Origin: an uncultured Thermodesulfobacteriota bacterium
GTDB taxonomy: Bacteria; Desulfobacterota; Zymogenia; Zymogenales; Zymogenaceae
Direction of reading: 5' to 3'
NCBI GenBank assembly: GCA_964542895.1
Contig: CAZIWT010000002.1
Span: 2,730 to 66,729 of the forward strand
Length of the DNA stretch: 64,000 nucleotides
Position numbers and translations under genes: made by a program. The notes under the pieces are model-generated. The model did no database searches. It worked only from the letters and a program-made list of their open reading frames with translations, and was not told where the DNA came from. Of the stretch, positions 1 through 64,000 are shown in pieces. Within the stretch, counting starts at the first letter, position 1. Each line of letters starts with the position of its first letter.

Positions 1-27
1 CTCGATAATAGTGAACGCGAGCTTCCT

Positions 28-438
28 TTAAATATGTATTGCATATGGTGAGGAGTTGACGGTCAGCTGTATTATGTCTCTGTTTTCTTCGCGATACTTC
101 TCAATGGCTTTATCGAGCAGCCTTTTTGCGACACCCATGTTGTACCAATCCTCTGAAGTGAACAAGAGCGCAATGTGGAAAGAATCTCGTATTTCAATAA
201 AACCTACGATTTATTCTTGACAGGAGGCGACAAGGGCAATCGAACCCTCGCCAAGACGCTTGGCTATCGCCTCGGGTGTTATGAATTCTTTGAAATGCTC
301 TACCCCTACTGTCGAGTAATCGGGGGCGATAAATATTTCAAATACCCTCTCAATCAGGTTTGCCGCTTCGACGGCTTCTTCGGGCTTCAACGCTCTTATT
401 GTCAGCTCTCTTATAAATCCGCTGTCGCAGGTCTGCAT
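28..438 (-). pseudogene. GNAT-family N-acetyltransferase split into two frames (frameshift or sequencing error near 205-215)
   Basis: The 75-aa ORF 211..438 reads like a GNAT N-terminus (IRALKPEE...NLIERVF). A second frame at 28..~213 encodes a GNAT motif-A-like C-terminus (FHIALLFTSEDWYNMGVAKRLLDKAIEKY...). Confidence 0.35.
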
Positions 439-653
439 CGGCTTGTTCTTCTGATTTTCCTAAAAGGAGTTTTGTCGCCTTGATTAATAAAGGGGACTCG
501 TGAGCCGCGCTGTATCAAGATTATCGGAGGTTATCTCCCCTTCAGCGGATTGGAAAGCCCCCTCGATCATATATCAATTCAGCAATTCAGATAGGCTTGT
601 GGAAAAAGTCCTGCCGGCCCTAACATGTGGAGCTTTTAGACGTCAATGAACTA

Positions 654-1988
654 TCAGCCTCTCCTCTTCCTGCCGCTTCTTCTTCTCCCCTCTCTACTTT
701 TTTTGCCGGACACACTTTTCTTTCTTATCGGCTCGTCGAGCTTTTTTCCCAGGTCATCGTCGTCCGCGACCACAAAGGGGAGCTTTCCGTCGATGAGCTT
801 CTCGATAGGCTCAAGATAATATACGTCGTCCTCGGAGGCGATGGATATGGCGGTGCCCCTCTTTCCGGCCCTGGCGGTCCTGCCTATCCTGTGGACGTAG
901 TCCTCGGGGTTCTGGGGCAGGTCGTAGTTGATGACGTAGCCGACGTCCTCGATGTGAAGACCCCTGGACGCCACGTCGGTGGCGATGACGATCTTTATCT
1001 CCCCTCCCATGAAGCGCTCGATGATCTTAAGCCTCTTCCGCTGGGGGATGTCGCCGGTCAGGGCAAAGGCCTTTATGCCGTTTTCGGTCAGCCTCTCCTC
1101 TATCATCGTGACGCCGCTTTTAGTGTTGGAGAAAATCAGGAGCCTTTCGGCATCGGACTTTTGGACAAGTCCGAGGAGGAGGCGAAACTTCTTTCTCTTC
1201 TCCACGTGATAGAGAGTCTGGCTTACCTCGTCTACCGTAACGCTCTCCGGGGTGGCCGAGACCTCCACCGGTATCTTCATATATTGGTATGTCGCCTCGA
1301 TGACCCTGAAGTTTATCGTGGCGGAAAATAGCATCGTCTGTCTGGTTGAGTACTTGGGCAGCCTCTTCAGCATAAAGCGTAGGTCCCTGATAAAGCCCAT
1401 GTCGAGGAGGCGGTCCGCCTCGTCGATGACGAGAACCTCTATCCCTTTCGTCTTCAGGATGTCCTGCTTCATGTAATCGATGAGGCGCCCCGGCGTCCCC
1501 ACGACGATGTCGACGCCCGCCTTCAGGCGGTCCGCCTGCTTTTTGTAGTCCACCCCGCCGAAGACGGCGGTGTAGGTAAGACCGGTGTGGGTGCCGATGT
1601 CCCGGGCCTCCTTTTCTATTTGAACGGCGAGCTCCCGGGTGGGGGCGATAATCAGGGCCCTTGGGAGAGTCGGCGACTTTTTTTCGGTCTTGAGGAGCTT
1701 TTCGAAAATCGTTATGAGAAAGGCGGCGGTCTTCCCCGTTCCGGTCTGGGCCTGACCTATGAGGTCGAATTCCCCCAAGGTGTAGGGAAGGGCCATCGAT
1801 TGGATATCTGTGGGGCTTATAAACCCAACGTCCTTTATGCCCGCGGCCGTGCGGTTGTCCAAATTCAGCTCGGCGAAGGTTTTGATCGGGGGGAGGTATT
1901 TATCCGGAGTCTTGTCGTATTCCTTGTAGGTTTCTGCTTTCTGAGATCTGAGCATGATTTCCTTGTGAACGGCTGTATGGCCGAGCAA
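654..1988 (-). CDS. DEAD-box ATP-dependent RNA helicase
   Basis: Motifs AQTGTGKT (Q/I), VIDEAD (II), SAT (III), HRIGRTARAG (VI). Basic C-terminal tail. Confidence 0.9.
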   Translation of the reverse strand: MLGHTAVHKEIMLRSQKAETYKEYDKTPDKYLPPIKTFAELNLDNRTAAGIKDVGFISPTDIQSMALPYTLGEFDLIGQAQTGTGKTAAFLITIFEKLLKTEKKSPTLPRALIIAPTRELAVQIEKEARDIGTHTGLTYTAVFGGVDYKKQADRLKAGVDIVVGTPGRLIDYMKQDILKTKGIEVLVIDEADRLLDMGFIRDLRFMLKRLPKYSTRQTMLFSATINFRVIEATYQYMKIPVEVSATPESVTVDEVSQTLYHVEKRKKFRLLLGLVQKSDAERLLIFSNTKSGVTMIEERLTENGIKAFALTGDIPQRKRLKIIERFMGGEIKIVIATDVASRGLHIEDVGYVINYDLPQNPEDYVHRIGRTARAGKRGTAISIASEDDVYYLEPIEKLIDGKLPFVVADDDDLGKKLDEPIRKKSVSGKKSREGRRRSGRKRRG

Positions 1989-2286
1989 AAAACTCGGCCT
2001 CGATGTTCTATTTCTGATATAAGTTTAAATCTATCTGGAGAGAGGAGTCTTAATTTTTAAGATATAATGTTACACCAAATCGGTCAAAAAAGCAAGTCTT
2101 TTAACAACCCCTTTTTCTCGATTAAAATGGATGGAAAAAACCGTTGATTGACCGCCGGTGAAAACCTTGGAGGGGGGTATGCGAAGATGAAAGGGATGCG
2201 AACAAGGCCCCCCCCTTTTTGCCGTACTCGAGAATAAGATTCGATAATTGCGCGGCTTAAGGGATCCGAAAAGACGACCTATATCT

Positions 2287-3351
2287 TTAAGCGTTACGAG
2301 GTTTTCGAGTACCCTTGCTCCTTTTCTTTTTCCCGACGTCTCTTTTTTTAGATTTATCCTTATCCGCTTCGCTTTTTCCGTCGTAATCAAGAATCAACTC
2401 TCCCATTTTTTTCCCGTAGTGTTCCTCCAGCTTTTTGAGCATTTTTACGTCGTCCAATTCGATCTCCTCATCCAAATCCACTTGGAATCTGCGAAAATCG
2501 AGAGGATGGAGAAACTCCTTGGTCAGATCGTTTTGTTGATCGTTAGCCGATTGCATGAAGGCCCCTAACATTGCTTTAGCGAATTTCACCGGGTCCAATC
2601 TGATATCTTCCAAGCTTTCTGCAATGGGTTTGTCCCTTCCGGTGCCTATGCTTATAAGGGTCGTGTTTTTGGTGGTCCATTTCCTTTTTTCATTCAGGTG
2701 GTGGGTTATCTCGTATGCGGTGATGTACGAGGGATTGTTGTAGGAGCCGACGCCGCCGTCTATATATTGACCGTATTCGCCCTTGACTGGAGGGAAGTAT
2801 GTAGGGGCGGCACTGGATGCCAGAACCGCCTTTACAACCGGCCACTCGGTAAAGTTTTCATCCTTTTTCTTTTCCGGCACGTTCCACGGCTTTATAAAGC
2901 GTGTTCTGTTTGATGTAATATCAAACGTAGTGAAGACAACGTCTATCTTGGGATCTAAAGAATAGAAATATTTCATCTTCGCCCCTTCACCAATCTTCTC
3001 GCCCAAAATTGTCTTCAGAAGAGATTCTAGCTTCTTGTTGGAGTAGTACTCTCCCGTGAAGACCATCCTTAGGGAGGTGTAGCCGGGGAAGAGCTTTTTA
3101 AAGACGTCCCTTCCCAGCTTCCTGTAGTAGCCGTTAAGGTCGTTTGCGGATACCCCTGAGGCCAGGGCGGAGGCGATTATTGCGCCGGTGGATGTGCCGG
3201 CGAACAGATGGACCTTTTCGTTGAGCCTCTTTTTTATGTAGCCGGTCTGTATGAGATGATCCTCCAGCATGGAGAGCGCTTTTGTGGCGACGATCCCCTT
3301 GATCCCGCCGCCGTCGATCGATATGGCGACGTTTTTCCTGAATTCTTTCAT
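2287..3351 (-). CDS. patatin-like phospholipase with Lys-rich C-terminal tail
   Basis: DGGGIKG oxyanion motif, GTSTG (GxSxG nucleophile), DGG catalytic Asp motif. The 30 C-terminal residues are KKRSKG-rich. Confidence 0.85.
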   Translation of the reverse strand: MKEFRKNVAISIDGGGIKGIVATKALSMLEDHLIQTGYIKKRLNEKVHLFAGTSTGAIIASALASGVSANDLNGYYRKLGRDVFKKLFPGYTSLRMVFTGEYYSNKKLESLLKTILGEKIGEGAKMKYFYSLDPKIDVVFTTFDITSNRTRFIKPWNVPEKKKDENFTEWPVVKAVLASSAAPTYFPPVKGEYGQYIDGGVGSYNNPSYITAYEITHHLNEKRKWTTKNTTLISIGTGRDKPIAESLEDIRLDPVKFAKAMLGAFMQSANDQQNDLTKEFLHPLDFRRFQVDLDEEIELDDVKMLKKLEEHYGKKMGELILDYDGKSEADKDKSKKRDVGKKKRSKGTRKPRNA

Positions 3352-3580
3352 GATTCTTCTCCTTGAAGAAAGTGTCGAGTGCCCGCCTTTTTAAGGCGGG
3401 CGATAGGGCGCCTTAATCAACGAATTTCAAGCGCACTCTACTCCTCGGATGTTGTGGGAACAGCCGTATGGCCCCACAACATTAAACAGTATCCTTTTCA
3501 GAGAGTATTATCAAAAAAATCAATAGACTGAAGATTTACGGTTTTTCAGCCGCTCTTCAATTTCCAGCATCTCGCTTTCA

Positions 3581-4696
3581 TCACGGCAACCTTTCGAGCA
3601 CGAAGTCCCGTTGCAGCAGCGCGGCCCTGTGGAAATGGTAAAACGGCGACTTGAAATAGTCGTCTTTTATTATCATTTTTCTTCGGATTTCGACACCTTT
3701 GTAATAATCGTCCCAATCATGGCCATCTCCTTTTAAGACTTGAAAAGCGGTTCTCCACCAATCTGTTTTATCGTATTTGAACTTTTCGGGAAACTGGAGG
3801 TCATCAAAGAAGTCGTAAAAGTTATTTCTCCAGTTCTCACACCGATCCTCAAGATCCCTTCCCACGTATTTCAGCTGCTTTTCTATCCTCTTTTTGATTT
3901 CATTCCATTTTTTATAGGGGGTCTTTTGGGTTTCCGACAGTTTTTTGTAGATCGTCTCCGCCGCCTTGAGAAACTCCTTCGTGTTATTACGCGGAACTAA
4001 TTCGCCGGTCGATTTCTTTGTGTATTCCCAGACCAAAAAAGGGTAGTCCGGGTAAAAACCGGCTTCTGCGTGACCTATTCGGGGTCCCGCTTTCCATGGG
4101 ATTTTAATTTTAAATTTACGCTTCATAAGCTTCATCACATTGTTTTTTTTGACCTGGATATCTATCACCTCGTTTTCTTCGTTTTTCCTTCCGGAAAACC
4201 CTTGATGCGCCCAGGTGTCCGCATAGGTGTGCAGGGCTATCCCTATGCGGCAGAGACGAAACAGCTCGAAATCCGTTATCATGGATTCCCAGCATTCACA
4301 CTCCTTTTTTCCCTTGAGGGCCTCTTCTAAAAGCGTATCGGCGAACTTTATGCCGAATTCTTCGGATTTTTTGGTCTTTTTAAGTTGGGCGGGCTCTGTT
4401 ACGTATTCAAATCCCCATCCGGGCGGCTCGTAAAACCTCGGCGGAATGAAATGAAATGAGATTAGAATCTTCTTCTGCTCGGACCAGAATATAGATCTTA
4501 CCTTCAAACCTTTGTGTGCCGTGCGCACCGGATCGATTCTGATGTCGTTAGGGGATTTTTTTATGGGTATTCGTCCGCCTTGCGTTGCGTCGTCGACGTA
4601 TTGTGACGCGTAGGCTATGGTGAGGGCGTCTTTCGAGCTGAAGCCGGCGGCCTTTGCCAAGACTCCTATACAATAATAGTGAAAATCCCTTTGCAT
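3581..4696 (-). CDS. hypothetical protein; possible metal-dependent hydrolase of the Zn-phospholipase C / P1-nuclease-like fold (weak)
   Basis: 371-aa ORF. N-terminal FHYYCIGVLAKAAGF and internal ALHTYADTWAHQGF resemble the W/H...H-x3-D-x4-H metal-site motifs of that fold. Lower GC than neighbours. Confidence 0.45.
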   Translation of the reverse strand: MQRDFHYYCIGVLAKAAGFSSKDALTIAYASQYVDDATQGGRIPIKKSPNDIRIDPVRTAHKGLKVRSIFWSEQKKILISFHFIPPRFYEPPGWGFEYVTEPAQLKKTKKSEEFGIKFADTLLEEALKGKKECECWESMITDFELFRLCRIGIALHTYADTWAHQGFSGRKNEENEVIDIQVKKNNVMKLMKRKFKIKIPWKAGPRIGHAEAGFYPDYPFLVWEYTKKSTGELVPRNNTKEFLKAAETIYKKLSETQKTPYKKWNEIKKRIEKQLKYVGRDLEDRCENWRNNFYDFFDDLQFPEKFKYDKTDWWRTAFQVLKGDGHDWDDYYKGVEIRRKMIIKDDYFKSPFYHFHRAALLQRDFVLERLP

Positions 4697-4881
4697 CTTA
4701 CCCTCCTTTAAAATTTGATATTTTAAAAATCGATGAGGCCAGGTTCTCCAGATGCTGGAGAAGGGCCTCCCGTTACTTAAAGATATTGAAAATCATTTGT
4801 TATCAAAAACAAGTCCTAAAAACCACCGTGAATTAAGGGGGCCGTCCAGATCGTAGTTATTTCCCTCGCAAGCAGGGGGCC

Positions 4882-5901
4882 TCATTTCAGCTTTGAGCAT
4901 TCTCCGCCCGGATGTTGGATCGGCTCTTTCTTTTCCCAATCATTTTCCTTGATCTTTCTCCCCAGCTCCTCCCCGTACTTTTTAAGGAGTTCGATGTTTT
5001 TAGGGGAGGCGTCGTCCAGTTTGATATACTCATCTATATCGACCTGAAAGCGGCGGAAGTCGAGCTCTTTAAAGAAGTTCTGCACAAGGAACACCTGCTG
5101 GTCGTTGGAAGACTGGCGAAAGGAGTCGATGATGGGCATGATCCAGCCGAAAGCGGTTCTGGGTTTCTTCTCAATAGGTTTTTCCCTGCCGGTTCCTATA
5201 CTTATGAGGGTGGTGTCCTTCGCCTCCCAGCCGAGGCAGTATGCGAGCTCGAAGGCCGCATAGTAACAGGGATTTCCGTATGCGCCGAATCCGCCGTCGG
5301 CGTAGTGACCGTCCACGGGGGGGAACAGAGAGGGCACAGCGCTGGACGCCAGCACCGATTTGACCACAGTCCAGTCGGTGAAATCGACCTCTTCCCCGTT
5401 CGTTTCATCGGCGATCCTTATTTCTTCTTCGGTCGGCTTGTTCCACGGCTTGATGAATCTTGTGCGATTATCGAAGATGTCGAGGGTCGTGATGACGAGG
5501 TCTATGGGTCGATCTCCTTTACAGAAATCCTTCATCTTCCTGTCGCCGATGAGCTTTGTCAGCTCCTGTTTAAGGGCCTTGTTGCTGTAGCGATGGCTGC
5601 AAAACGGCCAGGGTCGAAGCAGTGGGTTTTTCTTGAACACCAATCCGCCCAAGCTCGTATAGAGATCGAATATCTTTTTGGCCTTTACACCGGATGTGAT
5701 ACACGCGGCGATAATCGCCCCGGTGGAGCTTCCCGCCACGAGGCGAAAGGTGTCGACAAAGGATTTATCGTTCTTAAAAAGCTCCGCCTCGAGGTCGATC
5801 AAGGCCCTTGCGGCCGCCACACCCTTGATTCCCCCGCCGTCGATAGATATCGCTACGTTTTTCCTGAACTTCTTCATCGTCCTTTTATCTTTTTTCGCCA
5901 T
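4882..5901 (-). CDS. patatin-like phospholipase (paralog of 2287..3351)
   Basis: KKFRKNVAISIDGGGIKG is nearly identical to the other copy. GSSTG nucleophile elbow. DGGFGAYGNP Asp motif. Confidence 0.85.
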   Translation of the reverse strand: MAKKDKRTMKKFRKNVAISIDGGGIKGVAAARALIDLEAELFKNDKSFVDTFRLVAGSSTGAIIAACITSGVKAKKIFDLYTSLGGLVFKKNPLLRPWPFCSHRYSNKALKQELTKLIGDRKMKDFCKGDRPIDLVITTLDIFDNRTRFIKPWNKPTEEEIRIADETNGEEVDFTDWTVVKSVLASSAVPSLFPPVDGHYADGGFGAYGNPCYYAAFELAYCLGWEAKDTTLISIGTGREKPIEKKPRTAFGWIMPIIDSFRQSSNDQQVFLVQNFFKELDFRRFQVDIDEYIKLDDASPKNIELLKKYGEELGRKIKENDWEKKEPIQHPGGECSKLK

Positions 5902-6498
5902 TTTTATCCTCCCTTTGCTTATTTGGTGAATCTATATCCCCGAAGACTCAAGAAGGTCGCATCATTTCCTCACCATATGAAATTCGTATAACCGCTTATT
6001 TGGACGTAAGCTTTCAGCATCTCGGAGCGGACCGAATCAATTAAATCGGATTCGAGTTACGCTTCGCCCGATTTCCTGTCCATTGTGAATGCATTGCCCC
6101 CTTCTTTGTCGAACTTTTCAATCCCTTAATTGGCCCGACGTTTTTATTGAGAATTTTTTTGTCTTTAAGTAACGCCGTCCGCCGAATCGTTTAACTGAAA
6201 AATTATAAATTAGGCATGACAAACAATACGTTATGCTATTGTTTATTTGACCGACGATCTCAAAGCGAGCCTGTATCGCGGGACCTTTTTCAATCCGAAC
6301 CGGCTTTCATCTATTGTAAATTGGTAGACTAATTTCTAATCAGGTTCAAAATGAGATTAGAGGTGAAACGGCGGCTAATCGAAATACGTGAATGAGAAAT
6401 GCTGTGAAGTACAAAGAGATACTTTTTATGGTATATTAATGCAATGTATGTCCAATTGTCAAGACAATAATGACTAAGTCTGGATAAACGTCGCAAAA

Positions 6499-7614
6499 TT
6501 AATCCAGTATTTTAAACCTGAAATACCCCAGGAAGTTCTCGTTTTCATCTACGGGACGCCAGCGCATCTCCGGGTGATGCATTAGGGTCGAGAGCCTCAC
6601 CTTCCTCACCTCGCCCCGGTCGGTTTCCCTCGGCCCCGTGTGGTAGACCACCCAGTCGTCCGTTACTTTCTCGTCGCCGCCGCCGCTGAGATCATCGCCC
6701 CCTTCCTCTGTCCCCCACTCCCCGAGAAATATCATCGCGTGGTAGGGCATCCTCGGATTGTCCGGGTTGAAGTAGAAGATGATATCCCCAGGGAGGACCC
6801 CCTCGCCCCCCTTTCCCAGGGGGACCACGTTGTAGAGGAGGATGTGTCCCGCCGTCGCCGACGGGGAGAATTTCTTGGGATCGCCTTCGATATCTGCTAT
6901 GGAAAATGTCCCGTCCCCGGTCCTGAAGATTTTCTCATTAAGCAGGGGCACGTCCGGGTAGTTGTACTTCTTTATGTCCGGGTTGGCCGGGTTTACGAGG
7001 GCGCTGTAGCTGGATAAGAACCGGGCGTCGTGGAGTTTAAGCGCCTCCGAGTAGGAGAAGCGGATAAGCCCGGCGCAGTCGTTGTTTACATCGGCCCAGC
7101 GGCGGTTCTTCTCGTAGACCTGAGATTCGCCCACGGCACAGAGCCACCGCCTGAAGTTGAGGCGATCGGTGTCTCCGAAGAGCTCCACAACGTCGGGAAA
7201 GCCGTCCCCGTCCCCGTCGCGGTAGTCGGGTATGACCTTAAATGTCGCCTCTCCCCCTTTGAGGCCGTCGGAGTTTGCGGTAATTTTCACGCCTCCCGCC
7301 TCGAAGGTAGAGATAAAGGTGAGATCCTTTTCCCCCCCCTCGAGCGTAACGGGCGTTTTTTCTATCATCAGGACGTCTGCGCCCGAGACCGAGACTTCGA
7401 CCGGAATTTCCGCGTTCTTGACGGTCCTGCTTTTATCGTCCACGGCCCTTATCGTCACGGTGAGGGTCTCCTCCCCGTTGGCGTGAATCTCCCCCTTCGA
7501 GGCCTTAAGATCAAGGCTTTCGGGACTCCCGTAGCAGGAGGCAAAAAGGAGGGCCAGAAGACAGAGAAGCAACCTCCCCCGGAAATAACATCTGTCCTGC
7601 CTTTTTTCCCTCAC
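6499..7614 (-). CDS. lipoprotein with Ig-like (Big) domain and C-terminal NlpC/P60-like (possibly DUF1175-type) Cys-His domain
   Basis: Signal peptide with lipobox LLFASC. Big-like beta-rich segment. Then [10 protein letters not shown] ... GDIIFYF ... YHAMIFLG in the order typical of papain-like NlpC/P60 folds. Confidence 0.45.
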
Positions 7615-7634
7615 CTTCCCCTCCCCGGCGGTTT

Positions 7635-9404
7635 TCAGTCGAGGTCTTTTGCGACGAGTCTGAACTTCCCCTCAACCGCGTCTTCACCGAAGTTTATGCC
7701 GCCGTAGAACGAGACGAAGGATTGTCTCGTAAGCTCAAGCAGGGGGATGAATCTCTTTTCCGCGTCCTCGTAGAGGAAGTAGCGGTAGTGAGCGTTCAGG
7801 TTGATTATATACTTCTCTACGGTGTTCGTGAGGTTTTCGCCCGACAGATAGGCGTAGAGGTCGTAGCTTCCCAGGGGGAGGTCATTCTGGGCGTCGACGT
7901 AGGGGCCGCTCTTTACGAGGAAGTCCTCGTCAAAAAGCCCTTTGCCGCCCGTCTCGTTTATACTATTGAGTACGGGGGCGTTCAGCAGCCGTCCTATAGT
8001 CGATATGTCCCTGTAGAAATAGAGCCTGTTGCCGTTAAGGGCGAAGCCCGGGTTGGCCACTCTGGTCTTGATATATTTGCTGCCGCTCCAATCCACCTCC
8101 TCTTCCCACAGCTCGCCCATGTAGTGGAGGGCGGCCCCGCCGTACTCGAGGTAGCTCGGGCCGTCGTCCCAAAAGGCGTAGTCGAAGATATTCGAGAGGT
8201 TCTCGGAGACCGCCTCCTCTCCACCCTCCTTCACGCCGAGGCAGGAGAACACCTTTACGTACGGCTCTCTCCCCTCGTAGCCGATTCCCGTCACCGCCAG
8301 AAGGGTTCCCCCCGTAATGTTGCTCAGGACACCCCCCTCGAAATCAAAGCCCGCCTCGGTCTTCCACTTCTGGAGGATCGACACGTAGTTTACCCGCTCA
8401 AAGACGCCGGAAAACCAGTTCTTGATGAAATTTGCGTAGAGGATGGCCGGGTCGTAGGAGTTAAAGGCGACAAATCCCGCCGTCTCCGACGGGAGATATT
8501 CTATCTCGGGCGCCGGTTTTTTACCGACCTCTCCAAGGCCGGAAAGGACCTTGTCTGTATATCCGGACTTCAGGGGTGCGTAAAGGCTCACGTCGGCGCC
8601 GTTTTCGGTGAAAGTTGTCGAGGTGAAGATCGAGTCGACCTCACTAATAAGCCTCTCGCCCCTTTTCAGGAGGCCCGTCTCGTAGGCCGCCGGCTCCGAT
8701 ATTTTGTGATAGATCAACACGTGGTATCCGGCGGGGATTGCGGCCGCCCCCGCTTTGAAGCCGGGGTCGTTCACGATGGTGTCGCCGCCGCCGGAAAGCG
8801 CATCGTGTTGGACCTTGAGCGCCAGGGAGGAGTCGGAAAAAATAACGTGGCTCGCCGTTATGGCGTAATAGACTTTTTTGTCTCCCGCATTTGCCGAGTA
8901 GACGGAAAGCCCGTCGATCTCTTCTCTTGAGATATTGTCTTTGAGGTTGGATAAGGTCTTGAGCAGAAACCTCTTGAGCCAGCCGATCTCGAAGACCGCC
9001 ACCGCCGCCCTGCCGCCGCCCGCCCGGGTTTTGTATATTGCGGCTTCCTTTCCTATCAGCAAGAGGGCCCTTCCCGGGGTGATCGAAATACCGAGGGATT
9101 TCTCCATATCCCCCAAAGTGGAGATCGCCGGGGCCGAGACGTCGGTCCTTATCGGTCCCTTTAAGACGGACAGGTCTTCCGCCTCGCCGTAGAAGGTGCT
9201 TTTGAGAAACGGTTTCAGGCCCTTCTTGATATCCTTGAAATATATCAGCGTCTCCGCTCTGCCGGAGACCTTATCGATAAGCCCCCCCGCTTCGCTTCCC
9301 GCCGCGGGGCCTATCAGGAGTGCACAGGAGATAAAAATCGCGATGGGAACCGTGATTAAAAACCGGATCCCCCTTGACGAATTACGACGCGATTTCGTTT
9401 TCAT
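7635..9404 (-). CDS. large secreted or membrane-anchored hypothetical protein (possibly DUF2138/YfaA-like)
   Basis: 589-aa ORF with an N-terminal signal anchor. It abuts the 6499..7614 gene with a 20-nt gap. No recognisable catalytic motif. Confidence 0.4.
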
Positions 9405-9428
9405 AGCGATCCTCCTTTGTTATTTCAG

Positions 9429-10031
9429 CTATTTATTCGGGGATTCGGCCGAATAGGACTCCGGCAGTACCCCCTGTTTCAGAAGGATGTTGCTGAATCT
9501 GAGACAGACTATTTCCAATACCTTTTCCCTTTTGGCTTCAGGGATCATCTCCGTAAGCTCCGTGAGGTCGTCGAAGAAATCTTTCAGTTTTTCATCGACG
9601 CTCTCTTTCACTTCACCGTATGATTTTACCGTATTGCCGAGAGATCTCCGAAGCGTCAGGTATTGCTCCCTCTCCGCTTTCAGAATATCGTCGAGGGAGT
9701 CGACTTTTTCCTCCCCCTCCGATTCGTCACCGTATTCATCGTCCGAGTGGTAGTAATCGTAGGTCTCTATCGGGACGTAGAGGCGGTTTCTCGCCCGGAT
9801 GAATAGTTTCCACTCCTTTTTTGTCATCTCCCCCTTCTCGAAGGCGAGCTCCGGGGGCTCTGAATCGTCTTCGGAGATCGCGGCGACGACGTCGGCGAAC
9901 ACCCCCCCCTTTTTCACCGCCTCGGTCGTATCTCCCGCCGGTGATATCTTTTTCTCCCCACCGCACGAGACGAGAAGGAGCGATATAAGGAGCGGGACCA
10001 AAAGAAAAAAGCCTCTATTTATCGATTTCAT
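9429..10031 (-). CDS. lipoprotein, hypothetical, acidic
   Basis: Signal peptide with lipobox LLVSCGG. Acidic stretch DDEYGDESEGEE. 4-nt overlap with the upstream ABC ATPase. Confidence 0.5.
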   Translation of the reverse strand: MKSINRGFFLLVPLLISLLLVSCGGEKKISPAGDTTEAVKKGGVFADVVAAISEDDSEPPELAFEKGEMTKKEWKLFIRARNRLYVPIETYDYYHSDDEYGDESEGEEKVDSLDDILKAEREQYLTLRRSLGNTVKSYGEVKESVDEKLKDFFDDLTELTEMIPEAKREKVLEIVCLRFSNILLKQGVLPESYSAESPNK

Positions 10032-10933
10032 AATAAACTCCCCGAATTTGTGGCACTATTTTTTTTTAGGGCGCCTGACGCCCCCTTTAAGGCGGACAGG
10101 ATCTCCTTCAGGGCGTCCTCTGCCTTATAGGTGTCTGTATTAACGTCCCATCCTCTCTCCTTGAGGCGGATCAAGAGCTCCGTGACCTCCGGCATAAAGC
10201 TCCCAAGGTGTTCTTCGGCCTCCGGATCGGAAAAGAGCTCGGAGGAGGGGCAGTCCGCCGCAACCTTTCCGCCTCTCAGGATTATTATCCGGTCGGCCGC
10301 GTTTATGATCTCTTCTATTACGTGGGAGATCAGTATTATCGTCTTCCCTTTTCTGTTCAGCTCCTTTATGTTTCCGATGGTCTCGGTTCTCGACTCGGCG
10401 TCGAGTCCCTGGGTGGGCTCATCGAAAATGAGGATATCGGGATCGACGGAAAGTATAGATGCGATGGCCACCTTTCTCTGCTCACCGCCCGACAGCGTAA
10501 AGGGGGAGCGGTTTTTAAGGGCGTCGTAGTCGAGGTTGACGAGATCCGCCGCCCTCCTCACCATCATTTCGATCTCCTTTTCGTTAAGCCTCTCCTTTTT
10601 ATGTCTCAGGCCGAACTTCAGCTCCTTCTGGACCGTCTCCTCGAAGAGCTGGTGCTCCGGATACTGGAATACCAGCCCGACCCTCTCTGTCAAGGCCCCC
10701 GTCTTCTTTGTGTCCGGCCCGACAACGAAGTCCCCGACGCGGACGCTGCCCGCCGTCGGGATGAGGATGCCGTTCAGGTGTAGCGCCAGGGTCGTCTTCC
10801 CGGAGCCGGTCTCCCCGATCAGGGCGACGAACTCCCCCGCCTCGATCTCGAGACTTACCCCTGAAAGCGCCTCCTTTTCAATGGGTGTTCCCCGATTGAA
10901 GTGCTGGTACAGATCTTTGATTTCGATGAGCAT
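10028..10933 (-). CDS. ABC transporter ATP-binding protein, ECF/CbiO-like
   Basis: Walker A GETGSGKTT, signature LSGGEQRKVAIA, Walker B ILIFDEPTQGLD. Confidence 0.85.
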   Translation of the reverse strand: MLIEIKDLYQHFNRGTPIEKEALSGVSLEIEAGEFVALIGETGSGKTTLALHLNGILIPTAGSVRVGDFVVGPDTKKTGALTERVGLVFQYPEHQLFEETVQKELKFGLRHKKERLNEKEIEMMVRRAADLVNLDYDALKNRSPFTLSGGEQRKVAIASILSVDPDILIFDEPTQGLDAESRTETIGNIKELNRKGKTIILISHVIEEIINAADRIIILRGGKVAADCPSSELFSDPEAEEHLGSFMPEVTELLIRLKERGWDVNTDTYKAEDALKEILSALKGASGALKKNSATNSGSLL

Positions 10934-10939
10934 AAAGCT

Positions 10940-11227
10940 TTAAGACGACACCTTAAAGACCATATCTCCCGGCCTTACCCTCTCGCCCACCTTGATACCC
11001 ACAAGGGAGCCGGAGGGGGCTTCCGCAACCTGTTTATTTTCCACCTCCATCGACTCGACCACCTCTGTAAAATCGGTTGTGGCGCCCTTGTAGTGAAGCT
11101 CGTCTCCCACCTTGATAGCGTCGTCGGTTACCTTGATGGCGGCGACGCTCGGCTTGGCGAAGAATTTGACTATTTCACCTACCATGACTTCCTCGGACAT
11201 CGATTTCCTCCTAAAGATCGAAAACAA
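10940..11227 (-). CDS. small hypothetical protein with EF-Tu domain-2-like beta-barrel character
   Basis: 95 aa. VGEIVKFF...GDELHYKG...GIKVGERVRPGDMVFKV. Only 2 codons (TAA stop) separate it from the downstream ABC gene in the same frame. Confidence 0.4.
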   Translation of the reverse strand: MFSIFRRKSMSEEVMVGEIVKFFAKPSVAAIKVTDDAIKVGDELHYKGATTDFTEVVESMEVENKQVAEAPSGSLVGIKVGERVRPGDMVFKVSS

Positions 11228-11352
11228 TCGGGATATTTAGATTAACTTCGCTGTCTCTTCCTCAAGATTGTAAGATTATTTTCACGTTAGACATATCTAT
11301 ATAGAAACGGATCTCGCTGAATATCGACGGAAGAGGGCCCCTCCCGATCGAT

Positions 11353-12789
11353 TTAGATCGCCCCCATGGCCTTAAGGATCCCCTTGGTCAGATTCGAGAT
11401 CTCGCCGTCCGTTATCGTCCTCGGATCGATGATCACCCTCTCCTGAGCGATGCGGGAGATTATCGGCGGATCCTGTTCCCTCAACATCTCCTCCAGCTTG
11501 TCCGGGCCGATCTCGTTTGGAAATATCAAGACCACCCTCGTGGGGATATCCGCCGTGGGAAAAGACCCGCCCCCCGGCTGAGAAAAATCGTCCGCGCTCA
11601 CCACGTCGAACCCGGGGTGCGGTACGCTGTTTATCTTCCTTACTATCTTCTTGACCCTCGCCTGTGTCTTGTCGTAGGGCATCGTGATCATCGAGAGGGC
11701 GGGGATCTTCTTCAGCGCGATCTCGACGTCCCTGTACATTAGAAGCGTGGCCTCCGCCGCCGCCAGGGTGAACTTGTCGATCCTCAGCGCACGGTTGAGG
11801 GGATTCTGCCTCACCTTTTTAATTGTCTCCTCTTTGCCCAAGATGAAGCCGGCCTGACCGCCGCCCAGAAGCTTGTCTCCCGAAAACGTAACGACGTCCA
11901 CTCCCGACTTCACGGTCTCGACGACCGTCGGCTCTTTCGGGAGGCCGAACCGGGCGAGATCGACCAGACACCCGCTCCCCAAATCTTCCACCACAGGGAT
12001 ATTATGCTTTTTGGCGAGCTTCACGAGCTCCGATGCGGGGACGTCCTCAGTGAACCCGACGATTCTGTAATTGGACGTGTGCACCTTCAAGATCATTCCG
12101 GTTTCCGGCCCGATAGCGGCCTCGTAGTCGGAGAGCCTTGTCCTGTTTGTCGTCCCCACCTCTTTCAGCCTTGCGCCGCTCTTTTCCATTACGTCCGGGA
12201 TACGAAAGGCGCCCCCGATCTCCACGAGCTCGCCCCGGGAGACTATGACCTCCTTCCCGTTTGACAGGGTGTTGGCTACAAGGAGGACGGCGGCGGCGTT
12301 GTTGTTTACGATGATGGAGGACTCGGCCGTCGTGATCTCACCTATCAGCTTACCGATGTGATCGTAGCGGGAGCCCCTCTCCCCCTTGTCCAGATCGAAC
12401 TCGAGGTTTGAATACCCCCCCGCTATCCTGATGACGTTATCCAGAACGTCCCTTCCGAGGGGCGCCCTGCCGAGGTTCGTGTGGAGCACGATCCCGGTGG
12501 CGTTAATGACCGGTCTCAAGGTGGTCTTGTGGGATGTCAGAAGCCACTCCTCAATAAGGGAGATCATGGACGACTCGGTAACATCGACCCCCTCGTCGTC
12601 GGAGAGGAGTCTTTCCCGGGTAATTGAGATCGCCTCCCGAACGGCCCTCTTCACCACCTTCTTGGAGTATTTGTCGACGAGGTCTTCCACCTTCGGGTGC
12701 ATAAGGAGCTTGTCCACCGCGGGAAGGGTGGAGAGCTTCTCCTTTAAGGCCGAAGCATCCTCTCCTTTTTTAACGGCTTCTTCGGTCAT
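11353..12789 (-). CDS. selA: L-seryl-tRNA(Sec) selenium transferase
   Basis: VINATGIVLHTNLGRAPL block, PLP-lysine region and ~470 aa length typical of SelA. Confidence 0.8.
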   Translation of the reverse strand: MTEEAVKKGEDASALKEKLSTLPAVDKLLMHPKVEDLVDKYSKKVVKRAVREAISITRERLLSDDEGVDVTESSMISLIEEWLLTSHKTTLRPVINATGIVLHTNLGRAPLGRDVLDNVIRIAGGYSNLEFDLDKGERGSRYDHIGKLIGEITTAESSIIVNNNAAAVLLVANTLSNGKEVIVSRGELVEIGGAFRIPDVMEKSGARLKEVGTTNRTRLSDYEAAIGPETGMILKVHTSNYRIVGFTEDVPASELVKLAKKHNIPVVEDLGSGCLVDLARFGLPKEPTVVETVKSGVDVVTFSGDKLLGGGQAGFILGKEETIKKVRQNPLNRALRIDKFTLAAAEATLLMYRDVEIALKKIPALSMITMPYDKTQARVKKIVRKINSVPHPGFDVVSADDFSQPGGGSFPTADIPTRVVLIFPNEIGPDKLEEMLREQDPPIISRIAQERVIIDPRTITDGEISNLTKGILKAMGAI

Positions 12790-12987
12790 GATATTAAAAA
12801 TCCGAAAAAATTAGAAATAATCGGTTTTATCTTTCTCCGAAGGCTCATTGTTATAAGACGACACTATTTTATAGCATAAATAAACTATTTTTCAAGTAAA
12901 ATAAAGAGATCGGGGAGATTGCAGAGATTGTATAGATTATATAGATTAATATTGCGGCGGGTTTTACCGCCGTGCTATAAAGGGGCT

Positions 12988-13500
12988 ATGGTGAAAAAGA
13001 CCGCATTTTTGGGGCTCGGCTCCAATATCGGAGACAGGGCGAAGAACCTCGAGACGGCAGAATTGCTGATCTCCGGGATGGAAGGCGTCGACGTGATGTC
13101 ATCGTCTTCCCTCTATGAGACTGAGCCAGTGGGCGTTACCGATCAGCCGAGGTTCCTGAACGGCGCCCTTAAGATAGAAACGACTATCTCCCCGGAGGAG
13201 CTGATAGTGAGGCTCAAGGAGATAGAGAGGGAGATGGGGAGGGGCGATACCGTCCGGTGGGGGCCGAGGTTCATCGATATAGACATCCTGCTGTTCGAAG
13301 ATCTGGTTATCGAGACCGCGGTCGATGGGATGGAGCTTATAATCCCCCACCCGGAGATGGCGTGTAGGTCTTTCGTTCTCGTCCCGTTGGCGGAGATCGC
13401 CCCGGACGCGGTTCATCCCGTGTTGAAAAAGGATGTGGATGAGCTCCTCGACGACCTGGGGGATGTGGGGGGTGTTGTGAAATACCGGGGGGAGGATTAA
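12988..13500 (+). CDS. folK: 2-amino-4-hydroxy-6-hydroxymethyldihydropteridine pyrophosphokinase (HPPK)
   Basis: FLGLGSNIGDR, YETEPVG, RWGPRFIDIDILLF motifs. Start taken at the internal MVKK (the ORF track begins at 12919). Confidence 0.85.
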   Translation: MVKKTAFLGLGSNIGDRAKNLETAELLISGMEGVDVMSSSSLYETEPVGVTDQPRFLNGALKIETTISPEELIVRLKEIEREMGRGDTVRWGPRFIDIDILLFEDLVIETAVDGMELIIPHPEMACRSFVLVPLAEIAPDAVHPVLKKDVDELLDDLGDVGGVVKYRGED

Positions 13501-13528
13501 ACAAAAAAAGTATATCACTTCCGTCGCT

Positions 13529-14512
13529 TCAAGCGGACGAGCCTTCTTTTAATATTTTTGACAATTTCTCCGTTCTCTCCCTATCCTCGAACAGGAGCCT
13601 GCACGTCCCGCAGGGGGAGCGTAGGAGGAGTTCGTCCCTCGGCGTCGCCGGTTTTTCCTTCAGGAGGTCGAACACCGCCCTGGGGCCGATCGTGTAGAGG
13701 GCCTTTAGGAAGGGATCGGTGTCGTATCTCTTGATAATCTCCTTTAAGTGCGTCTCCTTCAGGTTCCCGAGGCACAGGGGGTGATTCCCCTCGATGTTCG
13801 CTGCCTCCCCGCAGCAGGCGTATACGTCCCCGCCGGGCATGATGAAAGGTGTCCTCAAGGAGAGGCAGGGGAGAGCGGGGTTTTTATCCGGGAACTCCTC
13901 CGGCGCCATCCTTTCCGTCGCCTCTCCGATGTACATCACCGGCGCGAACTGAACGACGTCGAGATTCGGGAGCCCCTCCTTTTCAAACCAACCTTTAAGG
14001 CCCTCCTCGGTGTCGTCCGCCTTCATCGTCGCCCTGACGATGTAGGGGATTTTCAGGGATTCGGCCGCTTTGGCGGCGTTGACGACGTTTTTTACAGGGA
14101 TGAACTCGTCGTGAAACGTGTCGGCGGAGAGCCCGATTCCGATCGTGTCCTTGAAGTCGGAGAGGATTTCCTTTGCCATCTCAAGGGTCTTGGCCCAGAA
14201 GGCGTTTGTCACGATCGTGTAGGGGATGTTTACCTCCCGCAATCTCTCGACCGCGTAGTAGAGGAGCTCCCTTACGATGAAGACCTCACCGCCGGTGAGC
14301 CCCACCGCTTCGATCACCGGAGTCTCGGCGATCTGGTCGATGAAGTCGTGGAGGTCTATTGTGGTGAAGTCGGAGTCGGCCTCCGATTTTACCCCCGACT
14401 TTTTCGAGGCGGGCCAGGCGCCGCAGTGCCTGCACCGGGCATTGCAGCGCCGGGTCAGCAGAAACGATATGGTGAGGTGCTCCATTATATCCAACCTGGC
14501 CAACTCGGCCAA
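13529..14512 (-). CDS. radical SAM protein with SPASM-like C-terminal Cys cluster
   Basis: CNARCRHC (CxxxCxxC), GGE motif. C-terminal CLSL...CCGEAAN...CLGNL...SPCGTC. Confidence 0.8.
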   Translation of the reverse strand: MAELARLDIMEHLTISFLLTRRCNARCRHCGAWPASKKSGVKSEADSDFTTIDLHDFIDQIAETPVIEAVGLTGGEVFIVRELLYYAVERLREVNIPYTIVTNAFWAKTLEMAKEILSDFKDTIGIGLSADTFHDEFIPVKNVVNAAKAAESLKIPYIVRATMKADDTEEGLKGWFEKEGLPNLDVVQFAPVMYIGEATERMAPEEFPDKNPALPCLSLRTPFIMPGGDVYACCGEAANIEGNHPLCLGNLKETHLKEIIKRYDTDPFLKALYTIGPRAVFDLLKEKPATPRDELLLRSPCGTCRLLFEDRERTEKLSKILKEGSSA

Positions 14513-14536
14513 AGATTTAATCTTGCAGATTATGCT

Positions 14537-15010
14537 CTATTTTTTTCTCTTTTCCTTCAACTGGGGAGGGACGTAGTCGTTGAATACCGTGAACTTGTGC
14601 TCAACAAACCTGATCGACTTTATCTTCGTGAAGACCATCCTCCCGTCGATCTCCTCGGTCCAGTTCAGCCCCTCCGGAAACATACAGTCCTGATAGAATC
14701 CCGGCCCGAGGGGCGGGAGTACCACCTCGGCCCCCTCCCTTCCCCCCACGTCCGGAACCCTGACCCCCCTGTACTTGCACCCTTTTTCTGTGAAGAACCT
14801 GACCTGCCAGTAGGCTGGGGAGGTCTTGTCCTCGCTCATGTGGTAGTCGGGCCCGGCGTAGATCGTCATCGAGCAGGGGGTGAAATCGCCGAGGGCGGCA
14901 TCGAGGTCGTCGACCCTGTCGGTGAAGACCTTTCTCTTTCCCCGCCACATAGGCTCGTCCCAGAAGACAACGATAAGGGGAATTACCGTGAGCTTTCTCG
15001 GGGGCTTCAT
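14537..15010 (-). CDS. hypothetical protein co-oriented upstream of the radical SAM gene
   Basis: 157-aa ORF. 25-nt gap to the rSAM gene. Confidence 0.45.
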   Translation of the reverse strand: MKPPRKLTVIPLIVVFWDEPMWRGKRKVFTDRVDDLDAALGDFTPCSMTIYAGPDYHMSEDKTSPAYWQVRFFTEKGCKYRGVRVPDVGGREGAEVVLPPLGPGFYQDCMFPEGLNWTEEIDGRMVFTKIKSIRFVEHKFTVFNDYVPPQLKEKRKK

Positions 15011-15222
15011 ATTTTTTACCTTTCTTAGCTATTTGAATCCGACTCTATATAACACTTACGGTGTCGAAAGTCAACATGGCCCGGATTTGGACGGAATTCG
15101 GGCTTCCGTCCGTCAATATTATTGCTTGACCGGAAATTGAGGAGATGATAGCCTATGTATCAAGTGAAAAATATTTGGAGACCTGTTGCCGGGACGGTGA
15201 GTCGCTTAAAAAGGTGGATGTT

Positions 15223-15918
15223 ATGAAGAAATGGATAAAGCAGATAAGGGAGGGCAGGGACAAGGAAGAGAGGGACAACGTCGAAGGAAGCGATGTCTTG
15301 GGCGATAACGATAAGGACGAGAATATAGCGACCCTCTATGAGGTGGTCGAGGACTATCTGAAGAGCCTCGATCACAACCAGCTCATGGAGGTCACCGATG
15401 AGTTCCTCGATCGGTACGAGAGGCACACCGACGAGATCGCGGGGATAATCAAGTCGCCGCCCAAGGGTAAGGTCACAAGCAAAAGAGGTGAGATCGAGAG
15501 AGAAGCGGGGGCGGGTGACAAGGGGAGTGAAATTTCCGGGGGGGTGATTGAGGAGGAAAAGGGGGGAAGTGTCGCGGAGGATGAAAATATGAAGTACTTT
15601 TTGAGGGAGTGGATAGGGGTAATCAGGGATCAGGACAACAGGAGGTTCGAGACGGCGCTGAAAAACCTCGACGAAAAGGGCGCGGCGGAGAAGAGGAGGC
15701 TGGAAGACATCCTGGAGTTGAAGGTAAAGAGGATCGAGGCGGACCTTTCAAGGACCACCGATCACCAGACGGGCCTCGTTACCATGCTCCAAAACGAGAT
15801 ACACGAGCAGAATCGGCGCCTCTTTGCGGTCTTTAACAGGGTCTGGATATTGATCACCGGACTGGTGGCCGCTTTTCTCCTCGGGGGGGCGGCGCTTCTG
15901 GTTGCGCTGCTTAAATAA
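15223..15918 (+). CDS. hypothetical coiled-coil protein with C-terminal transmembrane helix
   Basis: Charged coiled-coil-like sequence. C-terminal ILITGLVAAFLLGGAALLVALL. The start is ambiguous (15145 or 15223). Confidence 0.4.
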   Translation: MKKWIKQIREGRDKEERDNVEGSDVLGDNDKDENIATLYEVVEDYLKSLDHNQLMEVTDEFLDRYERHTDEIAGIIKSPPKGKVTSKRGEIEREAGAGDKGSEISGGVIEEEKGGSVAEDENMKYFLREWIGVIRDQDNRRFETALKNLDEKGAAEKRRLEDILELKVKRIEADLSRTTDHQTGLVTMLQNEIHEQNRRLFAVFNRVWILITGLVAAFLLGGAALLVALLK

Positions 15919-16099
15919 CCGGGGTGGTTTTCTGATGCTTCTCCTTTGGCACAGATGGAGATTTTGCCCGTCAAGATTTTTTAACCAATTATGTTTATTG
16001 GAAGTCTAAAATATATAACGTTTTCATTTTTCCGCAGGGGCTTATGAGATACATCATGTTTTGTCAACGGCCCCCCTTCAAAAACCGTATCCGGCCTGA

Positions 16100-18427
16100 G
16101 TGATGAACAAAAAAAGGCGAAAGGTAAGGATCTCTTTAAAGCTTTTTCTCCTTTTCACCTACGTCGGGCTCATTCCGATCATCTTCATCTCCTTTTACAC
16201 CTACTACGAGATCAACCGAATCGTGGCCGTCGAGGCGGAAAACAGGCTTGTCGAGGTAGGGACGAGATTGAGCGGCGACATCACGAGATCGATCAACGGC
16301 TCCTACAAGACGATGAAGCTCCTCTCCAAAAACCCCGTTATCACAGGCGACCACAAGACGACGGGTGAGAAGGAGCGGGAGCTTCAGAAGATAGCGAGCT
16401 TCTCCCCCGATATCATGGCCCTCTTTATTTTAAGGGATGGTGAGATCGCGGCCCGGGGCGGCGTTTATGGCTTTCCCGAAGATAAGATAGATAAAAAGGG
16501 TCTTATGAGGAATTCCCCGAAGATAACCGGGCCTTTCGTCTCCTCCAAGTTCTCGACCCCTGCCTTTATAGTGTCTGTGCCTGTTGTGCCGTCGGCACCG
16601 GCTTTAGAGAGAGGAGGTGGGGAGACACTCGTCCTCGTGGGTGTCTTCAACCTGGAGGATCTTTGGGACATGACGAACCTAACCCGGATAGGGAAGACGG
16701 GCCGCGCCGTCGTCATCGACGACCAGGGCAGGAGGGTTGCCGGGGTGGGAACCGATGTGATGTTTACGAAGTTTACCGACGAGAACATAAACAGGATCAC
16801 CACGGTAGGGAGGGGGATAATTCATTATACCGACGATGAAGGGAAAAAGTATCTCGTCTTCGGGACTCTAATTCCCGGCCTGAAGGATATAGGCCCAGAG
16901 GGGCTTCGGGTGGTTGTTTTTTTTGAAGAGGACGAGGCTTTTTTGGTTGCCGACAAGATACGAAAGGGCCTCCCCTACGCGGTGGTTGTTATCCTGATCG
17001 CAACATCGATAGTGTCTTTCATACTGTCGGACACCATCTCCCGGCCGATAAAAAAGCTCACCAGGGCGACGGAGCTGATCGCAAAAGGGGAATTTTCAGA
17101 GGAGATCGTACCGACTTCAAATGACGAGATCGGTGTCCTTACCGATTCCTTCAACCGCATGGCCAGGGAGCTGAGCGATTCAAGGGATTTTATTGAGAGC
17201 TACAACAAGGAGCTCGAAAGGCTTGTGAGGGAGAGGAGCCGCAAGCTGAAGGAGTCGGAGGAGAAATACAGGATGGTTGTGGAGGGTTCCGGGGAAGGCT
17301 GGGTGGTGTTCGATAAAGAGGGGACGGTCAAGTTTGCGAACCGGAGCATGGGCGGTCTCGTGGGGGAAGAGCCTGTCAGGCTTTTGGGGAGGAAGCTCGA
17401 CGAGTTGATCTCCCTCGATACCAAAGGGGTGGGTGCGAAGGGGCCGATCCAAGGCAAGGTCTTGGAGGATGATTCGGGAAAGCCGATAAAGATCGAGATG
17501 GTCGGGATAGACGGGGACAGAAAATATCTCGAGGCCGCGATATTTTCCCTTTCGGGCCGAGAAAGTGAGGGGTGGGAGGGCGGCGGTGAGGAGGCGCCCC
17601 TCTTTCTCGCCCACCTCAAGGACGTCACCGATATTCACACCCTCGAGACGGAAAGCGAAAATCTCAAGCTTGAGCTCATGGAGCGGGCGAAACACTCCCA
17701 GATCGGTATCCTGGCCGAGGGGCTCTTTCACAATCTGAACAATCCCCTTCAGGCGCTGGTGAGCCTGTTGAAGGTCAGCTCCGAAGACCTCGAGAGCGAG
17801 TTTACACAGAAGGGGAAAAAGGATACAGTCGATTTGAGCGGGAGGCGGCAAGGCCTCATATCCGACTCGAAGGAGGCGTACGACCTCTCCAGGAGGCTAT
17901 CGGATCAGGTCAGAAACCTGATGGCGAAGGTGAGAAACGAGGGGAAGAGGGAGGTGGAGGAGCTCGACATAAACCGGATATTGACCGACGAGATAAAATT
18001 TCTGGAGGCGGACCTCTTCTTCAAACATAAGATCGAGAAGGAGCTGATACTAGACGGGAAGATACCGGTTTTCAAGGGGGTGTATTCGGACTTGTCCCAG
18101 AGCTTTGTCAATATTATCTTGAACGCCGTAGACGGCATGAGGGAGGCGGAAAAGAGAAAGTTGACCGTCAAGACCGCGGTCAGGGGAGACGATATCGTGG
18201 TGACGTTTCAGGACACGGGCGTCGGGATAGACGAGCGGGACATCCCGAATATCTTCAAGCCCTTCTTCACCACCAAGAGAGAAGGTGGGGGCAGGGGGGG
18301 TAAGGGGGATTCCGGGACGGGGCTAGGGCTCTTTACGGTGGACTTCCTCTTGAAGCCATACGGGGCGGTCTATAACGTTACGTCGCGGCCGGGGGAGACC
18401 TTTTTTGAGATAGTCCTCTCGATATAG
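16100..18427 (+). CDS. sensor histidine kinase (TM-Cache-HAMP-PAS-HisKA-HATPase)
   Basis: N-terminal TM and a periplasmic sensing region. HAMP (PIKKLTRATELIAKGEFSEEI...LTDSFNRMAREL). H-box FHNLNNPLQAL. G-box GTGLGL. Confidence 0.85.
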   Translation: MMNKKRRKVRISLKLFLLFTYVGLIPIIFISFYTYYEINRIVAVEAENRLVEVGTRLSGDITRSINGSYKTMKLLSKNPVITGDHKTTGEKERELQKIASFSPDIMALFILRDGEIAARGGVYGFPEDKIDKKGLMRNSPKITGPFVSSKFSTPAFIVSVPVVPSAPALERGGGETLVLVGVFNLEDLWDMTNLTRIGKTGRAVVIDDQGRRVAGVGTDVMFTKFTDENINRITTVGRGIIHYTDDEGKKYLVFGTLIPGLKDIGPEGLRVVVFFEEDEAFLVADKIRKGLPYAVVVILIATSIVSFILSDTISRPIKKLTRATELIAKGEFSEEIVPTSNDEIGVLTDSFNRMARELSDSRDFIESYNKELERLVRERSRKLKESEEKYRMVVEGSGEGWVVFDKEGTVKFANRSMGGLVGEEPVRLLGRKLDELISLDTKGVGAKGPIQGKVLEDDSGKPIKIEMVGIDGDRKYLEAAIFSLSGRESEGWEGGGEEAPLFLAHLKDVTDIHTLETESENLKLELMERAKHSQIGILAEGLFHNLNNPLQALVSLLKVSSEDLESEFTQKGKKDTVDLSGRRQGLISDSKEAYDLSRRLSDQVRNLMAKVRNEGKREVEELDINRILTDEIKFLEADLFFKHKIEKELILDGKIPVFKGVYSDLSQSFVNIILNAVDGMREAEKRKLTVKTAVRGDDIVVTFQDTGVGIDERDIPNIFKPFFTTKREGGGRGGKGDSGTGLGLFTVDFLLKPYGAVYNVTSRPGETFFEIVLSI

Positions 18428-18541
18428 AAGGGTCGGAGTCGGAAAGGTGCCGGAGGGGGGGCGCGGGGAATCGTTTGATTTGTCTGAAACAGCGATAAGA
18501 TTGGAATTACAGGAGGGGGGAATATATGAGAGGAGCGAACG

Positions 18542-20008
18542 ATGGAGGGGAGTAAGGGGAGCAAAGGTGCCGGTGTAAGGGGGGTGGGATCCAAATCCCC
18601 TGCATACAGAAAGGGGATTGGGCTGAAATACAAGATGGCCCTTACGATGTCACTGGTTATAGTGGTTGTGATGGGACTTGTGACGGCGATTACGGTAAAA
18701 CGGGAGGTGGCCGCAAAGAAAAGGGACGCCGACCTCAGGATAGCCGGGATCGCAACGATGATCAAGCTGACCATGGACACCATGCCGAGAGAGAATTTCA
18801 TCCGCTGGGTGAAATCCCTCTACTCGGTCAAGTACGAGACGAAAAGCTACAATCTCGACCTGATTTACATCGTTATCGAGGATAGCGACGGGGAAAATAT
18901 CGTGTCTTCTGTTAATCCGAAGGCGGGACTTGAGGGCTCGGGCTCCGAGGATTACGAAAACCTTGCAGAGCTCAAGGAGATCGAGGTGAAGGGGTTGAAG
19001 AAGGTCGAGACTTTCATTAAAGATAAGAGCACGGGAAATGTAAAGACATCTATCTATATGGGGTATTACCTCAAGAACCTTCAAAAGGGAATTTGGGAGA
19101 TGGTGGGAAAGTCCCTTGCGGTTACGCTTTTTCTGATCGTTACCGCCGTAATCTTCTCGTTTTACTTCTCGAACAGGCTCACCCGGCCTATTGAATCCCT
19201 CGTGTCCGGCATGGAACTGGTTTCCGGGGGCGACTTTACCAAAAGGGTGCCGGTAACCACCACAGACGAGATCGGCTATCTGGCAAACAGCTTCAACAGG
19301 ATGACCGAGGGACTGAAGGAGAGGGAGTTCATCAAGGATACCTTCAAGAGGTACGTGACGAGGGAGATCGCCGACCAGCTCCTATCCCAGAAGAACAAGA
19401 TAGTCCTGACCGGGGAGAAGAGGGTGGTAACGGTCCTATTTGCCGATATCAAGGGCTTCACAACCATAGCCGAGAAGACGCCGCCGGTGGAGCTGGTCTC
19501 CACGCTCAACGATTATTTTTCCGTAATGATAGACATCATCTTCAAATACGAGGGGGTCTTGGACAAGTTCATCGGGGACGCCATAATGGCGTTCTGGAAC
19601 GCCCCCCTTAAGCAGGAGCAACCGTCTTTAAGGGCCGTTATGACCGCCCTGGAGATGCAAAGCGCCTTAGTTCAGCTGAACGAGAGACGCAAGCGTCAGG
19701 GGAAATATCCCCTCCACATGGGGATCGGGATAAACACCGGGGAGGCGGTGGCGGGGATTATAGGCTCCGAAAAGAAGATGGAGTACACCGTCATCGGGGA
19801 CACCGTAAACGTCGCCCAGCGTTTGGAGTCGATAACGGAGAAGGGGCAGATTTTGGTGAGCGAGAGCACGTATATGAAAGCGAGGGGCAGGCTTGTGGCA
19901 AAAGAGCTTGAACCGCAGGCGCTGAAGGGGCTCAAGAGGGATATAAAGATTTTCAACGTCTTGGGAGTAAAAAAGGGAGAAGGAGAGAAACATGATAAGA
20001 AAACATAA
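18542..20008 (+). CDS. class III adenylate/guanylate cyclase with TM and HAMP domains
   Basis: HAMP (GDFTKRVPVTTTDEIGYLANSFNRM). Cyclase core VTVLFADIKGFT...FIGDAIMAFWNAP. Confidence 0.85.
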   Translation: MEGSKGSKGAGVRGVGSKSPAYRKGIGLKYKMALTMSLVIVVVMGLVTAITVKREVAAKKRDADLRIAGIATMIKLTMDTMPRENFIRWVKSLYSVKYETKSYNLDLIYIVIEDSDGENIVSSVNPKAGLEGSGSEDYENLAELKEIEVKGLKKVETFIKDKSTGNVKTSIYMGYYLKNLQKGIWEMVGKSLAVTLFLIVTAVIFSFYFSNRLTRPIESLVSGMELVSGGDFTKRVPVTTTDEIGYLANSFNRMTEGLKEREFIKDTFKRYVTREIADQLLSQKNKIVLTGEKRVVTVLFADIKGFTTIAEKTPPVELVSTLNDYFSVMIDIIFKYEGVLDKFIGDAIMAFWNAPLKQEQPSLRAVMTALEMQSALVQLNERRKRQGKYPLHMGIGINTGEAVAGIIGSEKKMEYTVIGDTVNVAQRLESITEKGQILVSESTYMKARGRLVAKELEPQALKGLKRDIKIFNVLGVKKGEGEKHDKKT

Positions 20009-20798
20009 CAGGACTGGATCGGTATTGTTGGCCGCTATTTTTGGAGCGACCTTGATATTAAGCTTCGCCTGCAGTAAAGAGGAGGAGAGCCTTAAGATCG
20101 TAATAGAGGACTCCACGGATGTGGAGGCACCGAAAGACGGCGGCGGTGACATAAACGGGGGCGACGGGAGTGTGGCAAAAACGCCGCCCGGTGTCGAGCC
20201 TGGGCCCGGGCCGGGGACGGAGGCACCGCCCGAAATCGGGGAGCCGAAAACGCCCCCGGGGACTCCGGGATCGGAAAGCGCCCTTACCATGAAAGTCTCG
20301 GATGTGATGGCAAAGGGAATCGATAACGAGGATTTCAAGAAGATATCCAAGGCCCTCCCCGTCAGGGTGATGATTTTTGGCCTTCCCAAAAACAGGGCCT
20401 GGAGCGTGAGGACAATGTTCCATAATATCGAGCTGATGACGGTGGTTATCGATGACAATTCCGGAAATATCCTCAGAAGAGAAGTTAAAAAAGAACACAA
20501 TATTAAAACTCTGGCAAGAAAAACAAAACCCGGAGCTCGCAGAATGGAGGATTACCTCGGCAAGCTTAACCTTGGATACGCCGGGGCGCTCAATGCCGCC
20601 CTTAAGGATGAGAGGTTCCCAAAGATAGACTATACCAAACATGTTGGCATAACCGTTTTATTGGGACCGGGGAAGGAGGGAACGACCTGGCACGTGGTCT
20701 TTATGGCAGGGAAGGACAAAAAAAACATCATCGCCTCAATCGACGACTACGGAAACGTCCTGAACGTCAGGGAGGAGGAGAGAAGGGTCAGGAAGTAG
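19992..20798 (+). CDS. lipoprotein, hypothetical, Gly/Pro-rich linker
   Basis: Lipobox LILSFACSK. GGGDINGGDG / PGPGPG low-complexity region. Confidence 0.5.
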   Translation: MIRKHNRTGSVLLAAIFGATLILSFACSKEEESLKIVIEDSTDVEAPKDGGGDINGGDGSVAKTPPGVEPGPGPGTEAPPEIGEPKTPPGTPGSESALTMKVSDVMAKGIDNEDFKKISKALPVRVMIFGLPKNRAWSVRTMFHNIELMTVVIDDNSGNILRREVKKEHNIKTLARKTKPGARRMEDYLGKLNLGYAGALNAALKDERFPKIDYTKHVGITVLLGPGKEGTTWHVVFMAGKDKKNIIASIDDYGNVLNVREEERRVRK

Positions 20799-21033
20799 GA
20801 GTTTTTCTGTTTTATAAACTTTTTTCTTGATATTTCCCCCTCTTTTAGATATAAACCCCTTTGAAATTCTTAGGGATGGGGGGAGAGGGGCAAGTTTAAA
20901 AAATCCGGGAAGTGGTTTTTTTAAGCTGCGGTCATCGAAAAGGCGGAGGGATTGATAAGCATCCTTTTCGCCGCGGATGATGATTTTAGACTTTTTGTCA
21001 CTGTTATTGGCGTGATATCGGAAGTTTTCTCAA

Positions 21034-22719
21034 ATGAGTGAAATGTTACAGACGATAATCTTCGGGATCATGGGGGGACTGGGCCTCTTTTTCCTCGGCA
21101 TCCGCACTATGAGCGACGGTCTCCAGAAATACGCCGGGGACCGCTTGAGGAACTTCCTTAAGAGCATTACGAAAAATCGCGTGGTGGGGATGTTTACCGG
21201 CCTTTTCGTCACGGCCGTTATCCAGTCGAGCTCCGCCACGACGGTAATGACGGTAAGCCTGGTAAACGCCGGGCTTATCAATCTCACCCAGGCCATCGGC
21301 GTCGTTCTCGGTGCCAACATCGGCACGACGGTCACTGCCCAGATGATCGCCTTTAAGATACAGGACTATGCCCTTCCCCTGATAGGGGTCGGGGTTGTCT
21401 TGAAGCTCTTTGCAAAGAAGGAAAAGGTGATCTACTTCGGAGAGGCGTTGATGGGTTTCGGACTCATTTTCTTCGGACTTTCCACCATGAAGGACGCCTT
21501 TGCCTTTATGAAGGGCTCCGAGGCGGTCTTCAACTTTTTCGCCAATCTCGACGGTTTTCCCTTTATCGCCCTTATCATCGGCACGATATTTACGATGATG
21601 ATGCAGAGCTCTTCCGTTACCGTGGGGATAACTATGGCCCTTGCCAGCACGGGACTGATCTCTTTCCCAACGAGCGTTGCCATTATCCTGGGCGACAACA
21701 TCGGAACCACGATCACGGCGGAGCTGGCGTCCATAGGGACGAATATCGCGGCAAAGAGGACGGCCAGGGCGCACACGGTGTTTAACGTCATAGGTGTTAT
21801 ATACATCTTTCTTCTGATGCCCTATTTCGTCAAGCTTGTAAATTGGATTACACCCGGAGATGTGGGCTTTGTTATTAAGACCGCAGGGGAGGCGGCAAAT
21901 TATAACATGAATATTGGGGACGCCCCCTATGCCGCCAGGCATATAGCGAACGCCCACACCATGTTCAATGTCGTAAACAACCTTCTCTTTCTACCACTGA
22001 TCGGTGTACTGGCCAAGATTGCAACGATAATGATCCCGGGTGAGGAGGTGACACCGGAATTTCACCTGAAATACCTCGACGGGAAGGTCGTCTCCGCACC
22101 GAGTATCGCCATAGGGGAGGCGAGAAACGAGACCATCCATATGGCCAAGATATCTCTAGATATGCTCGACGAGAGTATGAGGGCCCTCTTCGACGGTGAC
22201 ATGAAAAGGCTCGAAAATGTAAGGAAAATGGAGGACACCGTGGATATGCTCCAGAGGGAGATTACCGAATACTCCGTCAGGATATCCCAGGAGTCTATCA
22301 CCCCGGAGATATCGAGGGAGATCACCTCGATTATAAATATGGTGAACAACATCGAGAGGATCGGGGATCACTGCGAGAACCTGACCCACCTTATCGAGCG
22401 AAAGAAGATGGAGAAGCTCGATTTTTCCGATACGGCCACGGAGAACATCCGGGAGATATATCAGGTGTCGAGGAAATTCCTCGATTTCGTCATAATCAGC
22501 ATGGAGAAAAAGGACACATCGATAAAGTCGGAGGCGGACCGGTACGAAAAACGAATTGACTATCTCGAGGATACCTTCAGGCAAGACCACGTCAACAGGC
22601 TCAACAAGGGGAAATGCAAGGTCGACCCGGGGCTGATATTCATCGATATGTTGACCAACTTCGAGAAGATAGGTGACCACACGTTTAACATCGCCGAGGC
22701 GGTGGTCGGGATTAAGTAG
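21034..22719 (+). CDS. Na/Pi cotransporter family protein with C-terminal PhoU-like domain
   Basis: Duplicated Na_Pi_cotrans-type membrane repeats (GANIGTT... and GDNIGTT...) followed by a soluble helical domain. Confidence 0.8.
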   Translation: MSEMLQTIIFGIMGGLGLFFLGIRTMSDGLQKYAGDRLRNFLKSITKNRVVGMFTGLFVTAVIQSSSATTVMTVSLVNAGLINLTQAIGVVLGANIGTTVTAQMIAFKIQDYALPLIGVGVVLKLFAKKEKVIYFGEALMGFGLIFFGLSTMKDAFAFMKGSEAVFNFFANLDGFPFIALIIGTIFTMMMQSSSVTVGITMALASTGLISFPTSVAIILGDNIGTTITAELASIGTNIAAKRTARAHTVFNVIGVIYIFLLMPYFVKLVNWITPGDVGFVIKTAGEAANYNMNIGDAPYAARHIANAHTMFNVVNNLLFLPLIGVLAKIATIMIPGEEVTPEFHLKYLDGKVVSAPSIAIGEARNETIHMAKISLDMLDESMRALFDGDMKRLENVRKMEDTVDMLQREITEYSVRISQESITPEISREITSIINMVNNIERIGDHCENLTHLIERKKMEKLDFSDTATENIREIYQVSRKFLDFVIISMEKKDTSIKSEADRYEKRIDYLEDTFRQDHVNRLNKGKCKVDPGLIFIDMLTNFEKIGDHTFNIAEAVVGIK

Positions 22720-23044
22720 CCCTTGAGATCCCACGGGTAGAATAAGTACATTAATGGGACGGTAGATCAGGGGGGATCAGAGGGGAGCGGGGCAATGGGA
22801 GGGAAGGGGGGTAAGAGTTTCACTACGGGAATTGATATCAAAATTGAATTATTGGATCCGCCTGAACTTACCTTTGCTTAAAGCGGTTCGGCAAAAGTAC
22901 CTTGAACAATATTTCCTTGAGCGGTAGTGTCAAACGCCTTTTTTCTTGACAAAAAGCCACATTGAATTATATTAATAGACTTTATCCGAAAAGGGCTAAA
23001 GCATTTTTGCGCCCTTTTCCCGTAACAAGAGGAATCGTGGAAAT

Positions 23045-25843
23045 ATGATGGACTACAAAGAGACCTTGAACCTTCCCAAAACCGATTTCCCGATGAAGGC
23101 CAACCTCCCGAAGCGGGAGCCGGAGCTTCTGAAGCATTGGGACTCAATAAAAATGTACGACCTGATTAAGGATGCTTCCAAGGGGAGGGAGAAGTACATC
23201 CTGCACGACGGCCCCCCCTACGCCAACGGCAACATCCACCTGGGAACCGCTCTGAACAAGGTCTTGAAGGACATCATCGTAAAGTCGAGATTCATGATGG
23301 GATACGACAGCTACTACGTTCCCGGCTGGGACTGCCACGGCCTTCCCATCGAGCATCAGGTGGACAAGGAGCTCGGCGAGAAGAAGCTCACCATGACCAA
23401 GAGCGAGATCAGAAAGCGCTGCCGCGGCTTCGCCGAAAAATATATCGATATCCAGAGAAACGAGTTCAAGCGCCTCGGGATCTTCGGCGAGTGGGACGAT
23501 CCTTACCTGACGATGAACTACGGATACGAGGCAACGATCGTAAGGGAGTTCGGGAAGTTCGCCCTCTCGGGAGCCCTATATCGGGGGGAAAAGCCGGTAT
23601 ACTGGTGCGCCTCCTGCGTGACGGCGCTCGCCGAGGCGGAGGTGGAGTATCTGGACCACACCTCCTCCTCTATTTACGTCAAGTTCCCGATGATAGACGA
23701 CCTCGCGAATGACTTTCCGGAGCTTAAGGGAAAGGATGTATCGGTAATAATCTGGACCACAACCCCCTGGACGATTCCGTCCAACCTCGCCATAGCCTTT
23801 CACCCGGACTTCGAGTACGTGGCGGCAGAGGTCAAAGGGGGCGAGGTCTTCATTTTAGCGGAGGAGCTTGCCGACATCGTCCTGAGCTCGTTTAAGATGG
23901 GAGACTACAAGGTCTTGGCCAAGTTTCCGGGAAGGGCCCTCGAGGGGAAAAAGGCGAAACACCCCCTCTACGACAGGGAGTCGGTCTTGATCCTTGCGGA
24001 TTACGTTACGCTGGACGCCGGAACCGGGGCCGTCCACACCGCCCCGGGCCACGGTCAGGACGACTACTTCTCCGGCCAGAGATACGGACTGGATATCTAC
24101 GCACCGGTGGACGACCTGGGGAAGTTCACCGACGACGTTAAATACTTCGCCGGGAAATTCGTTTTCGACGCCAACGAGGACGTGAACAAAAAGCTCGCAG
24201 AGGCAGGGGCGCTCTTAAAGGAGGATGAGTTTGAGCACCAGTATCCCCACTGCTGGCGATGCAAACAGCCCATCATCTTTCGCTCCACGCCCCAGTGGTT
24301 CATCTCAATGGAGGAGAACGGTCTCAGGAAAAAGGCGCTCGAGGAGATAGACAAGGTCCGCTGGATCCCGAAGTGGGGCAGGGAGAGGATATACGGAATG
24401 ATCGAAAACCGTCCCGACTGGTGCATATCCAGGCAACGATCCTGGGGGGTTCCCATTACCGTCTTTTTCTGTGTCAAGTGCGGGACGGAGCTGATAGACA
24501 AGGCATCCCTTGAAAGGGTCGTCGATCTCGTCGAAAAGGACGGCGCCGACGTATGGTTCGAGAAGGAGGTGGGCGAGCTCGTCGCCCCCGGCACGAAATG
24601 TAAAAATTGCGGAGGTAGCGAGTTCGAAAAGGAGGAGGATATCTTGGACGTCTGGTTCGACTCCGGGACGAGCTACGCCGCCGTGTGCGAGAAGAGGCCG
24701 GGGCTCAAGGAAGTGGCCGATATGTACCTCGAGGGTAGCGACCAGCACCGGGGGTGGTTTCACTCCTCGCTCCTGGCCTCCGTCGGGACGAGGGGGAGGG
24801 CGCCCTATCGGGAGGTCTTGACCCACGGCTTTCTGGTCGCGGGCGACGGCAGGAAGATGAGCAAATCTCTGGGCAACGTAATGGTCCCCGACGAGGTCAT
24901 AGAGAAATACGGTGCCGAGGTCTTGAGGCTCTGGGTGAGCGCTGAGGACTACAGGGACGACATCCGCGTCTCCTGGGAGATACTGGACAGACAGTCGGAG
25001 GCGTACCGGAGGATAAGGAACACCTCGAGGTTTATCCTGGGCAACCTCTTCGATTTCGATCCGAATGCGGATATGGTCAAAAGTGACGAGTATACGGGCC
25101 TCGACCGCTATCTCCTCATCAAGTATAACAGGCTTATAAAAAGGGTCTTAAAGGCGTACGAAGAATTCGAGTTTCACACCATCTATCACACGATCCACAA
25201 CTTCTGCGCCGTCAACCTCAGCGCCTTTTACCTCGATATCCTGAAGGATAGGCTCTACACCAGCGCCGCCGACTCGAAAGCGAGGAAGGCCGCCCAGAGC
25301 GCCATGTATACGATTCTCCACGGGCTTGTCAGGCTGATGGTCCCCATCCTCGTGTTTACGGCGGAGGAGATATGGGGGGATATCCCCGGAAATGAGAAGG
25401 CGGGCAGCGTCCATGTTGCCTCATTTCCCGAGGCGGACGACTCCTTTGCCGACGACGAGCTGGAGAGGGCGTGGGACGGGATCCTCGAGATCAGGGGAGT
25501 CGTCACAAAGGCGTTGGAGGAGGCGAGACGTAAAAAGACGATCGGACACTCCCTTGACGCCCTCGTGACGATCTCCACCAAGGGCAAGAAGCTGGAGCTT
25601 TTGAGGGCGAATTCCGACAGCCTGAGGGATACCTTTATAGTTTCAAAGGTGGAAGTGGTCAACACGCCCCTTGAAGATCCCTTCGAGACAGAGGAGGTCC
25701 CGGATCTCTTCATATCGGTTCAAAAGGCCCCCGGGGGAAAATGTCCCCGCTGCTGGAACTACACGGAGGATATCGGATCGGACAATGAGCATCCGGAAGT
25801 CTGTTTGCGCTGTGCCGGGAACCTGAAGGAAGGGGGGAGTTGA
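23045..25843 (+). CDS. ileS: isoleucine--tRNA ligase
   Basis: HIGH motif PYANGNIHLGTA, KMSKS, C-terminal Zn-finger CPRCW...CLRC. 932 aa. Confidence 0.95.
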   Translation: MMDYKETLNLPKTDFPMKANLPKREPELLKHWDSIKMYDLIKDASKGREKYILHDGPPYANGNIHLGTALNKVLKDIIVKSRFMMGYDSYYVPGWDCHGLPIEHQVDKELGEKKLTMTKSEIRKRCRGFAEKYIDIQRNEFKRLGIFGEWDDPYLTMNYGYEATIVREFGKFALSGALYRGEKPVYWCASCVTALAEAEVEYLDHTSSSIYVKFPMIDDLANDFPELKGKDVSVIIWTTTPWTIPSNLAIAFHPDFEYVAAEVKGGEVFILAEELADIVLSSFKMGDYKVLAKFPGRALEGKKAKHPLYDRESVLILADYVTLDAGTGAVHTAPGHGQDDYFSGQRYGLDIYAPVDDLGKFTDDVKYFAGKFVFDANEDVNKKLAEAGALLKEDEFEHQYPHCWRCKQPIIFRSTPQWFISMEENGLRKKALEEIDKVRWIPKWGRERIYGMIENRPDWCISRQRSWGVPITVFFCVKCGTELIDKASLERVVDLVEKDGADVWFEKEVGELVAPGTKCKNCGGSEFEKEEDILDVWFDSGTSYAAVCEKRPGLKEVADMYLEGSDQHRGWFHSSLLASVGTRGRAPYREVLTHGFLVAGDGRKMSKSLGNVMVPDEVIEKYGAEVLRLWVSAEDYRDDIRVSWEILDRQSEAYRRIRNTSRFILGNLFDFDPNADMVKSDEYTGLDRYLLIKYNRLIKRVLKAYEEFEFHTIYHTIHNFCAVNLSAFYLDILKDRLYTSAADSKARKAAQSAMYTILHGLVRLMVPILVFTAEEIWGDIPGNEKAGSVHVASFPEADDSFADDELERAWDGILEIRGVVTKALEEARRKKTIGHSLDALVTISTKGKKLELLRANSDSLRDTFIVSKVEVVNTPLEDPFETEEVPDLFISVQKAPGGKCPRCWNYTEDIGSDNEHPEVCLRCAGNLKEGGS

Positions 25844-26394
25844 TGAAGGCCTCTAAAAAAATAGATGTCGTAAAATATATAATCCTTTCCGGTATAACGG
25901 CTTTTGTTACCGTGGTCGATCAGGTGACGAAGTTCTACATAAGCATTAGCTTCAGGTTGGAGGAGATGCTTACTGTAATTCCCAACTTCCTCGATATCCA
26001 CTACATAATTAACACGGGCGCCGCCTTCGGAATCATGTCCCGTCTTCCCGATGGAATGAAGATCCCGTTTTTAGTAAGTGTCTCGATAATGGCGATGCTT
26101 CTTATCCTTTATCTCATTATAAAGGCGAAAGGGGATAATAAACTATATATCATCTCCCTTTCACTGGTCTTTGCCGGTGCCGTCGGGAACCTGGTAGACA
26201 GGATCATGCTCGGCGGGGTCAGGGACTTCATCAGTATGCACATCTACAGGCTCCACTGGCCGGTGTTCAACGTTGCCGACTCCGCCATAACGGTGGGAAT
26301 CGTCTTTTTGGCCTACGAGCTCATCATAGCGGAGCCGAAACGGGAGAAGGAGGCCAAGAAGATATCGACAAAAGAAACGGCAGCGGGGAGTTAG
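25840..26394 (+). CDS. lspA: lipoprotein signal peptidase II
   Basis: NTGAAFG, GNLVDR, FNVADSAI motifs. ATGA overlap with ileS. Confidence 0.9.
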   Translation: MMKASKKIDVVKYIILSGITAFVTVVDQVTKFYISISFRLEEMLTVIPNFLDIHYIINTGAAFGIMSRLPDGMKIPFLVSVSIMAMLLILYLIIKAKGDNKLYIISLSLVFAGAVGNLVDRIMLGGVRDFISMHIYRLHWPVFNVADSAITVGIVFLAYELIIAEPKREKEAKKISTKETAAGS

Positions 26395-26406
26395 GAAAAC
26401 ACCAAT

Positions 26407-27180
26407 ATGCATCCTTACCTTCTCAAAATCGGGCATTTTACCTTATACACCTACGGTTTTTTTATCGCCCTGGCGTTTGTGCTGGGATTTGGTCTTTACC
26501 TCTACGAGGTGAAAAGACGCGGCCTGGATTTCGATACCGGCGTTGACATCGGCTTCTGGGCGTTGCTCTCCGCAATTTTGGGATCGAGGTTGATCTACGT
26601 CGCCGTTAATTACGACTACTACATCGCTCATCCCCTGAGGGGACTGATGATATGGGAGGGGGGGCTGGTGTGGTACGGCGCCTTCTTGGGGGGACTTATA
26701 GCCACGGTTTGGTATTTAAGGGCCAAAAAGCTCGACTGGTGGCTCTGGGCGGATATGGGGGCCGCCCCCCTGGCGCTGGCCCAGGCCGTCGGCCGGGTGG
26801 GGTGTCTTATGGCGGGCTGCTGCTACGGCAAGGAGACCGATCTCCCCTGGGGGATCGTTTTTACAAAATCCACCATCGCCCCCAACGGGGTCGCGCTCCA
26901 TCCCACTCAGATTTATCATATGCTCTTCAACTTCGCGATCTTCCTCTTTCTATTCTTCAGAAGAGAGAGGGCGGCCTTTAAGGGGGAGCTTGTATTTCTA
27001 TACGTCATCCTTTACGGGTCGACAAGGAGTATCGTGGAGATTTTCCGCGGCGATCCGAGGGGATTTGTCCTTGACGGGATGCTCTCCACATCCCAGCTGA
27101 TAGGCCTCGTCACGGTTGCCGCCGCCGTTCCCCTCTACTTTTACTTCAAGGCCAAAAACGCGGCCGGGGGAGGAAAATAA
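26407..27180 (+). CDS. lgt: prolipoprotein diacylglyceryl transferase
   Basis: GHFTLYTYG N-terminus, conserved Lgt membrane blocks. Sits in the ileS-lspA-lgt arrangement. Confidence 0.9.
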   Translation: MHPYLLKIGHFTLYTYGFFIALAFVLGFGLYLYEVKRRGLDFDTGVDIGFWALLSAILGSRLIYVAVNYDYYIAHPLRGLMIWEGGLVWYGAFLGGLIATVWYLRAKKLDWWLWADMGAAPLALAQAVGRVGCLMAGCCYGKETDLPWGIVFTKSTIAPNGVALHPTQIYHMLFNFAIFLFLFFRRERAAFKGELVFLYVILYGSTRSIVEIFRGDPRGFVLDGMLSTSQLIGLVTVAAAVPLYFYFKAKNAAGGGK

Positions 27181-27195
27181 GGGGTAATCGGCGGG

Positions 27196-27768
27196 TTGAG
27201 TAAAACGGAAAAAGAAAGGAAAAAGATAATGGGAAAAAATAATAAAGGGGAGGGAAAGATAGACTTCATCTTCCCTGACTATCGTATTTGGGAGGATATC
27301 CCGTTTGGATTCTGGTACGTGGGTTTCTTTGCCATGACGCTGGCGTTTTTCAACCTGTCGATCAACTTCTTCTCCCACTTCGCCTTGCTCCTGGGCTGGT
27401 TGACCGATACCATGAGGGATTTCCCAAGAGAGCCCGGCGGACTGGACCTCGCCCTCTCGGGCGTTTTCGCCCTCTACTACCTCGTCAGCGCGCCCATCTT
27501 CTTCTATCTGGCCTGTCTGTACTGGAACTTCCGTGAAGGCGCGAAGAAGCGCCTCAAGATACTATTTATAGTCGACGCCGCCGCCTTTGTCGTCTATAAC
27601 ATCGCAAACTTGGGCGGGGCATATCTCTACGAGAATCCTTACCTCAAGCTCAAGGCCCCGATATATATCATCCTAGTTGTCGCCGCCCTCTACTTTGTCT
27701 CCACGAACGTGGAGGAGGACGCCGGGTCGGCAATGAAAAAGTTGGGGGGGGAGGAGGCCAAGGCCTGA
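27196..27768 (+). CDS. hypothetical integral membrane protein
   Basis: 190 aa, 4-5 predicted TM helices. Follows lgt with a 15-nt gap. Confidence 0.5.
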   Translation: MSKTEKERKKIMGKNNKGEGKIDFIFPDYRIWEDIPFGFWYVGFFAMTLAFFNLSINFFSHFALLLGWLTDTMRDFPREPGGLDLALSGVFALYYLVSAPIFFYLACLYWNFREGAKKRLKILFIVDAAAFVVYNIANLGGAYLYENPYLKLKAPIYIILVVAALYFVSTNVEEDAGSAMKKLGGEEAKA

Positions 27769-27967
27769 TTTTTCCTGTCTTTGCTCTGGGGGTTTAATCG
27801 TCCCTCTCTATTTCTACATTGGTATTGTCACGGGGGGGAGGGGGGTAAAGGGGGGGCAAAAAGTACCGGTCATCTTGCCTTGTAAAGAGCGTCTGTTATC
27901 GTTCGGGGGTTGTTGCCTAAATCCCTTTCAATAGTGCAAAGGCAAGGGCATAAACCACAGTCTTCAA

Positions 27968-28006
27968 ACAAAAAAGGCCGGGGATAATTTCTCCGGCCCT
28001 TTTTTA
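27968..28006. terminator. bidirectional rho-independent terminator between convergent genes
   Basis: A-run, GGCCGGGG...CCCCGGCC-type hairpin (GGCCGG/CCGGCC), T-run. Confidence 0.6.
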
Positions 28007-28156
28007 TGAAAAGACTTTTTGCAAAGTCGGTTCAGATAACCGCTTCCTCTACTTTTACCCACCTATCCCCGAGTCCCCGCTGACGTATATAAATATCGAA
28101 ACCAAGGCCCTAAAAAGCAGGGTTTCGGACAAGCTCAACTCAAGATTCAACAGGCC

Positions 28157-29152
28157 CTACGCCGGGATCGACTCCATCTCCCGCGTTTCGTAAAGCGTAA
28201 TCGCCTCTGAGGGACACACAGCAACGCAGAGCCCGCATCCCATGCAATTATCGGGATCGACAACGGCGGTCAGGTCGTCGGTCATAGAAAGTGCTCCGAA
28301 GAAGCACCTCTCGATACAGGACTCGCAGCCGGTGCAGAGGTCGGCGTCGATTTTTGCGGCGAACCTGCTGGGGGAGACCGTCTTTACACCCTCGTTGATG
28401 AAGACCGGCAGTACCTGGCAGCAGTCGCTGCAGCAATTGCAGATAAAGTTCTGCTTCGACTTGCTGTTCATGATTACGTGAACGAGCCCTTCGTCGTCCG
28501 CCTTTCTCACTATCGCCTTCGCCTCGTCCCTGGTAAGCTCCCTTCCGGTTCCCCTCTCGATGGAATAGTCGGCGGACTTGTCCACCTGGAGGCAGACCTC
28601 AAGAGACTTCCCGCATTTGCCGTCTATCGTCCTGCAGGTGCAGTTGGTCACGGCAAACCTCCTGGCGTTATTCAGGATCGTCATGACGTCGTCGATCGCC
28701 TCTATCTTCGATTCCGGGGTGATCGTCTCCCCGATAGGGACTATGCGGGTGAAGGGGTCTTTTATCACCTGCTCGACTATCTTAGCGTAGGCGGGCCACT
28801 CCTCGTTCATATATTTCAGCCACAGGTCGTGGTACGCCTTGGGGGCCTCCGGCCAGAGGATCGTGGCGTCGTGGAACTGGACGAGATCGCGGCACATCCT
28901 GTAGATCGTGCCGGTCTCCTTTTTCGACTTGAACATGAGGCCCTTGTGAAAGAGCTCGTCAAGCATCTTCTGGGTCGTTTCCTTATCCTTTCCAATCTTC
29001 TCGGCGAGCTCGTCGACCGTCCCGGGGGTCGCCATCATCAGGTTCGCCTCATCTTTATCTGCGATGAACTCGAAGAGCTGGGGAATTATCTTCGATCCGG
29101 AGGTCATTATCCTGTCGGACATCTGTTCGTAGATACTCTTTTCTTCACTCAT
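28157..29152 (-). CDS. iron-sulfur cluster-binding protein (CxCCxxCC motif plus 2x[4Fe-4S] ferredoxin CxxCxxCxxxCP motifs)
   Basis: CNCCSDCC; CTGCESCIERC and CMGCGLCVAVCP. Start taken at MSEEKS because a sigma70-like promoter lies inside the longer ORF-track version. Confidence 0.6.
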   Translation of the reverse strand: MSEEKSIYEQMSDRIMTSGSKIIPQLFEFIADKDEANLMMATPGTVDELAEKIGKDKETTQKMLDELFHKGLMFKSKKETGTIYRMCRDLVQFHDATILWPEAPKAYHDLWLKYMNEEWPAYAKIVEQVIKDPFTRIVPIGETITPESKIEAIDDVMTILNNARRFAVTNCTCRTIDGKCGKSLEVCLQVDKSADYSIERGTGRELTRDEAKAIVRKADDEGLVHVIMNSKSKQNFICNCCSDCCQVLPVFINEGVKTVSPSRFAAKIDADLCTGCESCIERCFFGALSMTDDLTAVVDPDNCMGCGLCVAVCPSEAITLYETREMESIPA

Positions 29153-29199
29153 TTTTTTGCTCCGTAAATTTTGGGAAGAGGTATTGCATCGGTTACTGT

Positions 29200-29229
29200 A
29201 TTGTATTGCTCTTTGCTTGTTATTGACAA
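29200..29229 (-). promoter_or_regulatory. candidate sigma70 promoter (TTGTCA-N18-TACAAT) for the Fe-S protein gene
   Basis: On the minus strand, -35 is at 29224..29229 and -10 TACAAT at 29200..29205. A GGAG RBS precedes the ATG at 29152. Confidence 0.4.
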
Positions 29230-29340
29230 AAGCATGTAACAATTATGCCGTCTAATAGTAGCACCGCGGGCTCTTTCTTGTCAAGGGGATAAGGGGGGCG
29301 AGGGGTTCGTCGGTGAAAATCGGCCGTCTTTCAGAGAATA

Positions 29341-29372
29341 AAAAAGGGGGGAAAGTTCTTCCCCCCCTTTTT
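29341..29372 (-). terminator. rho-independent terminator downstream of hppA
   Basis: AAAAAGGGGGGAAAGTTCTTCCCCCCCTTTTT hairpin with flanking A/T runs. Confidence 0.6.
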
Positions 29373-29391
29373 CAACAGCTTGGCTCAAGTC

Positions 29392-31494
29392 CTAAAAGAA
29401 CTTCTGCAGAATCCCGTCGCCGAACAGCATGAGTGCCGGTGCAATGACGAGGGAGACTACGCTCATGAGCTTGATCAGGATGTTCATCGACGGTCCCGAT
29501 GTATCCTTGAAGGGATCGCCTACGGTATCGCCGACGACGGCGGCCTTATGGGCGTCTGAGCCCTTGCCGCCGTGATGTCCCTGTTCTATATACTTTTTAC
29601 CGTTATCCCAGATGGCCCCACCGTTGGACATAAACAGCGCCATCAGGACTCCCGTGGCGGTCGCCCCGGCGAGCATTCCACCGAGGGCCTCTTTGCCGAG
29701 CAAAAATCCCACGAGGGGCGGCATGATTACCGCCGCAAGCCCGGGGACGATCATGTATCTGAGCGATGCCTTCGTGGCGATGTCCACGCAGCGAGCGGGG
29801 TCCGGCTTCCCCTTTCCCTCCATGATCCCAGGTATCTCCCGAAACTGGCGTCTGATCTCTTCGACCATGCTCATGGCCGCCTTTCCGACGGCGGTCATGG
29901 TTCTGGAGCCGAGGAAGAAGGGTATAGACGCCCCGATCAATATCCCGACTACAACGAGCGGCTCAATCAGGTCTATTACCTCAATGTTCGCCGTCTGGGT
30001 GTAGGCGGTAAAGAGGGCAAGCGCCGTCAGGGCGGCCGAGCCGATGGCAAAGCCCTTGCCGAGGGCCGCGGTGGTGTTACCCAATGCATCAAGGCTGTCG
30101 GTAATCTCCCGGACATCCTCTCCGAGGCCCGCCATCTCGGTGATTCCGCCGGCGTTGTCGGCGGCGGGGCCGTAGGCGTCAACGCTCATCGTAATTCCCA
30201 CCGTTCCCAGCATACCAACGGCCGCGATGCCGATTCCGTATATGCCGGCAAACTTGTACGAGAAGAGTGTTGCGACGACGATGATCAGGATTGGAATGAT
30301 GGTAGACTCCATCCCGAGGGCCAGGCCCGTGATGATGTTTGTCGCCGGCCCCGTCTCGGAGGCCTCCGCAACCCGGATCACCGGGACGTTCTTCGTAAAC
30401 CATGTGTTTTCCGACGTGTACCACTCCGTAACGAGCCCGATCAGGATGCCCGCCAAGGTTCCCGAGAGAATCGCGATAAAGGCGCCGTTGCTTCCGAAGG
30501 CGTTGGCGATGAAATAATTACCCACGAGGAAGATCCCTGCGGCGAGGAACGTCGAATATCTCAGGGTTTCGGCCGGGCCGATTTTCCTGAATATCTTGAC
30601 GGACCATATCCCTATCAGGGAGCAGATGAGGCCGAACGCCACCACCACCAACGGGAGCGCCATCAGACCCTGTTTAAGACCTGCAGCGGTTTCATCGCTT
30701 ATGTCGATGCCGACGTTTATGACGCTATTGAGGGTGGCGATGGAGGCGGTGGCGCCTATCGCGATGGTGGCGATTATCGCCCCCACGTAGGACTCGAAGA
30801 TATCGGCGCCCATTCCGGCTATGTCTCCCACGTTGTCGCCCACGTTGTCCGCAATGACTCCGGGGTTCCTCGGGTCGTCCTCGGGGATTCCGGCCTCAAC
30901 CTTTCCCACGAGGTCCGCTCCCACGTCCGCGCTCTTTGTGTAGATTCCGCCGCCGACCCTCGCGAAGAGGGCTATGGAGCTGGCGCCCATGGCGAAACCG
31001 TTGATGTACTTGGCGGTCTCGGGGTCGCCGAAGACTATAAAGAAGATCCCCACGCCCACAAGCCCGAGGCTTGCGACCGAGAGTCCCATAACCACGCCGC
31101 CCATAAACGAGACGGTGAGGGCCTTTTCAAGGCCGCTTGTTGCCGCCGCCTGAGATGTCCTGACGTTTGCCCTCGTGGCGGCCTTCATGCCGAAAAAGCC
31201 GGCGAACATCGATGACAGGGCGCCGGAGATATAGGCTACGGTGGTCATCCAGCTTTTATCGACAAAGAGACCCAATAAAACTGCAACGGCAGCGAGAAAT
31301 ATAAGGAGTATCGAATACTCTCTCTTCAAAAACACCATTGCCCCGTCGTGTATCTGCTGGGCAATGTCCCGCATCAACTCGGTGCCGTCGTCCTGCCTCT
31401 TGACGAACATGTAGATGAACAGTGCCGTCAAAAGCCCCAAGAGGCCGATTATCGGCGCAAGGTACGCCAACTTGTAAATCATGCTTTCCTCCAA
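29392..31494 (-). CDS. hppA: membrane-bound proton/sodium-translocating pyrophosphatase
   Basis: [46 protein letters not shown]... motifs. 700 aa, polytopic. Confidence 0.9.
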
Positions 31495-31538
31495 AAAATA
31501 GACTGTAGCAATGTGGACTGCCGTTTTAGAGTTTCGAA

Positions 31539-32153
31539 CTACTCGTTAAACCTGTTCATGGCAATGTCCACTCCGTCGTGTAGAATCGAAAAGAGGGATT
31601 CTTTCGCCCTCTCTATTATTTCTTCAAGTTGAAGGCTCTCGCTTGATGAGAACCGGCTCAATACGAAGTCGGCGGGGTCCTCATTCTCACCCCTTCCCAC
31701 TCCAATCCTGAGCCTGATGAAATCCGATTTGTTAAGCTCTTCTATTATAGATTTCATTCCCCTGTGTCCGCCGGAGCCCCCCCGGGGGCGAATCCTGATC
31801 CTCCCGAAGTCAAGGTCGATATCATCGGTAACGACGATGATATCCTCCGGCGAGAGGCGGTAGAAGTCCAAGACGGCCGACACACAATAACCGGATCGGT
31901 TCATGTAAGTCTGTGGGAGAACCAAAAGCAGTGTCTCGTCTCCCATTCCCCCCCTCACACCCCCGTCTCCATTATCCCTCTTTTCCCTTTCTATCCCCCC
32001 AATTTTGCCCGTCCCGATCTTCGCGTTGAACTTACTTTTTTTTATGGATATCCCCATCTCTTCCCCGAGGGAAGAGACGACCATAAATCCGACGTTGTGT
32101 CTGGTTTTGCTATATTTTCTGCCCGGGTTTCCAAGCCCGAAGATGGCCTTCAT
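31539..32153 (-). CDS. pth: peptidyl-tRNA hydrolase with an internal Gly/Asp-rich insert
   Basis: [27 protein letters not shown]-terminus. A ~25-aa low-complexity insert [22 protein letters not shown]. Confidence 0.85.
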
Positions 32154-32451
32154 ATCTTAAAAAAGCGTAAAAAACGCGTAAAAGCGCGTAAAAGTGACCC
32201 ACGTTTTGGGTTTAATCGCCTAAATCAGAGATTGAATCACAGCATCTTTAAAAGCCGTGAAATCCGATCGACACCCTTTTTTGTCCGTCCCTGATCTCAA
32301 AATAGCTTAAGCCTCGAGCTTCATCACCTCGAGTTAGAAATTCCCCTCCCCGTTCCTGTTTGCACAAAGAAGTAGATGACCGTGTTCTTTTGGCAGTGGG
32401 AAAATTATCGGGTCGAAACTCCCATTTTGATATTGATAGGGATTTGAATGT

Positions 32452-33132
32452 CTATTCGCTCCCTTCTCCTTCCCCTTGATCCTCTGCGGTCTCCTCCCCT
32501 TCGGCCTCGCCCTCGCCCTCGATCTCTTCTTCAACCTCCTCTTCGACCTCTTCCTCGTACAGTTTGGGCGCAACCACAATGACTACGGTGTAGTTGACGC
32601 TCATCTCGGTCTGGCAGCCCTCTGGAAGCTTTATGTCGTTTAGGTGGATGGAATCTCCAATATTTAATTCGGAGACATCAACCTCTATATATTCCGGGAT
32701 ATTTGTCGGAAGGGCGGAGATATCCAGCTGTCTCCGGATCTCCTGTAAAATTCCACCCATCTTTACTCCCTCCGCCTTTCCTACGAAGTGTATCGGAACC
32801 TCGACGGTAAGTACCTTTTCCATATCTATCTTATGAAGATCGATGTGGATGTATTCGTGGGTCAGGGGGTGAATCTGGAGCTCCTTTAGAATAACGATGT
32901 TGCCTTCAATCTTTTTTCCCCCTTCATCCTCCCCGACAATATTAAAGAAGGGATTTGTGGTTTCGAGTCCCCTCATGGTCATTCTAAAGTCGTGGGTGTT
33001 GGTCTTTATCATCACGGGTTCGGTTTTGTACCCGTAGATGATTCCCGGGACCATGCCGCTTGCCCTAAGCCTTTTGGCGGCCCCTTTCCCGACTGATTCC
33101 CTTGTTGAAATTTTCAATTTTTCAATTTCCAT
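32452..33132 (-). CDS. rplY: 50S ribosomal protein L25 / general stress protein Ctc with acidic C-terminal tail
   Basis: RESVGKGAAKRLRASGMVPGIIYG. C-terminal EEEVEEEVEEE... Confidence 0.85.
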   Translation of the reverse strand: MEIEKLKISTRESVGKGAAKRLRASGMVPGIIYGYKTEPVMIKTNTHDFRMTMRGLETTNPFFNIVGEDEGGKKIEGNIVILKELQIHPLTHEYIHIDLHKIDMEKVLTVEVPIHFVGKAEGVKMGGILQEIRRQLDISALPTNIPEYIEVDVSELNIGDSIHLNDIKLPEGCQTEMSVNYTVVIVVAPKLYEEEVEEEVEEEIEGEGEAEGEETAEDQGEGEGSE

Positions 33133-33218
33133 CTCGTTTCACCTGTTTTTTGTAATAAATAAGGGCCTGAAAGCCCATTATAACACAACTAATAAGAGGT
33201 AGTGACTCTCTTTTTAAA

Positions 33219-34178
33219 TTATTTTCTTTTCGGATTTTTATAGAACAGCTCGCTAACGGATTTCCGCTTATGTACCCTCTTTATCGCTTCTCCAAAGAGT
33301 TTTGAGACCTTAAGCACCTTTGTCTTGCTCGATCTTTTTGCCTCTTCCCTCAGGGGGATGGTATTGGAGACTATGATCTCCTGCAATGGTGAATTGTTTA
33401 TCCTTTCTACGGCAGGCCCCGAGAGGACGGGGTGCGTAAGGACGCCGTATACGTTCTTTGCTCCATTGTCATTCAGGGCTTCCGCGGCATTTACCAGCGT
33501 TCCCGCAGTATCGACCATATCGTCCAAGATAATCGCGTTCTGATCCCTTACATCACCTATGATATTCATCACCTCGGCGACGTTGGGTCCTTGCCTGCGC
33601 TTGTCTATTATGGCAAGCCCAACGCCGAGTCTCTGGGCGTATGCCCTCGCCCTTTCCACGCCGCCGGCGTCCGGGGAGACGATTATCATGTCCTTTCCGA
33701 ACTTGTCCTTTAAATATTCGAGCATCACCGGAGAGGAGTATAGGTGGTCAACCGGGATGTTGAAAAAGCCCTGAATCTGTCCCGCGTGGAGTTCCATGGA
33801 GATAACCCGCTGTGTCCCCGCGGCGATCAGGAGATCGGCAACCAGCTTTGCCGTGATGGGGGCCCTCGGAAAGACCTTCTTGTCCTGTCTGGCGTAGCCG
33901 TAATAGGGGATGACGGCGGTGATCTCCTCGGAAGACGCCCTCTTTAGGGCGTCAATCATGACGAGGAGCTCCATGAGGTTGTCGTTTACGGGGGGGGAGG
34001 TCGACTGTATGACGAAGACTTGCATTCCCCTTACGCTCTCGTGTATCTCCACAGAGCTCTCGCCGTCGGAAAAGGCGCCCACCTCCGCCTTTCCCAGAGG
34101 TATGCCCAGAAAATCGCATATCTCCTTGGCTATCTGCGGATTGGAGTTTCCGGTAAAGACTTTAATCTTCTTATTCAA
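33219..34178 (-). CDS. prs: ribose-phosphate pyrophosphokinase
   Basis: KVFTGNSNP...GAFSDGE N-terminus. PRPP-binding DDMVDTAGT loop. Confidence 0.9.
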
Positions 34179-34269
34179 TTCTGTTCCCTGTCGAGATCTG
34201 CCTTGTTTTTAAAATCTATCGGCCGTTTTGACCGCCGTTTTTCAATTTATCTGTTCAAGTAAATACGGT

Positions 34270-34344
34270 TGGCTGGGGTGGGAGGATTCGAACCTCCGAA
34301 TGCGGGAGCCAAAGTCCCGTGACTTACCGCTTGTCGACACCCCA
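34270..34344 (-). tRNA. tRNA-Gln (anticodon UUG)
   Basis: Reverse complement reads TGGGGTGTCGACAAGCGGTAAGTCACGGGACTTTGGCTCCCGCATTCGGAGGTTCGAATCCTCCCACCCCAGCCA. It has the cloverleaf with a CTTTGGC anticodon loop and is close to E. coli tRNA-Gln. Confidence 0.85.
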
Positions 34345-34887
34345 AGCTGTAAAAAAGTCGAGCGTCTGAATAACCTACTCGTCGTCCTGTTTATTCGAGG
34401 TGGGATTAGAGATACATTTTACCTCGACTCCACGAGCTTTTATTGATAGATTACCCGACGCATTCCATCGCTATTAATCTTCGCTATTGAACTTTATCGG
34501 AACGAGCTTTAAGCCTCCTGAAATTGTCGCTGACCACTTTTGGAATCGATTGCCCGTCTTCTCATATTTTCATAAAAAAGTAAAAAAGTGCCACAGCGAT
34601 ATACTATATAGCCCTATCGAATTGGCCGTTACCCGATTTTTAATGATCAGGCGGATAACCGCCCGCTCAACAGCGATGATTTTCCAAAGGCAAGCGGCCG
34701 TAAGTAAATAATCGCCTCAAACAGCATCTCCAGCAAATAGAGACTTCCCGTCTGCATTCCCCCCTCTCCTTTCCCCCTGCATCCCGCTCTCCTTGCATCG
34801 CTTCCCCCCTTTTCACCTTGCCCCCGCTTCCCGATCCCGTTCTGCTGTTAACTTGGGCGGTCGATCAATTACGAATTTTCAAACAAT

Positions 34888-35211
34888 CTAATATTCGTCA
34901 TCAAAACTTTTATCTGTTTCTTCCCTCTCTCCCGATGTTTCCCCCTTCTCAAGTTCGCTTTCGTACTCCTGCAGGACAACCTCTTCTATCATCTCCCTGG
35001 TCTTGTTATTGAGGGGATGGGCGGTGTCCCGAAAGGTTCCGTCTTTTCTCTTTTTGCTCGGCATGGCAACAAAGAGTCCATTGTTTCCGTTGATGATCTT
35101 AAGGTCGCGAATGATGAAACAATCGTCGAACGTTATGGTTGCGTACGCTTTCAATCTCTCCTCACCTACTGGAAAAACTCTGACCTCTGTAATCTCCATT
35201 GATGCCTCCAT
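34888..35211 (-). CDS. spoVG: septation protein SpoVG
   Basis: MEITEVRVFPV...KAYATITFDDCFIIRDLKII.GNNGLFVAMPS. Confidence 0.85.
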   Translation of the reverse strand: MEASMEITEVRVFPVGEERLKAYATITFDDCFIIRDLKIINGNNGLFVAMPSKKRKDGTFRDTAHPLNNKTREMIEEVVLQEYESELEKGETSGEREETDKSFDDEY

Positions 35212-35270
35212 AGCCTTGTGTTAGTTGAAAAACAATCTTAAGTTGAAAACTATTGAATTCGTTAAAACAG

Positions 35271-36203
35271 TCAATAAAAGAGATTTTGCGCTAAAAAAAC
35301 TTTCCATTCTTGGTTTGAACGTATCTCTTCAAACGCCCTTTTTGCCACGACCTGATCTTCGAAGATGCCGAAAACGGAAGACCCGCTGCCGGTGAGCATA
35401 GACTTTAAGGAGCCGAGCTTCTCAAGCTCCCCTTTGATCCGGCTCACATCGGGAAGATAAATATTGTCTTCCCCTCCCTTCCCCTCATCTCCCACCCCTC
35501 TCTCTCGGCCATCATTTTTGCCATTATCAATTGGCCCGGCCCCCACCACGGTCTCGAAGTCGTTTGACATCCCCTTAACAAGACCTTCAAGAGTTCCATT
35601 AAACGTCGGAATAATAATACTTTTTTTATTGAATGTCAACCCTAAATCAATTTTTTTGTATGCCAATTTTGTGGAAACCGAGCCGGGCGGCTTGACAACA
35701 ACCATCCACGTTTTTGGGATTTCCTCGATCTTTTTGACATTTTCTCCCGTGCCGGTGACGAGCGCCGGGGAGCCGAAGATAAAAAACGGCACATCGGACC
35801 CGATTTTCATCCCGACGGCGAGGAGCTCGTCTTTGCCGAAGCCGAGGCTCAAATGCTCGTTCAGCTTGAGCATCACCGAGGCGGCGTTGGAGCTGGCCCC
35901 ACCGAGGCCCGATTCCAACGGGATGGTCTTTTCTATATTCACCCTTACGCCCACATCGACCTTCGCCTCTTTGAGGAGGGCCTCGACGGCCCTGTAGACC
36001 GTGTTTAAAGGGCCACCGGGAACCTCTTTGTTGTCGGACTCGACGGCTATTCCTTTACCTTCGAAGGAAACGGTGATCCGGTCGTATATGTCTACGGTGC
36101 TCATTACCGTTGCGATCTCGTGGTAGCCGTTGGGGAGCTTTTCCCCTACCCTGAGGAAATAGTTCACCTTGGCGGGCGACTTGAACGTCAGGGAATCAGA
36201 CAC
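35271..36203 (-). CDS. ispE: 4-diphosphocytidyl-2-C-methyl-D-erythritol kinase with an internal Gly/Asp-rich insert
   Basis: KVNYFLRVGEKLPNGYHEIATVM (GHMP kinase N-terminus). ATP-binding motif PLESGLGGASSNAA. Insert IDNGKNDGRERGVGDEGKGGEDN. Confidence 0.8.
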   Translation of the reverse strand: MSDSLTFKSPAKVNYFLRVGEKLPNGYHEIATVMSTVDIYDRITVSFEGKGIAVESDNKEVPGGPLNTVYRAVEALLKEAKVDVGVRVNIEKTIPLESGLGGASSNAASVMLKLNEHLSLGFGKDELLAVGMKIGSDVPFFIFGSPALVTGTGENVKKIEEIPKTWMVVVKPPGSVSTKLAYKKIDLGLTFNKKSIIIPTFNGTLEGLVKGMSNDFETVVGAGPIDNGKNDGRERGVGDEGKGGEDNIYLPDVSRIKGELEKLGSLKSMLTGSGSSVFGIFEDQVVAKRAFEEIRSNQEWKVFLAQNLFY

Positions 36204-36786
36204 CTACGACCTCCCTTATCTTGGACCAGAGCTTCTCCTTTCCGGTACCCTTGAGAGATGAGAAGACCACGATGTCATCCGGCCTGCATCCGAGGGTCTC
36301 GGCTATCTTTGCCAGCTGGCCTTTGACTTTATTTTTCTTCTCCTTGTCCGCCTTTGTGGCCACGACGAGGGAAGGGATATCGTTTTCCTTTAACCACAGG
36401 AGGAAGGAGAGCTCCTCCTCTTCCGGTCCCCGCCTTATATCGACTATTACGACGACGAGCTTGAGGGCCTCGTTTCCCGTGAGATATTTTTCCACCATGG
36501 GGCGCCACGATCTCCTCATCTCAACCGGGACCTTGGCGTAGCCGTAGCCCGGGAGGTCGACGAAGACGAGCTCGTCATTGATGTTGAAGAAGTTTATCTC
36601 CCTCGTCCTGCCGGGCGTTGAGGATGTCCTGGCGAGCTTCTTTCTCCCTACGATACTGTTGATCAGGGACGATTTCCCCACATTGGAGCGCCCCGAAAAG
36701 GCCACCTGGGGCCTATCTTTAAACTCCCTTAAAAAGTCGCCCGGGTCCGTCGCCCCCATGATAAACTCGGCCTTTTTGATTTTCAT
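36196..36786 (-). CDS. engB: ribosome biogenesis GTP-binding protein YsxC/EngB
   Basis: G1 GRSNVGKSS, G3 DLPGYGYA, G4 TKADK. 8-nt overlap with ispE. Confidence 0.85.
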   Translation of the reverse strand: MKIKKAEFIMGATDPGDFLREFKDRPQVAFSGRSNVGKSSLINSIVGRKKLARTSSTPGRTREINFFNINDELVFVDLPGYGYAKVPVEMRRSWRPMVEKYLTGNEALKLVVVIVDIRRGPEEEELSFLLWLKENDIPSLVVATKADKEKKNKVKGQLAKIAETLGCRPDDIVVFSSLKGTGKEKLWSKIREVVGV

Positions 36787-36797
36787 GGCTAAAACTC

Positions 36798-37394
36798 TTA
36801 ATATTTTTGCCCGGTCCTAAACATAACTTCCCAAATCTCATCCAACAGGACGTCCCTGTTCAACCGTGTGATCTCAAAGAGCCTGACGTCCCCCCGGCGC
36901 TTTATGCCGGTTATGAAATCGTCTCCCGCGGATTTCTTGGAGACGGTGGCGACCACCGTTCCGGCACAGTCCATTGCCCCCAAGACGGCGCTTTTAAATT
37001 TCTCCGACAGACATTCCATCTTTCCTATCTCGTCTATTATCGTAATATCGGGGCCTTTCAAAATAGATGGGACGGCGACCTCATCGATGTTTTTCAAAAA
37101 AACGGTGTAGCTCCCCATCCTGGCGAAATCAGCGCTTGAACCCTTTTCCGCGCTCGATGCGGTCGATTTTACCGCCAGCGGGACCCTCTTGGAGCCGGCG
37201 CCGAAGGGGACCGTTATTATGTCGAATCCCACCCTCCCCCTGTCGCCCCTGACCTCTATTGTGACAAAGCCGGATTTTTCGCCCTCGATTTTGTCGATGA
37301 GATCGATGATCAGGGTAGTCTTCCCGGAGCCGGGGAGTCCAGTGATGAGGATGTGTCGCCGCCGATCTCCTTGATCTTCTCTCGTTTTTTCCAT
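36798..37394 (-). CDS. THEP1-like nucleoside-triphosphatase
   Basis: ILITGLPGSGKTTL Walker A near the N-terminus. ~190 aa, typical of the NTPase_1 family. Confidence 0.65.
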   Translation of the reverse strand: MEKTREDQGDRRRHILITGLPGSGKTTLIIDLIDKIEGEKSGFVTIEVRGDRGRVGFDIITVPFGAGSKRVPLAVKSTASSAEKGSSADFARMGSYTVFLKNIDEVAVPSILKGPDITIIDEIGKMECLSEKFKSAVLGAMDCAGTVVATVSKKSAGDDFITGIKRRGDVRLFEITRLNRDVLLDEIWEVMFRTGQKY

Positions 37395-37928
37395 TCGTTT
37401 CAGTTGATGTTTATAGGTAAATTCCGAGGCGGATGATGCGGTCTTAAAACAGCCAGCGTCGATAGAATATTGAAGTTGGCTTCTACCGTGGGATGCCTTG
37501 AGTTCGAAAACATCTTGGATCGACCGAGCAGGCCGACAATATGGAATTGAAACGGGGATTCGCTCTCAACGTCGACTTTCCACAGCTCCAAAAGAACCCT
37601 GATTCGAGATAGTATTGGACGCCGGGGGGCGGCCGAATACGGCTGTAATGATAGAATCTTTAAGCTTCTAAATGACTTTGAAGTTATGTAATCGGTCATA
37701 ACAAAAGACCGGCGGTCAAGATCTCGTTGAACGGTCTTTTGAAAACAATATATACTATAAAGCAAGAAGCTTACCTGCTCCCAATGTCAATATAAGAAGA
37801 GCCGCTAAAACCGGCTCTTTAGAGAGTTACTGAAAGACACATTGGAGGTAGCATTGACTACATATGCAAATCCTGCCTTTTGCCCCGCCCGCCCGTCTCT
37901 GCCGCCATTAGGTTACGTTGTCGGCATC

Positions 37929-38019
37929 CCCCTGAAGATTACTTTATCGCCCCCCCCAAATATGTTACCGGCCTTACCCTTGAAATTACTTTGCCGCTCT
38001 CCCCAAATATTGCCAAGCC
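37929..38019. repeat. imperfect tandem direct repeat (2 x ~43 nt)
   Basis: CCCTGAAGATTACTTTATCGCCCCCCCCAAATATGTTACCGGCC and CCCTTGAAATTACTTTGCCGCTCTCCCCAAATATTGCCAAGCC, downstream of the bS22-like gene. Confidence 0.5.
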
Positions 38020-38091
38020 TCCATTTCAAAAGTATCAGACGGGGCACGGAACAGCCCGCGTTCCTAAAACCAGCGTCCCCGCCCCTAGGGA

Positions 38092-38190
38092 CTACCTGCC
38101 CCTCCTGCGCTTGTGCCGCATCTTGTCGCGAAGCTTTTTATACTTGTGCTTTCTCATCTTCTTCCTGCGCTTTTTAATCACACTTCCCAA
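38092..38190 (-). CDS. tiny basic ribosomal protein, bS22-like (32 aa, TTG start)
   Basis: Minus-strand ORF TTG-GSVIKKRRKKMRKHKYKKLRDKMRHKRRRGR-TAG. GGAGG sits 7 nt upstream of the TTG. The GSVIKKRRK(K/R)M N-terminus matches bS22-family proteins. Confidence 0.5.
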   Translation of the reverse strand: MGSVIKKRRKKMRKHKYKKLRDKMRHKRRRGR

Positions 38191-38357
38191 AAGTTTACCT
38201 CCAAAATTAAGATAATCTAAACTTTTATCAAAATAAGACTGAAAATTCAAGCTATTTCTGTGAAAAACGAAAAAAAATTCCTTTTGCCTTTTGTGTAAGG
38301 AATATCAAAAATCATACAAAAAACAAATTTTTTTACTATATTTATACAATTAATCGG

Positions 38358-38388
38358 TTGACACCTCACCTTATATCTGGTAGATAAT
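38358..38388 (+). promoter_or_regulatory. candidate sigma70 promoter (TTGACA-N17-TAGATA or -N19-GATAAT) for the alpha/beta hydrolase gene
   Basis: TTGACA at 38358..38363 in an AT-rich upstream region. Confidence 0.35.
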
Positions 38389-38457
38389 TTATCTAACAAA
38401 TCATCTATATTGTATGTTTGTTAGCTGTTTTTTTGGATCTGAGCAGAGTGGAAAAAT

Positions 38458-39318
38458 ATGATATTTAGAAGAAAAAAAGAGATTAAGTGCTCAACTGCGG
38501 GAGAAAACGACGAGCTTAGAACGGTCGAAATCGACGGGCTGACCATCTCGTACAAGATCAGCGGCTCCGGGCCGCCCCTCGTCTTCTTCCACGGCTGGAT
38601 AGGACACGAGGACACGTTCGGCCTTTGTCACGAGGGTTTCGGCCGCCACTTCACCGTCTATCGTCCCGCCTGGCCCGGGTACGGCGGAAGCACCCCGATG
38701 CGCGGCTTTACCATCGAGGATTTCGTTGAGGTGGGGAGAAAATTCATGGACAAGCTGGGTTTGAAAAAAGTCACCCTCATAGGAAATTGCCTCGGAGGTA
38801 ACGTGGCGATGGAGTTCGCCCAGCGCCATCCGGAATATCTGTCGAAAATGATCTTGATCGAGACCCACGCGTACTTCCCGAACTACCTCTATCCCCTCCT
38901 GACGCCGGGGCTGGGGGCGTTCATATACTGGTTCGTTTTCAAGAACATGACGATGTTTAACGTCCTCAACTCCTTTATGCCCATTCAGCAGAAGGACATA
39001 AGCGACGACTTCCCCTACACCTGGGAGGGATTCGAGAGAACGCGCATAAGGAGCGCCCTCGGCTTTTTGAGGGCGGTCTACAAGTACTCCAAGAAGACGG
39101 GTGACGATTACGTCGACAACTACAAGGCGGACGTGCCGATCCTTTACGTCGAGGGGGGAAAGACGTTCGGGCCCGTGGGCACCTTTTCTCAGAAGGTCAG
39201 GGAGCACTTCGATAACACCGAGATAGTCTCACTGCCGGAGGCGGAGCACAACCCGGTGTGTGAGAAACCGGAGATATTCAACGAGCGTGTCCTCAAGACG
39301 ATGGGGTTTGACTCCTAA
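38458..39318 (+). CDS. alpha/beta-fold hydrolase with a Cys in the nucleophile-elbow position
   Basis: LVFFHGWIGHEDTF oxyanion region. The elbow reads IGNCLGGN (G-x-C-x-G, like the dienelactone hydrolase GYCLGG) rather than GxSxG. Confidence 0.75.
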   Translation: MIFRRKKEIKCSTAGENDELRTVEIDGLTISYKISGSGPPLVFFHGWIGHEDTFGLCHEGFGRHFTVYRPAWPGYGGSTPMRGFTIEDFVEVGRKFMDKLGLKKVTLIGNCLGGNVAMEFAQRHPEYLSKMILIETHAYFPNYLYPLLTPGLGAFIYWFVFKNMTMFNVLNSFMPIQQKDISDDFPYTWEGFERTRIRSALGFLRAVYKYSKKTGDDYVDNYKADVPILYVEGGKTFGPVGTFSQKVREHFDNTEIVSLPEAEHNPVCEKPEIFNERVLKTMGFDS

Positions 39319-39667
39319 ATATAAGCCGAAAGTTCCGGTCCGGTTTTGGGGTTTGACGCCTAAAAGTAGATCGACTGTTCGGGTATTGTGTCGTTTTTTG
39401 GGGTGTTCTGCGCCATAAATTCCTTTAAAAAAGCTCGCCGCATTATTTTCCCATAGTTACCCCGGCCCGATTACTCAACTAATACCCCAACGGTTTTTCG
39501 TAGGCCACTTTATCTCGCCGGCATATCCGTGGAAATCCGTGTCTTGTCTCGAAGGCGCTGGGGGATGAGGGGTCCGGCAGACAGATCTGTATTAAGAAAA
39601 ATAGTGCGGCGGCGTAAAACGACATCACGTCTTTTTATTAAAAAGACCGGCGGGAATCTGATGGGTG

Positions 39668-41263
39668 TCAGGAGTCTTGATACTTTTCCACCAAAAGGTA
39701 TTTCTTGATTTTCCCCGTGGGAGTTCTGGGTAAATTTGTGGTAAATATGAACTTCTTCGGAGTCTCGAATACTTTGAGCCTTTCCGAACAGTATTGCCGA
39801 AGGTCTTCTTTCTTTATATCCATTCTGGGATTTCTCATTACTACGGCCGCAAGTATTTCCCCCTCTCGTTTTTCTTTAAGGGCGATTACGGCACAATCGA
39901 TAACCGCCTCATTCGATTTTATAACGTTTTCCACGTCCAACGAGGGGATATCGTTCTCCCCAATGGTCAACGTGTCCTCCCTCCTTCCCATAATATAAAG
40001 GAATCCGTCTTCATCGAATCTGCCGATATCACCGGTGTGAAACCAGCCGTTCACAATGGTCTCCTCGGTTTTCTCTTTGTTCTTCAGGTATCCGGTGGTC
40101 TGGGCGATATTTTTCGCCGTGATCTCCCCTTTTTCCCCGATCGGTGCGTCTTTCCCGTCGTCACGCAGGATCTTGACCTCCGATCCAAAATAGGGGGTGC
40201 CGATGGATCCCGGCTTTTTCCTCTTCTCCTCCGGCCCGATACCGGTCAAAAGCCCGCATTCGGAAAGCCCGTAGTATTCATAGACGTTTGGACAAAGCCG
40301 CTCGTATACCTTCTTAAGCAGATCTTCGGAGAGGGGCCCGCCGGTAAAGATCAATCCCCGAAGGGAGGAAAGGTCGAATTTGTCGAGGTCCGGGAGCTTC
40401 ATTATAACGGAGGCTATGATGGGGATCCATGTCGTGACGGTGACCTTCTCCCGCTGGATTATCTCGAGGATCTTTACCGGGTCGAAGTTGAGGATCACGT
40501 TTTTCGCCCCGATGAAGAGCCCCACTCCGCACCAGCTGAAGCCGGACCTTCCCGTTATCGGTATGACCGTCAGGATGGTATCGTCTGCGGTTACGTCGTG
40601 GGCGAAGGCGAAAAAGGGGAGTGCCGCAAAGTTGGCACCGTGTGTGATAAGAAAAGGCTTCGGCAGTCCCGTTGTCCCGGATGTCATATTGATAAACTCG
40701 TTGTCCCTGCTTACCACGACAACATCCGGCTCATCCCTGGACGCACTCTGTATCAACTCTTCATAGGGCGTAGCGAATTCGGGAGGATCATCACCGATGT
40801 ATATATAGTGCTTGACATTGGGAAGGGAGTCGAGGGCCTCGAGGAGCAGCTTCCTCGAGTCTTCGCAGAAGACCACGGTATCGGCGTCCGACAGATTTAT
40901 GTAGTCGATCATTTGGGGCCGTTCCATCTTGTAGTTCAAGGGGAGGCCGATGACACCCGTCTTTGCCAGGGCCCCGTATGTCTCGAATATTTCGGCCCGG
41001 TTGTCGATCAGGAAGGCGCAGGTGTCCCCTTTTTTCAACCCCATTTCAATAAGGGCGTTGCCGATACGGTTGATGCGGTCGTTGAACTCCCTGAAAGTAA
41101 ACCTCCTTCCCGTTTTGACGCAATATATCGCCTCCCTGTCACCGTATTTTATGGAGGCAATTTTAGCAAGATTGCCTACTCCTATTTCGTGTTCCGAGTA
41201 ACTCATTTTTCCTCTAAAGAAAAAAGACTCAACGATCCATGAAACGCCTGACAAATCTTCCAA
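39668..41263 (-). CDS. AMP-dependent synthetase/ligase (acyl-CoA / fatty-acyl-AMP ligase family)
   Basis: TSGTTGLPKP AMP-binding motif, GEI, GWFHTGDIGRFDEDGFLYIMGRRED. Overlaps the upstream peptidase ORF by 35 nt. Confidence 0.85.
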   Translation of the reverse strand: MEDLSGVSWIVESFFFRGKMSYSEHEIGVGNLAKIASIKYGDREAIYCVKTGRRFTFREFNDRINRIGNALIEMGLKKGDTCAFLIDNRAEIFETYGALAKTGVIGLPLNYKMERPQMIDYINLSDADTVVFCEDSRKLLLEALDSLPNVKHYIYIGDDPPEFATPYEELIQSASRDEPDVVVVSRDNEFINMTSGTTGLPKPFLITHGANFAALPFFAFAHDVTADDTILTVIPITGRSGFSWCGVGLFIGAKNVILNFDPVKILEIIQREKVTVTTWIPIIASVIMKLPDLDKFDLSSLRGLIFTGGPLSEDLLKKVYERLCPNVYEYYGLSECGLLTGIGPEEKRKKPGSIGTPYFGSEVKILRDDGKDAPIGEKGEITAKNIAQTTGYLKNKEKTEETIVNGWFHTGDIGRFDEDGFLYIMGRREDTLTIGENDIPSLDVENVIKSNEAVIDCAVIALKEKREGEILAAVVMRNPRMDIKKEDLRQYCSERLKVFETPKKFIFTTNLPRTPTGKIKKYLLVEKYQDS

Positions 41264-41909
41264 CCGACCCCTTAATGATTCCGTATGTAAGATTTGCGGA
41301 ACTCAAACGGGCGAGGACGCCGCCAAACCGGGGTTTTACGAGACCCTTTCCCTCACGCCTTATCATCGTGACCTTGAGGATCCCGTCGCCCTTGAGGATT
41401 CGGGGGGTGTCGGGATCGGTCATGTTGTCCCCCTTGGTTGTAACCGTGAGGTTCTTTTCGTTTTTCCTGATATTGCTCTTACCGATATTAATAACACGGT
41501 GGGCTATATATCTCTCCTCTTCCGGGAAGCACACTATGTCACCAGGCTTAATATTTCCCCCCCTCCCGTCCACTTTTATTACGATGAGGGTATCCCCGGG
41601 CCTTAAAGCCGGGTACATGCTGTAGCCGAAAAAGGGAACCGACCTTATATCTTCCGATCTCACGCTTCTGATCTCACAAACCGGCCTAAAATCAGGGTTT
41701 GAGGCCGCCGACGCATCCGGCGCCGGAGGGAATGCCGCCGCCCCTGCATCCCAGGGCGTTAAAATTTCCATCACGGCACTGTCCCGCATAAGGATTCCCG
41801 CCACCCGCACAATTTCCCGTGGCTTGTCCGCCTCCGGTACAAAGGCTTGAAGCCTGATTTCCGCCGCGGCATATTGATTGTCCCAGCGCCTGGACTCTAT
41901 CCACCTCAA
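41229..41909 (-). CDS. S24/S26-family (signal-peptidase/LexA-like) serine peptidase, probable leader peptidase; start ambiguous
   Basis: FGYSMYPALRPGDTLIVIKVD ... GDIVCF ... YIAHRVINIG matches the S-M-x-P...GD...K/H catalytic arrangement. The ORF-track start is TTG at 41909, which overlaps precursor A. Internal candidate starts are at 41789, 41771 or GTG 41663. Confidence 0.55.
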   Translation of the reverse strand: MRWIESRRWDNQYAAAEIRLQAFVPEADKPREIVRVAGILMRDSAVMEILTPWDAGAAAFPPAPDASAASNPDFRPVCEIRSVRSEDIRSVPFFGYSMYPALRPGDTLIVIKVDGRGGNIKPGDIVCFPEEERYIAHRVINIGKSNIRKNEKNLTVTTKGDNMTDPDTPRILKGDGILKVTMIRREGKGLVKPRFGGVLARLSSANLTYGIIKGSVGRFVRRFMDR

Positions 41910-41949
41910 GGGCTATCACCATCGGCGGCTCGTAAATTTTCTTCTTCAT
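41692..41949 (-). CDS. RiPP precursor peptide A (leader KKKIYEPPMVIALEVDRVQALGQ; 6-Cys Gly-rich core)
   Basis: 85 aa. Core SIC-x9-C-x9-C-x10-C-x9-C-x10-C with CxGG repeats. The leader is almost identical to precursor B. Confidence 0.6.
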   Translation of the reverse strand: MKKKIYEPPMVIALEVDRVQALGQSICRGGNQASSLCTGGGQATGNCAGGGNPYAGQCRDGNFNALGCRGGGIPSGAGCVGGLKP

Positions 41950-42031
41950 AAAATTGGTTACCTGAAAATACGTCTAAAAGCAGTAAAAAGTATCATGATC
42001 ACACAAAAAACCCCTCACTTTATTTTACGCC

Positions 42032-42265
42032 TTATTGATTGCTACCCGTTAAGTATTGACTGGACGCTGAGCTATCGTCCCTGCAATTCCCCTCGGCGGT
42101 GGAGCCGATCCCGCAGTTGTTGTTCGGTCTGGCGCCGGACCAGCGGTTATTCGGTTGCGCTCCCCCCCCGGTACATATATCCATTGACCGACAGCCTAAA
42201 TCCCATTCTCGTTGAGCTCAATGATCGTAGTTGATTGATACAACTTGGTTTTTAATCTCTTCTTT
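42032..42265 (-). pseudogene. degenerate third precursor-peptide paralog (nonsense + frameshift)
   Basis: The minus strand reads ...LYQSTTIIELNENGI*AVGQ, aligning to KKYEPPKIIDMNVDYVQALGQ with TAG where the paralogs have CAG (Gln). After a G8 homopolymer the next frame gives NNNCGIGSTAEGNCRDD with the C-x9-C spacing. No ATG. Confidence 0.35.
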
Positions 42266-43254
42266 TATGTCCTCTCTCTAAAAAAAGTCAAAGGATTAAT
42301 GCTGCGGGTAAAATGGATATTATGAAATGGAAAACGCTCTACTATCTCCCTTACCAATGTAAAGGTCTCTTTCGCCTCTCTTTCGGGGAAGTATCTGAAG
42401 AAGTGGATATGATTGTGCAGAATCCTCAACATTGCCTCCCCGGGTTTGATCTCTTCCAAATAATCATCTTCATCCTTTATCAGGAAGAAGAATCTCTTCG
42501 CTGAAACAGTCTCCCCACAGTTTTTTCTGCTTGACACCTGGGTAAATGGGGACGGCATCGTATAGTAGCACCTCCCCCGCCGAAATAAGAGAGAGCCGTC
42601 GTCGGCCAGGAGCCTATCCTTCCCTATGAGATCGGCGATGGTGCTCTTTCCCGCTCCGGATCCCCCGAAAAAGATATATCCCCCGCCATTGATTTCCGCC
42701 GAACAGGCGTGAAGCATCATACCTCCGTACAGCGGGGCGAAAAGCCCGACCGTCGCCTGAACAGCAAGGGATATGGTAGAGGCGTCGTCGAAAAAGCCAC
42801 TTTTTAATAAAAAAACCTCTCCCGAGGGTCTATCATAATTGATTAACAGGAGAAATGAGTTGTGGTGTAGGACTGCTATCCTGTCCTTTTTAAGTAGTGG
42901 TGTTAGATACGGAAATCCTTGAGACTCCACATTATCCTTCGACTTTACACGTCCCATTCTACTACTTCCCCTTTTCCAGCCGAAGGGGAGTTGACCGAAA
43001 GGGAACCTCTTCTCTACTCTGAGGAAATAATTTTCTAAAGCCCTGATCTCATCTCCGTTAAAGAGGCTTTTTAAAGGGACATCACTCCATTCTTGTATGA
43101 CAAGGGGGAATCTTTCTTCTCTGTTAGATAATATGTAATCCGAAAACTTCTTGGTTATGGCCTCCATAAACCGGTTATCATCTTCGCCTTTATAAGTTAT
43201 TTCGAGTTTTACCCCTCCTATATCGATATTAATCGAGATCATTCCAATTTTCAA
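42265..43254 (-). CDS. HPr-kinase-related kinase (HprK C-terminal-domain-like)
   Basis: P-loop FFGGSGAGKST plus a downstream LLADDGS-type segment, as in HprK/lasso-peptide kinases. 329 aa. Confidence 0.55.
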   Translation of the reverse strand: MKIGMISINIDIGGVKLEITYKGEDDNRFMEAITKKFSDYILSNREERFPLVIQEWSDVPLKSLFNGDEIRALENYFLRVEKRFPFGQLPFGWKRGSSRMGRVKSKDNVESQGFPYLTPLLKKDRIAVLHHNSFLLLINYDRPSGEVFLLKSGFFDDASTISLAVQATVGLFAPLYGGMMLHACSAEINGGGYIFFGGSGAGKSTIADLIGKDRLLADDGSLLFRRGRCYYTMPSPFTQVSSRKNCGETVSAKRFFFLIKDEDDYLEEIKPGEAMLRILHNHIHFFRYFPEREAKETFTLVREIVERFPFHNIHFTRSINPLTFFRERT

Positions 43255-43319
43255 ACACTAAAATAGTCTTCAAAATCTCATTGCCCAACTAATTGAACGA
43301 AAATTTAATTTTGATGAAA

Positions 43320-43664
43320 TCAGCTTGGCACAGATCCCGTGGTGCAGCTCCCGGCAGGGATGGTCCCCGAATCGCACCTGCCGCCGAAGGCCGTTGTACC
43401 CGCCTTACACATACCTCCGAAGGCCATACCGCCGCTCTGACACTTCCCGCCGGCTCCGCTGGGATCGCCCCCCGCCTGGCAGCGGGCACCCGCGGAGCTA
43501 CCGGATTGGCACTTTCCCCCATAGGCCATATTACCGAACTGACACATCGTTTCCGCAGACGGCCCGGTGTTACACTGTCCGGGTGTAACCGTCTGCCCCA
43601 GCGCCTGAACGTAATCCACATTCATATCGATAATCTTCGGTGGCTCATATTTCTTCTTTGTCAT
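43320..43664 (-). CDS. RiPP precursor peptide B (leader MTKKKYEPPKIIDMNVDYVQALGQ; 8-Cys Gly-rich core, C-terminal Ser)
   Basis: 114 aa. Core repeats C-(Q/N/K)-(S/A/T)-G...G-(K/R/M) with Cys every 9-12 residues. Ends ...TTGSVPS. Confidence 0.6.
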   Translation of the reverse strand: MTKKKYEPPKIIDMNVDYVQALGQTVTPGQCNTGPSAETMCQFGNMAYGGKCQSGSSAGARCQAGGDPSGAGGKCQSGGMAFGGMCKAGTTAFGGRCDSGTIPAGSCTTGSVPS

Positions 43665-43693
43665 GGAGTTTCCCCGAATGTTAAAATCAAAAA

Positions 43694-43719
43694 AAAGTTA
43701 GTTTAAAATGAAGGTCGTT
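43694..43719 (-). promoter_or_regulatory. perfect 7-bp inverted repeat (GGTCGTT-N7-AACGACC) in the 5' region of precursor B
   Basis: Lies 30-55 nt upstream of the precursor B start, within a 248-nt AT-rich gap after the rSAM gene. Confidence 0.3.
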
Positions 43720-43912
43720 AGATGAAACGACCGTTATAAGTCCTTGAATTATATTAAAAACGGGAGACGCTTCCTATCTATTTAAAATCGTATTTTCGAT
43801 CTTTTAATGTGAAATTCTCAAAGGTCTTTCTTATATTCCCTTAAATCCGTCTGAAACCATAGTATTTGATATCAACCTTTAAAGCTAATCCTCCGATCTC
43901 GATTATCATTCC

Positions 43913-44995
43913 TCATATAATTCTCGTCTCCGGGAAGATGCCCATCTCGTACGCCTCCTGGCAGATGCGGTCAGGAGCGGAGAGATCCCCGTGAAGCACG
44001 TAGGCGTTCGCCCTGCACGAACCGAGGCACAATCCCTTCAAGATACACCTCCCGCAGATACCCTTCATGTTGTCGGGCACAATCCTCCTCAATTCCGACA
44101 AGACAGGGCTTTTTCTCCACAACTCTTCAAGATTGTCCTCCCTTATATTTCCTATAACGAGTTCCGGCACCTCCTTTCCTATCCCGCAGATGGATATGTG
44201 CCCGGATGCGATTATGCCGATTATGTTGAGGATGTGACACTGGGCGTTGTTCCCATTGAAAAAGGAGTCTATCTTTTTGAAGGCCGATGGTATGGTGAAG
44301 TAGGTCTGGATATCGTACTTCTCCTTCAGATCGTTTTCCACCCACGAAGATAACCTGATAAGCTCATCGACAGGGACCGTCTTTCCCCCTTCCGTCAATT
44401 TCCCTCCCCTCCCTATAGGCATCACCGGGTTGAACTTGACCGAGTTGGCGTTGAGGCGCTTTGCCATGTCGACAACCCCCTCGATATCCCCGGAGTTGTC
44501 CCCTATCAGGCTCATGATGATCTGTACCCTCAATCCCTGGCTCACCATATTCTCGACGCCCGTAACCGCATCATCCCACGAACCCTCAACGCCGCGAAAG
44601 GAGTCGTGAAACTTGGGGTTGATGCTGTCGATGCTGACGCTTATCGAGGATGCATTGCTCCGCTTCAAGAAGGCCGCCGTATTTTCGTCTATCAGGGTCC
44701 CATTTGTCTCGATATCCATCACGAGCTCTTCCGACGATATTACCTCGATTATCTCGAATATCTCCCTGTTGATAAACGGCTCTCCCCCGGTGAGCTTTAT
44801 GTTGAAAAGGCCTATCGGCCTTCCCTCTTTTATGATCTTCCTTACGTCGTCAGCCGTTATTCCGTCGGGGGCATCTTCGGTCTCCGGCACGAAGCTCGGG
44901 GTCAGCCAGCAGTGGGAGCACTTAAGGTTACAGCCCGAGGTCAGGTACAGATAGGCCGAATTCAATCGATAGCTCGGTTTTTCATCCGATTCCAT
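43913..44995 (-). CDS. radical SAM / SPASM-domain peptide-modifying enzyme
   Basis: CNLKCSHC (CxxxCxxC), GGEP. C-terminal Cys set QCHIL...ICGIG...ICGRCILKGLCLGSC typical of SPASM auxiliary clusters. Confidence 0.85.
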   Translation of the reverse strand: MESDEKPSYRLNSAYLYLTSGCNLKCSHCWLTPSFVPETEDAPDGITADDVRKIIKEGRPIGLFNIKLTGGEPFINREIFEIIEVISSEELVMDIETNGTLIDENTAAFLKRSNASSISVSIDSINPKFHDSFRGVEGSWDDAVTGVENMVSQGLRVQIIMSLIGDNSGDIEGVVDMAKRLNANSVKFNPVMPIGRGGKLTEGGKTVPVDELIRLSSWVENDLKEKYDIQTYFTIPSAFKKIDSFFNGNNAQCHILNIIGIIASGHISICGIGKEVPELVIGNIREDNLEELWRKSPVLSELRRIVPDNMKGICGRCILKGLCLGSCRANAYVLHGDLSAPDRICQEAYEMGIFPETRII

Positions 44996-46142
44996 TCTCG
45001 AGCTCCTCGGTGTAAAGCTTGTAACAGCAGAACGGATCCCTGGCGAGCATCGTCCCGTAGGCGGAATACGCCGAGGCGGGGCACCCGGCGGTGCACATGG
45101 GAGCGTATCGGCAATCTCTGCAGGTAGAAAGGCTTGTCACCGGGGTCGTGAATCTCTTTCTGAACTCCACAAAGGTCTCGGACTCCCTCCAGATAATATC
45201 GAGGGGGGTGTCGAGGATATTTCCGGCCGTGATCTCCGGGAGGCGGTCGCAGGGGACCGCCCAGCCGTCCGGTCTTATGGCGCACTGGTTTTTTAAGGCA
45301 CCGCAGCCGGAGAGGAAGTGCGTGTTCGGATCGTAATTCTTGAGGTTATCAGGATTGATGTTTCTTATCCCCTCGAAAATCTCGTCCATCTCGAAAAAAG
45401 TCCCGGAGATAAACGGGTAATCACACCTTATCTCCTTTAACTCCTCGACAATCCTTTTTATCTCGACGGCGTCGAGCTTAAGCTCCTCCATATATTTCAG
45501 TCCCCGCCCCTCGTATAACAGGTAGTTGAACTTTACGCTCGAAATACCCGTGTCTGCCGCCAGCTCCGCTATGGCCTTCAGTTCCCTGAAATTGAGCCGG
45601 GTTACGGTGCAGTAGGCGCTGACATCGTGCCCGAATCGTATGAGATGCTTTATCCCGTTAAGGGCCGCCTTGAAGGCCCCGCTTCCCCTCAAAAGGTCGT
45701 GGGAGCTTGGTCCCGCCCCGTCGAGGCTGACCATTATGTCGTCCATCTTCCTGATGTACTTGGTGAGCCTCTTGGCAGCTCCTTCGTCTATCAATGTGGC
45801 ATTAGTGTTCAGGGAAATTCTCAAGGGCTTGCTGTAAAAGGCGTCCAAGATATCGTAGAAATCCTCCCGGACGAAAGGCTCCCCCCCGCTTATCTTTACC
45901 CTCAAGATCTTGAGCCTCTTTATCTCGTCGATAAAATCGAGCCACTGTTCGGTCGTGAGGTCCGGGCCGTAACTGAAGCCGTCCGAGTAGACAGCGCAGT
46001 GCTTGCACGCCTGGTTGCACCTCGACGTAATCGAGACAAAGAGGGACATCGGTGTCTTCGGTATCTGCGGGGTATAGGATATATCTAAAGTGTCGGAAGT
46101 CTCGCCCGCCGCAATGCCCCTTCCCATACTGTCTGTTTCCAT
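44982..46142 (-). CDS. radical SAM / SPASM-domain peptide-modifying enzyme (second copy)
   Basis: CNQACKHC, GGEP. C-terminal GCGALKNQC...PC...CRDCRYAPMCTAGCP. 14-nt overlap with the downstream rSAM gene. Confidence 0.85.
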   Translation of the reverse strand: METDSMGRGIAAGETSDTLDISYTPQIPKTPMSLFVSITSRCNQACKHCAVYSDGFSYGPDLTTEQWLDFIDEIKRLKILRVKISGGEPFVREDFYDILDAFYSKPLRISLNTNATLIDEGAAKRLTKYIRKMDDIMVSLDGAGPSSHDLLRGSGAFKAALNGIKHLIRFGHDVSAYCTVTRLNFRELKAIAELAADTGISSVKFNYLLYEGRGLKYMEELKLDAVEIKRIVEELKEIRCDYPFISGTFFEMDEIFEGIRNINPDNLKNYDPNTHFLSGCGALKNQCAIRPDGWAVPCDRLPEITAGNILDTPLDIIWRESETFVEFRKRFTTPVTSLSTCRDCRYAPMCTAGCPASAYSAYGTMLARDPFCCYKLYTEELENGIG

Positions 46143-46181
46143 TGGATAAAGCCCCTATTTTACATTCTTGGAGGAAAAATA

Positions 46182-46460
46182 CTATTCGGAGAGGAAGCCC
46201 CGCGCCTTTATCTGCTCGATGAACTCCTCCACGTCTTTTTTTACAGCGTCCGATTCGACCTCCGTGTATTGAGTCAACACCTTCTTTACGATGTGGTCGA
46301 TGCTGTTCTTGCCGTTCAGCTCCTTGAAGACCAAGACCCCGGTCTCGTTCAACGCCTGAAGAGTGTCCTGTATCGGATCGAAGAGAAACGCACCGTCGTC
46401 CTCCTCCCGAAGGACGATATCGTCCTTTATCGAGGGGTAGTTAGTTTTATTGTTTCCCAT
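46182..46460 (-). CDS. PqqD-family RiPP recognition element protein
   Basis: 92 aa with the fold-defining pattern LFDPIQDTLQALNETGVLVFKELNG...SIDHIVKKV...EVE...DVEEFIEQIKARGFL. Confidence 0.6.
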   Translation of the reverse strand: MGNNKTNYPSIKDDIVLREEDDGAFLFDPIQDTLQALNETGVLVFKELNGKNSIDHIVKKVLTQYTEVESDAVKKDVEEFIEQIKARGFLSE

Positions 46461-46809
46461 TTACTACGACTCCCTTTTTGAAGAATTCAACGTATATCCT
46501 TTTTACGTCCTTAAAAACCGTATCGAACTCCTCGCCGTACATCTCCCCTATGATCCTCGATACCCCGTTTACGTCGATCTTCCCGTTCGTTTTCGAGTAG
46601 ACCTTTGAAGCCGTTTCGTTGATCAAGATGGAAGTCCTTCTCTCCGAATCGAAGAGGAGGCCCTCTCCACCCTCAAACTCGACCGAGAGTATGTGGGGAC
46701 CTTTTTTGAATATGGTGCCCCCGCTAACCGGCGGTGGTTTCGGTACCCTCGGATTTTTTGCGCTTTTGTTTCTGATGAAATCTATTGCTTGCCTTAAAAT
46801 GGGCGGCAT
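46447..46809 (-). CDS. second PqqD-like protein (divergent)
   Basis: 120 aa. LLFDSERRTSILINETASKVY...GVSRIIGEMYGEE...VFKDV..IYVEFFKKGVV. 14-nt overlap with the adjacent RRE gene. Confidence 0.45.
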   Translation of the reverse strand: MPPILRQAIDFIRNKSAKNPRVPKPPPVSGGTIFKKGPHILSVEFEGGEGLLFDSERRTSILINETASKVYSKTNGKIDVNGVSRIIGEMYGEEFDTVFKDVKRIYVEFFKKGVVVNGKQ

Positions 46810-47960
46810 TACCCTTTCCTGCGAAAAAAGATGCCGAAGAGAGATTTCAGGAGGTGGATCGTTCTCAAAAAATAGAGTTTTACCATTTCCCCACGATCCG
46901 CAACCCTTCCCTGCTCCCTAAAAAGAATACTTCTTTCGGGGAAAAGCAACTCATTATAATAATAGAACTTTTTTCTTGAATTGTCAATATCTAAGCCCAA
47001 TAGGATATCGCCGAACTGGAGGGAGCGCCTGCTCCCGATCGCCGCCGATATCAGCCTCCTCTCGATTGGGCCGGGCCTGAAACCGGAGACTTCGTTTGGC
47101 TTTAGGGGAAAACCGAACCGCTCCGTTATGATCCAGAGCATCTTCCCGACGACCTTTGACAATTTGCCGGAGGCTATCATCTCAAAGAGGAGATCGGTGG
47201 AAAACCTGTCGCCGAGGCATTCGATCACCCTCCCCACATCCATAAACCAGTAGTTCATAAGATAGGAGTGTTTCAGGGCGTGTTGGGCCGAGATTATTAT
47301 TGTGTGGTAGGGATTGGGAGAAAGGTAATCGGCGTCCCCTATTTTAACTTTTTCGGCCGACGCGAATATCTCGTCTGTGGATAGGGTCGGGAGATACTCT
47401 CTCGCCCTTATCCTCCCCTCGTCGATTATCTCTGTGTGGAGGTCAAAGTAAAGAGAACCTTTCGACCAGTGGGCCGGGATTTCCCCCCCGGGTTCGGTCG
47501 TAAACGGCTCGTACCCCGCCCCTCTCAATATCTCGGATGCCTTCCTAATGTCGCATCGATAGACCAGAATATCGGCGTCGGTGGTGGGCCTTATCCTGAA
47601 ATCGTTGTAGTAGCGGTTGATGATGTCGTGACCCTTGATGAGGACCGCGTTTATCCCCCCATCATTGAACAGCTTGAATATCGCCTCGAGCTCCCGCTTC
47701 ATCGCCATGTTCAACAACTCCGTACGGGCAAGCGTCGTCCTGGCCCTCTCAAACTCCGCCTCGTCGATAAGGGAGAGGAGCCCCCAGTCGGTCAGGGCAG
47801 AGATCAGTATCCCGAGGGAGCCCTTGTCCACGGTAAAGGGAACGAGGTCTTTCGGAAGCCTCTCAATTTGCGGGGTGGGCGCCGGGGTGTTCCCTCCCCA
47901 AGCCCATCGGCTTGCCAGGGCGAGCCCGATTATCTCGCTTGCACTTAGAGATAGAGCCAA
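46809..47960 (-). CDS. nucleotidyltransferase-family protein (PF14907-like), TTG start
   Basis: LIKGHDIINRYYNDFRIRPTTDADILV segment. GGAGG 6 nt upstream of TTG at 47960. 1-nt overlap with the following gene. Confidence 0.5.
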   Translation of the reverse strand: MALSLSASEIIGLALASRWAWGGNTPAPTPQIERLPKDLVPFTVDKGSLGILISALTDWGLLSLIDEAEFERARTTLARTELLNMAMKRELEAIFKLFNDGGINAVLIKGHDIINRYYNDFRIRPTTDADILVYRCDIRKASEILRGAGYEPFTTEPGGEIPAHWSKGSLYFDLHTEIIDEGRIRAREYLPTLSTDEIFASAEKVKIGDADYLSPNPYHTIIISAQHALKHSYLMNYWFMDVGRVIECLGDRFSTDLLFEMIASGKLSKVVGKMLWIITERFGFPLKPNEVSGFRPGPIERRLISAAIGSRRSLQFGDILLGLDIDNSRKKFYYYNELLFPERSILFREQGRVADRGEMVKLYFLRTIHLLKSLFGIFFRRKG

Positions 47961-48091
47961 CCGGAACCTCCATTAAACATTACGAGTTGCCCACTAATAT
48001 CTCAATACTATCAGAATCGAGCGGTAATTTGTGCTTTTATTTTGACTCTACACCAAAACCTCTTTAAGCCCCCAAAAAAACCACCCTATCG

Positions 48092-48121
48092 TTGACAAAG
48101 GAGCCTCAATAAAAGTATAAT
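48092..48121 (+). promoter_or_regulatory. strong sigma70-type promoter TTGACA-N18-TATAAT
   Basis: TTGACA 48092..48097 and TATAAT 48116..48121, about 36 nt upstream of the 48158 ATG. Divergent from the RiPP operon. Confidence 0.55.
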
Positions 48122-48157
48122 TCTTTAAAATGTTATAGTGGAACTGAAATCGATTTA

Positions 48158-49624
48158 ATGGTGATGAAAGTGAGAGCTGAACTTGAAGAGAGCGCCAAGG
48201 CGCTGAAAAAAATTTTGAACGCGAAGTCCCTGGCCGTGGTGGGGGCGTCCAACAGCTTTATGAATCCCGCCACGAACCTCCTGGCCACAATACTCTCCAG
48301 CGGATACAAGGGGGAGGTCTACCCGATCCACCCGAAGGAGGATATCGCCCTGGGGCTCAAGGCATACCGGAGTGTCGTGGATATCCCCGGGGATGTGGAC
48401 CTTGCCGTTATCGTTGTCTCCAACAGGATCGTCCCCAAAATACTGAAAGAGTGCGCCGAGAAGGGGATAAAGAGCGTCGTTGTCATAACGGCGGGATACA
48501 AGGAGATGGGAAAAGAGGGGGCAAAGCTCGAGGAGGAGCTTTTAAAGACCGCGAGGGAGCTCGGCATCCGGTTTACCGGCCCGAACTGCATCGGGATCAT
48601 CAACACCCACAACGACCTCGACTGCTCCATGTTCTACTACGAGGGGGTCCCCGGCGGGGTTGGGCTCGTCTCACAGAGCGGGAGCTACATCACACAGCCG
48701 CTCCCCTATTTCTACAGGAGGGGAATAAACCTCTCCGGCGCGATAAGCGTGGGCAACCAGACCGACATAGACATCGCCGACTGCCTGGCCTATTTCGTCG
48801 AAGATGACAAAACAAACGCCGTCGCCGCGTACATCGAGGGGATAGGGGACGGGGAGAAGTTCATCGAGGCGGCCCGCGCCTTAACTGCAAAGAAGCCTCT
48901 GGTCGCCCTATACGTCGGCGGGACGGAGGCGGGCTCCAGGGCCGGGAAGTCCCACACAGGAGCCGTGGCGACCCCCGACCTCGTCATCGACGCGGTCTTC
49001 GCCCAGACGGGCGTGATAAGGGCAAAAGACGTCCAGGAGCTCTTCGACTTCGTCCACGCCCTCTCCCTCCAGCCGCTGCCGAAGGGGAGCCGCGCCGCCG
49101 TCATCACCAACTCCGGGGGGCCGGGGGTCTCCATGGTGGATGCCGCTGTGAGGCTGGGGCTCAGTGTGCCGGAGTTCTCGAAACCGTTTCAGAAAAAACT
49201 CAGGGAGATAAGCATCCACACGGCCCAGGTGGGAAACCCGGTCGATATGACGATGGACTTTGACATCAAAAAGCAGTTCATCGACATTACGAAGATGGTT
49301 ATAGAGAGCGGGGAGGTGGATTCCATCCTCTTTTACGGCGTCTTCGGCGGGACCAACTTCGACAAGAAATTCGAGATCCTGGGGATAGCACAGGACGACC
49401 TGCGACTCGGCTATTACAAATATATTGATCAGGTGATCGAGGAGTTCAACGGGATAATAAAGTCCTTCGACATCCCCGTGGTAACGGCCTCCTTTACCGG
49501 CAGGGAGGAGCCGGCCGTTGCGAAGATGATCGAGAAGGGGATACCGATCTACTCCACGCCGGAGCGGGCTTCTGCGGCCCTGGCGGCCATGGCGAGATAT
49601 GCCAGGTTCAGGGGGTTGTTTTAG
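48158..49624 (+). CDS. acetate--CoA ligase (ADP-forming) alpha-subunit-like CoA-binding protein
   Basis: N-terminal CoA-binding Rossmann domain (LAVVGASN...GYKGEVYPIHPK...VDLAVIVV). Succinyl-CoA-synthetase-alpha-like middle domain (GPNCIGII). Confidence 0.7.
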   Translation: MVMKVRAELEESAKALKKILNAKSLAVVGASNSFMNPATNLLATILSSGYKGEVYPIHPKEDIALGLKAYRSVVDIPGDVDLAVIVVSNRIVPKILKECAEKGIKSVVVITAGYKEMGKEGAKLEEELLKTARELGIRFTGPNCIGIINTHNDLDCSMFYYEGVPGGVGLVSQSGSYITQPLPYFYRRGINLSGAISVGNQTDIDIADCLAYFVEDDKTNAVAAYIEGIGDGEKFIEAARALTAKKPLVALYVGGTEAGSRAGKSHTGAVATPDLVIDAVFAQTGVIRAKDVQELFDFVHALSLQPLPKGSRAAVITNSGGPGVSMVDAAVRLGLSVPEFSKPFQKKLREISIHTAQVGNPVDMTMDFDIKKQFIDITKMVIESGEVDSILFYGVFGGTNFDKKFEILGIAQDDLRLGYYKYIDQVIEEFNGIIKSFDIPVVTASFTGREEPAVAKMIEKGIPIYSTPERASAALAAMARYARFRGLF

Positions 49625-49717
49625 AAATCTCGTTGGGGTTTTTCGGAGCCGGTTTTTTGTGGTTTGTATAAACGATAGTAATATGATATTTTCTTAAAAT
49701 CTGAGATTTTTAATATC

Positions 49718-50881
49718 ATGGAACTAGCATTTCGGGAACAAATACTCTTGTTCTTGGCTCTCCCCGTTTTGATAGGCGGATTAATTGCATTAATTCTGTA
49801 TAGGTTGTCAAAAAAACACCAAACTCAAGAGACCGATAGATTAATAGAAACGTTGAAGAAAGAAATTAAACCGGTTCCAATCGTTTTGGTTCCAGAATTA
49901 CAACCTGTAATAACTGAAGAAAAACGCCAAAGGATCGTTTCGCTGGTTCAATCTATAAGCAAACAGAAACTAATAGAGCTCTTCGACATCGAATTACTCA
50001 TCAGGCTTGGTAATACAGAATACGAATTTAGTAACTATTCTGAGGCACTTAACTACTGTAACATGGCTCTTAAAAAGGCGAGAATTACTTCCAATAAATG
50101 GGCTATAGCAGCATGTCTTAATAATATTGGTCTTTTAGAATTCCATATGGATAAGTTGGATCTTGCCGAAAAAAATCTAATAGAAGCACAACACATTTCG
50201 AAGGAGATTAAAGATAGAAATATCGAAGCTAGCACTCTCGGAAACATCGGGCTTGTCTACAAGCATAAAGGAGACCTACGGGGTGCATTGAAACAATATA
50301 AGGAGTCCCTGTCAATATGCCGAAAAATCGGGAATAGACATGGAGAGGCAATCGGCTTGTTTAACATCGGGCGTGTCTACAAGAATATGGGAAACCTGAA
50401 AAAAGCATTGGAGCACTACGAAGATGCTCTGAATATAGACCAGGAGATCGGTTATAGGAAGGGAGAAGCAGATAACCTTGGAGGCATAGGGAATGTCTAC
50501 AGCGATATGAGAGATCTGAAAAGAGCTCTTAAGTACTTAGAAGAAGCTGTAGCAATTTATCGGGAGATCGGGCACAAGCGGGGAGAGGCATATGACCTCG
50601 GAAACATCGGTATTGTCTACATGACCAAAGGGAACTTGAAGAAGGCATTGAAACATTTTGAGAAGGCTCTAAATATCCACCAGGAAATCGAGTATAAAAA
50701 GGGTGAGGCGGCCGACCTCGCAAAAATTGGGATTGTCTACGGTATAAAAGGAAAGAAAGAAGAGGCACAGAAATATTTCAATGAAGCGCTGAAAATTCTT
50801 GAGGATTATAACCTTATTCATGAGAAAGACGTTATTTTGGGAGCAGTCAAATTAGTAGAAAACGGGCATAACAAAAAATAA
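49718..50881 (+). CDS. TPR-repeat protein with N-terminal transmembrane helix (low-GC gene)
   Basis: At least 7 tandem 40-aa repeats of GEA.(L/I)GNIG.VY...G.L..AL..Y...L.I. Clearly AT-richer than its flanks. Confidence 0.8.
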   Translation: MELAFREQILLFLALPVLIGGLIALILYRLSKKHQTQETDRLIETLKKEIKPVPIVLVPELQPVITEEKRQRIVSLVQSISKQKLIELFDIELLIRLGNTEYEFSNYSEALNYCNMALKKARITSNKWAIAACLNNIGLLEFHMDKLDLAEKNLIEAQHISKEIKDRNIEASTLGNIGLVYKHKGDLRGALKQYKESLSICRKIGNRHGEAIGLFNIGRVYKNMGNLKKALEHYEDALNIDQEIGYRKGEADNLGGIGNVYSDMRDLKRALKYLEEAVAIYREIGHKRGEAYDLGNIGIVYMTKGNLKKALKHFEKALNIHQEIEYKKGEAADLAKIGIVYGIKGKKEEAQKYFNEALKILEDYNLIHEKDVILGAVKLVENGHNKK

Positions 50882-51019
50882 TCCAAATCACCTACTATTT
50901 AAACAAATCCTTCAAGACGGAAACCAAGAAGCCGAGAAAGGAACAAAATCCCTTGACAAAAAAGGAAGGGGATGTTACTTTATACGTTCAAGTTTTGGAA
51001 ATATCAAACATAGTGGCGT

Positions 51020-51095
51020 GGGCTATTAGCTCAATTGGTAGAGCAACTGACTCTTAATCAGTAGGTCCTAGGTTCGATCCCTAGATAGCCCACCA
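51020..51095 (+). tRNA. tRNA-Lys (anticodon CUU)
   Basis: GGGCTATTAGCTCAATTGGTAGAGCAACTGACTCTTAATCAGTAGGTCCTAGGTTCGATCCCTAGATAGCCCACCA. 76 nt with an encoded CCA. Confidence 0.85.
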
Positions 51096-51144
51096 CTTTT
51101 GAAAATTCTTATAATCGGCGGATGGTCTCACCTCTCGCAACAAA

Positions 51145-51230
<86 letters not shown>

Positions 51231-51300
51231 AACAACCCACCTTATTCAATTTTTTAGCAATAATAGCCATAATTCAAACAGTGTCGTAGGAGCTGACTTA

Positions 51301-52623
51301 ATGAAGGTAAGCGTTGAAGAAATAAGCCCGGTCAAGAAAAAAATCTCGGTCACCGTCAAGAAGGACGCCGTGAACGAGGAGTTCGAAAGGTCTTACAAAT
51401 CGCTCGGCAAAAAGGCCAAGGTAAAGGGGTTCAGGCCCGGGAAGGTCCCCCTCCATATTCTGAAGCAGCAGTTCAAGGAGCAGGTGGAGGCGGACGCCAC
51501 GGAAAACCTCTTCAAGAGCACCTACCCGGACGCCCTCACCGAGGTAAATATAAACCCGATCACGTATCCCGAGGTGGACACCAAAGGGGCGAAGGAGGAT
51601 GAGGAGTTCGCCTACACTGCGACCGTGGAGATCATGCCGGAGGTTAAGGCAACGGGCTACAAAGACCTCGAGATAGAAAGGGAGAAGGTCGCGGTCTCCA
51701 AAAAGGAGATCGACGACGTGATAAAAAACTTCGCCAACTCCAACGCCACGCTGGAGACGGAGGAGAAGAACCGCCCCGTTAAGAAGGACGATGTGGTAAT
51801 GGTCGACTTCAAGGCCTCATCGGAGGGTGAGCCGATAGAGGGGGGCCAGCTGGAAAACTACCCCCTGGAGATAGGGGCGGGGCTTCTGGGGGAGGAGTTC
51901 GACAAAAAGATTATCGGAGGCAAAAAGGACGAGGAGCTGGATTTTGAGATCGACTTCCCGGAAGACCACAGGATGGACATCTTCAAGGGTAAAAAGGTGA
52001 AGTTCGACGTCACGGTCAAGGAGATAAAGGTAAAGAAGGTACCGAAGATAGACGACGAGTTCGCAAAGGATTTGGGTAGTTTCGAGTCGCTGAAGGAGCT
52101 GACGGAGGATGTCGGAAAGAGGCTCACGGAAAAGGAGGAGAATAGGGTCAAGGACGATTTCGAGAAGAGGATAATGACAAAGCTCATCGAGCTGAATCCC
52201 TTCGAGGTCCCGGACGCCCTCGTGGAGTCGAGGAGCGTCGATCTTGTCAGGAACACCGAGATGAGGCTGAGAAGCCAGGGGATGTCCCTGGACGCCCTGG
52301 GGGGCGACCCGAAAAAGCTGATGGAGATGGTAAATCCCCAGGCCGTCTTCGACGTGAAGGCGAGGTTCATAATTGAGGAGATAGCCAAGGCGGAGGGTAT
52401 CGAGGCGACAAAGGAGGAGGCGGAAGAGAGACTGAAGGAGGACGCGGAGCGCTCCGGGATGAACTACGAGGAGCTTAAGGGCAGCTACGACCAAAACAAC
52501 GCCTGGGGGGAGCTGATCTACGTGGTTCGCTCGGAAAAAACCCTTGATTTTCTCGCAAAGATTGTTAAAATAAAAGAGGTGAAGAAAATCAAGTCGGAAG
52601 AGGGTGGCGGGCAGGAAATTTAA
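51301..52623 (+). CDS. tig: trigger factor
   Basis: MKVSVEEISPVKKKISVTV N-terminus, PPIase-like middle domain, 440 aa. Upstream of clpP-clpX. Confidence 0.9.
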   Translation: MKVSVEEISPVKKKISVTVKKDAVNEEFERSYKSLGKKAKVKGFRPGKVPLHILKQQFKEQVEADATENLFKSTYPDALTEVNINPITYPEVDTKGAKEDEEFAYTATVEIMPEVKATGYKDLEIEREKVAVSKKEIDDVIKNFANSNATLETEEKNRPVKKDDVVMVDFKASSEGEPIEGGQLENYPLEIGAGLLGEEFDKKIIGGKKDEELDFEIDFPEDHRMDIFKGKKVKFDVTVKEIKVKKVPKIDDEFAKDLGSFESLKELTEDVGKRLTEKEENRVKDDFEKRIMTKLIELNPFEVPDALVESRSVDLVRNTEMRLRSQGMSLDALGGDPKKLMEMVNPQAVFDVKARFIIEEIAKAEGIEATKEEAEERLKEDAERSGMNYEELKGSYDQNNAWGELIYVVRSEKTLDFLAKIVKIKEVKKIKSEEGGGQEI

Positions 52624-52624
52624 A

Positions 52625-52757
52625 GGGGGCTGGGGCAATATTATGGGATTGAACGGTGTGGGAGTGGTAAAAAACTGAGGGGGTTGGGCAATTTTTATAG
52701 GGGTTGGGACGAATTTTATAAGGTGGAGCAGTGTGGAAGTGGTGAGGGGCTGAGAGG
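52625..52757. repeat. imperfect tandem repeat (2 x ~55-75 nt) in the tig-clpP spacer; the motif recurs after clpP (53421..53490)
   Basis: GGGGCTGGGGCAATATTATGGG...GTGTGGGAGTGGTAAAAAACTGAGG versus GGGTTGGGCAATTTTTATAGGGGTTGGGACGAATTTTATAAGGTGGAGCAGTGTGGAAGTGGTGAGGGGCTGAGAGG. Confidence 0.5.
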
Positions 52758-52835
52758 ATTGGATATCGGATTTTATTCATATATCTGTAAGTTGTAAGTA
52801 AGATAGTATTGTAAGATATTTCGGGGATACAAGAG

Positions 52836-53420
52836 ATGCCGCTGATACCTATAGTTGTGGAACAGGACGGGAGGGGAGAGAGGGCCTTCGATATTTATTC
52901 GAGGCTCTTAAAAGACAGGATCATCTTCCTCGGCTCGACCATCAACGACGAGATCGCGAATATCGTGATCGCCCAGATGCTCTTTCTCGAGGCGGATGAA
53001 CCGGACAAGGACATCTCCATCTACATCAACTCCCCCGGGGGAATAGTGACGGCGGGGCTTGCCATCTACGACACCATGCAGTTTGTGAAGCCGAGCGTCT
53101 CCACGATCTGCGTAGGTCAGGCCGCATCGATGGGCGCGCTCATCCTGTCCGCCGGCACGAAGGGAAAGCGGCTCGCCCTCCCCCACTCGAGGATCCTGAT
53201 TCACCAGCCGATGGGGGGATTTCAGGGGCAGGCATCGGATATCGACATCCAGGCGAGGGAGATATTGAGGATGAAGGAGGAGCTCAACAACATCCTCGTA
53301 AAACACACCGGCCAGGATCCGGAGAAAATAAATGTAGACACCGACCGCGACTTTTTCATGAGCGGTCAACAGGCAAAGGAGTACGGTATCGTCGACGATG
53401 TCATCACGGTGCGCAAGTAA
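52836..53420 (+). CDS. clpP: ATP-dependent Clp protease proteolytic subunit
   Basis: [11 protein letters not shown] (Ser nucleophile), HQPMGG (His), typical length. Confidence 0.95.
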
Positions 53421-53663
53421 GATCGGGGGGTTGGAGCAGAATTTATGTGGGGAGAGGGAGGAGATGATAGGCTGTGGATGGCGAAAAGGGTATAGAGGTT
53501 GGCCGGTAGGTATGTTTATATATCAACTAATAATATTGATATCAAGGCAATATTGACAATAGAGTGACAATAGGGTGATGGTGAAGGTGAAAAAAATATC
53601 AAAGTTTTTTTAAAATTGAATTAGATACCGGGATCAATCAGGGTTGAATCCGAAAGGATTAAA

Positions 53664-54911
53664 ATGAACGAACATAAAGGAAAAGAGAAAAACGGCGGCA
53701 TGATCTGCTCATTCTGCGGAAAGAGCCAGAGGGATGTCAAAAAGCTGATAGCCGGCCCCACGAGCTTTATCTGTGACGAGTGCGTTGAGCTCTGCAACGA
53801 CATCATCGCCGAGGAATACGAGAGGGAGGAGCTTACAAAGACAAGCGCGGATATACCGAAGCCGGTTGAGATCAAAGCCTTCCTGGACGAGTATGTGGTG
53901 GGTCAGCAGAGGGCCAAGAAGATCCTCGCCGTTGCCGTTCACAACCACTACAAGAGGATAGAGACGGACACCAAGGGGAGCGACGTGGAGCTTCAGAAGA
54001 GCAACATTCTACTTCTCGGCCCCACCGGGTCCGGCAAGACGCTTCTCGCCCAGACGCTGGCGAAGTTTCTGAACGTCCCCTTCACGATAGCCGATGCGAC
54101 GAGCCTTACTGAGGCGGGATACGTCGGCGAGGACGTGGAGAATATTATATTGAACCTCCTCCAGACGGCGGACTACGACATCGAAAAGGCTTCCAAGGGG
54201 ATCATCTACATCGACGAGGTGGACAAGATCTCCAAAAAGAGCGACAACCCCTCCATTACGAGGGACGTATCCGGAGAGGGAGTGCAGCAGGCCCTTTTGA
54301 AGATCATCGAGGGGACCATCGCGAACGTCCCGCCGAAGGGCGGAAGGAAGCATCCCCAGCAGGAGTTTCTCCCCGTAGATACGACAAACATCCTCTTTAT
54401 ATGCGGCGGGGCCTTTACCGGACTGGAAAAGATCGTGGAGAGGAGGATTCACTCCAAGTCCCTCGGTTTTTCGGCCGAGATAAAGACAAAAAAAGAGAGG
54501 GACCTGGGCGAGCTTCTGGCCAACGTCCAGCCGGAAGATCTCATAAAATACGGACTCATACCGGAGTTCGCCGGGAGGCTTCCGGCCATAGCCACGCTCA
54601 CGGAGCTCTCCGAGGAGTCGTTGATCAAAATATTGCAGGAGCCGAAAAACGCCCTGGTCAAGCAGTATCAGAAGCTGTTCGAGCTTGAAAAGGTCAAGCT
54701 CAAGTTCACCGACGACTCCCTCTCGGCGATATCAAAGCTGGCAATGGAGAGGGGCTCCGGGGCGAGGGGGCTTCGATCGATTATGGAAAACATCATGGTC
54801 GACATCATGTACGAGATACCCTCACAAAAAAATATAAAGGAGTGCATTATCAACGAGGAAGTCGTTTTGAATAAGGAAAACCCGATAATACTATATGAGA
54901 AATCGGCGTGA
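53664..54911 (+). CDS. clpX: ATP-dependent Clp protease ATP-binding subunit ClpX
   Basis: N-terminal Zn-binding CSFCGK...CDEC, Walker A GPTGSGKT, sensor motifs. Confidence 0.95.
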
Positions 54912-54991
54912 TTTCCGTTGGTTGATCTATCCTTTACAATTGGAGTCATTTAAACCATTTGAATTCTCAAGAAAAAAGGAGATTAAAATAG

Positions 54992-57445
54992 ATGTTTTTT
55001 AAAAACGATAAGGAAGATGGGATCTTTGAGATGGGTGACAATATACTTCCTCTTCTGCCGCTCAGGGATATCATTATCTTTCCCCACATGGTGGTTCCCC
55101 TCTTTGTGGGGAGGAAGAAATCGATCAACGCCCTGGAGACGGCAATGGCATCCGATAAAAGCATACTGTTATCCGCACAGCTGAATGCCAAGACGGACGA
55201 CCCGACCCCGGATCAGATATATCGGATTGGAACCATCGGGTCGATCATCCAGCTGTTGAGGCTTCCGGACGGAACCGTTAAGGTCCTCGTTGAGGGTAAA
55301 CAGCGGGCAAAGGTCAAGAACTATATCCCGAACGAAGATTTCTTCTTGGTCGACGTTGAGTATATAAAGGAGAACGACTTTGTAACCCCCGAAATCGAGG
55401 CGCTGATCCGATCCATAAACAGCACGTTCGAGACGTACGCCAAGCTCAACAAGAAGATACCCCCCGAGATGATCATGAGCGTCGCCTCCATTACGGAACC
55501 CTCGAGGCTTGCCGACACCATCGTGACGCACCTAAACCTGAAGTTAGAGGAGAAGCAGCAGGTCCTCGATATAGAAGATCCATCCAAGAGGCTCGAAAAA
55601 GTATATTCCTATATGCAGAGCGAGATCGAGATACTGCAGATAGAGAGGCGCATCAAAAACCGGGTCAAGAAACAGATGGAGCGAACCCAGAAGGAGTACT
55701 ATCTCAACGAGCAGATGAGGGCCATCCAGAAGGAGCTGGGGGAAAAGGACGAGTTCAAGGCGGAGGTCAAGGAGCTCGAAGACAAGATAAAGAAGAAGAA
55801 GCTGTCACCGGAGGCACTGGAGCGGGCCGACAAAGAGGTCAAGAAGCTCAAGATGATGTCTCCCATGAGCGCAGAGGCAACGGTGATCAGAAACTACCTC
55901 GACTGGATACTGGCGCTCCCCTGGAACGAGTACACCGAGGACAAGCTCGATATAGACGAGGCGACGAGGATTCTGGACGAAGACCACTACGGACTGAAAA
56001 AACCGAAGGAGCGTATCCTCGAATACCTCGCGGTAAAACAGCTGAAGAAAGACATGAAGGGGCCGATCCTCTGTCTGGTGGGGCCTCCCGGGGTGGGAAA
56101 GACATCCCTCGGCAGGTCCATCGCAAGGGCCACCGGCAGAAACTTCGTGAGGCTCTCCCTCGGCGGCGTTCGCGACGAGGCGGAGATCAGGGGACACAGG
56201 CGCACCTACATCGGGGCCCTTCCCGGAAAGATCATCCAGTACCTGAAGAAATCGAAGTCGTCAAACCCTGTATACCTCATGGACGAGGTCGACAAGATGA
56301 GCACCGATTTTCGCGGGGACCCCTCGGCGGCGCTCCTCGAGGTGCTCGACCCGGAGCAGAACTTCACGTTCAACGACCACTACCTTGATCTCGACTACGA
56401 TCTCTCGAAGGTGATGTTCATCACGACGGCAAACGTCCTGTACAACATACCGAAACCTCTGCAGGACAGGATGGAGATCATTCAGATAGACAGCTACACC
56501 GAGATAGAGAAGCTCCATATCGCCCAGCAGTTTCTGGTAAAGAAGCAGCGCGACGAGAACGGCCTCGACAAGAATAACATAGCATTCACCGACAAGGCCT
56601 TACTCGAGGTCATCAGGAAATACACCAGGGAGAGCGGAGTCAGGAACCTCGAGAGGGAGATCGGCTCCATATGCAGAAAGGTGGCGAAGGACGTCGTGAA
56701 ATACGGAAGGGAGCATTCCATAAAGATAACTCCCACGAAGGTAAGGAAATACCTCGGCATCCCCCGCTACCGTTACGGGAAGGTCGAGGATGTGGACCGC
56801 ATCGGGATCGCCACCGGTATGGCATGGACCGAGGTCGGCGGAGAGCTCCTTACAATCGAGGTCACCGTGGTACCGGGCAAGGGAAAGCTTACCATCACCG
56901 GTAAGCTGGGGGAGGTAATGCAGGAAAGCGCCCAGGCCGCCATGAGCTACATCAGGGGCAGGGCGGAGGAGCTGGGGCTCGACAGGGGCTTCTACCAGAA
57001 CGTCGATCTCCACGTCCACGTGCCGGAGGGCGCGATTCCCAAGGACGGGCCGTCCGCCGGAATCACCATCGCCACGGCCATCGCGTCTGCCCTCGCAAAG
57101 CTCAAGGTCAGAAGGGACATAGCCATGACCGGAGAGATCACCCTTAGGGGAAGGGTTCTTCCCATCGGCGGCCTCAAGGAGAAGCTCCTTGCGGCCAACA
57201 GGGGCGGCATAAAGGAGGTAATAATTCCACAGGACAACGAAAAGGACCTCGAGGATATCCCGGACAGGATCAAGAAATCACTGAAGATCACCATGGCGGA
57301 CCACATGGACAGCGTAATCAGCAAGGCTCTGGCTATAGATAACCACGAGGAGTTCTTCAGAAAGAACAAGGAGGAGAAGGAGAGGGAATTTCTGAGGGAG
57401 CAGGAACGGCAGCCGACGGGGATCCAGCTGGAATCGACCCATTAG
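54992..57445 (+). CDS. lon: ATP-dependent Lon protease
   Basis: LON N-domain ([23 protein letters not shown]), Walker [10 protein letters not shown], protease Ser motif [10 protein letters not shown]. Confidence 0.95.
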
Positions 57446-57588
57446 GGATCGAATTAAAGATGTGAATCGGTCAACGGCAAGGCAGGATACTTTGGATGCC
57501 GCCATGCGTGGGAAATGTCAAGGCTTCCTGGGGTGGGATTCTCAATAGTAGACTCGGGGATAGAGAATTAAAGATAATATCAACGTTC

Positions 57589-57612
57589 AACGGGGGGGTG
57601 ACCCCCCGTTTT
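57589..57612 (+). terminator. rho-independent terminator downstream of lon
   Basis: AACGGGGGGGTGACCCCCCGTT perfect hairpin followed by TTAC. Confidence 0.6.
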
Positions 57613-57711
57613 ACTTAATGGTCAACCAGGAGGGGGCAATATCGAAAGACGGCGAAAGAGGGGCAAAAGGGTATCGTGTTGGACAATCCACCGTCACAAA
57701 AGCTTTTTGTC

Positions 57712-57740
57712 TTGACAAATCCCGGGGGAAGTGAAAAAAT
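57712..57740 (+). promoter_or_regulatory. candidate promoter for tRNA-Val (TTGACA-N17-AAAAAT)
   Basis: Consensus -35 at 57712..57717; weak -10. Confidence 0.3.
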
Positions 57741-57767
57741 ATAAAGTCTTTCAACAATAACACATTT

Positions 57768-57843
57768 GGGCGGATAGCTCAGTTGGGAGAGCACCGGCCT
57801 TACAAGCCGGGGGTCGCAGGTTCAAGCCCTGCTCCGCCTACCA
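57768..57843 (+). tRNA. tRNA-Val (anticodon UAC)
   Basis: GGGCGGATAGCTCAGTTGGGAGAGCACCGGCCTTACAAGCCGGGGGTCGCAGGTTCAAGCCCTGCTCCGCCTACCA. G1-U72 wobble. Confidence 0.85.
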
Positions 57844-57853
57844 ATGATTTCAA

Positions 57854-57886
57854 GGGGGCCGCGGATTTTCGCGACCCCCTTTTTTA
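57854..57886 (+). terminator. rho-independent terminator after tRNA-Val
   Basis: GGGGGCCGCGGATTTTCGCGACCCCC followed by TTTTTT. Confidence 0.55.
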
Positions 57887-58179
57887 GGCGTACTATTTTA
57901 GGCGTAAAACAGCCTGTAAAAATTAGATTATCGCTTCCAGTAAGATTATACCTTCCCGTCTCCCCGCTGGTCTCCCCGATTACATTGCTCGATAGAATTA
58001 ATACAGCGTCTATTCTAATAGTTTCAAAAGGTTGGTTTAAGCTTATAGCCTTGACAGAACGAAGGTGCTAAAAGTATAATAAACGTCAGGTAAAATATTA
58101 CTTCTTCGGACGGTCATATTAATCATGCAAACGTGCTAACTTGCAAACTTGTAATATCAAGTAAAGAGTAGAGAAAAAA

Positions 58180-58698
58180 ATGAACAAAAAGGAAAACAAG
58201 ATGAACATGCTGGTTCCAACAATAATAATGGGTGTGCTTGCCCTTATCCTCCTCGTTGTTGCGTACAAGAAGGGTCAGCATATGGAGGCATTATCGGGCG
58301 GGGCGATGATGTTCTTGGAGATTGTGCCCCTCTTGGTTTTCGCCTTCATTATCGCCGGGATAATCCGCGTGCTGTTGCCCCATGATTTAGTCGCCACATG
58401 GGTGGGGGGGGAGTCAGGATTTAGGGGGATAGTGATCGGTACTCTGGCCGGGGCGATAACCCCCGGGGGACCTTACGTCAGTATGCCCATCGCCGCGGGC
58501 CTCCTCAGGGCCGGTGCCGGCATGGGGACGATGGTGGCTTTTCTCACCGCGTGGTCGATATGGGCGGTCGCGAGGCTTCCCCTCGAGGTGGGCATAATGG
58601 GCTGGAAGTTCACCGGAGTCCGCATCGTCTGCTCGTTCTTCTTCCCGCCCCTCGCGGGATTTTTGGCGCAGATATTCTTTTCGGGTGTCAAACCGTAA
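58180..58698 (+). CDS. small integral membrane protein (putative permease fragment-like)
   Basis: 172 aa, 4-5 TM helices, Gly-rich loops. Confidence 0.45.
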   Translation: MNKKENKMNMLVPTIIMGVLALILLVVAYKKGQHMEALSGGAMMFLEIVPLLVFAFIIAGIIRVLLPHDLVATWVGGESGFRGIVIGTLAGAITPGGPYVSMPIAAGLLRAGAGMGTMVAFLTAWSIWAVARLPLEVGIMGWKFTGVRIVCSFFFPPLAGFLAQIFFSGVKP

Positions 58699-58725
58699 TA
58701 TTTTTTTGGGGCGGAGATAAAAAAT

Positions 58726-59916
58726 ATGCTCAACTGGCTGAACCAAAAAATCGCGAGTGGCTTCATCAGGGATTTCAACGATACGGACAACAAAAGGGTC
58801 AGGATAAGATACGGCCTCGTATCCGGCTGGTTTTCCATCGCCGTGATATTTCTCCTATTCGTCGTGAAGATCGTCCTTGGGCTCATGGCGCACTCCGTAT
58901 CGATAATCGCCACGGCCTTTCACCTCCTCTCCCACCTTGCAAACTCGATTATCCTTGTGGTGACCTTTTACGTGACAGCACGCCCCGCCACCGAGAAGAG
59001 CCCCTTTGGCCACGGGAGGATGGAGCATATAGCGCCCCTGATCATGGCGATCTTCCTCTTCGTCTCGGCGATCTATATCGGAGAGACATCGGTCCATCAG
59101 GCCGTGGAGCCGCACGAGGTACACTACTTTAGGGCGCTTCCCTGGATACTCCTGGGCACGATGATAGTAAAGCTATTGCTGGCGCAGTTTGTCCGCTTCC
59201 TCGCCGATCGGGTAAGGTCGGAGGCTATTCACGCAAACGCCGTCCATCACGTGATCGAGGCGGTGATGACGTTTGGTGTGATTTTAGGCCTTATCATCGG
59301 CCATTCGTATCATTTCCCGGCGATAGACGGCTACATAGGGATCGTGGTCTCGGCCTGGCTTTTGTACCTCGGCTACACCCACGCAAAACACTCGATAGTG
59401 CCGATTCTGGGCAGGGCGCCGAGCAACGAGACATTGCGGAAGATTCGCGAGACCGCAAGAGGTGTGGAGGGGGTCTACGATGTCCACGAGACGATCGTCC
59501 ACGACTACGGGTCGATGTACATCATCTCGCTCCACGCGGAGATCCCGGAGAGATACGGCCCGGCCAAGATGCACGAGATAGCGGAGGTATGCGAGGGTAG
59601 GCTGAGAAAGACGTTCGGGGGGGAAAGTGTGTGTCATACCGATCCCCTTGTTGAAAAGACCCCCGAGACGGAGGCCCTCGAGAAGAAATTCGCCCGGATC
59701 GCCTCCGACTTCCCGGGGCTCAAGAGCTACCATCGATTCCGCGTGATCAGCGAGTCCCCGAAGAGGACGATAATCGCGGCGGACATAAACCTCGACGACA
59801 GGGTCCCGGAGTCCGATTACGCGGATGTCGCCAAAAACCTGGAGAGGAAGGTCATGGAGAAGATACCGAACGTCGCCTACTGCGCTTTTTATATTACTCC
59901 CAAGTTCGCCTATTAA
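58726..59916 (+). CDS. cation diffusion facilitator family transporter with extended cytoplasmic C-terminal domain
   Basis: Six TM helices with HSVSIIATAFHLLSH (TM2 metal site) and HxxxD-type TM5 motif. Then a ~180-aa soluble domain. Confidence 0.8.
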   Translation: MLNWLNQKIASGFIRDFNDTDNKRVRIRYGLVSGWFSIAVIFLLFVVKIVLGLMAHSVSIIATAFHLLSHLANSIILVVTFYVTARPATEKSPFGHGRMEHIAPLIMAIFLFVSAIYIGETSVHQAVEPHEVHYFRALPWILLGTMIVKLLLAQFVRFLADRVRSEAIHANAVHHVIEAVMTFGVILGLIIGHSYHFPAIDGYIGIVVSAWLLYLGYTHAKHSIVPILGRAPSNETLRKIRETARGVEGVYDVHETIVHDYGSMYIISLHAEIPERYGPAKMHEIAEVCEGRLRKTFGGESVCHTDPLVEKTPETEALEKKFARIASDFPGLKSYHRFRVISESPKRTIIAADINLDDRVPESDYADVAKNLERKVMEKIPNVAYCAFYITPKFAY

Positions 59917-60171
59917 TATTAGAAATTCTTGTCTTGAGGCTTCCCGCATTTTCGCCTCTTGGGCAAGGTTTTTGTATCCCGTCTTGACGGTGTGGGCTTC
60001 GCCCCAATATTGTTTTAATTGTAACCGCCGGCTCTAACATCCTTTTCATCTTCCGCCGCTCGGCTACAAGACCTCGTCGAATCCTATAAATATTCTTGTG
60101 TTGACATACCCTCTGTAATTGTGTTTAATCTCCTTAAACATCATTTTTTTGGATTCTTTTGCGGAGATGCC

Positions 60172-61419
60172 GACATGTATAGAGATGCCATCTTAAAGGA
60201 GCTTTACAGGGAGGAGGACGTAATCCTCATCGAAATGGCGAGGGATTTCACCGAGGACGTGATCATGCCCGTGAGGCAGAAGATAGACGAAGACAGGGAT
60301 CACGTGATTGTCCACGGGATCTTGGAGGGGCTCACCAACCTCGGTTTTATGAGGGCGATCTGGCCCGAGGATATCGGCGGGAGCGACATGAGCTCCGCCC
60401 TTACCTTCTCGGCGGCCTTGGAGGAGATAGCCCGGGGCGACGCGGGCATCGCCGTGAGCCTCGGGGTCAGCCTCGGATGGCTATTCCTGCCCGCCGTTGA
60501 GGTGAAAAACGAGGCGATCATCAACGACTTCGGAAAAAAGTGCTGCGAAGACGAGCTCGTTCTCGGCTGCTTCAGCATGACGGAGGCTGGAGGCCCCAGG
60601 GGAGGCGGGGGCTGTGACATCGAAAACGTGAACTTCCACGGGAAAAAGATAGGAACCAAGGCGGCCCTCGACGGCGACCACTGGGTATTAAACGGCGAGA
60701 AGATGTGGGCCTCGAACTCCGGCATAGCCGACCTCTACCTCGTGACGGCGAACACCGACCCGTCCCTCGGCGATGAGGGGATAGCCCTGATCTACGTCCC
60801 CGCCGACGCCGAGGGCCTCACGTTCGGGAAGTTCGAGAACAAGGCGGGCCTCCAGGCGGACAGGAACTGTCCCATGTTTCTGGACGGCGTCATGGTGCCG
60901 AAACAATATCGTCTCGCCGGGCCGGGGAGGGACGCCGAGTATCTCCACCAGAACCTGACCATCGGCAGGATCGGGAGCGCCGCCATGAGCGTGGGATGCG
61001 CCCAGGGGGCGTTCGAGGCAGTCCTCGAATTCACCAAGGAGAGGGTAGTGGGCCTCTCCGGAAAGCCGATCAGGCAGCACTCCATCGCCGCCGGCATGAT
61101 AGCGGACATGGCCATAGGGATAGAGACCGCAAGATCTGCCTACGTAACCGCCTCCTACAAGTACGACCGCCCCGAGGAATACGGCCCCCGCCATTCGGCG
61201 GCCCAGCTGAGCCGGGCGTCTTTGGCGAAGGTCTACGCGGCGGAGGTCGCCGTAAGCGTAACCAATAAAGCGATGGAGCTCATGGGCTCCTACGGCTACG
61301 TCAGGGAGTACGACGTGGAGAAGTACTGGAGGGACTGCAAGATAATACAGCTGTGGGAGGGGGGAGCCCAGCTGGGAAGGTTTGATATATGCCGGGGCTA
61401 CTACGATCTCGATCTTTAA
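60172..61419 (+). CDS. acyl-CoA dehydrogenase family protein
   Basis: Conserved ACAD C-terminal YVREYDVEKYWRDCKIIQLWEGGAQLGR. Start taken at MYRDAIL (the ORF track begins at 60121). Confidence 0.8.
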   Translation, partial: DMYRDAILKELYREEDVILIEMARDFTEDVIMPVRQKIDEDRDHVIVHGILEGLTNLGFMRAIWPEDIGGSDMSSALTFSAALEEIARGDAGIAVSLGVSLGWLFLPAVEVKNEAIINDFGKKCCEDELVLGCFSMTEAGGPRGGGGCDIENVNFHGKKIGTKAALDGDHWVLNGEKMWASNSGIADLYLVTANTDPSLGDEGIALIYVPADAEGLTFGKFENKAGLQADRNCPMFLDGVMVPKQYRLAGPGRDAEYLHQNLTIGRIGSAAMSVGCAQGAFEAVLEFTKERVVGLSGKPIRQHSIAAGMIADMAIGIETARSAYVTASYKYDRPEEYGPRHSAAQLSRASLAKVYAAEVAVSVTNKAMELMGSYGYVREYDVEKYWRDCKIIQLWEGGAQLGRFDICRGYYDLDL

Positions 61420-61455
61420 CGACGTGAACTTAGAACCGGAAAGCGTCCGGGCTTT

Positions 61456-61935
61456 ATGAAAGAAGGGGTTTTAGAAAAACAATTAATCGAGGAGGATATT
61501 TTGCCTTACTTTAAAGACGCCGGGGAATGCGAGGAGATACTCGGGGGATTTTTCAAGGCGGTGTTTGAAAAATACGGTGAGGGTGACGCGCTGGCTGTAA
61601 AGATAATCGATGCCTTAAAGGAGAGGGAGCTCGTGATCAAGTTTGTCTGGAGCGAGCCGGACGTGACCGTTACCTTAAGCTCCAGGGAAGATAAGTTCGG
61701 TGTGTTTCTAAACGACGACTCCATCGAGCCGGTCGCCACATTCTCCCTGACCGCCGATGACGCCCATCAATTCTGGCACGGGAAGATCAAACTCGTTAAG
61801 GCGCTGGCCACAAAACAGATAGTCGCCAAGGGGCCTATCCCGAAGATACTGAAGCTCTTGCCGATAATAGAGCCGTTGTACGAGGAGTACCCGAAGTACC
61901 TTGAGAGTATCGGAAGGAGAGACATGGTGCTGTAA
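61456..61935 (+). CDS. SCP2-like sterol/lipid-carrier domain protein (tentative)
   Basis: 159 aa. GGFFKAVFEKYGEGDALAVKIIDAL...VIKFVWSEPDVTVTL pattern. Immediately downstream of the ACAD gene. Confidence 0.4.
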   Translation: MKEGVLEKQLIEEDILPYFKDAGECEEILGGFFKAVFEKYGEGDALAVKIIDALKERELVIKFVWSEPDVTVTLSSREDKFGVFLNDDSIEPVATFSLTADDAHQFWHGKIKLVKALATKQIVAKGPIPKILKLLPIIEPLYEEYPKYLESIGRRDMVL

Positions 61936-62240
61936 CTGCTTTGAAGAAGCGGTAAATCTGTTCCTTATGATACTTCACACCCTGAAATCCCTTTGGATGT
62001 CTTTTTCTCTCTAATGAAGGGACGGTTTTGCTAAAATCTCCCGTAACGTTGGTTTCAGCGATTGCGACGCCCCGCCCCGTGTCTGTCCGCTCCTCCTCCC
62101 CTCAGAATATCCCTTGCCAGAGTGCCTATTTCCTACTATAATCAATAAAATGGATCTGTATCTGTTTTAGAGGGGCTCCGGCTTGAATTAAACGTCCGAA
62201 AAATATAGATTATAGGCGATTAAAGACGATTAAAGTGTAA

Positions 62241-63602
62241 ATGGACATCTTCGAGCACAAGGCGGAAAAAGAGAGGCGAAGGTCGGCCCCGCTGGCGGAC
62301 AGGATGAGGCCGAGGGACCTCGGCGAGTTCGTCGGACAGGAGGAGATCCTTGGGGAGGGAAAGCTCCTCAGGAGGTCCATCGAGGCGGACGAGCTGGCAT
62401 CGATGATCTTCTGGGGGCCGCCCGGGACCGGAAAGACCACGATTGCCCGGATCATCGCCGAAAAGACGGAGGCGAGGTTCGTATCCTTCTCCGCCGTGAC
62501 CTCCGGGATAAAGGACGTAAAGGAGGTGGTGGCCGGGGCGAAGGAGGACAGGAAGTACTCGGGTTTGAGGACGATCCTCTTCGTCGACGAGATCCACCGC
62601 TTCAACAAGGCGCAGCAGGACGTCTTTTTACCTTTCGTCGAGGACGGGACGATCATCCTGATCGGCGCCACCACCGAGAATCCCTCCTTCGAGGTAAACT
62701 CGGCGCTCCTCTCCCGCTGCCGCGTCTACGTCTTCTCCGCCCTTAAATTCGAAGAGATGAGATCGATCGTCGAGGCGGCGATCCGAGACACCGAGAGGGG
62801 CCTGGGGGATCTGCCGATAGTCATTGACGATGAGGCTATCGATCATCTCGCCTCCCAGTCCCACGGGGACGCCAGGATCGCGCTCTCAGGATTAGAGATC
62901 GCGGTCAAGAACACACAGCCCGAAAAGGACGGCAAGATCACGGTATCCCTCTTAACCGTCGAGGAGGCGATGCAGAAGCGGGCGCTGATGTACGACAAGG
63001 GGGGCGAAGAGCACTACAATATCATCTCGGCGCTCCACAAGTCGGTCAGGGACTCCGACCCGGACGCCGCCCTCTACTGGCTCGTGAGGATGCTGGAGGG
63101 TGGGGAGGAGCCCCTTTACATCGCGAGAAGGCTAATAAGGATGGCGGTGGAGGACATCGGGATCGCCGACCCGAGGGCCCTATCCGTTACAGTCGCCGCG
63201 AAGGAGACCTACCACTTCCTCGGGACGCCGGAGGGGGAGCTGGCCCTGGCGGAGGCGGTCATATACCTCGCCACCGCCCCCAAGAGCAACGCCGTCTACA
63301 GCGCCTTCAGCCGCGCAAGACAGGACGTCAAGAAATACGGCGCCCTGCCGGTGCCGCTGGGAATAAGAAACGCCCCCACCCGCCTGATGAAGGAGATAGG
63401 CTACGGCAAGGGATACAAGTACGCCCACGACTTTAAGGACGCCCGGGTCGACCAAAAGCGCCTCCCGGACGAGCTTGACGGCAGGGAGTATTATCAACCG
63501 ACGGATCGGGGCTACGAGGCGAGGGTGAAGGAGTGGCTGGATGAGTTCAGGAAGAAGGTCGAGGCGGCAAAAGGAAAAAAAGGATCGAAAGTAAAAAAAT
63601 AG
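62241..63602 (+). CDS. rarA: replication-associated recombination protein A (AAA+ ATPase)
   Basis: Walker A GPPGTGKTT, Walker B LFVDEIHRFNK, MgsA-specific C-terminal domains. Lys-rich tail. Confidence 0.9.
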   Translation: MDIFEHKAEKERRRSAPLADRMRPRDLGEFVGQEEILGEGKLLRRSIEADELASMIFWGPPGTGKTTIARIIAEKTEARFVSFSAVTSGIKDVKEVVAGAKEDRKYSGLRTILFVDEIHRFNKAQQDVFLPFVEDGTIILIGATTENPSFEVNSALLSRCRVYVFSALKFEEMRSIVEAAIRDTERGLGDLPIVIDDEAIDHLASQSHGDARIALSGLEIAVKNTQPEKDGKITVSLLTVEEAMQKRALMYDKGGEEHYNIISALHKSVRDSDPDAALYWLVRMLEGGEEPLYIARRLIRMAVEDIGIADPRALSVTVAAKETYHFLGTPEGELALAEAVIYLATAPKSNAVYSAFSRARQDVKKYGALPVPLGIRNAPTRLMKEIGYGKGYKYAHDFKDARVDQKRLPDELDGREYYQPTDRGYEARVKEWLDEFRKKVEAAKGKKGSKVKK

Positions 63603-63681
63603 TTTGTTTCAAGACAAATTTTTGACTAATAGGGTGTGGAAAAATTTAATTTCAATGAATTAAAAAAGACAGGAGAAAACG

Positions 63682-64000
63682 ATGAAAACAAGAAGATACG
63701 CCGTAGCGGCTCTTGCGCTGATTTTTGCGATAACGCTCTTTAACCTCACATTCGCAGCTCCCCTTACCCCGCAGGACAAGGACCAGGTCAAGTGGGTGAT
63801 CGGCTCTTTTGCGGCCAACGTCAACAACGGGAACGTCCCGGAGACGGTAAAGCTGTTCTCCCCCAACATGGATTCCTCAAGAAAGCAGGCAATAACGGAA
63901 GAGCTCTACAGCAGGGCCGCTTCCGGCGGATTGAGGCTCGAATACTTTGCCGACCTGTCCGACTCCTCGGTGGAGGAGATAACCCCGGGTGTCCTCTATA
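63682..64000 (+). CDS. secreted hypothetical protein (5' part; continues beyond the window)
   Basis: AGGAG RBS, then an ATG with signal peptide MKTRRYAVAALALIFAITLFNLTFAAP. Open to the window end. Confidence 0.5.
   Translation, partial: MKTRRYAVAALALIFAITLFNLTFAAPLTPQDKDQVKWVIGSFAANVNNGNVPETVKLFSPNMDSSRKQAITEELYSRAASGGLRLEYFADLSDSSVEEITPGVLY

Follow-up and report, generated by a model that had tools for sequence, protein, structure and literature searches.

The question raised by this locus is whether two patatin-like phospholipase genes and the gene between them make up an accessory lipid-targeting module of the immune or toxin type, as a first-pass annotation had proposed, or an ordinary inherited cluster. 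Patatin-type phospholipases of this kind serve bacteria as effectors of CBASS immunity, CBASS being an operon of a CD-NTase (a cGAS/DncV-like nucleotidyltransferase) and a Cap effector. The window that we analyzed is a 64,000-nucleotide stretch from an uncultured member of the Zymogenia within the Desulfobacterota. We tentatively favor, short of real confidence, a vertically inherited cluster of the Candidatus Zymogenia type of Desulfobacterota that combines a latent pair of CapV-type patatins with a putative metal hydrolase of family DUF6765 and that is not CBASS. The features of the locus are given in Table 1.

Table 1. Genes and noncoding features of the patatin locus and its two synteny anchors in the 64-kb window
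Feature	Position	Strand	Length	Description
DUF1175/MagC-like gene	6499-7614	minus		Pfam DUF1175 (E value, 4.7e-56); upstream synteny anchor, outside the proposed module
Noncoding region upstream of patA	5902-6498	minus	597 bp	AT-rich; presumed promoter and 5' leader
patA	4882-5901	minus	339 aa	Upstream CapV-like patatin phospholipase, slow-evolving paralogue
Spacer patA/DUF6765	4697-4881	minus	185 bp	GC 0.43
DUF6765 gene (middle gene)	3581-4696	minus	371 aa	Predicted cytoplasmic, putative metal-dependent hydrolase
Spacer DUF6765/patB	3352-3580	minus	229 bp	GC 0.445; two hairpins
patB	2287-3351	minus	354 aa	Downstream CapV-like patatin phospholipase, fast-evolving paralogue
DEAD-box RNA helicase gene	654-1988	minus		Pfam DEAD and Helicase_C; downstream synteny anchor, outside the proposed module

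The anatomy described in the first-pass annotation, three co-oriented genes of lower GC than the neighboring helicase gene between AT-rich noncoding flanks, was confirmed. The trio has a GC content of 0.46 to 0.52 and a GC3 of 0.56 to 0.68 (0.56 in the DUF6765 gene), against a GC3 of 0.73 to 0.79 in the neighboring genes, and the noncoding flanks have a GC content of 0.41 (positions 1989 to 2286) and 0.39 (upstream of patA). A GGAGG-type ribosome-binding site precedes each gene; the DUF6765 gene begins with ATG behind its own GGAGG site and shows neither overlap nor translational coupling with patA. Because the gaps measure 185 to 229 bp and the ribosome-binding sites are separate, there is no sign of tight co-translation. 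Two hairpins can be read off the sequence of the second spacer (approximately 3450 to 3481 and 3381 to 3401) and were ruled out as canonical terminators. The region upstream of patA, poorly conserved among relatives, holds one sigma-70-like site (6462 to 6433), which is not above chance expectation, and has no match in Rfam. Long AT-rich spacers and individual ribosome-binding sites speak for an alternative that we consider possible but rather doubtful, namely, that there is no functional module at all and that an unrelated, stand-alone DUF6765 gene (in L060, a 4-TM gene) was inserted between the two copies of an anciently duplicated patatin gene, the gene order reflecting nothing but vertical inheritance within a small clade.

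Both flanking proteins belong to the Pfam family Patatin (PF01734; patA, 74.8 bits; patB, 101.1 bits; gathering cutoff, 27.7 bits) and align with each other from end to end at 47% amino acid identity (E value, 3e-87), too long and too close a match to be put down to chance. In the N-terminal stretch K[KE]FRKNVAISIDGGGIKG, 17 of 18 residues are identical, which bears out the N-terminal likeness noted earlier; the accompanying statement that the two proteins diverge afterwards needs correcting, given the end-to-end identity and the later shared motifs RTRFIKPWN and LDFRRFQVD. Judged against the patatin motifs G-G-G-x-[KR]-G (oxyanion hole), G-x-S-x-G (nucleophile elbow), and D-G-[GA] (catalytic Asp), both proteins carry DGGGIKG, GTSTG or GSSTG (the latter in patA), and DGG, and G14 to G16, S54, G56, and D198 to G200 are invariant in 30 family members that include both paralogues. 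Both patatins, with catalytic dyad and oxyanion hole retained, are predicted to be catalytically intact. That all catalytic residues are kept in both copies argues against the genes being mere neighbors.

The best Foldseek match to an AF2 model of patB (pLDDT, 88) was the filament form of AbCapV (8zr9_A; TM, 0.74/0.76; E value, 1e-21; 343 columns), with plant patatin ranking behind it (TM, 0.69), and the model assigns a CapV-type fold to the patatins. With such a predicted fold, the dyad, and the oxyanion hole in both proteins, the lipid-targeting part of the original reading is well supported at the level of motifs and models. The two Lys-rich ends that had been pointed out are also real. The C-terminal tail of patB (approximately residues 325 to 354) is predicted to be disordered, with a pLDDT below 50 at residues 333 to 344, and is not conserved among orthologues, and the N terminus of patA is an 8-residue extension that the window shares with locus L050 of Candidatus Zymogenus saltonus and that is missing from the related loci L052 and L053. 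No signal peptide was evident in patA, DUF6765, or patB.

The middle protein, for which no family had been obvious at first, has a full-length match to Pfam DUF6765 (PF20551; 237.4 bits; gathering cutoff, 26.6 bits; residues 1 to 370 on profile positions 1 to 325). This uncharacterized family has a wide distribution across bacteria and archaea, and no mention of it was found in the literature searched. In 40 homologues, D4, H6, D55, H82, H156, D160, H209, D217, and H356 are invariant, D35 and H164 are nearly so, and the N terminus M-Q-x-D-F-H is fixed. This His/Asp constellation suggests a metal-dependent hydrolase. No routine enzyme emerged from remote-homology searches, and Foldseek found no PDB fold match to the AF2 model of the protein (pLDDT, 86; pTM, 0.91), PLC and P1 nuclease structures included.

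In other phyla, a patatin adjoins the DUF6765 gene at none of 45 loci. The earlier view that the arrangement is not a standard one agrees with this count and with the lack of literature on the family. No partner recurs among the 45 loci either, the largest cluster of shared neighbors covering 4 of them, and a widespread gene so often found as a singleton is what would be expected if the patatins and DUF6765 were unconnected neighbors. The functional link between DUF6765 and the patatins is weak, because no partner is conserved in the 45 loci and because the DUF6765 gene is replaced in one related locus, L060.

Gene order among relatives bears on both the age and the status of the trio. The order MagC-like gene, patA-DUF6765-patB, DEAD helicase recurs in Candidatus Zymogenus saltonus (L050/L051); the trio is followed by the helicase in L053 and by the start of the helicase in L052, and it is present in L054. 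In L050, L052, L053, and L060, the gene immediately downstream of the patatins is the DEAD helicase, at 72 to 90% identity, and the DUF1175/MagC-like gene occupies the same position in L001 to L004 and L050/L051. Accessory status, as first supposed, is not supported by this comparison, since the trio keeps its syntenic position in every related genome recovered (L050/L051, L052, L053, and L054), an outcome that the first-pass annotation had named in advance as refuting its reading. Its order persists in five related metagenomic genomes in which DUF6765 identity falls to 44%, and a same-strand order of this kind outlasts the usual neutral gene order, which counts against independent neighbors.

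The three genes differ in evolutionary rate. The patA product is 87% identical to its orthologue in Candidatus Zymogenus saltonus, equal to the flanking genes, whereas patB and DUF6765 are 64% and 57% identical to their orthologues in L050. On these figures, the rates of DUF6765 and patB are far above those of patA and of the flanks. The differences in rate and GC3 among the three genes would suit unlinked neighbors, and the rapid divergence of DUF6765 and patB, together with their low GC3, is more in keeping with a dispensable or conflict-type gene than with core lipid metabolism. In a neighbor-joining tree, patA and patB form separate clades, each with every genome represented. Because both clades contain all of the genomes, the patatin duplication is older than the divergence of those genomes.

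Paired patatins of the same clade occur in three architectures. In L060 (pat-4TM-pat-DEAD), a 4-TM gene fills the middle slot instead of DUF6765, and in L065 and L066, from another lineage (UDG-pat-pat-QueA; UDG-pat314-pat343/350-QueA), the patatins are directly adjacent with no middle gene. Like patA and patB, these are co-oriented CapV-like paralogues that lie amid housekeeping genes and are not accompanied by a cyclase, the two members of a pair sharing approximately 50 to 58% identity; unlike the window locus, they are without DUF6765. The architectures cannot be taken as strict orthologues, since the paralogues that make up the pairs come from different clades (short and long-tail). No tandem patatin pair of this kind was described in the literature searched. 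The exchange of the middle gene in L060, its lack in L065 and L066, and the occurrence of close patatin relatives elsewhere as singletons amid housekeeping genes (UDG-patatin-QueA) would all be expected of genes without a joint function; against this, the recurrence of pairs in three architectures argues for joint selection on the two patatins at least. Gene order points to the paralogous pair of CapV-like lipases as the recurrent core and to DUF6765 as a lineage-specific addition. As a separate observation, some traits of the locus resemble those of accessory genes: the low GC3 and fast divergence of DUF6765 and patB, and the 4-TM replacement in L060.

The surroundings of the trio are those of housekeeping genes. 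Its neighborhood comprises SelA, an ABC ATPase, the MagC-like gene, and the DEAD helicase; among the families listed for the 64-kb window, neither mobile-element marks nor defense neighbors were seen, and no significant repeats flank the trio. PADLOC and Pfam scans of the 49 window proteins gave no CD-NTase among the best 25 families listed per scan, and the called genes of L001 to L004 and L050 to L053 contain none. The sole cyclase in the window, among the families listed, is a generic HAMP class III protein (18542 to 20008), 12.6 kb off. With no CD-NTase or sensor among the families listed, no mobile-element marks, and a housekeeping context, the accessory immune or toxin reading with which we began was not upheld. 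A CBASS operon was rejected on the lack of a CD-NTase among those families and on patatin scores below the NCBIfam cutoff; a mobile defense island or toxin-immunity cassette was rejected on the lack of repeats, the housekeeping neighbors, and the same position in relatives. The locus is a mildly unusual lipid-hydrolase locus with no recognizable immune system.

In a looser immune role, the trio would serve abortive infection or stress suicide with no cyclase of its own: its CapV-like effectors would sense infection directly or respond to a nucleotide produced by another part of the genome, DUF6765, as a PLC/P1-nuclease-like phosphodiesterase, would be a coeffector or a signal-degrading off-switch, and an arms race would be under way. 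Both patatins strongly match the PADLOC CBASS phospholipase effector HMM PDLC00758 (E values, 4e-46 for patA and 1.3e-51 for patB), and CBASS lipases are their nearest solved structures and best PDB sequence matches; yet their scores against NCBIfam CBASS_lipase (NF041079), 109.1 bits for patA and 135.6 bits for patB, lie below the equivalog cutoff of 200 bits. AbCapV contacts cGAMP through F147, K149, D159, E207, and R279 (PMC12480259). The counterparts of F147, K149, and E207 (F152, K154, and E214) are invariant or nearly invariant in the patatin clade, but such conservation may reflect the fold in general; D159 corresponds to D164 in a variable loop, and R279 is aligned to Phe and so lacks a counterpart. 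The fast divergence of DUF6765 and patB relative to the flanks and their low GC3 would suit an arms race, but patA evolves at a housekeeping rate, and the position is fixed amid housekeeping genes in all relatives. The small 4-TM protein in the middle slot of L060 would also fit, as would the distant DUF6765 homologues on Vibrionaceae plasmids, which adjoin a type I R-M system, IS256, and Fic; nevertheless, DUF6765 has no PADLOC match, no phage homologue of it was found, and the 64-kb window has no CD-NTase or defense gene among the families listed. We judge this role unlikely.

For the vertically inherited, non-CBASS cluster that we favor, the core would be two anciently duplicated, cytoplasmic, single-domain CapV-type patatins, patA slow and patB fast in evolution. 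By analogy with CapV, they are probably latent Ser-Asp acyl hydrolases in which some cue would open the lipid pocket, whereupon the glycerophospholipids of the membrane would come under attack from within the cell. The two patatins may form an A/B hetero-oligomer, and basic surfaces or tails may help in membrane binding. Either DUF6765 would supply a further esterase or phosphodiesterase reaction that depends on metal, in cooperation with the two patatins, or it would be a co-located passenger. A bolder version, which we regard as quite improbable, extends this to the whole cyclase-less CapV-like clade of more than 6,700 homologues: its members would be ligand-gated two-paralogue hetero-oligomers, and Candidatus Zymogenia would have recruited DUF6765, which would be a new cytoplasmic branch of the trinuclear-metal phosphodiesterases of the PLC/P1 type, as coeffector or signal-degrading off-switch. 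This would amount to a new intracellular switch for membrane demolition or remodeling, related to CBASS but distinct from it.

Should the pair prove to be a hetero-oligomeric lipase under gating, the CapV-type scaffold would have a use in stable chromosomal settings far removed from CBASS, and one would have to ask what activates such lipases without a dedicated cyclase. It would also offer the first functional handle on DUF6765, a family with an invariant His/Asp site. If the genes are merely neighbors, nothing more than an ordinary cluster of one lineage is at hand, of interest mainly for annotation: matches to PADLOC CapV-like HMMs should not be read as defense where no cyclase accompanies them, and a probable metal-dependent hydrolase is the label that DUF6765 should carry.

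Among known enzymes, zinc-dependent phospholipase C resembles DUF6765 at the level of motifs. Compared with the Bacillus cereus PC-PLC (1AH7), H6 of DUF6765 at the start of helix 1 resembles H14, Y-x-D35 resembles Y-A-A-D55, F-H82-F-x-P resembles S-H69-F-Y-D-P, L-H156-x3-D160-x3-H164 resembles L-H118-x3-D122-x5-H128, and H209-x-E resembles H142-x3-E146. Candidate counterparts of the nine PLC metal ligands (N terminus, His, Asp, His, His-x3-Asp, His, His, and Glu) occur in the same order but with different spacing. In an hhalign path at low stringency, FHFxP falls opposite SHFYDP, and the LHxxxD motifs of the two families fall opposite each other. PF00882 (Zn_dep_PLPC) gives weak matches on the HxxxD motif in 16 of the 40 DUF6765 members (best E value, 0.0071), at approximately 14 bits against a cutoff of 26.8 bits, and hhalign of the two families gives an E value of 0.063, or 0.012 with a 169-sequence PLC alignment, at a probability of at most 3.6%. 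Unlike the zinc-dependent PLCs, DUF6765 is predicted to be cytoplasmic, is approximately 100 residues longer, and differs in two motif spacings. The likeness is not statistically significant, and with subcutoff profile scores, nonsignificant hhalign results, and a negative Foldseek search, we do not claim membership in the Zn-dependent PLC/S1-P1 nuclease superfamily.

The patatins of the window share their fold and Ser-Asp dyad with the eukaryotic storage or signaling enzymes, represented by plant patatin Pat17 (PF01734; TM as above, 0.69) and iPLA2-beta (E value, 4e-14), which stand a little further from the window patatins than CapV does, in sequence as in fold, and have no comparable gene context. 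In the published mechanism of CapV (PMC12480259), the pocket is closed in the apo form, ligand induces filaments, and basic surfaces bind the membrane. In structural alignments, the window patatins are just 22 to 25% identical to CBASS lipases, and they differ from these in coming as a fixed pair of paralogues among housekeeping genes; compared with AbCapV (8ZR9/9JEH; PADLOC PDLC00755 to PDLC00758), they have no CD-NTase in the operon or, among the families listed, in the window, lack the R279 counterpart, and carry LDFRRFQVD, which is invariant in their clade and missing from AbCapV. What they have in common with AbCapV is a single domain of approximately 340 amino acids with a patatin fold (whole-length TM, 0.74 to 0.76, on the patB model), the same catalytic Ser and Asp and GGGx[KR]G, a predicted cytoplasmic location, and basic features of the membrane-binding kind.

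The interval 2287-5901 holds three open reading frames (ORFs), all in the same orientation on the minus strand, in which two genes for Pfam Patatin proteins (patA and patB) flank a middle gene (Table). The first-pass annotation had described two paralogous patatins around a middle gene, and this arrangement was confirmed with two corrections. The patatins had been said to be nearly identical at the N terminus and divergent thereafter, which is too narrow, because they align end to end with 47% identity (E value, 3e-87) and share the motifs RTRFIKPWN and LDFRRFQVD beyond the N terminus. The middle protein, previously left without a family, is a full-length member of DUF6765. Each gene is preceded by a separate GGAGG-type ribosome-binding site, the intergenic spacers are 185 and 229 bp long, and the trio is flanked by 597 bp of noncoding DNA upstream (GC, 0.39) and 298 bp downstream (GC, 0.41). 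GC3 is 0.68 in patA, 0.56 in the DUF6765 gene, and 0.60 in patB, compared with 0.73 to 0.79 in the neighboring genes. No riboswitch or other known RNA was found in the long spacers by an Rfam search at E values up to 1, and promoter and terminator scans gave matches at chance level only. The region upstream of patA is poorly conserved among relatives. Of the two hairpins in the DUF6765-patB spacer, the second lies 30 nt ahead of the patB start codon, and neither is followed by a T-run.

Features of the patatin locus, of the rest of the window, and of compared contigs and replicons
Feature	Location	Strand	Description
patA	window 4882-5901	minus	339 aa; Pfam Patatin
Middle gene	window 3581-4696	minus	371 aa; full-length Pfam DUF6765, 237 bits
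patB	window 2287-3351	minus	354 aa; Pfam Patatin
AT-rich noncoding region	window 5902-6498		upstream of patA; 597 bp, unusually long
Hairpin 1	window ~3450-3481		DUF6765-patB spacer; TGTTGTGGG...CCCACAACA
Hairpin 2	window 3381-3401		DUF6765-patB spacer; GCCCGCC-TTAAAAA-GGCGGGC
Kinase and cyclase	window 16100-20008		dCache-HAMP histidine kinase, then HAMP class III nucleotide cyclase
329-aa ORF	window 42265-43254		within otherwise housekeeping region
TPR-repeat protein gene	window 49718-51230		immediately upstream of tRNA-Lys and tRNA-Leu
Patatins with 4-TM gene	L060:136-5254		wider lineage; patatin (342 aa), 179-aa 4-TM protein, patatin (321 aa), DEAD helicase
Adjacent patatin pairs	L065:4401-6421, L066:4940-7053		between UDG and QueA
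Single patatins	L055:6001-7059, L057:6001-7092		between UDG and QueA
Plasmid DUF6765	L064:4297-7065, L062:5060-7065		Vibrio atlanticus and Photobacterium plasmids
Megaplasmid DUF6765	L063:6001-7071		Ralstonia solanacearum, 127 records

Both patatins retain the oxyanion-hole GGGxKG motif, the GxSxG serine, and the DGG aspartate, which are invariant over 30 relatives. They match the PADLOC models of CBASS phospholipase effectors strongly (E values, 4e-46 for patA and 1.3e-51 for patB), and the solved structures closest to them in sequence are CBASS lipases, among them AbCapV. The AlphaFold model of patB (pLDDT, 88) can be superposed from end to end on the protomer of the cGAMP-bound AbCapV filament (TM score, 0.74/0.76), with plant patatin being slightly worse (0.69). 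The essential cGAMP contacts of AbCapV are F147, K149, D159, E207, and R279 (PMC12480259). The counterparts of K149 and E207 (K154 and E214) are invariant in the clade, and that of F147 (F152) is nearly invariant; these three residues may be specific to nucleotide binding or general to the fold. D159 corresponds to D164, within an acidic loop that varies, and no equivalent of R279 is present in these patatins.

A CBASS operon was nevertheless rejected: no CD-NTase was among the matches listed from PADLOC and Pfam scans of the 49 proteins across the 64-kb window, none was found at the syntenic loci, and the NCBIfam CBASS_lipase scores of patA (109 bits) and patB (136 bits) are below the equivalog cutoff of 200 bits. 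The single cyclase in the window, a HAMP class III enzyme with generic PADLOC Pycsar-cyclase matches, is located 12.6 kb from the trio beside a sensor kinase, with which it looks like an ordinary signaling pair. The window is a housekeeping region that includes genes for H+-PPase, IleRS, Lon, ClpP, trigger factor, Lgt, LspA, and Pth. Elsewhere in it, GC3 is lowest in the TPR-repeat protein gene (0.42 versus a typical 0.65 to 0.80), which may represent a horizontal acquisition at a tRNA site, and the 329-aa ORF, also low in GC3 (0.51), has no Pfam family.

The exact locus was found on four metagenome contigs. The identical gene order was seen in the best relative, Candidatus Zymogenus saltonus (Ca. 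Zymogenia, Desulfobacterota), with SelA, an ABC ATPase, and a MagC-like gene followed by patA-DUF6765-patB and a DEAD helicase. The trio is also present on three more distant contigs (L052, L053, and L054), and DUF6765 identity is as low as 44% among the trio-bearing relatives. A presence/absence survey with a 589-aa lineage-specific neighbor as the query gave one weak match in the metagenome contigs scanned. In a neighbor-joining tree, patA orthologues group apart from those of patB, and all genomes are represented in each of the two clades; the duplication is therefore older than the divergence of these genomes. Identity to Z. saltonus is 80 to 90% for the flanking proteins and 87% for patA, 57% for DUF6765, and 64% for patB. 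Because the nucleotide identity profile is mosaic, with conserved islands at the catalytic motifs and divergence in the remainder, it argues for accelerated evolution of DUF6765 and patB rather than a clean cassette swap. Neither repeats nor mobile-element genes bracket the trio, and a mobile element or recent horizontal cassette was rejected on the absent flanking repeats together with the mosaic profile. We tentatively read the locus as two latent lipases passed on by vertical inheritance and accompanied, in this lineage specifically, by DUF6765.

Homologues of DUF6765 number more than 1,200, spread over many phyla of bacteria and some archaea, and no paper in the literature searched mentions DUF6765 or PF20551. 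Forty aligned members begin at an identical M-Q-x-D-F-H and share nine invariant residues (D4, H6, D55, H82, H156, D160, H209, D217, and H356), with D35 and H164 nearly invariant. AlphaFold predicts a largely helical structure with confidence (pLDDT, 86; pTM, 0.91). The conserved residues are reminiscent, in order and local context, of the ligand set found in zinc-dependent phospholipase C (PLC) and P1 nuclease. Sub-threshold matches to PF00882 were found in 16 of the 40 members, every one on the HxxxD motif, and no other Pfam family recurred among the 40. In three rounds of hhalign, DUF6765 aligned with B. cereus-type PLC at an E value of 0.063 and, at best, with 169 PLC domains collected by profile search among 1.84 billion proteins at 0.012 (probability, 3.6%), where the significant portion is an 18-residue motif only; no bridge from distant DUF6765 members to PF00882 was found. 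We therefore consider DUF6765 a probable metal-dependent hydrolase and its relationship to PLC/P1 an unproven lead. The Ralstonia solanacearum megaplasmid carries DUF6765 near genes for a TerC/CorC membrane protein, a 449-aa unassigned membrane protein, an acid phosphatase, and a choline dehydrogenase, so a culturable host exists for the family.

Outside this lineage, DUF6765 is not tied to patatins; at 45 loci from other phyla, it adjoined no patatin and had no other recurrent or conserved neighbor. That the trio consists of unrelated neighbors, a reading compatible with these 45 loci and to be set against the gene order shared with relatives, seems rather unlikely. In the L060 contig, a 4-TM gene with no Pfam or PADLOC family lies between the patatins, and the middle slot therefore differs there; the DEAD helicase of this contig is 73% identical to that of the window. 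In an unrelated lineage, the UDG-QueA interval contains a single patatin from this clade (L055 and L057) or two directly adjacent ones (L065 and L066). Each pair comprises a 314-aa protein and a 343- or 350-aa protein with a long basic tail (mutual identity, 53 to 58%), with one short-clade and one long-tail-clade member, and because DUF6765 is absent, paired paralogues recur independently of it. Since the architecture between the patatins varies among these loci, what recurs is a pair of paralogous CapV-like lipases, and the gene between them varies and need not be present. Nothing on orphan CapV-like lipases was found in the literature searched.

Distant DUF6765 proteins (23 to 25% identity) are encoded on two Vibrionaceae plasmids at the end of a conserved operon with overlapping genes in the order hyp-hyp-hyp-DUF6765, in which the other products are small hypothetical proteins, adjoining a type I R-M system or IS256/Fic/YLATT genes, and this subfamily may have a conflict-system context. 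This setting points toward a cyclase-less defense-like module, and a conflict role would also suit the rapid divergence of DUF6765 and patB. We regard such a module as improbable, given the housekeeping surroundings, the absence of a CD-NTase from the matches listed, the lack of bracketing mobile genes, and the fact that no phage homologue of DUF6765 was found. The proposal of a lipid-targeting accessory module is supported in part, as to lipid targeting and nonstandard arrangement, but the trio has a fixed place in the lineage and shows none of the hallmarks of immunity. The most useful leads are the recurrence of patatin pairs, the difference in rate between patA and DUF6765/patB, and DUF6765 as a putative metal-hydrolase family.

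Disorder is predicted in the Lys-rich tail of patB; orthologues do not conserve this tail, and S/R/K-rich basic tails recur sporadically across the patatin clade. Electrostatic membrane binding has been described for CapV, and the basic tails would fit such binding here. The locus is best classified as a chromosomal pair of paralogous CapV-type patatins, joined here by DUF6765.

Follow-up and report, generated by a model that had tools for sequence, protein, structure and literature searches.

A divergent SynChlorMet-type cassette with multi-repeat CxxG precursors in a relative of Candidatus Zymogenus saltonus, and a proposed maturation route

Organization of the operon

The operon at positions 39668-47960 (minus strand) of the window, that is, the whole stretch of 64,000 nucleotides that was analysed, is a divergent, extended SynChlorMet (SCM) cassette and not a new class. 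It is a variant of a known, apparently uncharacterised family that is defined in databases, and its host is a relative of Candidatus Zymogenus saltonus. We put the probability that the region is a RiPP biosynthetic operon of the SCM type, with the modification route proposed below, at about 75%. Ten of its genes are intact and share one orientation, an eleventh, for a precursor, has decayed, and every gene listed in the initial annotation was found on the minus strand:

46809-47960, minus: PF14907 (NTP_transf_5) nucleotidyltransferase-like protein, 383 aa (Pfam E 4e-28)
46447-46809, minus: second, divergent PqqD-like (RRE-type) protein, 120 aa (custom ScmD-family profile)
46182-46460, minus: ScmD-like PqqD-family peptide chaperone, 92 aa (PF05402, E 2.6e-13)
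44982-46142, minus: ScmE-like radical SAM/SPASM enzyme, 386 aa (Radical_SAM and SPASM domains)
43913-44995, minus: ScmF-like radical SAM/SPASM enzyme, 360 aa (top NCBIfam match TIGR04251 ScmF)
43320-43664, minus: precursor B (ScmA-like), 114 aa; leader MTKKKYEPPKIIDMNVDYVQALGQ, then 8 CxxG repeats
42265-43254, minus: ScmC-like HprK/PEPCK-type P-loop kinase-like protein, 329 aa (TIGR04249, PF27840)
42032-42262, minus: third precursor, decayed pseudogene (direct sequence reading)
41692-41949, minus: precursor A (ScmA-like), 85 aa; leader MKKKIYEPPMVIALEVDRVQALGQ, then 6 CxxG repeats
41229-41663, minus: soluble S26-family (ER/archaeal, SipW-like Ser/His type) peptidase, ~144 aa (TIGR02228, PF10502)
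39668-41206, minus: acyl/aryl-AMP (acyl-CoA synthetase-type) ligase, 512 aa (AMP-binding E 6e-64, AMP-binding_C)
46959-46987, minus: candidate internal promoter, TTGACA-17-TATTAT, 11/12 (consensus scan only)

There is a 1-nt overlap between the start of the gene for the 120-aa protein and the upstream stop, and the ScmD-like and ScmF-like genes each overlap the gene before them (ScmE in the latter case) by 14 nt. The promoter candidate lies inside the nucleotidyltransferase gene, ~150 nt upstream of the RRE and radical SAM genes, which it could possibly serve. Of the flanking features described earlier, both the 12/12 consensus promoter (48092-48121, plus strand; consensus scan) and the convergent alpha/beta hydrolase gene (38458-39318, plus strand) were recovered. 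The label 'unannotated' held only in part: public records do contain the enzymes, though under generic names ('radical SAM protein', 'hypothetical'), and precursor A is masked there by an over-extended peptidase call.

Relation to the SynChlorMet family

All five core components had an SCM model as their top NCBIfam match: ScmF (TIGR04251) with 366 bits, ScmE (TIGR04250) with 235 bits, ScmD (TIGR04248) with 49.4 bits, ScmC (TIGR04249) with 24.7 bits and, for precursor B, a weak match to ScmA (TIGR04252) with 16.4 bits. The curated NCBI cut-offs are 400, 400, 100, 125 and 35 bits, respectively; strict equivalog membership therefore fails, and other SCM-like loci likewise score under these values. 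The kinase-like protein carries the precomputed Pfam annotation PF27840 'ScmC', and JGI already names homologues 81% identical to the second radical SAM enzyme as ScmF. The operon also shares with the SCM cassette the D-E-F-C order with a precursor adjoining ScmC, and its YEPP-type leader aligns to the ScmA model. It differs in having multiple and longer precursors (6-8 repeats versus the 49 positions of the ScmA model), in the addition of a second PqqD-like protein, a PF14907 protein, an S26 peptidase and an acyl-AMP ligase, and in the lack of an exporter.

The order NTP5-D-E-F-precursor-C-precursor-S26(-ABC) recurs among related loci, 87 in all, of genomic and metagenomic origin. PF14907 (present in 19 of the 87) and S26 genes adjoin the SCM core in many unrelated metagenomic loci; together with ABC genes they are common around SCM-like cores, yet fall outside the five SCM models. 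The 'lasso-like' extras PF14907, HprK-like ScmC and S26 recur around the core in these loci and represent the usual neighbourhood of the family, not a new mixture. Specific to the Zymogenus clade are the acyl-AMP ligase, the second PqqD-like protein and the missing ABC exporter; the number of precursors differs between close relatives within it.

These data bear on the original proposal of an unnamed class that newly joins ranthipeptide-like and lasso-kinase-like machinery, which was not borne out and which we now consider improbable. In its favour, no published description of the gene set was found in the literature that could be searched, all SCM scores are under cut-off, and the ligase and second RRE-like protein lie outside the SCM definition. 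Against this, the five core genes match SCM models best and stand in SCM order, the kinase-like protein is itself ScmC, PF14907 and S26 genes accompany the core in many lineages, and neither a lasso cyclase nor a lasso (B-type) leader protease was found by Pfam search.

Precursor peptides

The window precursors, the pseudogene included, have in common a leader K-x-x-Y-E-P-P-x-I and a core of C-x-x-G repeats of 10-11 residues. Precursor B, preceded by a GGGGA Shine-Dalgarno motif 7 nt upstream, has 8 Cys spaced by 10, 11, 10, 13, 11, 11 and 10 residues, and precursor A (Shine-Dalgarno AGGT) has 6 Cys spaced by 10, 10, 11, 10 and 11; all are in C-x-x-G. Precursor A is poor in Ser/Thr and lacks the C-terminal Ser of precursor B. 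Its orthologues in Z. saltonus and in locus L005 are 85% and 71% identical with every Cys kept, third codon positions hold 32 of the 46 nucleotide differences and, as judged from these comparisons, it is under purifying selection. ENA holds a protein 95% identical to precursor B, and the segment that contains its gene (42887-43893) is missing from the syntenic Z. saltonus locus. The third precursor, already described as degraded, proved to be a true pseudogene: a leader remnant (TIIELNENGI-stop-AVGQ) with an in-frame TAG lies in one frame and a Cys-rich core remnant in another, with a frameshift ahead of the core and no start codon. Its orthologue in L005 is near-intact (a single TAG), and Z. 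saltonus has a more decayed remnant.

The K-x-x-Y-E-P-P leader and the repeat core are common to 56 non-redundant precursors from related loci, on which the following statistics are based. Y-E-P/K/A-P occurs in 47 of the 56 leaders, and 296 of 327 Cys are in a CxxG context, with a spacing of 10 residues 122 times and of 11 residues 74 times. Apart from Cys, conservation within the repeat is confined to Gly at +3 and Ala/Pro at +6 (69%); no other single side-chain type is kept as an obvious acceptor. Precursor ORFs with the common leader and repeat occur in 50 of the 87 loci.

Recognition proteins and radical SAM enzymes

The two PqqD-like proteins of the initial annotation were both confirmed, one by PF05402 and the other by profile and homologue evidence. 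A Pfam search with the 120-aa protein gave no match. It is assigned a divergent PqqD-like domain because it matches a profile of ScmD homologues (21.7 bits, E 1e-8, single-sequence search), aligns by BLASTP (E 1e-12) to the N-terminal half of a 205-aa protein of L010 in which two PqqD domains are fused, and has a Z. saltonus orthologue with a weak PF05402 match. Together with the two radical SAM/SPASM enzymes and the Cys-rich, leader-bearing precursors, these proteins bear out the RiPP-type nature of the operon.

The cluster motifs of both radical SAM enzymes are complete; in the ScmF-like enzyme, for which 328 homologues were obtained at E<=1e-30, CNLKCSHC and CGRC-x5-C-x3-C are invariant in 20 homologues. 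The best PDB matches are the peptide maturases SkfB, PqqE, CteB and SuiB (SkfB, PqqE and CteB being the closest by sequence for the ScmE-like enzyme). Second-tier NCBIfam matches include AhbD (heme synthase), WgkB (Trp-Lys linker), MftC, NirJ and MoaA. AhbD, NirJ and MoaA would suit housekeeping enzymes (heme/cofactor or sulfatase maturases) accompanied by small Cys-rich chance frames. This reading is effectively refuted: SCM models clearly outscore the housekeeping models, the precursors recur across the related loci, substitutions fall mainly at third codon positions and Shine-Dalgarno motifs are present. Both observations that would have spoken against the initial RiPP reading, radical SAM genes of housekeeping type and small Cys-rich ORFs that lack conservation in relatives, were looked for and not made.

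In the proposed route the PqqD-like proteins would bind the YEPP leader and hand the core to ScmE and ScmF, which would modify every CxxG repeat. The most likely chemistry is the formation of Cys-derived thioether rings of the sacti/ranthi type, giving a putative ladder of 6-8 small rings. No experimental study of an SCM product came up in the literature search, so the thioether chemistry is proposed purely by analogy. The operon resembles the sacti-/ranthipeptide systems (SkfB; CteB/SCIFF; PapB/freyrasin) in its radical SAM/SPASM enzymes, RRE/PqqD-type recognition and Cys-rich cores, and freyrasin also in the repetition of a short Cys motif. It differs in that the RRE is separate (two proteins) and not fused to the enzyme, in having two different radical SAM enzymes, and in a CxxG repeat without a conserved acidic or amide acceptor.

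Alternatively, ScmE and ScmF may install non-thioether chemistry (C-C or C-O crosslinks, epimerisation, or oxidation or conversion of Cys), in which case the peptide would represent a RiPP class of new structure and not a sacti- or ranthipeptide. We regard this as a real but minority possibility. The enzymes score far under the cut-offs of the PapB ranthipeptide model (75 versus 340 bits) and the AlbA and StsB sactipeptide models, their next-best matches are AhbD, WgkB, MftC and NirJ, Gly+3 and Ala/Pro+6 are not typical acceptor side chains, and two distinct radical SAM enzymes are nearly always present among the related loci. On the other hand, Cys is the sole invariant functional side chain, once per repeat, and SkfB and CteB rank among the nearest homologues of known structure; until now, Cys-rich cores in combination with SPASM enzymes have mostly turned out to carry thioethers (SkfB, CteB, PapB, AlbA).

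Kinase-like protein and nucleotidyltransferase

Pfam gives the HprK-related kinase a weak match (Hpr_kinase_C, E 0.0057), but a kinase-like assignment is supported by the motifs GGSGAGKST and LLADDG, by an invariant catalytic K203 with the catalytic D218/D219 kept in 31 of 33 homologues, and by the predicted fold (AF2 model, pLDDT 84; top Foldseek PDB matches ATP-PEP carboxykinase and HprK/P). The start is TTG 43254 or ATG 43242. In the PF14907 protein the D128-x-D130 motif (TDADIL) is intact; a comparison of 20 homologues from SCM-like loci showed no variation at D128/D130, G110, R124, H175 or D241.

HprK-family kinases also occur in the clusters of the lasso peptides paeninodin (PadeK) and pseudomycoidin (PsmK), the latter pairing the kinase with the NTP-transferase-like PsmN, which we take to be a PF14907 member. 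PsmK phosphorylates the pseudomycoidin peptide and PsmN is needed for hexose addition to the phosphorylated peptide; the Asp-Asp of the operon's kinase and the DxD of its transferase correspond to residues mutated in PsmK/PsmN (PMC6993621). By analogy, ScmC would phosphorylate Ser/Thr and the PF14907 enzyme would elaborate the phosphate, so that the peptide may carry phospho/glycosyl tailoring. Precursor A, with its few Ser/Thr and no terminal Ser, offers the kinase no evident target, which counts against this step. The operon differs from these clusters in lacking the lasso cyclase and leader protease, and ScmC differs from the lasso kinases in an extra N-terminal domain and, as modelled, in resembling PEP carboxykinase as much as HprK.

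Peptidase and ligase

The S24/S26 peptidase belongs to S26 (TIGR02228, archaeal-type signal peptidase I, 53.2 bits, just above the cut-off of 51.85; PF10502, E 1.7e-5). Its start is most likely GTG 41663 (144 aa), as in orthologues called as 139 aa, and the overlap with precursor A was rejected. Like the ER/archaeal-type signal peptidases (SipW-like, MEROPS S26) it has the Ser/His motifs, and GxSMxP..HR..GDN..D is kept across 34 homologues. It differs from them in its small size, in its location within a cytoplasmic peptide-maturation operon and in the lack of a membrane anchor (no hydrophobic segment; top Kyte-Doolittle 19-mer score 0.8). Ahead of the first Cys, small residues alternate at -6/-4/-2 (61/61/63%), a pattern consistent with the -3/-1 rule of type I signal peptidases, and A-L-G-Q-S directly precedes the first Cys in both window precursors. 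The enzyme is a candidate leader peptidase that would cut at the small-x-small motif directly before the first Cys. We know of no precedent for such an S26 enzyme in this role.

The AMP-ligase was also confirmed (top NCBIfam match PRK06187, 367 bits, cut-off 476). With the boundary corrected to ATG 41206, it starts 22 nt downstream of the peptidase gene. The S26 gene is likewise immediately followed by a ligase gene in L005, in L093 and in L011 (46% identity), a cassette with a different location; the other related loci among the 87 lack the ligase, which is an accessory gene specific to the Zymogenus clade. Tied to the pathway by this conserved adjacency only, it may supply or attach an acyl group, which is the least certain step.

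Possible destination of the product

The operon contains no ABC exporter or immunity gene, nor does an exporter like those of SCM loci occur elsewhere in the window, which counts against the main reading. If the product were a modified peptide that stays with the cell (for instance matrix/exopolysaccharide-linked or metal-binding) and not a secreted natural product of the antibiotic kind, both the missing exporter and the phospho/glycosyl and acyl tailoring enzymes would be accounted for; this is conceivable though unlikely. In L010, L011, L012, L001 and L013 the cassette lies directly downstream of exopolysaccharide export/polymerisation genes (Poly_export, Wzz/GNVR, Wzy_C, glycosyltransferases), accompanied by an ExeA-like AAA ATPase and an HD-GYP protein (5 and 8 of the 87 loci, respectively). 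This adjacency could be coincidence, however; the window copy is surrounded by housekeeping genes with no polysaccharide genes nearby, and 18 of the 87 loci have an ABC exporter, which fits a secreted peptide.

Gene content of the operon

The open reading frames of the 38-50 kb region were listed and scanned against Pfam and NCBIfam, which bore out the series of co-oriented minus-strand genes proposed at window positions 39668-47960.

Genes of the operon, in window coordinates, with the evidence for each
46809-47960, minus strand: PF14907 (NTP_transf_5) nucleotidyltransferase; Pfam, E 4e-28
46447-46809, minus strand: 120-aa protein without Pfam match, divergent PqqD-like by other comparisons
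46182-46460, minus strand: PqqD protein; Pfam, E 2.6e-13
44982-46142, minus strand: Radical_SAM plus SPASM protein, ScmE-like; Pfam
43913-44995, minus strand: Radical_SAM plus SPASM protein, ScmF-like; Pfam
43320-43664, minus strand: precursor B, Cys/Gly-rich small ORF of 114 aa; sequence
42265-43254, minus strand: ScmC-like protein; weak HprK C-terminal match, E 0.0057
42032-42262, minus strand: middle precursor, a pseudogene; frame-split remnants read in the sequence
41692-41949, minus strand: precursor A, Cys/Gly-rich small ORF of 85 aa; sequence
41229-41909, minus strand: S26 peptidase as longest ORF, likely start GTG 41663; TIGR02228, 53.2 bits
39668-41263, minus strand: AMP-binding ligase as ORF, start corrected to ATG 41206; E 6e-64

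The upstream half of the operon is tightly packed, with one overlap of 1 nt and two of 14 nt. For the S26 peptidase the likeliest start is GTG 41663, 29 nt past the stop codon of precursor A; the resulting protein of 144 aa agrees with its orthologues (139 aa). Public gene calls (JGI and NCBI-derived) hold a 226-aa ORF instead, which runs over precursor A in another frame (41664-41909); precursor A is therefore unannotated in those records.

Assignment to the SynChlorMet family

Each of the five core proteins had its best NCBIfam match in a model of the SynChlorMet (SCM) cassette, with scores below the curated cut-offs. The SCM-like locus L013, from an unrelated metagenome, gave comparable scores.

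Best NCBIfam matches of the core proteins (bits; cut-off; score of the L013 counterpart)
ScmF, TIGR04251: 366.4 over the full model length, best match by >200 bits; cut-off 400, not reached; L013 350
ScmE, TIGR04250: 235.3; cut-off 400, not reached; L013 245
ScmD, TIGR04248: 49.4; cut-off 100, not reached; L013 46
ScmC, TIGR04249: 24.7; cut-off 125, not reached; L013 26
ScmA (precursor B), TIGR04252: 16.4; cut-off 35, not reached; L013 up to 30

Because the clearly SCM-like L013 also falls below the cut-offs, the equivalog models appear to be narrow, and the sequence comparisons place the window operon in what is probably a broader SCM-like family. The SCM architecture is present: a PqqD-like protein, two radical SAM/SPASM enzymes and ScmC are co-oriented, with a small precursor adjoining, in the order D-E-F-precursor-C-precursor that is also found in related loci. 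A database search with ScmF returned 328 proteins at E<=1e-30, many of which, including proteins of 81% identity, bear the JGI or NCBI name 'SynChlorMet cassette radical SAM/SPASM protein ScmF'. The recent Pfam family PF27840 ('ScmC') is recorded, as a precomputed match, for a protein identical to the kinase-like one and for all 26 homologues. The proposal of an unnamed new class thus has to be given up; the operon represents a variant, specific to its clade, of a family that is known and defined in databases but apparently unstudied.

Literature searches on SynChlorMet and ScmA-F (scope: papers outside subscription-only access), on RiPPs combining SPASM enzymes with HprK, on SPASM precursor peptides in Syntrophobacter and on PF14907 returned nothing relevant. 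The cassette has so far existed as five HMMs in databases, and no product, chemistry or function was described in the papers found. To our knowledge, the SCM product is uncharacterised.

Precursor peptides

A set of 56 non-redundant precursors was compiled from candidates with at least three CxxG motifs. C-x-x-G holds for 296 of 327 cysteines in this set, a figure in which the Gly at +3 is a built-in consequence of selecting the candidates on CxxG; the leader motif, the Cys spacing and the preference at +6 lay outside the selection criteria. The leader K-x-(K/P)-Y-E-(P/K/A)-P-x-(L/I/V)-x-x-L is found in 47 of the 56 precursors. Successive cysteines are spaced by 10 residues in 122 cases and by 11 in 74. 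Within the repeats, Ala or Pro occurs at +6 in 69%, and one of Ser, Gly, Asn and Thr at +4 in 68%. The precursor rule, by which CxxG decapeptide repeats come after a YEPP leader, is strict and simple, and precursors A and B follow it in all repeats. In the stretch joining leader and core, Gly, Ala or Ser occupies positions -6, -4 and -2 from the first Cys in 61%, 61% and 63%; the window precursors read A-L-G-Q-S here. The C-terminal residue is Ser in precursor B, not in precursor A.

Precursor A is subject to purifying selection: it differs from its Z. saltonus counterpart at 46 nucleotides, of which 32 are third positions of codons, and three genomes keep all six cysteines. A protein-database search with both window precursors found just five called proteins, a number that is unusable for sizing the precursor family.

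The degraded precursor at 42032-42262 proved to be a real pseudogene, with the leader remnant and the Cys-rich remnant in different frames and without a start codon. The leader remnant (..TIIELNENGI*AVGQ) carries TAG at the position of a Gln in relatives. In a third Zymogenus MAG (locus L005, 1101-1490) the middle precursor is Trp-rich (CWSG, CWDG), has ten CxxG repeats and is intact save for one in-frame TAG, which falls precisely where leader and core meet (..VQAVGQ*RCEAGG..). Decoding of this TAG, by pyrrolysine or readthrough, was considered and rejected as the default. Since this gene carries several disruptions in the window and has decayed further in Z. saltonus, decay is the simpler reading, and the L005 stop probably reflects decay or a fault in the assembly, though its position is odd.

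Modifying enzymes and comparison with other RiPP classes

Both radical SAM proteins (PF04055 and PF13186 matches) contain CxxxCxxC and the SPASM motif C-x2-C-x5-C-x3-C for auxiliary clusters, and the cluster-motif cysteines are invariant in the ScmF alignment. By sequence, their closest solved structures are the peptide-modifying enzymes SkfB, PqqE, CteB and SuiB. Matches to anaerobic sulfatase maturase, a housekeeping type, were weaker than those to these four. With leader-bearing CxxG precursors, PqqD-like proteins and radical SAM enzymes nearest to peptide-modifying ones, the RiPP interpretation of the initial annotation is correct.

The 120-aa protein encoded upstream of the PqqD gene proved to be a divergent PqqD-like domain. 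It scored 21.7 bits (E 1e-8, single-sequence search) against a profile of 49 ScmD homologues of <130 aa from related loci, aligned with the N-terminal half of a relative's fused 205-aa double-PqqD protein (E 1e-12) and cross-matched the 92-aa PqqD protein; PF05402 weakly matches its orthologue in Z. saltonus. The pair is encoded by two overlapping genes in the window (46447-46809 and 46182-46460), whereas the related loci L010 (8202-8819) and L011 (8239-8814) encode both domains in a single fusion protein of 191-205 aa.

An AlphaFold model of ScmC built with 26 homologues had a pLDDT of 84 and a pTM of 0.86. Its best PDB matches were ATP-dependent PEP carboxykinases and HprK/P, with a probability of 1.0 but TM-scores of just 0.3-0.5; the HPr kinase/phosphorylase models TIGR00679 and PF07475 gave 19.4 and 16.6 bits, both under their cut-offs. 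The P-loop and Asp-Asp motifs are conserved: H182, G202 and K203 are invariant in 33 homologues, and D218-D219 is kept in 31 of them. In the PF14907 protein D128-x-D130 is invariant (20 homologues). The S26 protein scores marginally over the cut-off of the archaeal/ER signal peptidase I model (53.2 against 51.85 bits), its homologues keep the GxSMxP, HR and GDN..D motifs of the Ser/His ER/archaeal type, and the window protein has no hydrophobic anchor segment.

Signatures of other RiPP classes were also sought. The ranthipeptide maturase PapB family (NF047865) gave about 75 bits for both radical SAM enzymes, against a cut-off of 340. Neither an Asn-synthetase-like lasso cyclase nor a transglutaminase-like leader protease domain was found by Pfam and NCBIfam in the ten proteins. 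A lanthipeptide-like route, in which a Ser or Thr at +4 is phosphorylated by the kinase and eliminated before addition of Cys, was rejected: +4 is Ser or Thr in just 37% of the repeats, and precursor A has Gly, Asn or Leu there.

Proposed biosynthetic route

The PqqD-like protein or proteins would bind the leader, after which each CxxG unit would be modified by ScmE and ScmF. Thioether rings, by analogy with SkfB, CteB and PapB, may be the likeliest chemistry on these units, at odds that we put slightly short of even. The soluble S26 peptidase would remove the leader at a small-x-small site; we know of no precedent for a RiPP leader peptidase of the cytoplasmic Ser/His S26 type. For the preceding step, ScmC and the PF14907 protein could act as a phosphorylation-plus-elaboration pair by analogy with pseudomycoidin. 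In that peptide the C-terminal Ser is phosphorylated by the HprK-type kinase PsmK, the uncharacterised NTP-transferase PsmN is then needed for addition of hexose to the phosphopeptide, and Asp-Asp and DxD mutants of the enzymes are inactive (PMC6993621). A role for the acyl-AMP ligase is suggested by one line of evidence, its conserved adjacency.

Taken jointly, SCM-like peptides might form a RiPP class of undescribed structure. ScmE and ScmF would modify every one of the 6-12 CxxG decapeptides that make up a ladder-like core, a cytoplasmic Ser/His S26 peptidase would cut off the leader, and ScmC and PF14907 would then provide phospho-glycosyl tailoring, with acylation in addition in the Zymogenus clade. 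Such peptides could serve the cell envelope or matrix and not act as antibiotics. We consider this composite picture unlikely to hold in its entirety.

Related loci and genomic setting

A protein of Candidatus Zymogenus saltonus shares a 90% cluster with the window ScmF, and its locus is syntenic with the window, housekeeping flanks included, at 77-85% nucleotide identity. Window positions 42887-43893, which comprise precursor B with the AT-rich region upstream of it as well as the 5' portion of scmC, lack a nucleotide match there, and L005 is also without precursor B. Among close relatives ScmE is 84% and ScmF 89% identical, ScmC only 64%. The unmatched segment and the low identity of ScmC relative to ScmF suggest recombination within the cassette or gain or loss of a precursor at 42887-43893. 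With precursor B absent from both relatives and the middle precursor variably decayed, precursor content, including gene number, is fluid among close Zymogenus relatives whereas the enzymes are conserved.

The related loci collected were 5 genome loci, 80 metagenome loci and the contexts of selected homologues; they were annotated by phmmer with the window proteins and a few seeds as queries. One metagenome scan gave more than 575 ScmF relatives among the matches listed, which indicates a large family. The genes recur in the order (NTP5)-D-E-F-precursor-C-(precursor)-S26-(ABC exporter).

Occurrence in the 29 loci that span 9 kb or more (minimum counts, given truncated contigs and single-sequence queries)
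ScmD: 27/29
ScmE: 24/29
ScmC: 18/29
Precursor: 18/29
S26: 16/29
PF14907: 13/29
ABC exporter: 11/29

The conserved neighbourhood exceeds the five SCM models by the PF14907 enzyme, the S26 peptidase and the ABC exporter. The lasso-like kinase, nucleotidyltransferase and S26 peptidase, once regarded as a new mixture, are regular companions of the SCM core. Among the loci annotated, the acyl-AMP ligase is confined to those of Zymogenus type (the window, L005, L011 and the Z. saltonus locus); the L011 cassette lies at another position in its genome, with a ligase of 46% identity. The operon contains no exporter or immunity gene, and the sole ABC match in the rest of the window, a gene of ~300 aa, is unrelated.

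No new class was discovered in the window; the SCM-like system is a well-defined, widespread 'known unknown'. Its family size, precursor rule, neighbourhood and precursor variation make it directly testable by heterologous expression, and such work could uncover novel radical-SAM reactions as well as a leader peptidase of a new type.

The flanks are as first described. A perfect TTGACA-18-TATAAT promoter-like site (12/12; 48092-48121, plus strand) precedes a CoA-binding/succinyl-CoA-ligase-like gene divergent from the operon, and an alpha/beta hydrolase gene (38458-39318) converges on the operon. A second promoter-like site (11/12; 46959-46987, minus strand) lies within the nucleotidyltransferase gene, upstream of the RRE and radical SAM genes; no site comparable to these two was found for the operon's first gene. 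Terminator-like matches in the operon were not enriched (14 versus 11.3 +/- 4.1 in shuffled sequence), and an Rfam scan found four tRNAs only and no regulatory RNA near the operon.

Housekeeping genes surround the operon at 29392-37394 and 48158-52623 (H+-pyrophosphatase, ribosomal protein L25, PRPP synthetase, tRNA-Gln, GHMP kinase, EngB-like GTPase, NTPase_1, a TPR protein, tRNA-Lys, tRNA-Leu and trigger factor). Mobility genes were not observed, and the position of the operon is identical in Z. saltonus. Elsewhere in the window, an ORF at 13532-14536 (minus strand) weakly matched the ScmE and ScmF queries (E about 1e-7) and is probably an unrelated radical SAM enzyme.

Several relatives carry the cassette directly after genes for the export and polymerisation of exopolysaccharide, for an ExeA-like AAA ATPase and for an HD-GYP protein (L010 649-6958, L011 1-6953, L012 15164-21173 and L001 263-2068), with Poly_export, Wzz/GNVR, Wzy_C, glycosyltransferases and Bac_transf as neighbours. 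There are hints here of a link between SCM-like cassettes and matrix or envelope biology. In L012, on a 4.3-Mb contig, a gene for a 23S rRNA-intervening-sequence protein (PF05635; 9601-9969) lies between scmE and scmF, and a second copy is located upstream of the cassette.

Follow-up and report, generated by a model that had tools for sequence, protein, structure and literature searches.

Two probable ScmA-like precursor peptides in a divergent relative of the SynChlorMet cassette

The window (a stretch of 64,000 nucleotides from an uncultured Thermodesulfobacteriota bacterium, analysed as a whole) carries a minus-strand gene cluster in which two paralogous small peptides, A and B, are very probably genuine ribosomal precursors, ScmA-like in kind, of an Scm-like radical-SAM RiPP system. 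Recurrence, on which the first-pass annotation of this DNA had staked its reading, holds: homologous peptides adjoin PqqD and radical-SAM/SPASM genes in ~20 independent loci, most of which come from genomes of uncultured Zymogenaceae/"Deltaproteobacteria". The order of nine genes is identical in 11 loci, 10 of which have a homologous precursor after ScmC, and ~10 more loci hold partial or rearranged versions of the cluster (a 14-sequence ScmC alignment was one of the queries that brought in related loci). An S26::NTP_transf_5 fusion in locus L017 and the fusion of both PqqDs in L005, L006 and L013, where a single protein of 205 aa contains two PqqD stretches, indicate that the genes concerned are functionally tied.

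The peptides themselves form a sizeable family. When 1.84 billion representative proteins were searched with a profile, 142 matched at E<=1e-3, ~110 of them small peptides (counted as clusters at 50% identity) with a common leader and repeat. The leader has a basic N-terminus, followed by K-x-P-YEPP-x-I-x-D-L and then V-D-x-x-Q-A-x-G; the repeat is a 10-11-residue C-x-x-G-x-x-(A/P), and 468 of the 562 gaps have a spacing of 10 or 11. Asp and Glu together make up 3.9% of the core residues.

The precursors and their gene cluster

Two minus-strand ORFs had been singled out from the sequence, A with 6 Cys and B with 8, and both are present (Table 1). They align by BLASTP at E=5e-17, and a position-by-position recount of the two 24-residue leaders confirms the 16/24 identities originally given. 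A periodicity of C-x9-11 had been proposed, and it fits every gap in A (Cys-Cys spacings of 10, 10, 11, 10 and 11) and all gaps in B (10, 11, 10, 13, 11, 11 and 10) except one of x12. The repeat formula that accompanied it, C-polar-(S/A/T)-G-x4-6-G-(K/R), describes B but fails for A; the positions that are constant family-wide are Cys, Gly at +3 (93%) and Ala/Pro at +6 (78%). Orthologues of A with 68-85% identity occupy the equivalent position in L001, L002, L003 and L011, with P0004 as another relative; the relatives of B are P0001, P0002 and L012. B ends in ...VPS and its L012 relative in ...TPT, and in A-type peptides the last residues are K-P or K-[ST]-P.

The 11 parts of the cluster comprise nine genes plus two additional copies of the precursor. 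The nucleotidyltransferase that opens it has a homologue in 16 loci by tblastn, at the equivalent position in 11. The window copy of the 120-aa PqqD-like protein matches no family in NCBIfam or Pfam, and its orthologues have weak or faint PqqD matches. The ScmE-like enzyme has a CNQACKHC motif and a C-terminal Cys cluster, and the ScmF-like gene overlaps its gene by 14 nt. The true start of ScmC is at 43254 (TTG) or 43242 (ATG), the public calls beginning 29 codons later, and the start of the AMP-ligase has been set at the ATG yielding 512 aa, which matches its orthologues. The AMP-ligase gene lies directly after the S26 gene in L001, L002, L003, L004, L011, L013, L014, L020, L023 and L025, a position that holds even at ScmC identities of ~30%, and it is a probable member of the cluster. 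There is no exporter or immunity gene near the cluster, an uncommon situation for a RiPP of the antibiotic type. A scan for promoters and terminators gave counts no higher than those in shuffled sequence.

Table 1. Parts of the cluster, listed in cluster order
Feature	Position	Strand	Basis
NTP_transf_5 family nucleotidyltransferase (family uncharacterised), first cluster gene	46809..47960	-	PF14907, 99 bits
Second PqqD-like protein (putative leader-binding RRE), 120 aa	46447..46809	-	PqqD matches of orthologues
PqqD-family RRE, ScmD-like, 92 aa	46182..46460	-	PF05402, 50.5 bits; best NCBIfam match TIGR04248
Radical-SAM/SPASM enzyme, ScmE-like	44982..46142	-	Best NCBIfam match TIGR04250; Pfam Radical_SAM and SPASM
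Radical-SAM/SPASM enzyme, ScmF-like	43913..44995	-	Best NCBIfam match TIGR04251; CNLKCSHC and SPASM cysteines
Precursor peptide B	43320..43664	-	ORF, 114 aa, 8 Cys, 8 repeats of C-x-x-G-x-x-A/P
Precursor B leader	residues 1-23/24
ScmC-like P-loop protein, PEPCK/HPr-kinase fold, putative peptide kinase	42265..43254	-	PF27840 on identical P0005; AF2 fold
Third precursor paralogue ('type C'), decayed to a pseudogene	41950..42264	-	Three-frame translation
Precursor peptide A	41692..41949	-	ORF, 85 aa, 6 Cys, 6 repeats, C-terminus G-x-K-P
Soluble S26 peptidase (signal-peptidase-I-like, Ser/His type), putative leader peptidase	41229..41663	-	TIGR02228, PF10502
AMP-forming acyl-CoA-ligase-like enzyme	39668..41206	-	PF00501 and PF13193

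Coding status of A and B, and a decayed third copy

Substitutions relative to orthologous contigs are concentrated at third codon positions; the A and B frames are coding, and B is under purifying selection. B differs from its L022 orthologue (on an ENA contig) by 5, 1 and 26 nucleotides at codon positions 1, 2 and 3; 23 codons differ synonymously only and 6 non-synonymously, and all 8 Cys are kept. For A and its counterpart in L002 the differences number 5, 10 and 32, with 26 synonymous and 13 non-synonymous codons. An alternative reading, in which A and B are chance open frames in GC-rich Gly-codon repeats and the real gene lies on the other strand or is a 226-aa ORF (41229..41909) overlapping A, draws on the existence of long plus-strand ORFs (137 and 87 aa) and on the public gene calls for identical sequence, which leave A uncalled and choose the 226-aa ORF instead. 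The substitution patterns speak against it. A plus-strand ORF at 43325..43588, which the first-pass annotation had itself named as the frame that might displace B, has 0 synonymous and 27 non-synonymous codons, that is, no purifying selection, and the ORF at 43293..43706, likewise rejected as a gene, has 6 and 23. The sole antisense frame with a synonymous excess (20/8) has its wobble positions in common with the sense frame and is stop-ridden, its longest ORF being 39 codons. As for the 226-aa ORF, the orthologous peptidases are 139-162 aa long and begin after the precursor, and the extension is unconserved among them. With ~110 homologous peptides known as well, chance frames are already refuted by the substitution patterns and the profile search, and we give them next to no credence.

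The third paralogue, 'type C', is a pseudogene in the window. What remains of its leader contains an in-frame TAG and lacks both YEPP and a start codon, and is followed, after a +1 frameshift, by a Cys/Gly core (ORF 42032..42184). The L024 orthologue is intact; those in L001 and L011 are interrupted by a TAG that is in frame and exactly at the leader/core junction. Pyrrolysine insertion or other read-through of this TAG was considered and rejected: TAG is the terminator of 12 of the 43 long ORFs in the window, the intact L024 orthologue has an ordinary Ser codon (TCG) at the site, and the window copy has TGG there, together with a second TAG and the frameshift.

It might be argued from this decay that just one of A and B is a working substrate and that the other is a paralogue heading for the same fate, the third copy being already a pseudogene here and carrying its premature TAG in L001 and L011, and the nearest syntenic clusters, L001 and L002, being without B. 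We regard this as improbable. The preponderance of synonymous changes in B, with its Cys complement intact (8/8), has a like pattern in A, of which long identical core stretches are retained in L001 and L002, and both ORFs have intact start codons preceded by Shine-Dalgarno-like purine runs.

Relation to the SynChlorMet cassette

The SynChlorMet cassette was defined by comparative genomics alone; we found no experimental work on any member of the SynChlorMet/Scm family in the literature searched. Its proteins are modelled as NCBIfam TIGR04248-TIGR04252 (ScmD, ScmC, ScmE, ScmF and ScmA, in that order) and, for ScmC, as Pfam PF27840. The first-pass annotation had missed the kinship to a cassette already modelled in both databases.

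ScmA, ScmC, ScmD, ScmE and ScmF are the best NCBIfam matches for five of the cluster products, all of them below the curated cut-offs (35, 125, 100, 400 and 400 bits, respectively). B matches the ScmA model at 16.4 bits (E=0.0078) and A does not match it; 30 of 112 family peptides match at E<=0.01, the best at 4e-10. The window's ScmD-like protein scores 49.4 bits, against 115.7 bits in the canonical cassette L027, and its ScmE-like enzyme 235.3 against 563.8. The ScmF-like enzyme reaches 366.4 bits and ScmC 24.7 bits, and PF27840 is precomputed for P0005, which is 100% identical to the latter, and for all its homologues. Since every Scm score falls below its cut-off while canonical L027 scores far higher, the window cluster belongs to a divergent sister clade of the SynChlorMet cassette and is not itself a canonical cassette.

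The likeness extends to gene neighbourhood and to precursors. In both, a PqqD gene and the genes of two radical-SAM/SPASM enzymes lie together with an HprK-like gene and one for a small Cys-rich peptide. Canonical L027 was itself brought up by the leader search, with a homologous precursor that has a YEPP-x-I-I-D-L leader and C-x-x-G-x-x-A repeats, as here, and that does not match the ScmA model. There are also differences: the window clade adds a second PqqD, the NTP_transf_5 enzyme, the S26 peptidase and the AMP-ligase, it has up to three precursor paralogues, and its leader ends in V-D-x-x-Q-A-x-G-Q where the canonical leader has G-G-x-A-Y-A-Q.

Proposed core chemistry, tailoring and leader removal

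The chemical steps of the pathway are all ones that we infer. In the scheme proposed, the two PqqD-type proteins would bind the YEPP leader, as is consistent with the sequence, and offer the core to both SPASM radical-SAM enzymes, which would modify each repeat. Every cluster has two such enzymes, including those in which one intact precursor is all that is seen, an argument for two distinct reactions.

The general elements of sactipeptide/ranthipeptide systems (a SPASM radical-SAM enzyme, an RRE and a Cys-containing core) are all present. Against characterised maturases, neither a PapB, StsB, AlbA or SkfB match above cut-off nor a C-x-x-x-D/E motif was found: the thioether-synthase models score 75 bits for PapB (NF047865, cut-off 340), ~90 for StsB (625) and 81 for AlbA (850). 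The similarity of the window enzymes to thioether synthases is weak and generic. The closest solved structure is SkfB for both the ScmE-like (E=1.5e-14) and the ScmF-like (E=1.7e-13) enzyme.

The likeliest product would be a small thioether ring derived from Cys in each repeat, such as one from Cys S to the C-alpha of Gly+3, a tentative proposal to which we give a little less than even weight; it is modelled on the CxxS/CxxG rings of streptosactin. Streptosactin (GggA/GggB) is a type II sactipeptide in which a SPASM radical-SAM enzyme forms unnested Cys25-Ser28 and Cys31-Gly34 rings (PMC8172795). Its C-x-x-G spacing is that of the constant pair of each repeat here. It differs in having two rings in a 14-mer, as against 6-8 repeats, and one enzyme instead of two, with no kinase, nucleotidyltransferase or S26 peptidase; the ~90 bits of the StsB-type model, moreover, demonstrate no specific sequence kinship. 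In freyrasin the precursor is also a series of tandem repeats with one Cys each, and PapB converts each repeat into a small thioether ring. The acceptor for PapB lies in a C-x-x-x-D motif; the first-pass annotation had described an acidic acceptor at +4 as mostly lacking, and there is in fact no Asp or Glu at +4 from any Cys of A or B. The cores are without any known ranthipeptide acceptor, and a cross-link chemistry unlike that of Cys-Asp/Glu ranthipeptides, as the annotation had suggested, is consistent with the sequence.

Thioether formation explains just one of the two expected reactions, and both enzymes might instead act on the repeats in another way, making formylglycine (as anSME does), a thio-oxazole (as SbtM does) or a C-C/C-N cross-link to the conserved Gly/Ala, or leaving Cys free, as ligands for metal or Fe-S in the finished product. 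This is possible, if doubtful. It would accord with the constant presence of two different radical-SAM enzymes, for both of which the AhbD, NirJ2, MftC, WgkB and GeoRSP models score higher than any model of a thioether synthase, with cores that have neither the acidic nor the Asn acceptors of known ranthipeptides, and with a product that, given no exporter, may act intracellularly. It accords less well with Cys as the sole constant donor-type residue of each repeat, with a fixed Gly partner at +3 in the geometry of known small sactionine rings, and with a sactisynthase as the nearest solved structure. In thuricin CD (TrnC/TrnD), as in the window, two radical-SAM enzymes and two related precursors share one cluster (PMC12093266). 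Here, in contrast, both enzymes are kept even when a cluster has just one intact precursor, so a plain pairing of each peptide with its own enzyme does not account for them.

ScmC and the NTP_transf_5 enzyme would tailor the peptide, by phosphorylation and then by addition onto the phosphate. ScmC has the marks of an HprK-type protein: a P-loop G-x-S-G-x-G-K, an upstream His, an Asp-Asp pair and an HprK/PEPCK fold (AF2 model, pLDDT 82; Foldseek matches to PEPCK at 1e-7 and HprK/P at 1.5e-5). Two alignments, a closer one and one of 24 sequences, both have H182, G197, G202, K203 and D218 invariant and S199 nearly invariant. D219 is invariant as well in the closer one and is not listed for the other, in which G200 is nearly invariant. 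The phospho-acceptor in lasso peptides is the C-terminal Ser, and the kinase analogy is imperfect in that B ends in Ser and A in Lys-Pro. PsmN of the pseudomycoidin pathway is presumably a member of PF14907, like the window's nucleotidyltransferase. In that pathway PsmK phosphorylates the peptide and PsmN, an 'uncharacterised nucleotidyltransferase', adds a hexose to the phosphorylated peptide; D158/D159 of PsmK are a precedent for the Asp-Asp pair of ScmC (PMC6993621). Pseudomycoidin and paeninodin thus resemble the present case in combining an HprK-family P-loop protein bearing a catalytic Asp-Asp pair with a nucleotidyltransferase in a RiPP cluster. They differ in having a lasso scaffold, the window cluster being without a lasso cyclase, and ScmC has a two-domain PEPCK-like fold. 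On this analogy, tailoring after the manner of PsmK/PsmN is conceivable, though we put it forward with reserve. The AMP-ligase may acylate the product, a weakly supported step.

A protease of the S24/S26 type had been suggested for leader removal, and an S26 homologue is indeed encoded directly downstream of A. By tblastn an S26 peptidase is present in all but three mapped loci (the L007 cluster is otherwise different). The window protein scores 54.6 bits with TIGR02228, above the cut-off of 51.85, and also matches PF10502; its catalytic boxes S-M-[YW]-P, H-R and K-G-D-N (S12, H52-R53, K74-G-D-N77) are invariant among 7 orthologues. Because ~14 residues precede the catalytic Ser (12-15 in most orthologues), it appears to have no room for a membrane anchor. 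The junction had been placed at ALGQ|S/T, with small residues at -1/-3: the small-residue rule stands and the position probably does not, A-L-G|Q fitting the rule and G-Q|S failing to. In 93 of 122 peptides A-x-[GA] comes before the first Cys, and cleavage most likely follows A-x-G (ALG|Q), one residue earlier than had been proposed. That the anchor-less S26 peptidase of the cluster is what removes the leader there is, in our judgement, the likelier outcome, by a modest measure. Canonical L027 has an A-Y-A|Q junction with no S26 gene nearby, and the A-x-A/G motif is therefore no proof of cleavage by the cluster peptidase. We know of no characterised RiPP pathway in which a cytoplasmic, anchor-less signal peptidase I homologue serves as leader peptidase.

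Put together, these features may describe a new RiPP class, in which two cooperating SPASM enzymes would turn each repeat into an undescribed unit, an HprK/PEPCK-fold kinase and the NTP_transf_5 enzyme would phosphorylate and further decorate the peptide, and the anchor-less peptidase would release it; we hold this, too, as a possibility short of a leading one. Family databases have listed the Scm cassette for years, with models of little help for recognizing its substrate; its sister clade is well conserved, with a peptidase, kinase-like enzyme, nucleotidyltransferase and ligase of its own. Some 110 peptide clusters are now united in a single superfamily of precursors; its leader is clear, and the constant positions of its decapeptide repeat (Cys, Gly at +3, Ala/Pro at +6) are defined. 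New chemistry would make this a new RiPP class, found in anaerobic, uncultured bacteria of the Desulfobacterota type; thioether formation would extend small-ring sactipeptide/ranthipeptide chemistry to long tandem arrays. For heterologous reconstitution, A and B provide two short natural substrates, along with a probable site of cleavage and a minimal set of enzymes.

Two precursor genes and a decayed paralogue

The first-pass annotation placed two paralogous Cys-repeat precursor peptides, A and B, on this DNA, and both ORFs are indeed found where it put them, on the minus strand. The two products are similar (BLASTP, E=5e-17) and share the 16 of 24 leader residues counted originally. The C-x9-11 periodicity described for their cores holds as a Cys-Cys spacing of 10-11 residues, apart from one 13-residue gap in B; as had also been remarked, no Cys in either peptide has an acidic residue at +4. 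Four lines of evidence establish A and B as genuine genes. A B orthologue, 95% identical (database protein P0001), is encoded on ENA contig L022, from which the B DNA differs at 5, 1 and 26 sites in codon positions 1, 2 and 3, respectively (23 codons synonymous-only, 6 non-synonymous). Codon-position comparison of A with three related contigs (L001, L002 and L011) gives a similar substitution pattern. The overlapping plus-strand ORF that had been offered as a possible real coding frame would have 0 synonymous and 27 non-synonymous codons, and is not the coding frame. A longer plus-strand ORF was rejected as the real gene on a count of 6 synonymous versus 23 non-synonymous codons, as was a single antisense frame with a synonymous excess: stop codons close it, and its wobble positions coincide with those of the sense frame.

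Public gene calls on the same sequence (L030) include B, miss A and call a 226-aa 'Peptidase_S26' ORF instead, which crosses A in a different frame. That ORF over-extends the peptidase gene lying downstream of A, whose orthologues encode proteins of 139-162 aa that begin after the precursor. The true peptidase start is most likely GTG 41663.

A third precursor paralogue, type C, has Trp-rich C-W-x-G-G repeats and is a pseudogene in the window. Its leader remnant, which lacks YEPP and a start codon and contains an in-frame TAG, is followed by a frameshift and then by a Cys/Gly core. In L001 and L011 the type C leader is intact and a TAG lies exactly at the leader/core junction. Recoding of this TAG was considered and rejected: TAG is a common stop in the window, where 12 of 43 long ORFs end in it, and the intact type C gene of L024, which is followed by an A-type gene, has TCG (Ser) at the same site. 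The TAGs are therefore nonsense mutations. As many as three paralogous precursors occur in this lineage, arranged B, C, A.

Coordinates of features in the window and in related loci (L numbers)
Feature	Locus	Coordinates	Strand	Description
Precursor A	window	41692..41949	-	85 aa; MKKKIYEPPMVIALEVDRVQALGQ then core with 6 Cys
Precursor B	window	43320..43664	-	114 aa; MTKKKYEPPKIIDMNVDYVQALGQ then core with 8 Cys
Type C	window	41950..42264	-	between ScmC and A
Type C	L001	~7495..7765
Type C	L011	1118..1492
Type C	L024	1367..1757
ScmC	window	42265..43254	-
AMP-forming ligase	window	39668..41263	-
Duplicated AMP-forming ligase	L004	9748..12943
226-aa ORF	window / L030	41229..41909 / 4259..4939	- (window)
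ORF overlapping B	window	43325..43588	+
Longer ORF	window	43293..43706	+
Promoter match, 12/12	window	48092..48121	+
Promoter match, 11/12	window	46987..46959	-
Split ScmF	L027	2654..3960	-
S26::NTP_transf_5 fusion	L017	8205..9899		564 aa
Double-PqqD protein	L005/L006	5117..5734		205 aa
Double-PqqD protein	L013	4095..4712		205 aa
Single-Cys peptide	L006	8960..9163
Family peptide	L028	~5975..6330
Polysaccharide genes	L027	10138..11406
Polysaccharide genes	L005/L006	1..3873
Polysaccharide genes	L007	2859..4499

The gene cluster and its Scm-type relatives

On the minus strand, the cluster extends from 47960 to 39668 in the order NTP_transf_5 nucleotidyltransferase, 120-aa PqqD-like protein, 92-aa PqqD protein, two radical-SAM/SPASM enzymes (with a 14-nt overlap), precursor B, 329-aa P-loop protein, the decayed precursor, precursor A, S26 peptidase homologue and AMP-forming ligase. 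It is flanked by housekeeping genes (trigger factor, ClpP, ClpX and Lon), and no exporter gene was found among its neighbours. Two sigma-70-like promoter matches were seen, one upstream of a divergent ADP-forming CoA-ligase gene and the other preceding the PqqD genes, within the final part of the nucleotidyltransferase gene; the total count of such sites in the window is not above that of shuffled sequence. Conservation of the ADP-forming ligase is limited to close relatives. The AMP-forming ligase gene lies directly 3' of the S26 gene even in divergent clusters, and is duplicated in one locus.

The top NCBIfam matches of the cluster products are to components of the Scm (SynChlorMet) cassette, all below the curated cut-offs: ScmD (49 bits against 100), ScmE (235 against 400), ScmF (366 against 400), ScmC (25 against 125) and, for B, ScmA (16 against 35). 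The newer Pfam ScmC family, PF27840, is recorded for P0005, a database protein identical to the ScmC of the window. The cassette reportedly owes its definition to D. Haft's comparative-genomics work; in the literature library searched, no paper on it or on its family models was found.

A profile built from A and B together with four relatives was run against 1.84 billion representative proteins and yielded 142 matches at E<=1e-3, ~110 of them peptides of 60-125 aa. The family leader is basic at its N-terminus, continues with (K/R)-x-P-Y-E-(P/K)-P-x-(I/L)-x-(D/E)-L and ends either in V-D-x-x-Q-A-x-G-(Q/A)-(S/T), as in the window, or in G-G-x-A-(Y/H)-A-(Q/A). Cores contain 4-8 Cys in 106 of 112 peptides, in the repeat C-x-x-G-x-x-(A/P)-x3-4 (G at +3 in 93%, A or P at +6 in 78%), with a spacing of 10 in 279 gaps and 11 in 189. 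The ScmA model matches 30 of the 112 at E<=0.01. Searching with the leader also retrieved a canonical cassette, L027, in which ScmE (563.8 bits) and ScmD (115.7 bits) exceed their cut-offs and the precursor has 14 repeats behind the same leader. The window cluster and the Scm cassette are therefore homologous, yet the former belongs to a distinct sister clade, whose additions are a nucleotidyltransferase, a ligase, a peptidase and an extra RRE (a putative leader-binding domain). The initial interpretation is supported with three corrections: the system is Scm-like, the leader/core junction probably lies one residue earlier, and the ring chemistry is a prediction. In L027, ScmF is found as two separate ORFs (scoring 358.5 and 180.6 bits against TIGR04251), through either a frameshift or an assembly error.

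Homologous peptides recur beside radical-SAM and PqqD genes in ~20 independent related loci, found with the ScmC protein and the precursor leader as queries. Most are from MAGs labelled Candidatus Zymogenus/Zymogenaceae, 'Deltaproteobacteria' or Thermodesulfobacteriota, or are unassigned metagenome contigs. Gene order is kept down to ~27-30% ScmC identity (tblastn with window proteins), and a motif scan places a homologous peptide directly 3' of ScmC in L001-L004, L011-L014, L016-L018, L020 and L023-L025. Fusions of the S26 peptidase to NTP_transf_5 and of two PqqD domains tie the accessory genes to this system, and the latter identifies the 120-aa ORF of the window as a second, putative leader-binding domain.

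Among peptides at the margins of the family, one 3' of ScmC in L006 (a Zymogenaceae MAG) keeps its leader (FEPRAIIDLQVDHTRAVGAS); with its one Cys and a tail rich in Arg and Pro, it seems to have been frameshifted or to have decayed. Another, in L028 (leader ...PYEPPKIIDLVTGTAYAQ, 8 Cys), has no detected Scm enzyme gene within ~6 kb on either side, and may be an orphan precursor or be partnered by very divergent enzymes. Polysaccharide-export/chain-length genes (Wzz/GNVR, Wzy_C, Poly_export or PEP-CTERM-type exporter) adjoin several Scm-type clusters, the canonical one included, which may hint at a cell-envelope link; the window cluster has no such neighbourhood.

Predicted peptide modification and leader removal

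Neither radical-SAM enzyme reached the cut-off of a model for a characterised family. For both, the AhbD, NirJ, MftC and WgkB models score above thioether synthases, and among solved structures the sactisynthase SkfB comes nearest (E=1e-13 to 1e-14), ahead of PqqE, CteB and SuiB. Every repeat carries a single invariant Cys with an invariant Gly three residues further on; the sactionine rings of streptosactin, Cys25-Ser28 and Cys31-Gly34 (PMC8172795), have that same spacing. This likeness tentatively favours one small thioether ring per repeat as what the radical-SAM enzymes would make, with the C-alpha of the Gly at +3 as the predicted acceptor carbon, and the constant presence of two such enzymes suggests a second modification.

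The structure model of ScmC, a confident one (pLDDT 82), matches ATP-dependent PEP carboxykinases (E=1e-7) and HPr kinase/phosphorylase (1.5e-5) in Foldseek; H182, the P-loop G197-x-S-G-x-G-K203 and D218-D219 are conserved. Where ScmC starts is uncertain: in public calls it has 300 aa (P0005), but the 25-29 codons upstream encode two conserved, modelled beta-strands (pLDDT 72-90) that can be aligned with homologues, so that TTG 43254 or ATG 43242 is favoured. For pseudomycoidin, a lasso peptide, D158A/D159A inactivates the HprK-type kinase PsmK, and PsmN, an 'uncharacterised nucleotidyltransferase', puts a hexose on the phosphorylated peptide (PMC6993621). By analogy, ScmC may phosphorylate the peptide, which the NTP_transf_5 enzyme may then decorate. 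The C-terminal residues are Ser in B and Lys-Pro in A.

The S26 homologue scores above the threshold of the archaeal/ER-type signal peptidase I model (54.6 bits; cut-off 51.85), and its S-M-(Y/W)-P, H-R and K-G-D-N boxes are kept in 7/7 aligned orthologues. With only ~14 residues ahead of the catalytic Ser it would have no membrane anchor and is expected to act in the cytoplasm. Signal peptidases require the residues at -3 and -1 to be small, and 93 of 122 family peptides carry an A-x-(G/A) triplet ahead of the first Cys; in A and B it is A-L-G, one residue earlier than the originally proposed GQ|S junction would have it, and a leader cut at ALG|Q, with Gln24 as the new N-terminus, is therefore predicted as more likely than one at GQ|S. 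As a caveat, the canonical L027 has A-Y-A|Q and no S26 gene nearby.

A system of this kind is already in the databases but uncharacterised; this cluster adds further conserved genes to it, and substrates that are clearly defined. It is a good target for reconstitution rather than a categorically new system.
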